DNA from: Cylindrospermopsis raciborskii Cr2010
GTDB lineage: Bacteria > Cyanobacteriota > Cyanobacteriia > Cyanobacteriales > Nostocaceae
Direction: 5' to 3'
DNA length: 32,000 nt
Assembly: GCF_003367075.2 (NCBI RefSeq)
Contig: NZ_CP065936.1
Span: 1,440,001-1,472,000 of the forward strand
Program-made: the position numbers and the translations under genes
The notes under the pieces: model-generated
Told to the model about the DNA's origin: nothing
Seen by the model: the letters and a program-made list of their open reading frames with translations, nothing else
Databases searched by the model: none
In this document: in pieces, positions 1 to 32,000 of the stretch
Position numbering within the stretch: position 1 is the first letter of the stretch
Layout: each line of letters starts with the position of its first letter

Positions 1-82
1 CAGCGTAAAAATCCACCAGCACGGGTACATCGGATCCAGATAACATTTCTTCAAAGCTATTAAATTGTTTTTTAGTTGTCAT
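1..82 (-). CDS. thioredoxin-family protein, N-terminal part only (gene runs off the window start)
   Basis: A reverse-strand ATG at 80-82 opens a frame reading MTTKKQFNSFEEMLSGSDVPVLVDFYA. This is the usual lead-in to the thioredoxin WCGPC active-site strand. The gene is cut by the window edge and is too short for the ORF track. Confidence 0.55.
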   Translation of the reverse strand, partial: MTTKKQFNSFEEMLSGSDVPVLVDFYA

Positions 83-181
83 AACGGTACACACCTAACA
101 GTTACTGCTTTCTCAATAGTAGTTGGCAACCAACAAAAATCAACCAAATCCTTGCTAGTTAGAGTTCTATCATAAGATATC

Positions 182-1039
182 CTAACGGAGGGAGTAGGGA
201 ACAGAAAACTGCTCCACCAAGGGAGTATAACCCAACCATGGGGTTCCCGATTGAGAAAACTGTTGAGGAGACCCACTAACGACAAAACGAGTGGGCATAG
301 GTAAAAGGCGATTTTTGATGTTTAGTATTTCTAACTCTCGCTGACAGACCCTAACAACATGAACTGCAGGATCTACCAGATGGATGTGATTTGGTATGAG
401 AGTCTTTATTATAGGTTCAAGTAAAGGATAATGAGTACATCCATAGATTAAAGTATCTATTTCCTGTGCTAATAAAGGTTCTAAATAGGATTTAGCAACT
501 GCAAGAGTGTAGGGGTCATGAAGGCGATTTTGTTCGATTAAGGGAACAAATTCAGGACAACTTACTTGCCATACCTGAACATTAACTTTAAGTTCCATTA
601 TTGCCTGACGATAGGCATTACTTTTAGCTGTGGCAGGAGTAGCAATCACACCAATACGTTTACCCACATTTACAGCAAACTTAGTAGCAGGTGAAATCAT
701 CCCCAAAATGGGGAATTTATATTCCAAACGAACCGTTTCCAAAGTGAGAGCGGAACTGGTGTTACAGGCCATAATCACCATTTTCACCCCTTGTTGTTCC
801 ATCCAATTGAGTATTTCCCTGACATATCCTAAGATTTCTTTTTGGGAGCGGATACCATAGGGAAGATGGGCCGTATCCCCAAAATAAATAACCGACTCAT
901 TGGGTAGTTGCTGATAAACCTGTCGCAGGACAGTTAACCCACCCACACCACTGTCAAACACACCAATGGGAGAGCAGCTGGGAATTTCCTGAATGGAAAA
1001 TGCTTGGGAATTACCTTCAAAAACGGGATATGAGTGCAT
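182..1039 (-). CDS. murI: glutamate racemase
   Basis: 285-aa ORF with the MurI signature GVFDSGVGGLTV near the N-terminus. It also has the two catalytic-Cys contexts (MACNTSS and YGCTHYP). It lies directly downstream of the amidase gene. Confidence 0.9.
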   Translation of the reverse strand: MHSYPVFEGNSQAFSIQEIPSCSPIGVFDSGVGGLTVLRQVYQQLPNESVIYFGDTAHLPYGIRSQKEILGYVREILNWMEQQGVKMVIMACNTSSALTLETVRLEYKFPILGMISPATKFAVNVGKRIGVIATPATAKSNAYRQAIMELKVNVQVWQVSCPEFVPLIEQNRLHDPYTLAVAKSYLEPLLAQEIDTLIYGCTHYPLLEPIIKTLIPNHIHLVDPAVHVVRVCQRELEILNIKNRLLPMPTRFVVSGSPQQFSQSGTPWLGYTPLVEQFSVPYSLR

Positions 1040-1076
1040 AGGGGAATGGGTTCAGGGACTACTATAGAATAATAGT

Positions 1077-2948
1077 TCATCTTTGTTTTAAATACTGGAG
1101 AATTCCCTGAGCAATGGCCTGGGCCATTTGATTTTGGTAGGTAGACCTTTGTAAATTAGCCACATCCTCTTCTCCCGTTAGATAACCAAGTTCTACCAAA
1201 ATCGAGGGTATAGAATTTTTTCTCAGAACATAAAACCTTGCCTTCCTTACTCTTCTGTCCCTGACATTGACATTTTGCAAAATTTTGTTGTGAACAGTTC
1301 GTGCTAAGTCTAAACCACTATCATAATAATAGGTTTCTAATCCGCTAACTTCAGGACGATTAAGACCTGCTGAGTTAGCATGAATACTAACAAATATATC
1401 AGCTCCAGTGCGCTGTGCCATTTCCACCCTTCCTGGAAGGGTGACAAAGTAGTCAGCATCTCTGGTTAATACGGTCTCTACGCCATTTTCTTGCAGAATT
1501 TTAGCAATTCTTAGGCTAATGGGCAAAATAATATCTTTTTCCTGCACTCCAGCAATCCCTATAGCTCCTGGATCTTTGCCACCATGTCCTGGATCAATCA
1601 TGACTAGCAATTTACCCTTGGGGGTAGTGCGACGAGGACGAGGTTGGGGATTGGTTTCTGGTTTGGCGTTGGGATCTGGTAAGTGATTACTTCCACCCTG
1701 ATCTAGGGGGGGTAAGCCAATTGGCGATCTTACCTGACTGGTCCTTTGGATTGGCAAAGACAACATTCCGTTGCTAGTTTGACCAAGTTGACCAATACGA
1801 ACTCCTGATGCTGGTTGTACTAGAATAATTACATTGTTTAACGTCCCAGACTGGACACGCACTCCCAATACTGGACTGTTAGGTGGTAGATTGACTCTGG
1901 AAGCTTGAGGTGCTAATTTGGCATTATTAATACTAATGCGAAACATGGCGGAACCTCTGTCCCAACCTGTAGTTACAGATGATTTCTGACCGCCTTTAAT
2001 TAATAATTCTGTGCCATTGTCGCTTAACTGCACCGATTCAATGGTATCAGTCCCGGTCTCATTATTATTTTCTACGTCATTAACATCAGGAAAATTAGGA
2101 GTTAGGGTTTCACCTCCCTCCCGTGAGTTAACAAATCCCTTCACTGGTAAAATCACCAGTCCATCACCAACAGTGCTTACTTCCCAATCGGGACTTTTTG
2201 CATCCACCTTAAAGCTAACTTGCACCGTGCTAGGAGTAGTTCGCAATTGGATCAGCTGAACCCGAGTAACGCCATGGCGATTAACCAAGATGCTTCTTGC
2301 TGTTAATTGTGGAGACAAACTTGCACCCACAATATTCATGAAGATGGTAGTCCGGTCAACACTGCGGTTGATTCTAGCTTGGGGGGAGATACCACTAGTG
2401 CGAATAAAGAAACCATCTCCAGTAGTTTGTAATTTTTCAACTTGGGTTTTTCCCGCTGAAGAAAACTCTGGTGGAGATTGGGTAGAATCTATAGTTGCTA
2501 AATTATAATTGGAATTGTCATCTCTATTATTGTTATCCTGTGGGGTGTTGGAGGATACCCGCTCTAGTTTTGGCAGTTGTACTATCCAGCGACTACCACT
2601 GACGGGTGTAAACTTGATAGCTTGAGGGTCAACCGTATAACCCGGATTAAATTCCACTACTACACGGGTAGTTTGGGGATCAAATTGTCCTATGCGAACC
2701 ACACGAACCCCACCACCTATGGGTCGAGCAACTTGGGGTTGACCAAATTTGGTGTTCGGTAAATCAATCACCAGTCGCGTAGGGTTAAAAACTAATTGAG
2801 CTTGTGGTTGAACAGGTCTAGTTGTTCTAATTTCTAGCTTGTTTTCGTTAGCATCAAACCGCCAAGAGTCAAATTGAGCCGCTAAACTAGGTGAAGACAG
2901 TAAAAGAACTGTTCCAATTGTTCCCGTTAGTAAGTAGTGTAGTCTCAA
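1077..2948 (-). CDS. amiC: N-acetylmuramoyl-L-alanine amidase with N-terminal AMIN-type repeats (AmiC-like septal cell-wall amidase)
   Basis: 623-aa ORF with a signal peptide (LLLSSPSLAAQ). It has repeated AMIN-like beta modules, a Pro-rich linker (PETNPQPRPRRTTP) and a C-terminal amidase_3 domain (MIDPGHGGKDPGA, SIHANS, ETYYY, ELGYLT). Confidence 0.9.
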   Translation of the reverse strand: MRLHYLLTGTIGTVLLLSSPSLAAQFDSWRFDANENKLEIRTTRPVQPQAQLVFNPTRLVIDLPNTKFGQPQVARPIGGGVRVVRIGQFDPQTTRVVVEFNPGYTVDPQAIKFTPVSGSRWIVQLPKLERVSSNTPQDNNNRDDNSNYNLATIDSTQSPPEFSSAGKTQVEKLQTTGDGFFIRTSGISPQARINRSVDRTTIFMNIVGASLSPQLTARSILVNRHGVTRVQLIQLRTTPSTVQVSFKVDAKSPDWEVSTVGDGLVILPVKGFVNSREGGETLTPNFPDVNDVENNNETGTDTIESVQLSDNGTELLIKGGQKSSVTTGWDRGSAMFRISINNAKLAPQASRVNLPPNSPVLGVRVQSGTLNNVIILVQPASGVRIGQLGQTSNGMLSLPIQRTSQVRSPIGLPPLDQGGSNHLPDPNAKPETNPQPRPRRTTPKGKLLVMIDPGHGGKDPGAIGIAGVQEKDIILPISLRIAKILQENGVETVLTRDADYFVTLPGRVEMAQRTGADIFVSIHANSAGLNRPEVSGLETYYYDSGLDLARTVHNKILQNVNVRDRRVRKARFYVLRKNSIPSILVELGYLTGEEDVANLQRSTYQNQMAQAIAQGILQYLKQR

Positions 2949-3116
2949 ATCCCTTCTCCTATATTTAACATCATAGACTTAATCAATATCCCAATCTGAG
3001 AATTTTGCCAAGTCGCGGTTGCCAAGTCTGTAGATAACCATCTCCTGGCTAGGACTATATGTCGGGACGGTAATATACAAATATAAGTTTCAAGTTTCCC
3101 CATTTCCCCATTTCCC

Positions 3117-4511
3117 CTATACCTCTGAGGTGGAATCTATTGCAACCGAAGATTCCCCTTGGGGAAAGACAACTCGTAATAGGGGGGGAGCTAAAAAGGT
3201 GGTGATAATTACCATCATAATGATTGCTGCTCCTAAAGGTTTGGAAAGCACTCCACTAGCTGCACCAACTCCCGCAAATACTAACCCTACCTCACCTCTG
3301 GGAATCATACCTACACCAATGGCTAAACGGTTAATACCTGGCTGACCAAAAACGGCTAAACCTGTAATCACTTTACCAATAATCGCTATTGTAATCAGGA
3401 AGGTAGCCATCACCAGTCCTTCTCTATTGGTTGGTATAGCTGGATTTAACACTCCTAAATCTGTTTTCGCTCCTACTGCTACAAAGAAAATTGGCACTAG
3501 CATGTCCGCAATTGGTATAACTTGCTTTTGCAGTTCCTTTCTCTTTTCTGTTTCCTCTAAAACTAATCCAGCTGCAAATGCTCCTAATATCGCTTCTAGA
3601 TTAATGATATCCGCCAGGTAGGACATGATAAACGCAAAAATAAAAGCGGGAATTACCACTCCCCCCCTGGTCTTCAACATATCCGCGATCGCCACGAAGG
3701 ATTTATTAAAAACATTACCAAGAATTACGGCACCAATAATAAATCCAGTAGCGCTGGCTATTAAATAAATTACGTTACCCACATCCACTGCGCCATCTTT
3801 AGCTAAACTAGCAACTACCGCCAAAACGATAATTCCTAAGATATCATCTATGACAGCTGCACCAAGGATAATTTGTCCTTCTTTGGAATTCAACCTACCA
3901 ATTTCTGAAAGCACTCTGGAGGTAATACCAATACTAGTAGCAGTTAAAGCTGCACCAGCAAAAATAGCAGGTACTGGAGCAATGCCAAAGATGATCATCA
4001 ACCCTGCAGTACCCGCTGCAAAGGGAACAGCTACTCCTACCACTGCGACAACAAACGCTTGAATGCCAACTTCCATCAAATCTTTTAAGTTGGACTCCAA
4101 CCCTATTTCAAACAGAAGAATAATTACACCCAATTCTGCTAAAACGGAAATCACCTCTGATTGAGCAGCAAATACTGCGGGTGTAGCTTCTGGTGTTAAC
4201 CCAGCGGTAATTTGCAAGAAGGACATAATCAAGGAACTGGAGCTATCAGTACCACCTTCTGGAAATACTAGCAAGTGTAGAACTGATGTACCAACAACCA
4301 CACCTCCAACTAATTCACCCAGAACCGGTGGAAATCCTAATTTGTTGGATAGTTCGCCCCCTAACTTACTAGCTAGGTAAATAACTACTAAACTGAGGAG
4401 AACTGCTGCTACCACGATGGTATTGTCCACCGACTCATTGGTAGAGCTGGCCAACAGGGGAATAGTAAACTTGGTGAAAATGGTCACATCAACTGTATTT
4501 ATGAGTGGCAT
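3117..4511 (-). CDS. cation:proton antiporter (CPA-type Na+/H+ or K+/H+ exchanger), polytopic membrane protein
   Basis: 464-aa ORF that is almost entirely hydrophobic and Gly/Ala/Val/Ile-rich, with about 12 predicted TM segments. Motifs such as LLFEIGLE and TATSIGIT are typical of the sodium/hydrogen exchanger family. Confidence 0.8.
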   Translation of the reverse strand: MPLINTVDVTIFTKFTIPLLASSTNESVDNTIVVAAVLLSLVVIYLASKLGGELSNKLGFPPVLGELVGGVVVGTSVLHLLVFPEGGTDSSSSLIMSFLQITAGLTPEATPAVFAAQSEVISVLAELGVIILLFEIGLESNLKDLMEVGIQAFVVAVVGVAVPFAAGTAGLMIIFGIAPVPAIFAGAALTATSIGITSRVLSEIGRLNSKEGQIILGAAVIDDILGIIVLAVVASLAKDGAVDVGNVIYLIASATGFIIGAVILGNVFNKSFVAIADMLKTRGGVVIPAFIFAFIMSYLADIINLEAILGAFAAGLVLEETEKRKELQKQVIPIADMLVPIFFVAVGAKTDLGVLNPAIPTNREGLVMATFLITIAIIGKVITGLAVFGQPGINRLAIGVGMIPRGEVGLVFAGVGAASGVLSKPLGAAIIMMVIITTFLAPPLLRVVFPQGESSVAIDSTSEV

Positions 4512-4647
4512 TGGTTTTATAAATGTTTATGAGTTTTTTGTCCTTACCTTTTTATATCACTTTCTTTATATTTTTTATCTGTGGTTTCAAATCAGATCGA
4601 TATTCCAGTATATATCAAGTATAAACTGAAATATCGATATTTTTAAA

Positions 4648-4680
4648 CTTAAACTATAGCTTTAGATGCTGTAGTTTAAG
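4648..4680 (-). terminator. candidate stem-loop terminator downstream of the giant phosphatase gene
   Basis: Imperfect 12-bp inverted repeat cttaaactatag / ctgtagtttaag (11 of 12 paired, 9-nt loop). It starts 6 nt past the stop codon and is followed on the minus strand by TTTAAAAAT. Confidence 0.4.
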
Positions 4681-4685
4681 CAAGA

Positions 4686-7600
4686 CTAAACAAAACTGAA
4701 GTTACTGACAGTAAGTGTGCTAGTATTTACTCCAATTAAGGTAGCTATAGTGTTGCCATTGATGATAATGTCGTTATTGGTTAAGGTTAGATCCTTAAAG
4801 CCAAAGCTCTGGACTTGACCGCTAATACCCAAAACATCAGTACCAATCTGAAAATCCACAATGGTATTGGCAAGGTTTTTGTTGTCAACTTTGGGGATAT
4901 CACCGGTAGCGATCCAAAACTGGTCTGCACCAGCACCACCGGAAATTAAATTGCCCCCACCTTCGCTAACAAAGAATTTATCATCTCCATCACCACCTAA
5001 AGCGCGACCATTCACACCTAGGTGAAAAACGTCATTACCAGATCCACCGGAAAGGCGATAGTCCTTGGCATCTGTAGCGTAGATTTCATCATCCCCACTA
5101 CCACCAAAAATGCGATCGCCATTACCTGCGTATATAACGTCTTTGCCACTACCTGTGTGAATAGTATTTTCGCCCCTGGGAAAACCTTCCAAGGAGGTAT
5201 TGAGAGTAGTGTCTACCTCATCATTTCCAGAACCGGTAAAGATTAGGTCTTTAATACCATCAGTTTGGGAAGGAATTACCACAACATCACGATCCGTGGT
5301 GCCAAAGACCAACTGGGATGCTTGGGGAACATTATTGGCATTTGGTTCCACCTCAAACTGACTGACAATTTGGGGTTGCAGATTGATAATAGCATTAGGA
5401 TCAGCAACTAACTCAGCTTCAGTATAGGGTTTGATTCCATAAGTAGTGACCGTTAGCTTTTGAGTAGTTGGGTTGATGTTAAATTCCGTCCAACCGTAGG
5501 TGTGAGTCGCAATATAGTCTCCTTGTAGTAACTTAGAGTTAATTAACCCATCAACTTGAGAAAGGTTGTTGTTTAAACCTATTGGATCGTAGCCAAAAGG
5601 TTGTAATCCATTGTTGATAGCTTGTTTAATGAAATCATCCTTGTCATTTACAACACTATCCCCATCACTAATTGTAGGTAAGGAATCATAAAATGCCTTT
5701 TGCTGTGGTGTTAGGAATAAACCAGCCACTGTTGGTCCAAAGGGAGCATCGTAAGCTACGGAACCAGTAATAATTTCCCAGGTATTGGTAGGAATTTGAG
5801 CTTGACCGGGTGCGGTTTGATAGGTGAGATTATTTACTATTGTACCGTGGAAATCAGCAGTAACAAAAACAACGTTTTTAATTTTGTTGTCATCGATAAA
5901 CTTGAGAAGTTCCGTTCTTTCAGCTGCATATCCTTCGTAGCGGTCACTTGCTGCTGCTACACCCAGGTTTTGGATTGGTCCTGACAACATGATAAACTTC
6001 CAGGTTATACCGCTGTTGCTTGCGCGCAGGAGGTCTTTTTTGAGATCTTCCACCTGTGGTCTTCCCAACAGGGTGCGATTGGGATTAAAAGACTGGGCCA
6101 GGAAATTGCCAACCTGAGTTGAATCACCTGGGTTGGTAACGGGGGGTAGTTCCGTATCTCGGAAAGAGCGAGCATCTAATACAAAAGTAGCTGCGTCACT
6201 ACCATAGGTGTTATAGCGATAGAGTTTCCTTTCTCCATCAATTCTACTATCACCGGTTTGACTATAAAACTGATCGCTAATGGGGTTATACTCTTGGAAA
6301 GCCTGCAACCCATTTTCATAGAAGGGATTGTCATTGGTTAAACCCGTGCCAGAAGGAGACATACCAGCAAAGTCATTGTAAACCTCGTGGTCATCTATAG
6401 TAGTTAAAATGGAGGTAGATGCTCTTAGGTCTCCCCAGGTATTTTGTCCATAGCGTAGTCCGTATACTTCAGAGTGTTTAGCTCGATAGTCTTCTAGGGT
6501 AGTAGCTTGAGGTATTTCCACTCCCTTGCTATCCTTGAGTCCTGGTGAGGGAACGTCAGCATAAATGGTATCTCCCAGTTGGACAAAGAATTTCAAATTA
6601 GCTGTATCCGCATTATTAATGGCTGGATAGGGCGCTAATTCACCACGCCAGTCACCCGAGACTCCAAATTTCAACCCAGCTCTAGTTGTGGAGGTAGCTG
6701 CTGTGCTAAACTTACCAGTAGCAGTTCCACCACTTACATCGCTGACCCGATAGTAGTAATTGGTTCCCGGTGTAAGTCCATCTACTAATACTTTAACTGG
6801 TTGAGTAGTATTGGTTACGTTGACTGTCTTTTTGCCAACTATGGTACTAAAGTCTGGAGTTGTACCATATTCAAAGGTCACCTGTCCGGTGAAAAGACTG
6901 CGGGTCCAGAGAATGGTAGAAGTTTGGGTGGTGTCACCGCTAGCAACTCCGTTAACTAGGGACTGGGCTATGGGAGTGCGGGGATTGAAAGTGGTAGTAT
7001 CAATTTTTAAAGATGTGGGGAAACCATTGGCAATATTTTCCCAGGGGACCAATTTAAAATTGCTGTTGATGTTCTCACCATCAGTAATTTTAGCGGGTTC
7101 GTTATTGCCATCTTGAGTGACAAATAAACCCATGGGGAAATTAGCGCCTAGGGGTAGATTAATCACATCTGCACCATCAGACTCCTGCACGCTATCAATT
7201 GCGCCATTACTGCCAACAGCAAATCTCCCCAGAAAATCATTGCTACCTTCACGGGTGTAAACGGCAAAGCTGTTATCACCTTGGCTAGATGCTAATAGGT
7301 AACCGGTGCCATTTTTGCCATAGTAAATTGTGAGACCCTCCGCATCATCTGTAAGGTTTTGACCACCTTCAAATTTAACCTTATCTACCAGTTTACCAAC
7401 GTTGCTACCATTGGGTTCTGCATCGAATTTCCAAATTCCCACATCCTCCTGACCAATGTAAACAAAGCCCATTTCCTGGTCTGCTACCATACCCTCGGTT
7501 TGAGCAGAACGGGTAGAATCACTAGGAGCAGGAATGGTAAATTCTCTAACTCGTTCATAGCCTACTTTGCCATTACCTTTGTCAATCAGTTTAAATTGAG

Positions 7601-10469
7601 CCACATCTCCCGTTTGACGACGGGAAGCAAACACGTAGTAATCTTTAGTTGCCAGGCTACGGTAAATAGTTATTCCGTAGGCGCTGCGGGATGATGATGA
7701 GTAAGGAGCAACAAAGGGTAAGCTTTGAAACAGAGTAGTGACACTACTATCAGTGATGTTCTCTAAATAGTTCCCACCTGTTCCCTGGGGATTAATTTTG
7801 AAAATCACCAACTTGTCGTTTTGGCGATCGCTTGCTACCGCAATATCTATCTTTTCTCCACCCAGGGTGAAGCCATATTGGAGATCAATATTATTGTAGC
7901 GAATTGACCCAGGATTAATTTCCTGTAATAATTTGCCCGTTAGGTCATAGACTCGCAGTCCAGCATTTTTCACCGCTGTTAAAATGATACTCTTACTGGG
8001 GTCTTGACTATTGACGTAAATGGCTGGGTCATCCGCATCTGCTCTTTGAGATGTTGGTAAAGTAGGATCATCAAATAAATCCGGGCGGGTTTCTACCGTG
8101 GGAATTACAGTAGGTAATAGTTCCCCACCCAGAGTGAGGATCTGGGTAAATTGGGTCGCACCAAAATTATTGTCACTGACCAATACTATGGACTGACGAC
8201 CATCAGCTAATCGGGGGCCAAAGCTCAATCCTTCTATATTGTCCGTTCCCGTAGGATGGTTCCCATCACTATTGGGTAAATTTAGGGTATCAAGGTTGAG
8301 GACCAGGCGTTTTTGTACAGGTTGAATCGCTGCTAGTTGATCACTAGTTATTCCACTCAAGGAATTAATTGTAGTGATATCCGTTGCTCCTTGAAGAGTC
8401 ACTTCGTAGATCTTGATGGTGTTACCTTGTCCCACCGCAAAAGACCTTTCCAAGGCTAATAGAGTACCACGATTGTCAATCGCTAGTAAGTCCACTAACC
8501 CACTATCTGCTGCTGTACCACCTGTAGGTGCTTTGGCGATCGCATCTGCCAAGTATAAATATTCTTTTTCCGGTTGTCCAGTAACTAAATTATACTGAAT
8601 AACACGAGAACGACTAGGAGCGGTTAAGGACGTGCGATCGCCATCTTGTAGTAAGGCATTTTCCGTGGCGGTATATAGAGTTTTTTGGTCAGGGGAAATA
8701 GTCAAACTTTCAAAAGCCAAGTTATTGCGCACCCCGGATGTTTGAGTATCACCAGTATTAACGACCCCGTCACCATTAGTATCTTGAACCACAGGTAAGA
8801 ACTTGCTGGGAACAAGCAAGGTTCTAATTTCCTTTCCTGTAGTCAAATCAAACTCTTTAATAAAGGGGTTGGTGACACGACCTGCTGAGGGATTAGCCTC
8901 ACCTTCAGAGGAAATAAACACAGTTCCATTGCTAGTGAGAGCAATACCCTCTGGGCCAAGACTCAAGGCTGGGAATAAATTACCACTGGTATCCGTAATC
9001 GGAGTAACATTAGTAAAGGTGATGTCACTAGTAGCAGGATTCAGGGTAAAAGTATAAAATCGAGCTGGACCAAATTGGGAACGGTCATCAGAGATAGCAT
9101 AAAAGAGACCTTTAGCCACATCATAGACAACACCGGATAAACCACCCATGGGGGTGTCTGTGCCATTAACTTTTCCTGGAGTACCGGGGGGGATAAAACC
9201 AGTGACAAAGGTTTTTTGACCCACAAACTTTAGATTGGGAACTGTCTTTCCTCCCGGGGTTGGGTCAACTTGAATATCAGCCAGTACTAGGCGATGATCG
9301 GAGCTGGGAAAACCACCAGGTAAGCTAGAATTAAAGGTTCCTACCAGTGCAAAGTTAGGGTCAGTATTAACCGGCCAAAAAACTGCTGAATTGGCAATTT
9401 TGAGATCCGTAGAAGGTAAAACATAATCTGAACGTAAGTTACCGGGGGTTGTATCAGCAAAATCAGATGTATCAAAAGCTGGGTTGCTCCGGTGATTGAC
9501 ATTTGCTCCTCCCTGTAAGGTTGACTGTTGCACAGCGCCTAAACTGGTAGGGATAAAATTGGTATTAATATTAGGATTTTGGAGCAATTGCAAAATGGCC
9601 TGATTGTAGCTGTCTCCATCCTGGGGATCGGCATTTTCATCGCCCATAATGACAAAACTAGACCCAGATGCTAAACTACCTTTTTTACCCGTGTCATCAT
9701 AGATATAGTCCCCCTTACCAGGAGTTATATAGTCACTCCAAAATCTAATTTCATCGTAATTACGTTTGCCATTACGGTCTTCTGTACCGTCAAATACGGG
9801 TGGAGTGGGGTGACTAACTAGAACGTGAATGGTTTGATTACCAATCTTGATGGGTACATCCCAATGACTTTTGGAAGAAAGACGTAGTACGGCAATTTCT
9901 TCGGGTGAATAAAAGCTACCAAGATTTTCATTAACTGTGGTAGTAGCAGGATTATCTACCGTGGGGTCATTAGTTAATAAATTGCCTGGCATATCCTTCC
10001 ATAAGAAGTTTTGGAAGGTGCGAACATTTGCCGTGTCAATTTCATACTTAGACAGTAATAACATGCCAAACTGCCCAGGGAAATTACCAAATCCAAAGGA
10101 ATCATCACCATATCCAGCAGCACCAGGTGTTGTGACCACTGCACCATTGTTATTTAAGTCAAATCCAGAAGCAATACCAGTATTAGAAGGAGCAATATAG
10201 AAGTACGGGTAGGTGATGGGTGTTGCTCCATTTTGACTCACACCAAGATAATTCTGTTGCAAAAGTTGAATAGCTTGGGTGGGATTGGTTTGAACGTAAT
10301 CAAATTCATTAATTAACAGTACATCTGGGTTAGCGCGTTGAATTATTTCCGCTACTGATTTGGCCTGGGCATTAGTAGTGGTAGATAAATCTGTAACTAA
10401 CTGATTGCTAGTATTACGGTTAAGGGAAGCATTGAACTGGGAAAAACGGACTGTTTTAATAGTTGCCAT
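4686..10469 (-). CDS. giant secreted multi-domain phosphatase: EEP domain + phytase-like esterase + beta-propeller 3-phytase + PhoD-like phosphodiesterase/alkaline phosphatase + RTX Ca-binding repeats
   Basis: Uninterrupted 1,927-aa ORF. The EEP domain shows VLLINEFDY and SSDHRLVLADI. The beta-propeller phytase shows DDPAIYVN and RYNNIDL. The PhoD domain shows GVASGDTTQTSTILWTR, QLGDTIYAD and DDHEVYNDF. The C-terminal nonapeptide repeats include GSGNDEV, GSGKDVIYAGNGDRIFGGSGDDEIYA, GGSGNDVF, GGDGDDKF and GGAGADQF. There is no N-terminal signal peptide, which fits type I secretion. Confidence 0.9.
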   Translation of the reverse strand: MATIKTVRFSQFNASLNRNTSNQLVTDLSTTTNAQAKSVAEIIQRANPDVLLINEFDYVQTNPTQAIQLLQQNYLGVSQNGATPITYPYFYIAPSNTGIASGFDLNNNGAVVTTPGAAGYGDDSFGFGNFPGQFGMLLLSKYEIDTANVRTFQNFLWKDMPGNLLTNDPTVDNPATTTVNENLGSFYSPEEIAVLRLSSKSHWDVPIKIGNQTIHVLVSHPTPPVFDGTEDRNGKRNYDEIRFWSDYITPGKGDYIYDDTGKKGSLASGSSFVIMGDENADPQDGDSYNQAILQLLQNPNINTNFIPTSLGAVQQSTLQGGANVNHRSNPAFDTSDFADTTPGNLRSDYVLPSTDLKIANSAVFWPVNTDPNFALVGTFNSSLPGGFPSSDHRLVLADIQVDPTPGGKTVPNLKFVGQKTFVTGFIPPGTPGKVNGTDTPMGGLSGVVYDVAKGLFYAISDDRSQFGPARFYTFTLNPATSDITFTNVTPITDTSGNLFPALSLGPEGIALTSNGTVFISSEGEANPSAGRVTNPFIKEFDLTTGKEIRTLLVPSKFLPVVQDTNGDGVVNTGDTQTSGVRNNLAFESLTISPDQKTLYTATENALLQDGDRTSLTAPSRSRVIQYNLVTGQPEKEYLYLADAIAKAPTGGTAADSGLVDLLAIDNRGTLLALERSFAVGQGNTIKIYEVTLQGATDITTINSLSGITSDQLAAIQPVQKRLVLNLDTLNLPNSDGNHPTGTDNIEGLSFGPRLADGRQSIVLVSDNNFGATQFTQILTLGGELLPTVIPTVETRPDLFDDPTLPTSQRADADDPAIYVNSQDPSKSIILTAVKNAGLRVYDLTGKLLQEINPGSIRYNNIDLQYGFTLGGEKIDIAVASDRQNDKLVIFKINPQGTGGNYLENITDSSVTTLFQSLPFVAPYSSSSRSAYGITIYRSLATKDYYVFASRRQTGDVAQFKLIDKGNGKVGYERVREFTIPAPSDSTRSAQTEGMVADQEMGFVYIGQEDVGIWKFDAEPNGSNVGKLVDKVKFEGGQNLTDDAEGLTIYYGKNGTGYLLASSQGDNSFAVYTREGSNDFLGRFAVGSNGAIDSVQESDGADVINLPLGANFPMGLFVTQDGNNEPAKITDGENINSNFKLVPWENIANGFPTSLKIDTTTFNPRTPIAQSLVNGVASGDTTQTSTILWTRSLFTGQVTFEYGTTPDFSTIVGKKTVNVTNTTQPVKVLVDGLTPGTNYYYRVSDVSGGTATGKFSTAATSTTRAGLKFGVSGDWRGELAPYPAINNADTANLKFFVQLGDTIYADVPSPGLKDSKGVEIPQATTLEDYRAKHSEVYGLRYGQNTWGDLRASTSILTTIDDHEVYNDFAGMSPSGTGLTNDNPFYENGLQAFQEYNPISDQFYSQTGDSRIDGERKLYRYNTYGSDAATFVLDARSFRDTELPPVTNPGDSTQVGNFLAQSFNPNRTLLGRPQVEDLKKDLLRASNSGITWKFIMLSGPIQNLGVAAASDRYEGYAAERTELLKFIDDNKIKNVVFVTADFHGTIVNNLTYQTAPGQAQIPTNTWEIITGSVAYDAPFGPTVAGLFLTPQQKAFYDSLPTISDGDSVVNDKDDFIKQAINNGLQPFGYDPIGLNNNLSQVDGLINSKLLQGDYIATHTYGWTEFNINPTTQKLTVTTYGIKPYTEAELVADPNAIINLQPQIVSQFEVEPNANNVPQASQLVFGTTDRDVVVIPSQTDGIKDLIFTGSGNDEVDTTLNTSLEGFPRGENTIHTGSGKDVIYAGNGDRIFGGSGDDEIYATDAKDYRLSGGSGNDVFHLGVNGRALGGDGDDKFFVSEGGGNLISGGAGADQFWIATGDIPKVDNKNLANTIVDFQIGTDVLGISGQVQSFGFKDLTLTNNDIIINGNTIATLIGVNTSTLTVSNFSFV

Positions 10470-10563
10470 TGTTCACCTTTGGGGTTGGGGTTTATGTTGA
10501 GCTAGAAGCAGTTGAAGTTATCAATTAAGTTAATTGCTACATAGCAATACCTCTAATCACACA

Positions 10564-10625
10564 ACGTTAACTCCAAGACGTTAAGATTTAGTTATCTAAA
10601 GATAAGGAAAAGTTCAAGGTTAAAG
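10564..10625 (-). promoter_or_regulatory. candidate Pho-box-like array upstream of the giant phosphatase gene
   Basis: On the gene strand, ~95-155 nt upstream of the ATG, the sequence reads TTTAACCT-tgaa-CTTTTCCT-tat-CTTTAGAT...CTTAACGT...GTTAACGT. These are several imperfect copies of the cyanobacterial Pho-box unit (CTTAACCT). Some have ~11-nt phasing, but the spacing is irregular. Confidence 0.3.
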
Positions 10626-10777
10626 AATTTTTGACCCGAAATTTTTGGGTATGGATCGTGAATGCTAACTATTTTTGTTAAAATAGTTAAACACACTCAT
10701 AGGCCTTGTTTACCAAAAGTGTATATAATGGACAATGACTTTTAAAAACTATACCTGACATACAAATAAGATTAACT

Positions 10778-11596
10778 ATGAATACAAACCAGTTAAAATT
10801 TATGCTAAGACTACTGGCATCCCCAGATCATAATGCTGGTTGGACTTCTTCTGCGCTTGAATATTTTAAAAAAGAAAAAAGTAAAATTTGTCAAGAATTA
10901 GAAAAGAGAGAATATGTAGATTACTCCAGAGAAATTGTTTCAGCGCAGATCTTACCTGCTGGTAAAGCTGCATTACAGATTGAATCTTCCCAACTACCCA
11001 TAGCGCCTGAAGAAATAAAGGTGTTACAAAATATAGCTAAGAGCAATCAGAAAATAGAGGTTAGTAAAATTAAGATTAAATCTTTAAAGTCCGATGAAAA
11101 AGACGGAATTTTAAAAATCCTGAGTGAGCGGGGTTTAATAAAGGTAGAACAGAAGATAAAAAGGACGAAAGCACAAGTTTGGCTCACAGATAGAGGACTT
11201 GAGTTTTTACGTGATGAGTACATACCACAAAAAGATTCTCATCCTGTAATCAGTTTAGACATGCTGGGTGCGTACATACAATTTTTGCGTAAGAATGCCC
11301 AGGGAAAAAAATCAGTAATTCCTAGGGAAATAACTGACGAAGAAATTTTACAAACTATTGAAAATTTAGATCGAGAACTGGGTACAGAAAATTACCTACC
11401 CATCTTCCATGTGCGAGAGAAATTACAACCGCCCCTATCAAGAGATGATCTAGATCAGGCATTATATAGATTGCAAAAGATGAATAAAATTGATTTTGAT
11501 CCTTTACAGGAAGTAACCAATTATACTGGAATTCAGATTGATGCGGGAATCCCCCAGAATATTGGTGGTCCATTGTTTTTTATTATAGTTAATTAA
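10778..11596 (+). CDS. hypothetical protein with several winged-helix-like DNA-binding modules
   Basis: 272-aa ORF with a perfect TATAAT at 10724-10729 upstream. Three segments look like wHTH units: ELEKREYVDYS..ILPAGKAAL, ILKILSERGLIKVEQ..VWLTDRGLEFL and ALYRLQKMNKIDFDP. I recognise no catalytic motif. It lies 43 nt upstream of the NTPase gene on the same strand. Confidence 0.6.
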   Translation: MNTNQLKFMLRLLASPDHNAGWTSSALEYFKKEKSKICQELEKREYVDYSREIVSAQILPAGKAALQIESSQLPIAPEEIKVLQNIAKSNQKIEVSKIKIKSLKSDEKDGILKILSERGLIKVEQKIKRTKAQVWLTDRGLEFLRDEYIPQKDSHPVISLDMLGAYIQFLRKNAQGKKSVIPREITDEEILQTIENLDRELGTENYLPIFHVREKLQPPLSRDDLDQALYRLQKMNKIDFDPLQEVTNYTGIQIDAGIPQNIGGPLFFIIVN

Positions 11597-11639
11597 GAGC
11601 CAATAATTACTCACTTTCAGTTGTTTACCCTTTACATCC

Positions 11640-13760
11640 ATGACACACATTAATGACATTATCAAACGCCAAACTAACCCCTTTGATTCAATCCAAATAA
11701 AGCCCACTGATTTTTGGGTAGAAGAGCAAGATTCCACAGTGATGGTAGACTCAATTCACCAAGAAGCAATAAAAGAAATTGAAAGTCTACTCGAGCTAGT
11801 AGCCAAAGATCATCGCAGTCGGACAGTTTTGATAAGGGGTAGTTCTGGATCTGGTAAAAGTTATCTCCTGGGTAGACTGAAACGTAAGTTGAATTCCAAA
11901 GCCTTTTTTGCCTATGTTTTTTGTAATTGGAGCAGTAGTGCTGAAATATGGCGACATATTCTCCGTCGTACCGTTGATAGTTTACTGCAAATTCCTGAAG
12001 GAGAACAAGAATCGCAGCTAATGTTGTGGCTAAAAAGTCTCAGTGCATTTACTAAAAGTGGTGTCAAACAGAAAATATTCAATACCAATTTTTGGCAACT
12101 CCTAAGAGGCGATCGCCCAAAATTTATTAAACACCTCAAAAGTACTTATAAGAAAGGAATCTATCATCCTGATATTTTTTTTGGTGTGCTCCATGATCTG
12201 ACCAATCCAGATTTATATGATTTGGCATGTGAATGGCTAAGGGGAGATGACCTAAGCGAAGAATCCATGAAACTAATTAAAGTTAAAAGCTGCATTGATA
12301 CAGAGGAAGCTGCCAAAAATATTTTAGCCAATTTTGGTAAAATTTCTACCCAAACCCAACCGATAGTTTTGTGTTTTGATAACCTTGATACCATGCCTCA
12401 GCAACCCGGAGGTACTTTGGAAATTCAGCCTTTTATGAATGTTAATACAACCATTCATGGTGATAATTTGAAGAATTTCCTAGTAATTATCAGTGTTATT
12501 TCTGATACTTGGGAGCGGAATCGTGACAGTATTCTTCCAGCTGATAAAGCGGGAATTGAAAAACAAATCAGGTTACAAAATATTAGTATAGAACAAGCGG
12601 AAGCACTGTGGATTTGTCAGCTCAAACCACTACACAGATTAGCCTATCCCATACCAGAATCTCCTCTTTTTCCTCTCAGTCGAGAAATATTAGATAGAAA
12701 CTACCCTGGTGGTAAAAGCACACCTAGAAGTACATTAGTTTTGGGTCGGAAGGAGTATCAGGAATATAAGCTCTCCCTCAATGGGAATTATAGTGCAGCG
12801 CAGGAGGAATTACCACCCCAGAACACGGTTGTGGATGACGGTTCCCAAAACCAAAAAGTGGATGTTAAGGGTCAAAATGCTACATTTTCAGCTAACCAGG
12901 ATATAAACCAATCGGAATTCGAATTATTATGGCAACAGGAGTATAAAAAAAGCCAGCAGAAATATAGCAAAATATCTTTATTGTCATCATCTGATTTGAC
13001 TCAAATGCTCATATATGCTATATGTGCCATGGATATTCCTGAAATTCAACCTAAACTAATTAGTGGCAAGTATACCACCCATTCCTTTAGTTATCTCCAT
13101 CCTCAAAATAACCAAAAAACTGGCGTTGTCTGGACAGAAGAACATAATATGAATAGCTTTTATCATATTATGAGTGCTTGTCAAACAGCTATTCAAAAAA
13201 AGGCCTGTGAAACACTTTACTTAATTCGTAGTGGAAATGTGGGTAACCCTGAATCATCTGGTAACCAAATTTATCGACAGATATTCGTAAATACACACAA
13301 CCTTCATATTAGGTCTAGTTTGACTGGAATTCATTTTTTAGCAACTTATCAAAGTTTGGTGAATTCTGCTAAGTCCCAGGATTTACTCATTGGTGGTAAA
13401 ACAGTTGATTTACGAAAGTTAGAAGATTTTGTGCAAAGGTCAAAAGTTTTACACGGGTGTGACTTATTACAGGCTTTGGGGATTGTTAGTAAAACCTCAA
13501 ATCCACACACCAGTGAAAACCGTGAGGAAAATTTAGAAGTTGTCAAAGGTTTCTTGTTTAATTTAGTTAAGATTAACCAATGTATTGCAGTAAAAACTGC
13601 AATTGATAATACACTTAAGGAGTTTCAGTTTCCTGAGACTCAAACAGCTAGTGTTCAAAATTTAATTGATTTATTGTATCAGGAAAAGAAAGTGAAAATT
13701 TTGGGATCCACATCCAAACCGGAAGAGCAAATAATTCTGTGGTGCCCTGATTTTTCTTAA
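11640..13760 (+). CDS. large P-loop NTPase (ORC/Cdc6- or STAND-like ATPase) of unknown function
   Basis: 706-aa ORF with Walker A GSSGSGKSY (nt ~11836-11862) and Walker B-like IVLCFDNLD (nt ~12363-12389). The N-terminal NPF..lead-in, helical middle and C-terminal wHTH-like end (SVQNLIDLLYQEKKVKIL) recall AAA+/STAND architectures. I recognise no effector domain. Confidence 0.75.
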   Translation: MTHINDIIKRQTNPFDSIQIKPTDFWVEEQDSTVMVDSIHQEAIKEIESLLELVAKDHRSRTVLIRGSSGSGKSYLLGRLKRKLNSKAFFAYVFCNWSSSAEIWRHILRRTVDSLLQIPEGEQESQLMLWLKSLSAFTKSGVKQKIFNTNFWQLLRGDRPKFIKHLKSTYKKGIYHPDIFFGVLHDLTNPDLYDLACEWLRGDDLSEESMKLIKVKSCIDTEEAAKNILANFGKISTQTQPIVLCFDNLDTMPQQPGGTLEIQPFMNVNTTIHGDNLKNFLVIISVISDTWERNRDSILPADKAGIEKQIRLQNISIEQAEALWICQLKPLHRLAYPIPESPLFPLSREILDRNYPGGKSTPRSTLVLGRKEYQEYKLSLNGNYSAAQEELPPQNTVVDDGSQNQKVDVKGQNATFSANQDINQSEFELLWQQEYKKSQQKYSKISLLSSSDLTQMLIYAICAMDIPEIQPKLISGKYTTHSFSYLHPQNNQKTGVVWTEEHNMNSFYHIMSACQTAIQKKACETLYLIRSGNVGNPESSGNQIYRQIFVNTHNLHIRSSLTGIHFLATYQSLVNSAKSQDLLIGGKTVDLRKLEDFVQRSKVLHGCDLLQALGIVSKTSNPHTSENREENLEVVKGFLFNLVKINQCIAVKTAIDNTLKEFQFPETQTASVQNLIDLLYQEKKVKILGSTSKPEEQIILWCPDFS

Positions 13761-13785
13761 TCAAACTCAAATCTCCCTTAGTTAA

Positions 13786-13986
13786 GCTAGGGGTGAATCT
13801 TATTTAGGTGCAATTGATGATTTAGTCCGCCTTGAAAGAGAAGATCGCATTGGTCGTTTGTTAGAGTTAAACCCTGTACAACCAATCGCACTAACTGTAG
13901 GTTCTTTATCTTATGGACGTGTTAGTATTACAGAGCCTAGTGATGTACGTCGTCAGGCGATCGCAAAATTACGAGGATACCCTTGA
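13786..13986 (+). pseudogene. start-less open frame, probable C-terminal remnant of a disrupted gene
   Basis: 66 sense codons from the stop at 13783-13785 to the TGA at 13984-13986: ARGESYLGAIDDLVRLEREDRIGRLLELNPVQPIALTVGSLSYGRVSITEPSDVRRQAIAKLRGYP*. There is no in-frame ATG or GTG. It sits between the NTPase gene and the transposon-like end. Confidence 0.3.
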
Positions 13987-14090
13987 AAACTATGTTGTTC
14001 TATCAGAAGATAATATCGTCTCAAACTAAAGGTTGATGAGATTTATTTAAGAGAAAGAAGCCGAGCAAGGGTTTAAATACTAAATGTTAA

Positions 14091-14168
14091 GTCTATGCGA
14101 CATCAATTTGAGAAAAACGACATTTAATTTGGCAATATGGACAAATAATCTGGCAAGCGACATGTACA
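14091..14168 (-). mobile_element. Tn7-like (CAST-type) transposon terminal end, apparently solo in this window
   Basis: Read on the minus strand from the tRNA side: TGTACATGTCGCTTGCCA GATTATTTGTCCATATTGCC AAATTAAATGTCGTTTTTCT CAAATTGATGTCGCATAGAC. That is a terminal TGTACA plus four AATT(A/G)nnTGTC(G/C)-type repeats. The repeat cores sit at 14158-14162, 14139-14143, 14118-14122 and 14098-14102, spaced 19-21 bp apart. The end lies 2 bp from the tRNA-Ala 3' terminus. Confidence 0.5.
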
Positions 14169-14170
14169 AA

Positions 14171-14243
14171 TGGAGAATAGGAGACTCGAACCCCTGACCT
14201 CTGCGGTGCGATCGCAGCACTCTACCAACTGAGCTAATTCCCC
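14171..14243 (-). tRNA. tRNA-Ala (anticodon CGC)
   Basis: The reverse complement GGGGAATTAGCTCAGTTGGTAGAGTGCTGCGATCGCACCGCAGAGGTCAGGGGTTCGAGTCTCCTATTCTCCA folds as a 73-nt cloverleaf. The anticodon loop is AUCGCAC, giving anticodon CGC. It has the G3:U70 alanine identity pair and a GTTCGAGTC T-arm, and CCA is not encoded. A HIP1 site (GCGATCGC) spans the anticodon. Confidence 0.9.
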
Positions 14244-14248
14244 TAGGT

Positions 14249-14995
14249 TTACCCTATTGTAACACGCTCTCCATTTTTCCAATCTTTCTGCTCAAAAGTT
14301 TCCCAAATTCGTTCCCACTCTAAATCCCTTACATGGTCTACTGTCCAGTTAGCTTGACGCTGGAGGATGTGAAAGGGGTAAGTATTAGCAATTCCCACAA
14401 CTTTCATTCTAGCGCGTTTCGCCGCTTCTATGCCAGCTAAGGTATCTTCCAAGGCTAAACAGTCTTCGGGTTGTAAACTTAAATCAACATTTATATCAGA
14501 ATATACTTGATTAAGTCTATCCACGGCTAATAAATACCCTTCCGGTTGAGGTTTACTAGTAGCGATATCATCACCTGCAATGATCACCTGAAAATATTCT
14601 CTTATATTAGCACGTTCTAAGACCAACTCTATTTCTCGAACCAGGGCACCACTAACTAGACCCACGGGCAAATTTTGAGACCGGGCCTGTATAATTAAAT
14701 CCTCTATTCCAGAATAGAGCGGTAACTGTTCCAGACTCTCTAGTTCCTTAATATATTTGTTTGCTTTATTTCGCAGCAGGTTGGTTAAATGGTCTTGACT
14801 GACCACCCTTCCACGACGCTTTAATAACTCCTCAAAACAAGCGCGATCGCTCCTTCCTAAACATCTCAAACGTTCATCTGGCTTTTGGGGTTGTAAATTT
14901 TCTTCCACCAGAATCTCATCTATCAGTTTTAAATGTATTGATTCGTCTTTAATAATCACTCCATTAAAATCGAACAGGACTGCTTTTAAAGGCAT
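14249..14995 (-). CDS. HAD-superfamily hydrolase (beta-phosphoglucomutase/phosphatase-like)
   Basis: 248-aa ORF with HAD motif I-like AVLFDFNGVI at the N-terminus. It also has VGLVSGA (motif II-like) and LALEDTLAGIEAAKRAGM (motif III/IV context). It ends 5 nt upstream of the tRNA on the same strand. Confidence 0.8.
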   Translation of the reverse strand: MPLKAVLFDFNGVIIKDESIHLKLIDEILVEENLQPQKPDERLRCLGRSDRACFEELLKRRGRVVSQDHLTNLLRNKANKYIKELESLEQLPLYSGIEDLIIQARSQNLPVGLVSGALVREIELVLERANIREYFQVIIAGDDIATSKPQPEGYLLAVDRLNQVYSDINVDLSLQPEDCLALEDTLAGIEAAKRARMKVVGIANTYPFHILQRQANWTVDHVRDLEWERIWETFEQKDWKNGERVTIG

Positions 14996-15143
14996 ATAAA
15001 AATCTAAGTAAACATAACTAACATTCCCATTATTACAGGAATGTGTACACTAATAGGGAATACGGAACGGGTTGAGGATACAAAATTTCCCACCCAAAAC
15101 ATAAAATAGTAGGTTGTGGTGTGAAACTTAACATAGGAGTGGA

Positions 15144-15974
15144 GTGATGGATTTACGTCGGGATGCTTTACAAATTCTCAAGGAAACTAGTAGAACCTTT
15201 TATATTCCAATTAGCATTATGCCATCAGGACTACAAGAAGCTGTGGCATCAGCATACTTGTGTATGCGTGCTATTGACGAGATTGAGGACCATCCAACTC
15301 TGGAAAATCATACTAAGGGAATTTTACTACAAAGCATTAGCCAAACTCTACAAGCAGGAGTGGATGGTTTTGCAGTGGATGCTTTTTCCATGGGATTTAA
15401 GGGTTATGAAGATTCCTTACCTGAGGTCAGTGTCAGGATTAGGGAATGGGCAATTTTAGCACCAGAAAGCATTGCACCTCGCATTTGGGATGCAACAGCA
15501 GCTATGGCCGATAGAATGGCTTACTGGTCACAAATAAATTGGCAAATTAAGAATGAATACGACCTGGACCGTTACACCTTTGGCGTTGCAGGTGCAGTAG
15601 GTTTGTTACTCTCAGATTTATGGTCATGGTATGATGGAACCACGACTAACCGCATGGAAGCGATCGCCTTTGGTCGAGGGTTACAAGCAGTAAATATCCT
15701 ACGTAATAATAGTGAAGATTTAACCCGTGGGGTAAATTTTTTCCCCGAGGGTTGGAATCACCAGGATCTTCAACAGTATGCTCGTCGTCATCTAGCTTTA
15801 GCGGATAGTTATACTAATAGTCTTCCTCCTGGACCCGCTCTACAATTCTGTCAAATTCCCCTGGCCTTGGCCCATGGTACTCTGGATGCACTAGCTAATG
15901 GTAAGGAAAAACTCAGTCGTCATGATGTCTATGCTCTAATCGAAAATCTCATTAATGTCAATGCAGTAGTATAA
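15144..15974 (+). CDS. squalene/phytoene synthase family protein (short, divergent member)
   Basis: 276-aa ORF with SRTFYIPI. The first acidic motif is YLCMRAIDEIED and the second acidic region is NILRNNSEDLTRG. This is the trans-isoprenyl diphosphate synthase head-to-head pattern. Confidence 0.8.
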   Translation: MMDLRRDALQILKETSRTFYIPISIMPSGLQEAVASAYLCMRAIDEIEDHPTLENHTKGILLQSISQTLQAGVDGFAVDAFSMGFKGYEDSLPEVSVRIREWAILAPESIAPRIWDATAAMADRMAYWSQINWQIKNEYDLDRYTFGVAGAVGLLLSDLWSWYDGTTTNRMEAIAFGRGLQAVNILRNNSEDLTRGVNFFPEGWNHQDLQQYARRHLALADSYTNSLPPGPALQFCQIPLALAHGTLDALANGKEKLSRHDVYALIENLINVNAVV

Positions 15975-15991
15975 ACAACCCCATCCCCCGG

Positions 15992-17968
15992 GTGGGGATG
16001 GATAAGAAAATACCAGTCCCAAATTATTCATCCATGAACACAAATCTTTTAGGAAAAACTCTGAGCGATCGCTATGTTATTATACGCCAAGTAGGACAGG
16101 GGGGATTTGGACGTACCTACCTAGCTGAGGATATGAACCGATTTCGGGAGTATTGCGTTTTAAAAGAATTTTCTCCTGTTGTCCAAACTCCAGAAGCTGT
16201 TAAAAAAGCCCAAGAACTATTTGAAAGGGAGGCCACTGTACTTTATCAGTTAGAACACCCTCAAATACCCCGGTTTCGGGAATTATTGCCCATTAACCTC
16301 GAGGGAAAGGAATATCTATTTTTAGTCCAGGATTACGTCCAAGGAATAACCTATAGCTCTTTACTCAATACTCAACAACAACAGGGGCTAAAATTTTCTG
16401 AAACTGCAGTTCGTCAACTCTTAGAACAAATTCTGCCAGTTTTGCAATACATTCACAGCATGGGGGTGATTCATCGAGACATTTCCCCTGATAACTTAAT
16501 TCTAAGAAATTCCGATCAGTTGCCAGTACTAATTGATTTCGGAGGAGTAAAACAAGTTGCTGCAAATTTAGCTTCTCAGTATTACCAATCCGGTCAAAAT
16601 ACTCCTAGTAGTGGCACCTTATTAGGCAAAGTGGGATTCGCACCACCAGAACAAATGCAAACAGGTTTAGTTTACCCTCATAGCGACCTATATGCTTTAG
16701 CTGTAACTGTTTTAGTATTACTTACAGGTAAAATGCCCCAGGAAATAATTGATACTCAAACCTTACAGTGGCAATGGCGACGAGAAGTTAGACTCAGTCC
16801 ACTCCTAGGTCAAGTTTTAGACCGCATGCTCTCCTATAAACCAGGCGATCGCTATCAAACAGCCAATCAGGTTTTAGATGCTCTTAACTTCCAAAGGGTG
16901 AGTTCTCCTATGTCTGGGTCGCTCACTAGTCAAACAATGGCAATTTCTCAACCATCTACACCCATGACCTCCACACCTGAAACCACGGGTGTTTGGACCA
17001 CAACTAACATAATGATGGTTACTATGGCTATATTCACCAGTGCAGGACTATTATGGTGGGGGTTTAATAATCGTTATCAGCCAACTAACACCCCCAGTGT
17101 CGCATCTCCCACACCCACCACTACACCCTCTGTAGATCCCACCGCTAATTACTCCCCAGAAGAAAAACAACGTAAGCAAAAACTGCGCGATCGCCTGGAA
17201 GAACTAAACATCAATTCTAGGTTCTTTAGCAGTTTGGTGAATCAGGTATTTTGGGAAAAAAACCCCAGTCTAACAGGAAGGACTCTTAGCAGCGAACCGG
17301 AGGATGAAAGTTTACGGAAAGAATGGGATAAAACTGCCATGGAAGTTGTGGAAAAACTTGCTATCCTCAGCGAAAACTCACGTAGACAGCTAGGAACTTA
17401 TACATCATCCACTCGACAAAAATGGCAAATGGTAATTAACAGCAAAAACGTTAGTAGTAATGCCCTATATGACCTAGCTGATGCTGCTCTTTTACGTATT
17501 TTTCCTGAGCAAAAGGGTAAGAATTTTATTTCCAAACCTCTCGGTCAAGTTTGGCAGGGATTTGCCAACGATAGACTCAATGACATCATGGAAAACACGG
17601 CCTGGGAAAAAATAGTATTGGATCCTGGTAATACAAGTAAAATGGCTAGGGGAACTCTAGATCCAGGAGGAGGCAAAGTTTTCATTGCCAAATTGGTTAA
17701 AGACCAAAATATGCAGGTGCAACTGGATGCAAACACGGAGGTTTTACTGTCAGTTTATTCTCCATCTGGTAAGACAAAATTTTTGCAAGATTCAAAATCG
17801 CGTCAACTCTCCCAAATATTACCAGAAAGTGGATTTTATGAATTTGTTGTAGTTTCCACAGCATCAAATCCTGAAGACTACGAATTCTCTCTTACCATAG
17901 AAAATCCTCCCGCACCAGAACCCATAGAAACCCCCACCCCGGAAACCACTCCAGAACCTGTTCAATAA
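15992..17968 (+). CDS. Ser/Thr protein kinase with central TM segment and C-terminal extracytoplasmic domain
   Basis: 658-aa ORF with the Hanks kinase motifs GQGGFGRTY, VLKEF, HRDISPDNLIL, DFGGVK and APPE. A hydrophobic segment (IMMVTMAIFTSAGLLWW) follows, then a Pro/Thr-rich C-terminal region. The start is uncertain: GTG 15992, ATG 15998 or ATG 16034. Confidence 0.9.
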   Translation: MGMDKKIPVPNYSSMNTNLLGKTLSDRYVIIRQVGQGGFGRTYLAEDMNRFREYCVLKEFSPVVQTPEAVKKAQELFEREATVLYQLEHPQIPRFRELLPINLEGKEYLFLVQDYVQGITYSSLLNTQQQQGLKFSETAVRQLLEQILPVLQYIHSMGVIHRDISPDNLILRNSDQLPVLIDFGGVKQVAANLASQYYQSGQNTPSSGTLLGKVGFAPPEQMQTGLVYPHSDLYALAVTVLVLLTGKMPQEIIDTQTLQWQWRREVRLSPLLGQVLDRMLSYKPGDRYQTANQVLDALNFQRVSSPMSGSLTSQTMAISQPSTPMTSTPETTGVWTTTNIMMVTMAIFTSAGLLWWGFNNRYQPTNTPSVASPTPTTTPSVDPTANYSPEEKQRKQKLRDRLEELNINSRFFSSLVNQVFWEKNPSLTGRTLSSEPEDESLRKEWDKTAMEVVEKLAILSENSRRQLGTYTSSTRQKWQMVINSKNVSSNALYDLADAALLRIFPEQKGKNFISKPLGQVWQGFANDRLNDIMENTAWEKIVLDPGNTSKMARGTLDPGGGKVFIAKLVKDQNMQVQLDANTEVLLSVYSPSGKTKFLQDSKSRQLSQILPESGFYEFVVVSTASNPEDYEFSLTIENPPAPEPIETPTPETTPEPVQ

Positions 17969-18000
17969 AAATATCAACATCAACAAATGGTTTCATAATT

Positions 18001-18153
18001 ATGAACAAAATCGTGGGAAAGGATGAAAGCAGAACTGATAAAAACAACCTACCCGGTTGTCAAGAGGAAAGGATTCTTTGTCCCCATTGTAAACGTACTG
18101 CTACTAATGGAATTAAGTGTAAAGGTATTTGTGTAGCTGACAGTGACTACTGA
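18001..18153 (+). CDS. small Cys-rich (zinc-ribbon-like) protein, 50 aa
   Basis: ATG-to-TGA frame that is absent from the ORF track because it is under 60 aa: MNKIVGKDESRTDKNNLPGCQEERILCPHCKRTATNGIKCKGICVADSDY. The Cys spacing is C-x6-CxxC-x11-C-x3-C. It lies on the same strand immediately after the kinase gene. Confidence 0.35.
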   Translation: MNKIVGKDESRTDKNNLPGCQEERILCPHCKRTATNGIKCKGICVADSDY

Positions 18154-18168
18154 TAATCACAACTAATA

Positions 18169-19290
18169 TTACACTCCGTCCACGGTCAGCCCTAAATAGT
18201 TGCGAACAATTTTCAAGATTCGCTCTGCTGCATGACCATCTCCAAAAGGGTTAATAGCATTTGCCATTGATAAATATGCTTGCTTATCACTTAACAACTC
18301 ACTAGCAGCAGTTACAATTCTATCTGTTTGTGTTCCTACTAATTTAGCCGTACCCGCTGTTACCGCTTCTGGTCTTTCTGTAGTATCTCTAAGCACTAAC
18401 ACGGGTTTACCAAGACTAGGAGCTTCTTCTTGCAGTCCACCAGAGTCTGTTAACAATAAGTAAGAGCGCCCTATTGCTCCTACTAACTCCGCATAATCTA
18501 ATGGTTCTGTTAAAAAAATCCGGGGGTGTTTACCTAGTATTTGTTGTAATGGCTCTCTAACAGTAGGATTTTTATGTAGTGGTAATAATAAAGCTGTGTC
18601 GGAAAACCGATCTAAAATTTCTAGGAAACCTTGAGCAATTGCTTGCAGTGGTTCCCCCCAATTTTCTCGTCGGTGAACCGTGGCTAAAATAGTTCGATAT
18701 TCTCCCCACTTTAAACCGGGTATATCACAAGCTGGGTTGGCTTTTGCTACGTTCAACAACGCATCAATTACGGTGTTACCAGTCAGGTGGATTTCCCCTA
18801 AAACACCGGAATTCTGTAAATTGGTTACCGCTAAGGAGGTAGGTGCAAAATGTAATTGACTAATTTGGGAAATTAATCTTCTGTTAGCTTCTTCCGGATA
18901 GGGATTAAACAGATCGTCAGTTCTCAACCCCGCTTCCAAATGACCTACCGGAATTTGCTGGTAAAAAGCTCCTAAAGCTGCTGCAAAGGCAGTTGTTGTA
19001 TCTCCCTGAACAATCACTAAGTCTATATTTAGCTTTTTATATAAAGTCTCTAAACCTTGCAAACTCCTACATGTAATATCATTAAGAGACTGTTTAGGCT
19101 GCATAATCTCTAGATCCCAATCCGCTTTCAGGTTAAACAGCACCATTACTTGTGCGACCATTTCCTTATGCTGTCCTGTAAGAATCACTTCTACTTCTAA
19201 GTCCGCAACAGTTTTAAATATCTGAATTACTGGTGCTAGTTTAATTGCTTCAGGACGAGTACCTAAAACAATGCCAATTTTTTTAGTCAT
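18169..19290 (-). CDS. wecB: UDP-N-acetylglucosamine 2-epimerase (non-hydrolysing)
   Basis: 373-aa ORF with N-terminal IVLGTRPEAIKLAPV, plus QGDTTT, HLEAGLRT, VHRREN and LTDSGGLQEE. These are the canonical WecB/MnaA motifs. Confidence 0.9.
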   Translation of the reverse strand: MTKKIGIVLGTRPEAIKLAPVIQIFKTVADLEVEVILTGQHKEMVAQVMVLFNLKADWDLEIMQPKQSLNDITCRSLQGLETLYKKLNIDLVIVQGDTTTAFAAALGAFYQQIPVGHLEAGLRTDDLFNPYPEEANRRLISQISQLHFAPTSLAVTNLQNSGVLGEIHLTGNTVIDALLNVAKANPACDIPGLKWGEYRTILATVHRRENWGEPLQAIAQGFLEILDRFSDTALLLPLHKNPTVREPLQQILGKHPRIFLTEPLDYAELVGAIGRSYLLLTDSGGLQEEAPSLGKPVLVLRDTTERPEAVTAGTAKLVGTQTDRIVTAASELLSDKQAYLSMANAINPFGDGHAAERILKIVRNYLGLTVDGV

Positions 19291-19392
19291 TACTTATCGA
19301 ATTATTGATCATGAAATAGTACAGCAGCCATAATTCTATCCTAAATCATTCCCATTCGTTAAAACAAAATTTTTTCCCCTCTCTTAAACACG

Positions 19393-19413
19393 AAAAAACC
19401 CGGCTTAACCGGG
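19393..19413 (-). terminator. rho-independent terminator candidate for the 123-aa membrane-protein gene
   Basis: GC-rich hairpin CCCGG-cttaa-CCGGG (19399-19413). On the minus strand it is followed immediately by TTTTTT (19393-19398). Confidence 0.55.
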
Positions 19414-19571
19414 CAGATGGACTGTTTTTTTAAATTTGACCTATCAAGTTGTAGCTCTAACTAAAACTCTATAAACAGAGTTTATGGCTGAAAATGAGAG
19501 TCGGGTAGATGATCGCCTACCCTCCCTACAGGTGGCTACCGCTATTAATTGACATGTCAAACTTATATTAA

Positions 19572-19943
19572 TCATTTGATCTCACAAGTTAAAGGACAAG
19601 AAGCATAAACGGTAGTTTGCACCCTTTCCGCATCACCATATAGCCAACTTAACCACTTAACTTCTTTGGGATGAACACTCTTAGCAGTCAAGACACCTGC
19701 CACGATTAAAACTGACATAACATTGAAAATTACTAAAGTACCTGCTACGAGTAAAACAGCGCTCGCAGGCATAACAGATTGCAAAACAATAGAGAGTAAG
19801 CAACCTACTGTAGCCATAACTACAACTAGTGGAAAACCTACTACTAACAAGCACACTGCTAATGTGAAAGTCCAAATTAAAAAGCTTTTCATCATTAACA
19901 AGGAGTACATCTTCCCTTGATTAGAGCTTTGAGCCACAACCAT
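19572..19943 (-). CDS. small integral membrane protein, unknown function
   Basis: 123-aa ORF with three clear hydrophobic helices (FLIWTFTLAVCLLVVGFPLVVVMATVGCLL, AVLLVAGTLVIFNVMSVLIVAGVL). A terminator lies downstream. The start could be an internal Met. Confidence 0.5.
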   Translation of the reverse strand: MVVAQSSNQGKMYSLLMMKSFLIWTFTLAVCLLVVGFPLVVVMATVGCLLSIVLQSVMPASAVLLVAGTLVIFNVMSVLIVAGVLTAKSVHPKEVKWLSWLYGDAERVQTTVYASCPLTCEIK

Positions 19944-20387
19944 GATCTTTCCTCCTAAAATTACACAGCAAGGTTTAAAGTTGAATTTCAGTTTTGCTCA
20001 ATTCTTGAGATCACTGTTTTCATTCAGTGAAATTCAGTATATAGAACCTGAAGAAAAAGATGAGCATTTCTTTATTAATCTTTACACTTAATTTTTCGTA
20101 ATCATGGATTTGATGCCCAAACCGGGTTTGGTTCACTACTCCTAATTCCCCATATATCCCTGGATATATAACTTTGGGAATAGCAATGCCCATGGATCTT
20201 ACCCAAAATCTGTCTTCTAACTTGCTTAACATTTCTTAATAAAAGTCTCCTTATCTCTCATAATTGAAATGGAAAATAAAAGGCTAGTAGTGACCTATAA
20301 TTTAGGTAACGCGGTTCCACAAAAATAAATGCTCTGCATTGACAGTGACCAGTGTTAATAACAAACAACAGGTATTAACTAAATTTA

Positions 20388-21164
20388 ATGAGTATTTATA
20401 ACTTAGGTACAAATATAGATAAACCATCTTTACCTCAAGTGTTTAAAGGGATTGCCTTGTTTACACCGGGGGGAGATTTAATTTACTGTATTGATCCGAG
20501 TAAACAGAAGCGATGGCATTTGCATTTGTGTGGGGTCTTGCAGGAAATACTGAATCTATCAGAACCTCCCCATTTTTTAGTTCCTTGTTATACAGCTACA
20601 ATTGATCATTGGTTAAATCCACGTACACAAAAAATACAGACATTTGCGGAGGCTTATCCTGCGGTAATGAGCTATCAGCCAGTATTGGGAGCAATTTTTG
20701 GGACAGGAAATGAAGTGTGGCAAAGGTCACCTTGGCGAGAGGATGTATGTGATCCCATGGTAATAGAGAGTTACCGTTCAACCTTTCCCCAATTATGGGA
20801 GGATCACGATTTGATCGTGCGTTTAGATAGTATGTCCATGCCTTATTCACAGAAGCATGTCAATCAAAAACAGATAATACAGAATCATGAAGTTTATGTT
20901 TTACGTTTATTTGTTGCTGGTCATAACATATCCACTGAAAGAATTTTAGAGAAACTACATGAATTATTAGAAGAGTACTTGGGGGTTCCTTACACTCTCA
21001 AGGTAATTGATGTTTTAACACATCCGGAGCAAGCGGAGATAGATCAGGTTTCAGCCACACCCACATTAGTTAAGATTTGGCCCCATCCTGTTCGTCGGAT
21101 AGTTGGTAATTTGGATAATGTGGAAAAGGTGTTACAGACCCTGGGTAAAAAAGATAATTTTTAG
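20388..21164 (+). CDS. KaiB-like protein with ~160-aa N-terminal extension
   Basis: 258-aa ORF. The C-terminal ~95 aa (YVLRLFVAGHNISTERILEKLHELLEEYLGVPYTLKVIDVLTHPEQAEIDQVSATPTLVKIWPHPVRRIVGNL) is a clear KaiB/thioredoxin-like fold match. The N-terminal part has no motif I recognise. No kaiA or kaiC is nearby. Confidence 0.8.
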   Translation: MSIYNLGTNIDKPSLPQVFKGIALFTPGGDLIYCIDPSKQKRWHLHLCGVLQEILNLSEPPHFLVPCYTATIDHWLNPRTQKIQTFAEAYPAVMSYQPVLGAIFGTGNEVWQRSPWREDVCDPMVIESYRSTFPQLWEDHDLIVRLDSMSMPYSQKHVNQKQIIQNHEVYVLRLFVAGHNISTERILEKLHELLEEYLGVPYTLKVIDVLTHPEQAEIDQVSATPTLVKIWPHPVRRIVGNLDNVEKVLQTLGKKDNF

Positions 21165-21242
21165 GAGGGGGAAACCAATCCTTGGCAAATAAGTATTATA
21201 ATGTATAAGTGATATAAACATCTTAACCTATTTAAAACTACA

Positions 21243-22031
21243 GTGAAAAGTATGTATTTTACCTGGCTTGACAGTAACAGTTGGCTATTAGAAATTGGGG
21301 GGTGGCGCATTCTTTTAGATCCCTGGTTGGTAGGAGATTTAACCTTTAATAATGTAGATTGGCTATTCAAAAGTTATCGCCTGCAGGATCGTCCCATACC
21401 AAACAATATAGACTTAATTTTGTTATCTCAAGGTTTGGAAGATCATGCTCATCCACCGACTCTTAAACAGTTGGATAGACATATACCTGTTCTCGGTTCC
21501 CCCCAAGCAGCTAAGGTGGTAGAGAAATTGGGATATTATCAAGTGAAGACTCTCCATCACGGTGAAAGTTTTACCTTAGAGGACACTTTAAAAAATAGCA
21601 CCTTAAAAGACCAATTAGAAATTAAAGCTCTTCCTGGTTCTCCTGTAGGACCCAATGTGAGAGAAAATGGTTATGTGATCCGAAATATATCCAATAATGT
21701 GGGTCTATATTATGAACCACATGGTTATCATTCATCCGCACTTGAAGAATTGAGTCCAGTAGATGTAGTCATCACACCTATAATTAACTTATCTTTGCCT
21801 CTCCTAGGTCCAGTAATTAAAGGTATGAATAGTGCTTTGGAAGTTGCCAAATTGTTAAAACCCCAAATTATGCTCCCTACCGCTGCTGGTGGAGATGTGT
21901 TCTTTGATGGGATATTAAGTAAGGTATTACAAGCAAAGGGGAATGTGGCAGAGTTTAAGGAGTTATTAGAATTAAATAGTTTATCTACACAGGTAATTGA
22001 ACCTAAACCTGGAGAAAGGATTTCCGTTTAG
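21243..22031 (+). CDS. MBL-fold metallo-hydrolase-like protein
   Basis: 262-aa ORF with N-terminal FTWLDSNSWLLEIGGWRILLDPW and DLILLSQGLEDHAHPPT. This is a degenerate HxHxDH region typical of the UlaG-like beta-lactamase-fold subgroup. The real start may be the ATG at 21252. Confidence 0.7.
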   Translation: MKSMYFTWLDSNSWLLEIGGWRILLDPWLVGDLTFNNVDWLFKSYRLQDRPIPNNIDLILLSQGLEDHAHPPTLKQLDRHIPVLGSPQAAKVVEKLGYYQVKTLHHGESFTLEDTLKNSTLKDQLEIKALPGSPVGPNVRENGYVIRNISNNVGLYYEPHGYHSSALEELSPVDVVITPIINLSLPLLGPVIKGMNSALEVAKLLKPQIMLPTAAGGDVFFDGILSKVLQAKGNVAEFKELLELNSLSTQVIEPKPGERISV

Positions 22032-22037
22032 GAGGAT

Positions 22038-23669
22038 ATGGACTGGATTAATTTATTGAGATCCCTACAGTCAGATTTTATTAAAAGATTAAATTCTGGT
22101 TGTTTATTAAATTGTGAAATACCAGGAAGTCATAGTGAATTAACCATTATTTCCGGACAAAGACTGAAATCTCTGAGGGAATTTTGCTGGTCTATGGCGG
22201 AAAAGTATAAGCGTACCTCTACGGTGCGCGATGTGTTTATTAGTAATCTCAAAGGTAAATTAGGTGAAGAAGTAGTTAAAGAAAGATTAGCAGATTTTAT
22301 CACTGAGGTTGATTATGAAAAGCGTTTAGGTGGGGATGGTAAAAGTGATTTTACCGTCACTGCACATCCCTGGATTGGGATAGAAGTTAAATCTCGTCAC
22401 GGGGATTTTGATAAGGTGAGATGGTCTGTGAGTTCCCAAGAGGTAGGAAAAAATGCAGTTATTGTTTGTATTTTAATTCGGGAGGAGGTGACGGAAGCTC
22501 AGTCCGCATATCATCTTTTTTTAGCTGGGTTTCTCCCGACAAAAATGATTAAGTTAAAAACTGGCAGAATCTCGTTTGGTATTGATCAGTTGTTATATGG
22601 TGGAGGTTTATTAGCATATTTAGAAGATTTACCAGCCATGATTAGTAATGGCATTTCTCAAGAGGTAATTTCATCTAATACAAACGGTTTATACAACTCA
22701 CACAATTTACCAGCACCAGATATGGGGAGAGATGTGGTGGAGTTTTATGTGAAATTGGGGGATAAACATTTTGATGATGGTGACTATATTGTGGCAATTA
22801 GTAATTATAGTCAAGCATTACAAAACAATAAAAAAAACAGTTATTACCAAGGGGAACTCCAAGCTGAACTTAATCTCAGCCATAAATATACTGATAATGT
22901 TGGTAATATTGACATTTATGCCTACTATAAACTTGGTTTAGCCTATTATAAATTAGGTGATTATGATATGGCAATTTTCAACTATAACCAGGTAATCAAT
23001 GCCAATGTAAATCATAGCAATGCTTACAATAAAAGAGGTTTAGCCCATTATAAGTCACGTAATTATCACAGCGCCATAGAAGATTTTAGCCAGGCGATTT
23101 CTATTAACCCCGAATTGGCAATTAACTACAAAAATCGAGCCGAAGCTCGTTATTTAATAGGAGATTATCAAGGAGCAACAGAAGACTATAGTCAAGCAGT
23201 TAGTATTCATCCCGATTTGTTAGATCAACCAATATTGGTAGGAGATCTAGGAGAATTGTTTAACATTAAATGCCATGATGAAGTTATTTATAAAAATCGA
23301 GCCGATCATCTCTATCAGCTGGGAGCATACGAAGAAGCACTAGAAAACTATAATCAGGCGATCGCTCTAAATATTAACTATGTAGATGCTTATTATCAAC
23401 GAGGTAAAATCTATTTTAATAAGGGAATATATGAAGCAGCGGTGGATGATTTTAGCATGGTTATCAAAACCCAACCCAACTACGGTGATGCATATTATTA
23501 TAGAGGGAACTGCTGGTTAATTATGGGAAATAAACAGACAGCAAGTGGAGATTTTAAAAAGGCGGCGGATATATATTGGCAAGATGGTAGGTTAGCAGAA
23601 TACAAAGAAACCCAAGCCATGATCTTAGATGTAGAAATCGAACAATCCTTGGATATTCTAGATTTCTGA
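22038..23669 (+). CDS. TPR-repeat protein with N-terminal PD-(D/E)xK nuclease-like domain
   Basis: 543-aa ORF beginning 6 nt after the MBL gene stop, with AGGAGG just upstream. The N-terminal region shows GKLGEEVVKERL...GKSDFTVT...IGIEVKSR, an E..D..ExK pattern. The C-terminal ~300 aa carries at least 7 TPR units (repeated AxxxYxxAIxxxPxxxxAYxxRG). Confidence 0.8.
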   Translation: MDWINLLRSLQSDFIKRLNSGCLLNCEIPGSHSELTIISGQRLKSLREFCWSMAEKYKRTSTVRDVFISNLKGKLGEEVVKERLADFITEVDYEKRLGGDGKSDFTVTAHPWIGIEVKSRHGDFDKVRWSVSSQEVGKNAVIVCILIREEVTEAQSAYHLFLAGFLPTKMIKLKTGRISFGIDQLLYGGGLLAYLEDLPAMISNGISQEVISSNTNGLYNSHNLPAPDMGRDVVEFYVKLGDKHFDDGDYIVAISNYSQALQNNKKNSYYQGELQAELNLSHKYTDNVGNIDIYAYYKLGLAYYKLGDYDMAIFNYNQVINANVNHSNAYNKRGLAHYKSRNYHSAIEDFSQAISINPELAINYKNRAEARYLIGDYQGATEDYSQAVSIHPDLLDQPILVGDLGELFNIKCHDEVIYKNRADHLYQLGAYEEALENYNQAIALNINYVDAYYQRGKIYFNKGIYEAAVDDFSMVIKTQPNYGDAYYYRGNCWLIMGNKQTASGDFKKAADIYWQDGRLAEYKETQAMILDVEIEQSLDILDF

Positions 23670-23759
23670 TGGATTTTTAACAAATTTTTCCACTGGATAA
23701 AAGACTGGAATTTTTTTAAAAACCCCCTTTTTAAAACCTGACCAGTTTCATGATAAGTA

Positions 23760-23828
23760 GGTGGGTGGAATTAAAGAACGTAGGTTGAGTTTAATACGAA
23801 ACCCAACGCCCCCATGGGTTACCCTACC
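23760..23828. repeat. dispersed hairpin repeat (MITE-like), related to the three copies downstream of groEL
   Basis: ggtgggtggaattaaagaacgtaggttgagtttaatacgaaacccaacgcccccatgggttac aligns with gtgggtaagtggaattaaatataagatgaacgtaggttgggttgaagtatgaaacccaacacccccatgggttac at ~29947-30027 and in the two following copies. The core hairpin is GTTGGGTT..AACCCAAC. Confidence 0.7.
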
Positions 23829-23946
23829 ACTAACCCATCCCACAAATAATTGTCCCTCCCTACTTACTAGCATGATAATATAGCTCAAGTATCCTTATTT
23901 TTAATCTGACCATCAACAACCCACCGCTCTCCAGGAGGGATGAAAT

Positions 23947-25059
23947 ATGATTCCACATCTACAACAATTATTAGCAACTCAAGATTCGGTTATTTCTCAA
24001 CTATTGAGGTTTAACCTATACGGACTCAAGGAAACATTAGGACAGGCTAAAACAGCATATCCCGCAGATCCAGGCTATGATTTATGTTCCCAGGTCATTG
24101 GGGAAATTGATGGTCTTTTACAGTTGAATTCAGTTGGAGAGTTTGAAGATGTTGAACTCGCAATCCATGATTCCACATCTGGTCAATTACTTACAGAATT
24201 AGGGGAAATTTTTAATTCTGATTTAGAGGTCAGGTTTTACTTGGGAGACCAACCCTTACACAGTGATAATGACTGTGATCTCTGGAATGAAATTCACCAC
24301 AAGTTGCTGCGCTTACCAGAAGATTTGGCTACAATCTGGAAAAACCGCTCTCTGGAAATTGCCAAAAAACTGGGTGCCCTGGAAGATTATGTGCATCTTC
24401 GTTATTTACCCTTTGTGCGCGATGAAATTATTTATCCCGGTCTAAATGGCACAATCGTCTCTCCCGGACTCTCTTTGTCTAAAAAAGCTTTGCTCAAATC
24501 AGACCTGGCTCAATTACATAACTCCGATAATTGGCATTTTTTAACCAGTTTCCTCTCCTTATATACTAGTTTCATTGATATCGACCCAGACCTACATCAC
24601 GCCCTAAAAAGTGTCTTTAGCTTTGATATTATCTCTTTTCAATCTCATCCCGAACAAAAGCAATTATATCTGGAATCATTTAGCGATCGCCTGCAACGTC
24701 ACCAAAAACTTAATGATGATTCCAGCAGCATCATCAATTTACGCAGTTGGCTAGATCTAGATGAAGCAATACATTCTCTAGTATTTGTCCCCCCAGCAGA
24801 AAGATATTCCTGGTGGGGAAAACTACAACAAGAATCAAGACGTATACTCAAAAAAATGGCTGATCAAGCTACGAAAGCAGGTAATAACATCAAGATCAAG
24901 CAACTATCAGGACTATATGCTGATATTTGCCAGTACACTAAGGATGATTTACAACTGGAGGATGGGGGAACTCCAGGAGAGGTTCTATCCTGCCTTCGCT
25001 TATACGCAAAAATAAATGAGGAAGAATATCCAGGAAGGGTAATATATAGAGCTTGTTAA
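23947..25059 (+). CDS. hypothetical protein (no recognisable motif)
   Basis: 370-aa ORF with normal-looking codon usage and no overlapping competitor ORF of similar length. It is acidic and Leu-rich and probably cytoplasmic. I recognise no signature. Confidence 0.55.
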   Translation: MIPHLQQLLATQDSVISQLLRFNLYGLKETLGQAKTAYPADPGYDLCSQVIGEIDGLLQLNSVGEFEDVELAIHDSTSGQLLTELGEIFNSDLEVRFYLGDQPLHSDNDCDLWNEIHHKLLRLPEDLATIWKNRSLEIAKKLGALEDYVHLRYLPFVRDEIIYPGLNGTIVSPGLSLSKKALLKSDLAQLHNSDNWHFLTSFLSLYTSFIDIDPDLHHALKSVFSFDIISFQSHPEQKQLYLESFSDRLQRHQKLNDDSSSIINLRSWLDLDEAIHSLVFVPPAERYSWWGKLQQESRRILKKMADQATKAGNNIKIKQLSGLYADICQYTKDDLQLEDGGTPGEVLSCLRLYAKINEEEYPGRVIYRAC

Positions 25060-25179
25060 AACAGGGATTTTTAACCCACTCATCCAGTTCTAAAATTCAG
25101 AAGAATGATTTTTTGAGCTTTGAGTGATAAAGACATCAATTCAAAACTCAAAATTTCATTCAACTACATGGCTATGGCT

Positions 25180-25812
25180 TTAAGCCATTTGATTTTCAAT
25201 TGCCCAGCGTGCTAGCTCAGTACGATTATGCAGGTTAGTTTTGCCTAACATATTAGATACATGGCTTTCAACCGTACGTTGACTGACATTTAATTCCTCA
25301 GCAATTTCCCGATTTGCTAAACCCCTAGCCACAAATTGAACTACTTTTAGTTCCGTGGGGGTCAATTGAACATCAAAAGGAACTTGGATGCGAGAACCAG
25401 GTTCCCCTACCTTGGTTTGATGTTCTTTCCAGCGACTGGTTTGCTTGAGTGAGGATTCTACTTGGGCCACAAGTTCTTCCGGTTCAAAGGGTTTGACCAT
25501 ATATACATCAGCTCCCTTATTTAACCCTTTTACCCTGTCCGCACTTTGTCCTTTCGCTGACAGAAAAAGAACGGGTACCCAACTAGTCCGCTCGTTTTGT
25601 CTCACCTGTTCAACAAAGGTATAACCGTCCATTTCTGGCATCATCACATCACAGATGATCATATCGGGAATATCCTGTTCTAAAACACCTAGAGCTGTTC
25701 GCCCATTTTCAGCTGTTAGAACGTCATATCCCCTAAATCCTAGATAGTCTCTGACTAGCAGAATTAAATTAGGATCGTCATCAATCAGTAAAAGTCGTTT
25801 TTGGTCTTTCAT
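25180..25812 (-). CDS. two-component response regulator, NarL/FixJ (LuxR-type HTH) family
   Basis: 210-aa ORF with a REC domain (LLIDDDPN, phospho-acceptor context MIICDVMMPEMDG, conserved KP in MVKPF). The C-terminal LuxR HTH reads LTPTELKVVQFVARGLANREIAEELNVSQRTVESHVSNMLGK. No cognate kinase is adjacent. Confidence 0.9.
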   Translation of the reverse strand: MKDQKRLLLIDDDPNLILLVRDYLGFRGYDVLTAENGRTALGVLEQDIPDMIICDVMMPEMDGYTFVEQVRQNERTSWVPVLFLSAKGQSADRVKGLNKGADVYMVKPFEPEELVAQVESSLKQTSRWKEHQTKVGEPGSRIQVPFDVQLTPTELKVVQFVARGLANREIAEELNVSQRTVESHVSNMLGKTNLHNRTELARWAIENQMA

Positions 25813-26203
25813 GCTGAATTCTTTTATAGCGTTGGCATTTTTCGCGCTTAGATCCTTCCCGGAATGGGATGGAGGAGCTTCTTTCCACCTAACTCATTCC
25901 TGTTGGTTGTGGTTTGGGAGGGTGGTTGTTACTCCTTACATAATACTAGTAACTTAATGACAAAGGTCTAGTAAGGATACGGAGAGCAAAAGTATTTATA
26001 ATGCGCTATTATATTTTCCTTTGCCAGAAGCGGGTGCAAGAATCTGATTCAATCATTTTGACAAGTTCAGTGTTGAGCTAAAGATGATTTTTACAACCCT
26101 ACCCGCATTTCTATTAGGTTACTATTGCCCATACAATATCCAAGTTTTAGCGTTGAAGTTAAATCACACAAGAAAATAAAATTGGAGAACCGATTTTACA
26201 TTT

Positions 26204-27454
26204 CTATATCTGTTTAACTCTTGCTAAAGGATTCACCTTTAGTGGTTGAACGCCACAACTCCCTATCCTCTCGGCAGTTAACGCCTCTGAGGAATACATT
26301 CTAATTATGTTCAGGCTACTATTGAGGTCTGCATTAATAACCTGACCATTAGCGGATCTAAATAGTCCTCGATGTAATCGTTCCCCCAAGTATTTTTGAT
26401 GTTTTGCTATGGGTTCAAAATCCCAAGCAGAGCACTTGCTGGTATATGCCTCATTAACTGTGATTAGTTCAATCTGTGCTAGTCGGCATTTATGTTTCAG
26501 TATATCAATGAGTCTACTATGGGGTATTGGCATAAAGTTGTGTCTCTTGCTTGTACCCATCCTAGTCTCTTTTTCCCATTCATCGTTCTTTCCCACTACT
26601 AAGGTTTTAATACCATTAGACTTGAGATAATTGATTACGATAGAGGAGGTCTGATGAAGATAGTTATCTAATCGGTTATGATGTTTGGTGGTTATCCCAC
26701 CCAATCTTTGACTAGGTTGACTCTCAGACTGATAGGATCCTATTAGATCCAGCTTTCTGTTGAACAGTCGATTGAGGGATTTTAACGGTTTACCATTCAC
26801 CAATAAAGGTCTAATAGTTGAACTATTAGTTGTTAAGGCAACCAGGTTATTAACTCCTAGGTCTATACCAGCTATAACTCGTGTAGACCTAGTTGTAGGC
26901 TCTTGCACCTCATAAATGAATTTGAGGAGATATGAGCCATTATTCCTGGGAATAATCATGGCTTCTACCAGTTTTCTAGCCTTACCAATGGAATCGTTCA
27001 CATCACCCTCAAATAGACCCTCAAATAACTGGCACATTCCTTGGACCAGGGATGGTTGATCCATGGTTGGACAACCCTGATATACATTGTATACGACAAT
27101 TGGAAAGCGTCCCTTAATTTTGTGTTTGTAATTGGGAATTTTTGGTGGATCCACATATTTAGATGGATTAGCTTGCCAATCTTGCCAAGATCTGATATAA
27201 TTTTTCCACCTTTGTAATACCTGTCTAATGACTGACAAACCTCTGTGAGTAACTGCCATCTCCTGATAAGCTCTGGAACTAAACACTAAGCTATACAGCT
27301 TCCCACTAGAGAGTATCTTGCCTGTTTTAAAGAAAGACTGCCTTAGATAATAGGTACACAAATTGTAGAGACTTTTGGCTCTAAAGCAGATTAAATCACA
27401 TCCCTGCCAATACTTATCATTTTTGTAAATGGGATGCGTTTTAACTAACTGCAT
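26204..27454 (-). CDS. tnpB: IS200/IS605-family TnpB (OrfB) RNA-guided endonuclease-like protein; no tnpA partner
   Basis: 416-aa ORF. The RuvC-like triad contexts are present: AGIDLGVNNLVAL (D), ITVNEAYTSKCS (E) and VINADLNSSLNI (D). The N-terminal LYNLCTYYLRQ helix is typical of TnpB. The usual CxxC..CxxC zinc finger between E and D is absent, as in the YTSKxS subgroup I recall from cyanobacteria. Confidence 0.85.
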   Translation of the reverse strand: MQLVKTHPIYKNDKYWQGCDLICFRAKSLYNLCTYYLRQSFFKTGKILSSGKLYSLVFSSRAYQEMAVTHRGLSVIRQVLQRWKNYIRSWQDWQANPSKYVDPPKIPNYKHKIKGRFPIVVYNVYQGCPTMDQPSLVQGMCQLFEGLFEGDVNDSIGKARKLVEAMIIPRNNGSYLLKFIYEVQEPTTRSTRVIAGIDLGVNNLVALTTNSSTIRPLLVNGKPLKSLNRLFNRKLDLIGSYQSESQPSQRLGGITTKHHNRLDNYLHQTSSIVINYLKSNGIKTLVVGKNDEWEKETRMGTSKRHNFMPIPHSRLIDILKHKCRLAQIELITVNEAYTSKCSAWDFEPIAKHQKYLGERLHRGLFRSANGQVINADLNSSLNIIRMYSSEALTAERIGSCGVQPLKVNPLARVKQI

Positions 27455-27759
27455 CTAGTTTTCTCCTGCAAGTAGAATGTGGAAATTGACGAAATTTGGT
27501 TGCACCAATAGCCAAAAGTTGGGAACTCCTGTATTGTTACTCATTCAGCGATTCCTTGACTACATTTCTATAACAATTTTCCTCATTTGGAAATAAAGTT
27601 GTTCATATAAAAATATTCACTACTTACGCAACAGAACCAGACAACTAAAATAATTCAGTATTTACGCTTGATTAGCAGGTAATAAATATAGCTAAATACA
27701 GTGTAGAAAGGCAAAAATCTAGTTGATTCCGTTTTCCTCACCTATTGAGAATTTATCTG

Positions 27760-27775
27760 GTTCGGAAAACCGTAC
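27760..27775 (+). promoter_or_regulatory. K-box-like element upstream of groESL
   Basis: GTTCGGAAAACCGTAC matches the cyanobacterial groE K-box consensus as I recall it (GTTCGG-NNAN-CCNNAC). It lies ~40 nt upstream of CIRCE. Confidence 0.5.
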
Positions 27776-27786
27776 AGATAAGATTG

Positions 27787-27816
27787 TTGCCATTTGTGGT
27801 CTTTTTTCGGTACATT
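27787..27816 (+). promoter_or_regulatory. candidate sigma70-type groESL promoter
   Basis: TTGCCA (27787-27792), an 18-nt spacer and TACATT (27811-27816). The -10 element abuts or overlaps the CIRCE operator, as is typical for HrcA-controlled promoters. Confidence 0.4.
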
Positions 27817-27841
27817 AGCACTCAGGAGTTGAGAGTGCTAA
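27815..27841 (+). promoter_or_regulatory. CIRCE operator (HrcA binding site)
   Basis: TTAGCACTC-aggagttga-GAGTGCTAA is a perfect match to the CIRCE inverted repeat TTAGCACTC-N9-GAGTGCTAA. It ends 29 nt upstream of the groES ATG. Confidence 0.9.
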
Positions 27842-27870
27842 TCAACGACATTTAAAGATAAGGAAAAAAT

Positions 27871-28182
27871 ATGGCAGCAGTATCTCTAAGCGTATCCACA
27901 GTTAAGCCCCTAGGCGATCGCGTGTTTGTAAAAGTCACAGCAGCTGAAGAAAAGACAGCAGGTGGTTTATATTTGCCCGACACAGCAAAAGAAAAGCCCC
28001 AGGTAGGGGAAGTAGTAGCTTTAGGACCTGGTAAGCGTAATGATGACGGAACCCGTCAAGAAATTGAGCTGAAAGTAGGGGACAAAGTACTATATTCCAA
28101 GTATGCAGGTACAGACATCAAACTGGGTACAGACGAATTTGTACTACTTTCTGAAAAAGACATTCTAGCAGTAGTTGGGTAA
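27871..28182 (+). CDS. groES: co-chaperonin GroES
   Basis: 103-aa ORF reading [12 protein letters not shown]...[28 protein letters not shown]...VLYSKYAGT. This is unmistakably Cpn10. Confidence 0.95.
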
Positions 28183-28241
28183 TAGTAGTTGGGTAGGAGA
28201 ACGAACTACCCTAGAAGCTACCCTAAAAAGTTGATAGTTAA

Positions 28242-30421
<2,180 letters not shown>

Positions 30422-30430
<9 letters not shown>

Positions 30431-31087
30431 TAGCACCAGATTGCTAGTTAATGTAATAGCCAAATCCTGTTCTGGGCGTAGAACAAACACATCAGCCCTG
30501 TTTTTTCTCAGTAACACACTGGCTAAAGCGCCCGCTGCTGCACCACCAATGGGTTCTAAAACCTCCACCTTTTTATTACCAGTGACCAGAGCTATCAAGG
30601 TTGCAGCACCAGCACCAATAGCAGCATCGGTTAGAATTTGACCAGTGTTACTTCCCTTAGTGATGGTTTCAGTTTTAGTGATGGTTCTGGAGTTGGCACT
30701 AATTGGTTGGGTTTTACCATTAGGAAACACCAATTCTGTAGCGACGAATCTTACCCCCCTTCTATTATTGCCACCTAAATTAACCGGTGTCAATTCTCCT
30801 GTTACCTCGCTATTAGCAGGGATTAAGATATTTCTATTACTATCCATAATATCATTAGCTATTCTCAGGGTCAGGGGTATTCTTTCCCCTGGTTGGAGAA
30901 TTATTTTTTCTTTTTCATAGGTTACAGGTAGGGTCACATTAGCTGGAATGGTAATCGTGCGCGGTTGGTTAAAGTTAAATTGTGCTTGAGCAGGATTAGG
31001 GTAGATCCAGGGAATAACAGCCCCTGTGTTAATGGCTATGGTCATTAATGCAGCAGCAGTTGATTTCCAAGTTATTAGACCACTCAT
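30422..31087 (-). CDS. secreted hypothetical protein with C-terminal glycine-zipper segment (TrbI/VirB10-like beta region possible)
   Basis: 221-aa ORF with a signal-peptide-like N-terminus (AAALMTIAINTGAVIPWIYPNPAQAQ). A beta-rich middle region follows (ITIPANVTLPVTYEKEKIILQPGERIPLTL). The Gly/Ala-rich stretch is AAIGAGAATLIALVTG...GGAAAGALASVL. The function is not established. Confidence 0.6.
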
Positions 31088-31148
31088 AAGATATTACCAA
31101 TAATTGTCTTGGATAGTATGACCTAATCCTGGCAAAATAGGTTCCAAA

Positions 31149-31176
31149 TAATAACCCGCCCTAGGGCGGGTTATTA
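31149..31176 (-). terminator. palindromic stem-loop terminator candidate downstream of the porin gene
   Basis: Perfect 28-nt palindrome taataacccgccctagggcgggttatta, 33 nt after the porin stop. On the minus strand it is followed by TTTGG. Confidence 0.5.
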
Positions 31177-31208
31177 GAGTTTAACAGGTTACTAAGTCAA
31201 TGTTGAGC

Positions 31209-32000
31209 TTAGAAGCTGAAGGTGGTACGCAGTGTACCTACATAGATATTGGGGTTATTTTTGTTGTGTTCAGGATCTAGGATGACTAACACACCTGGGG
31301 TAATGAGAACGTTGTCAGAAACTTTGATTTTATACAAGCCTTCTACGTGTAAGGAAGTATCAGTTTCTCCGTTTATATTAGTACCTCCACTCTTACCGCC
31401 AGTGAATTTGGGAGGTTGACCGAAGACGAAACCAAGGGTGTTGCCTTCTCTCAGGAAGTCTTTAATTGCCACATTACCAGCCCAGTACCACACATCTCCA
31501 CTGGTGGGAGTACCTCCCAAGGTGCTCACAGTTGTGTAGCCTGCCCAACCACCTAATGAAATGCTAGGAGTAGCTTTTAGGTTCAATGCCACACCGTAGT
31601 TACTGGTTTCGACTTTTCCATTTAATCTTGCATTTAATGTTGTACCTACAGTACCTACAGCAGCACCACCACCAGTACTGTCAAACCCACCACTAAACCC
31701 ACCAGATGTTTGGTAAACATGGGCGTAGGTTAATCCGAGATTGATAGCCTGATTCGGCTTAAACGCCAACTGACCAATAATGGTACTGTCGCCCTCAAAA
31801 AGTCCTTTATTGGGACCCGGGTCAGACGCAGTAGCACTACCTCTAGCATAGTAACCAGCACCCAGGGTGATAGCGTCATTAGCTTTGAGGTTCAGTGCGA
31901 TACCAGATCCACCACGAGCTTGACGATAGATGGGACTAAAACGTCCGTAACGGGAGATGGAACCTGATCCACTGCTCTTAAAGTCAGGGTTAAAGGCTTC
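31209..32000 (-). CDS. outer-membrane beta-barrel porin (cyanobacterial OprB-type), C-terminal part; gene continues beyond the window end
   Basis: The frame stays open on the minus strand from the window edge, so the track's start at 31769 is an internal TTG. The sequence shows an alternating Gly/Tyr/Thr-rich beta-strand pattern and the terminal ...YVGTLRTTFSF, a C-terminal aromatic residue typical of OMP barrels. Confidence 0.8.
   Translation of the reverse strand, partial: EAFNPDFKSSGSGSISRYGRFSPIYRQARGGSGIALNLKANDAITLGAGYYARGSATASDPGPNKGLFEGDSTIIGQLAFKPNQAINLGLTYAHVYQTSGGFSGGFDSTGGGAAVGTVGTTLNARLNGKVETSNYGVALNLKATPSISLGGWAGYTTVSTLGGTPTSGDVWYWAGNVAIKDFLREGNTLGFVFGQPPKFTGGKSGGTNINGETDTSLHVEGLYKIKVSDNVLITPGVLVILDPEHNKNNPNIYVGTLRTTFSF

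Follow-up and report, generated by a model that had tools for sequence, protein, structure and literature searches.

[quoted passage not shown] We use "left end" in the sense of the Peters laboratory, for the end that is distal to tnsB and lies beside cas12k and the CRISPR array. In ShCAST (Tn7747), AcCAST (Tn7746), and the cas12k element of Anabaena cylindrica PCC 7122, the left end begins with TGTACA, carries direct repeats of ~20 bp of the CANATTANNTGTC type, and faces a tRNA gene. Hsieh and Peters described the truncated repeat-spacer of these elements, the att-crRNA, and found that 130 of 282 cas12k genes stand without tnsBCQ. [quoted passage not shown] Defense systems are named in one source as typical cargo of Tn7-like elements (PMC8649781).

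Here, we examined a stretch of 32,000 nucleotides from the bloom-forming cyanobacterium Cylindrospermopsis (Raphidiopsis) raciborskii, referred to below as the window, and report that positions 14077-14168 of its minus strand are very probably a left end of the type V-K CAST family, preserved as a fossil. The window shares with the V-K CASTs above the TGTACA terminus, the direct repeats, and a left end that faces the tRNA gene; it differs from them in keeping just 92 bp of the end, in its mosaic repeat array, and in lacking an att-crRNA, cas12k, tnsB, tnsC, and a right end. Because the window holds no CAST gene or RNA, no second end, and no verifiable duplication, membership in the family rests on the sequence of the end, its position, and its relatives. 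The element is of a known kind, and the relic adds a new case to a mechanism already known.

Results

An array of direct repeats begins 2 bp from tRNA-Ala(CGC)

The features at the site, all on the minus strand, are as follows.

14171-14243, minus: tRNA-Ala(CGC), the putative chromosomal attachment site (ARAGORN; Rfam RF00005, 61 bits)
14169-14173, minus: candidate copy of a 5-bp target-site duplication, CCATT in the orientation of the tRNA and AATGG on the plus strand, assigned by position alone
14077-14168, minus: very probable solo left-end relic of a type V-K CAST, 92 bp (sequence read, nhmmer profile, and alignment to related ends)
14156-14136, minus: predicted TnsB-site-like repeat 1, TTGCCAGATTATTTGTCCATA
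14135-14115, minus: predicted TnsB-site-like repeat 2, TTGCCAAATTAAATGTCGTTT
14114-14093, minus: predicted TnsB-site-like repeat 3, TTCTCAAATTGATGTCGCATAG

When the minus strand was read from the tRNA, the discriminator A at 14171 was followed by TT (14170-14169), TGTACA (14168-14163), and then TGTCGC; together with the ARAGORN and Rfam calls of the tRNA, this agrees with the original prediction, which had put TGTACA two bases past the discriminator. The TGTC cores start at 14162, 14143, 14122, and 14102, and the measured spacings of 19, 21, and 20 bp likewise agree with the four copies, 19-21 bp apart, that had been predicted. In our reading, the array opens with a terminal TGTACATGTCGC, to which three repeats of ~21 bp in direct orientation are joined without gaps between them, so that 14077-14168 displays the terminal 5'-TGT and the several direct repeats of ~20 bp that mark V-K left ends. 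A core-motif cluster scan of the 32 kb found CANATTANNTGTC clustered at a single place, which is this array, and the array is far from chance. It stops at 14077 because a gene remnant reading in its direction has its stop codon at the adjoining positions 14074-14076.

Ends of the same architecture flank Cas12k and tRNA genes

We scanned one genome per species from 185,579 bacterial and archaeal species with the architecture pattern TGTACA-N4-12-CANATTANNTGTC-N7-8-CANATT, which contains no tRNA sequence. At least 120 stretches matched; among the 80 matches listed, the named records were all cyanobacterial, and a few records were titled merely "uncultured bacterium". The 3' end of a same-strand tRNA lay 0-89 bp outside TGTACA in 85 of 121 ends, with tRNA-Ala(CGC) as the neighbor in 14 of the 85. 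These 14 loci belong to Nostoc/Anabaena-like taxa, and 11 of them keep the pair formed by a HAD-hydrolase gene and tRNA-Ala(CGC), each with a CAST end downstream.

The protein found most often inside the ends was Cas12k (PDB 7n3o, E = 8e-262), transcribed towards the end from ~1.2 kb in, and the second most common was a TnsA-less TnsB of the ShCAST type (7svw, E = 1e-207), which reads inward from ~350 bp. Cas12k was located inside 32 of the tRNA-adjacent ends and tnsB beside none of them, while the tnsB-adjacent ends (n = 8) were all without a tRNA. Because tRNA-adjacent ends have Cas12k inside them and never tnsB, the end in the window is to be classed as a left end.

A profile hidden Markov model was built from the 121 independent ends, none of them from R. 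raciborskii, and nhmmer matched it to the 32-kb window once, at 14095-14156 on the minus strand with an E value of 5e-9 (envelope 14075-14168). By similarity, the array thus groups with the ends of elements that encode Cas12k and ShCAST-type TnsB, in line with the earlier suggestion that TGTACA plus repeats of ~20 bp is how the ends of cyanobacterial Tn7-like elements, V-K CASTs included, look.

In several left ends (L059, L113, L118, and L126, as well as L069, L043, and L044), a second TGTACA or a fragment of it lies 8-20 bp outside the terminal one. The doubling could reflect tandem or abortive insertions, or it could be a structural feature of such ends.

The end lies at the expected distance from a putative Cas12k target in the tRNA gene

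One further feature lies within the tRNA gene.

14206-14225, minus: putative Cas12k target inside the tRNA, consisting of the PAM GTA (14225-14223) and the 17-nt protospacer GAGTGCTGCGATCGCAC (14222-14206)

Thirteen relatives at tRNA-Ala carry a truncated repeat-spacer, GGGTTGAAAG followed directly by GAGTGCTGCGATCG(A/T)AC, which sits 130-190 bp inside the left end on the strand that reads towards the end. Its spacer matches tRNA positions 22-38, with GTA immediately before, and the identical spacer/protospacer pair is tabulated for the cas12k element of A. cylindrica PCC 7122 (Table S1, bioRxiv 10.1101/2021.02.06.429022). That element uses the same protospacer and the same PAM, and its PAM-to-end distance falls in the range of the family. 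In the window tRNA, protospacer and PAM are identical to those of the relatives that bear an att-crRNA. Counted from the first base of the protospacer, TGTACA starts at a distance of 54 in the window, which is the modal value among the att-crRNA relatives (range 52-69). Strecker et al. in 2019 reportedly observed insertion 60-66 bp from the PAM for ShCAST and 49-56 bp for AcCAST, and the window geometry is in range because these distances bracket such spacing. The left end thus faces the tRNA gene with the spacing from a GTN PAM and protospacer that characterizes V-K left ends, and the view that the element had homed to a tRNA gene gains from the fact that both this geometry and the att site match those of intact elements and of the published table.

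We also weighed whether the end could derive from the TnsAB-fusion, TnsD-using family that targets tRNA genes, including the type I-B2 and I-D CASTs, rather than from a Cas12k element. That family is common in cyanobacteria, its left end is the proximal one downstream of the tRNA, and it has no transposase genes at the proximal end, all of which would suit this locus. However, the window end starts with TGTACA, not with the TAC/GTA of McCAST ends (PMC9881144), it lies 2 bp from the tRNA instead of about 29 bp, and its repeats are all direct where the fusion elements have bidirectional sites. Moreover, the pattern-matched ends flank Cas12k and a TnsB without TnsA, and the closest ends (L139, L136, and L131) carry att-crRNAs of the Cas12k type. 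An origin from the TnsAB-fusion family is therefore very improbable.

No CAST gene, guide RNA, or mate end is present in the window

When cas12k, tnsB, and tnsC were searched by tblastn in the 32-kb window, no match was obtained at E ≤ 10, as the original prediction had stated; the same Cas12k, TnsB, and TnsC searches of loci L001-L010 returned nothing. Pfam found no TniQ or rve domain in the 20 largest ORFs other than the 1927-aa gene. The att-crRNA, which is kept in L139, L136, L131, L011, and others, had no match with up to 2 mismatches within 1.6 kb inside the window's end, and the tRNA was the sole Rfam match in the window. The mate end was sought in the 32 kb by inverted-repeat searches, by searches for the repeats and the terminus with mismatches, by clusters of the core motif, and with nhmmer profiles of left and right ends, and none of these recovered it; nor does the window contain an AATGG+TGT junction. 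By these searches, the window lacks the att-crRNA, cas12k, tnsB, tnsC, and a second end with its duplication, and it shows no tracrRNA or CRISPR array among its Rfam matches and tandem repeats and no tniQ among the large ORFs scanned. Loss of this kind is frequent in the family: cas12k was missing in 22 of the 40 tRNA-adjacent ends for which at least 3.5 kb of inside flank could be inspected.

A 416-aa ORF (26204-27454, minus) was considered as a relic of Cas12k and rejected: it encodes an IS605-type TnpB (Pfam OrfB_IS605 and Cas12f1-like TNB), has no tblastn match, and lies on the outer side of the tRNA. This TnpB gene, 12 kb from the relic on the chromosomal side of the tRNA, is unrelated to Cas12k at the tblastn level.

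The window holds a single tandem array, an unrelated 184-bp repeat at 29890-30427 (2.9 copies, 97% identical), which directly follows groEL and has no Rfam match. Its unit contains two palindromes that can form hairpins, TGGGGGAAG..CTTCCCCCA and GGTTGGGTT..AACCCAAC, and a partial, related copy lies 6 kb upstream at 23755-23831.

Strains and related genera show graded stages of decay

Proteins identical to those flanking the relic occur in many R. raciborskii assemblies. Of the 20 R. raciborskii loci fetched, 18 have the identical relic sequence, and two carry it cut from the inside at ~62 bp by a deletion that enters the third repeat. A lineage of 93% identity retains the left end together with the att-crRNA. 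Further stages were seen in a metagenome contig, L139, which is 98.6% identical to window positions 14099-22930 and has the same CCATT/TGTACA junction. It keeps five repeats, the att-crRNA, debris of CRISPR repeats, and fragments of cas12k, and the contig stops within the cas12k debris. A metagenome scan for this subtype of end gave three matches, L139 among them; searches for an interior of the L139 type, made with the L139 cas12k fragment and by looking up contexts, returned other taxa or other sites.

In Raphidiopsis curvata NIES-932 (L158, 10826-11143), the same tRNA-Ala is followed by a gene-free stub of ~320 bp in which a degenerate left end is paired with an inverted right end. The right end of the stub matches the right-end profile with an E value of 5e-11, CCAT is present on both sides of the stub, and outside it lies a module of a 223-aa gene, a VWA gene, and a 123-aa gene, followed by housekeeping genes. 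Cylindrospermopsis curvispora has a left end of ~45 bp, a DUF3800 gene, and inner repeats of the right end, beyond which come a 5'-nucleotidase gene, the same VWA module, a STAND gene, an RcaD-like gene, and the 1927-aa phosphatase gene. In both species, the right-end relics are located within about 0.3-1.7 kb of the left end.

Sphaerospermopsis has the HAD/tRNA-Ala pair and no CAST end downstream of it, and because the pair occurs there without such a sequence, the 92 bp are not a native trailer of the tRNA. This bears on the reading in which the array is a native trailer, a terminator, a regulatory sequence, or a chance repeat unrelated to transposition. An AT-rich sequence directly after a tRNA would fit that reading. 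The sequence is, however, absent after the orthologous Sphaerospermopsis tRNA, an inverted copy closes the ~320-bp stub of R. curvata, and the profile match (E = 5e-9) joins the window to ends that lie next to many different tRNAs and whose named records, among the matches listed, are all cyanobacterial. The native-trailer reading is effectively refuted; the original prediction had itself singled out a comparison of this sort, namely, whether the same ~80 bp would recur beside tRNA-Ala in genomes that lack any insertion, and in Sphaerospermopsis it did not.

At the orthologous HAD/tRNA-Ala site of Sphaerospermopsis sp. LEGE 08334 (L133, 10819-20729), we observed Uma2 nucleases, a type I restriction-modification system, and a PIN toxin. 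Since this defense island stands there without a CAST end, the flank of tRNA-Ala appears to be a general hotspot for defense genes. The site thus carries another island and is not cleanly empty, for which reason the far boundary of the element was deduced from R. curvata and C. curvispora. Elsewhere, another decaying V-K CAST was seen in L162 (8159-10516; Logan SRR22405866), with a MerR gene and a cas12k split into ORFs of 392 and 171 aa; its cargo is a type I restriction-modification system.

These data also bear on whether the end still functions, either as the distal end of an element that is very large or rearranged and has its core genes outside the window, or as part of a non-autonomous element mobilized by a CAST elsewhere in the genome. 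An intact TGTACA and three to four repeats survive, the sequence is identical in most of the R. raciborskii loci fetched, and the literature reports right ends displaced elsewhere in the chromosome. Against this, both a mate end and CAST genes are missing from the 14 kb inward and from the 32 kb as a whole, and the DNA inward of the end consists of housekeeping genes (phosphatase, Na/H exchanger, amidase, and racemase). The end is cut at 92 bp and has no att-crRNA, which intact ends carry 130-190 bp in, deletions reach the repeats in some strains, and the right-end relics of C. curvispora and R. curvata lie close to the left end. Furthermore, none of the 282 cas12k elements in the published table (Table S1, bioRxiv 10.1101/2021.02.06.429022) is entered under Cylindrospermopsis or Raphidiopsis, and our literature search found no link between Cas12k and raciborskii. 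A functional end is thus improbable. The original prediction had allowed for a relic or for the distal end of an element; the relic is the option that is supported, given an end cut at 92 bp and 32 kb without mate end or CAST gene, and the distal end is the improbable one.

The defense genes inside the end have decayed, and the adjoining cassette is probably not cargo

Two features lie inward of the relic.

13801-14076, plus: debris of ietS, an S8 peptidase gene (blastn against L002); this strain has lost ietA and most of ietS
10771-13772, plus: cassette of an RcaD-like gene (272 aa, 10778-11596) and a STAND/AAA_16 NTPase gene (706 aa, 11640-13760), assigned by Pfam and the names of homologs

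In most R. raciborskii strains, ietS directly follows the end on its inner side and is itself followed by ietA, as in L002 (10920-14454). PADLOC identified the adjacent S8 peptidase IetS and AAA ATPase IetA, a defense pair against plasmids and phages, in L002 and similar loci with E values of 4.5e-124 and 8.4e-91, respectively, and the NCBIfam IteA/IteS scores of the pair in these strains are below the equivalog cut-offs. Unlike those loci, the window retains ~276 bp of ietS debris and no IetAS pair: 14015-14076 is the 3' end of ietS, with its stop codon at 14074-14076, and 13885-13984 and 13801-13884 are internal pieces, as aligned by blastn with L002. Across strains, we found full ietAS, an ietS shortened to 491 or about 230 aa, a 224-aa ietA without ietS, and debris only, as in the window. 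IetA and IetS have been lost repeatedly among R. raciborskii strains (the window, L003, L009, L142, L144, and L146). The species also retains a 156-bp piece of a DUF3800 gene between ietA and the STAND gene.

The original prediction had the end mark the adjacent cassette as transposon cargo, and this was not supported. The cassette is 90% identical to positions 9970-12981 of R. curvata L152, at a different locus, and the matching block has sharp edges, 7 bp ahead of the ATG on one side and 12 bp past the stop codon on the other. In C. curvispora, the cassette is distal to the VWA module, and in R. curvata, the VWA module lies outside the right end. The comparison across the genus places ietAS and DUF3800 inside what would be the old element and the VWA module and the STAND/RcaD-like cassette outside it. 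The cassette adjoins the relic here only because this strain has lost ietAS and the DUF3800 piece. We therefore rejected the RcaD-like/STAND cassette as unlikely cargo; it stands at another locus in R. curvata and outside the position of the right end, and it is probably not part of the CAST. The CAST-derived DNA of the window would then amount to about 13801-14168.

The cassette appears to be mobile from its distribution over loci; a paralogous cassette pair of 69% identity lies at a third locus in other C. raciborskii strains (L155-L157). The 1927-aa phosphatase/phytase-like gene (window 4686-10469) is interrupted in some strains, either by an IS630-like DDE_3 transposase gene (L143, 5642-6589) or by a split into two ORFs (L142, 4651-9692).

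The repeat array is a mosaic of two subtypes of end

Alignment of the relic with related ends revealed that its outer part, from TGTACA to TTGCCAGATTATTTGTCC, matches the TTGCCA/TGTCC subtype found in L139, L136, and Nostoc parmelioides. Its inner part (AATGTCGTTTTTCTCAAATTGATGTCGCA) is almost identical to the TTCGCA/TTCTCA subtype of L070 and L125, which resembles the relics of R. curvata and C. curvispora; positions 14093-14168 were also compared with L131 and L161. Because the outer and inner parts match different subtypes, no single element that we saw would give the relic by simple truncation.

One tentative explanation, which we consider possible and rather less likely than its being wrong, is that one att site was occupied by CASTs in series and that recombination between tandem left ends excised the newer element. 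In such a series, an older CAST with TTCGCA repeats, whose relics would be those of R. curvata and C. curvispora, would have occupied the site first, and a second CAST, of the TTGCCA/TGTCC subtype as in L139, would have landed on the tRNA side of the older left end. The newer element would then have been lost through recombination at the direct TnsB sites that both left ends carried, leaving a chimeric solo end together with the defense cargo (IetAS) of the older one.

Discussion

The preferred reading of the locus, that of a decayed V-K CAST, can be set out as a series of steps patterned on the known elements. The element's short att-crRNA would have guided Cas12k to GAGTGCTGCGATCGCAC (PAM GTA) in tRNA-Ala(CGC), and TniQ and TnsC would have positioned TnsB so that joining took place ~54 bp downstream, 2 bp past the 3' end of the tRNA, the left end being turned towards the target. 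The terminal TGTACA and the repeats of ~20 bp would have been the sites recognized by TnsB. Later decay would have removed the att-crRNA, the CRISPR array, the tracrRNA, cas12k, tniQ, tnsC, tnsB, the right end, and the IetAS pair, and inert DNA would have been left. The RNA-guided insertion, the binding of TnsB to its predicted sites, and the order of the deletions are what we infer from the family to which the end belongs, from its geometry relative to the tRNA, and from the less decayed relatives.

The relic has the same process of decay and the same class of att site as the degraded Cas12k elements described by Hsieh and Peters. Those elements were found through a surviving cas12k, whereas the relic has lost cas12k too, so gene-based surveys would miss it. 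Solo ends of V-K CASTs that contain no genes are recognizable from about 90 bp, and surveys based on cas12k or tnsB undercount past CAST activity because such ends carry neither gene.

If the tentative series of occupancies were true, recombination of one left end with another would offer CASTs a general way to seed defense islands at tRNA genes and to abandon them later. More speculatively, the predicted TnsB sites that are retained may still give the att site target immunity.

For the organisms themselves, tRNA-Ala(CGC) in Cylindrospermopsis/Raphidiopsis emerges as an att site that has been used repeatedly, and the island beside it (IetAS, DUF3800, the VWA module, and the STAND cassette) changes fast and varies between strains and species. 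In the annotation of these genomes, the relic accounts for the odd repeat array after the tRNA and for the strain-variable genes next to it.
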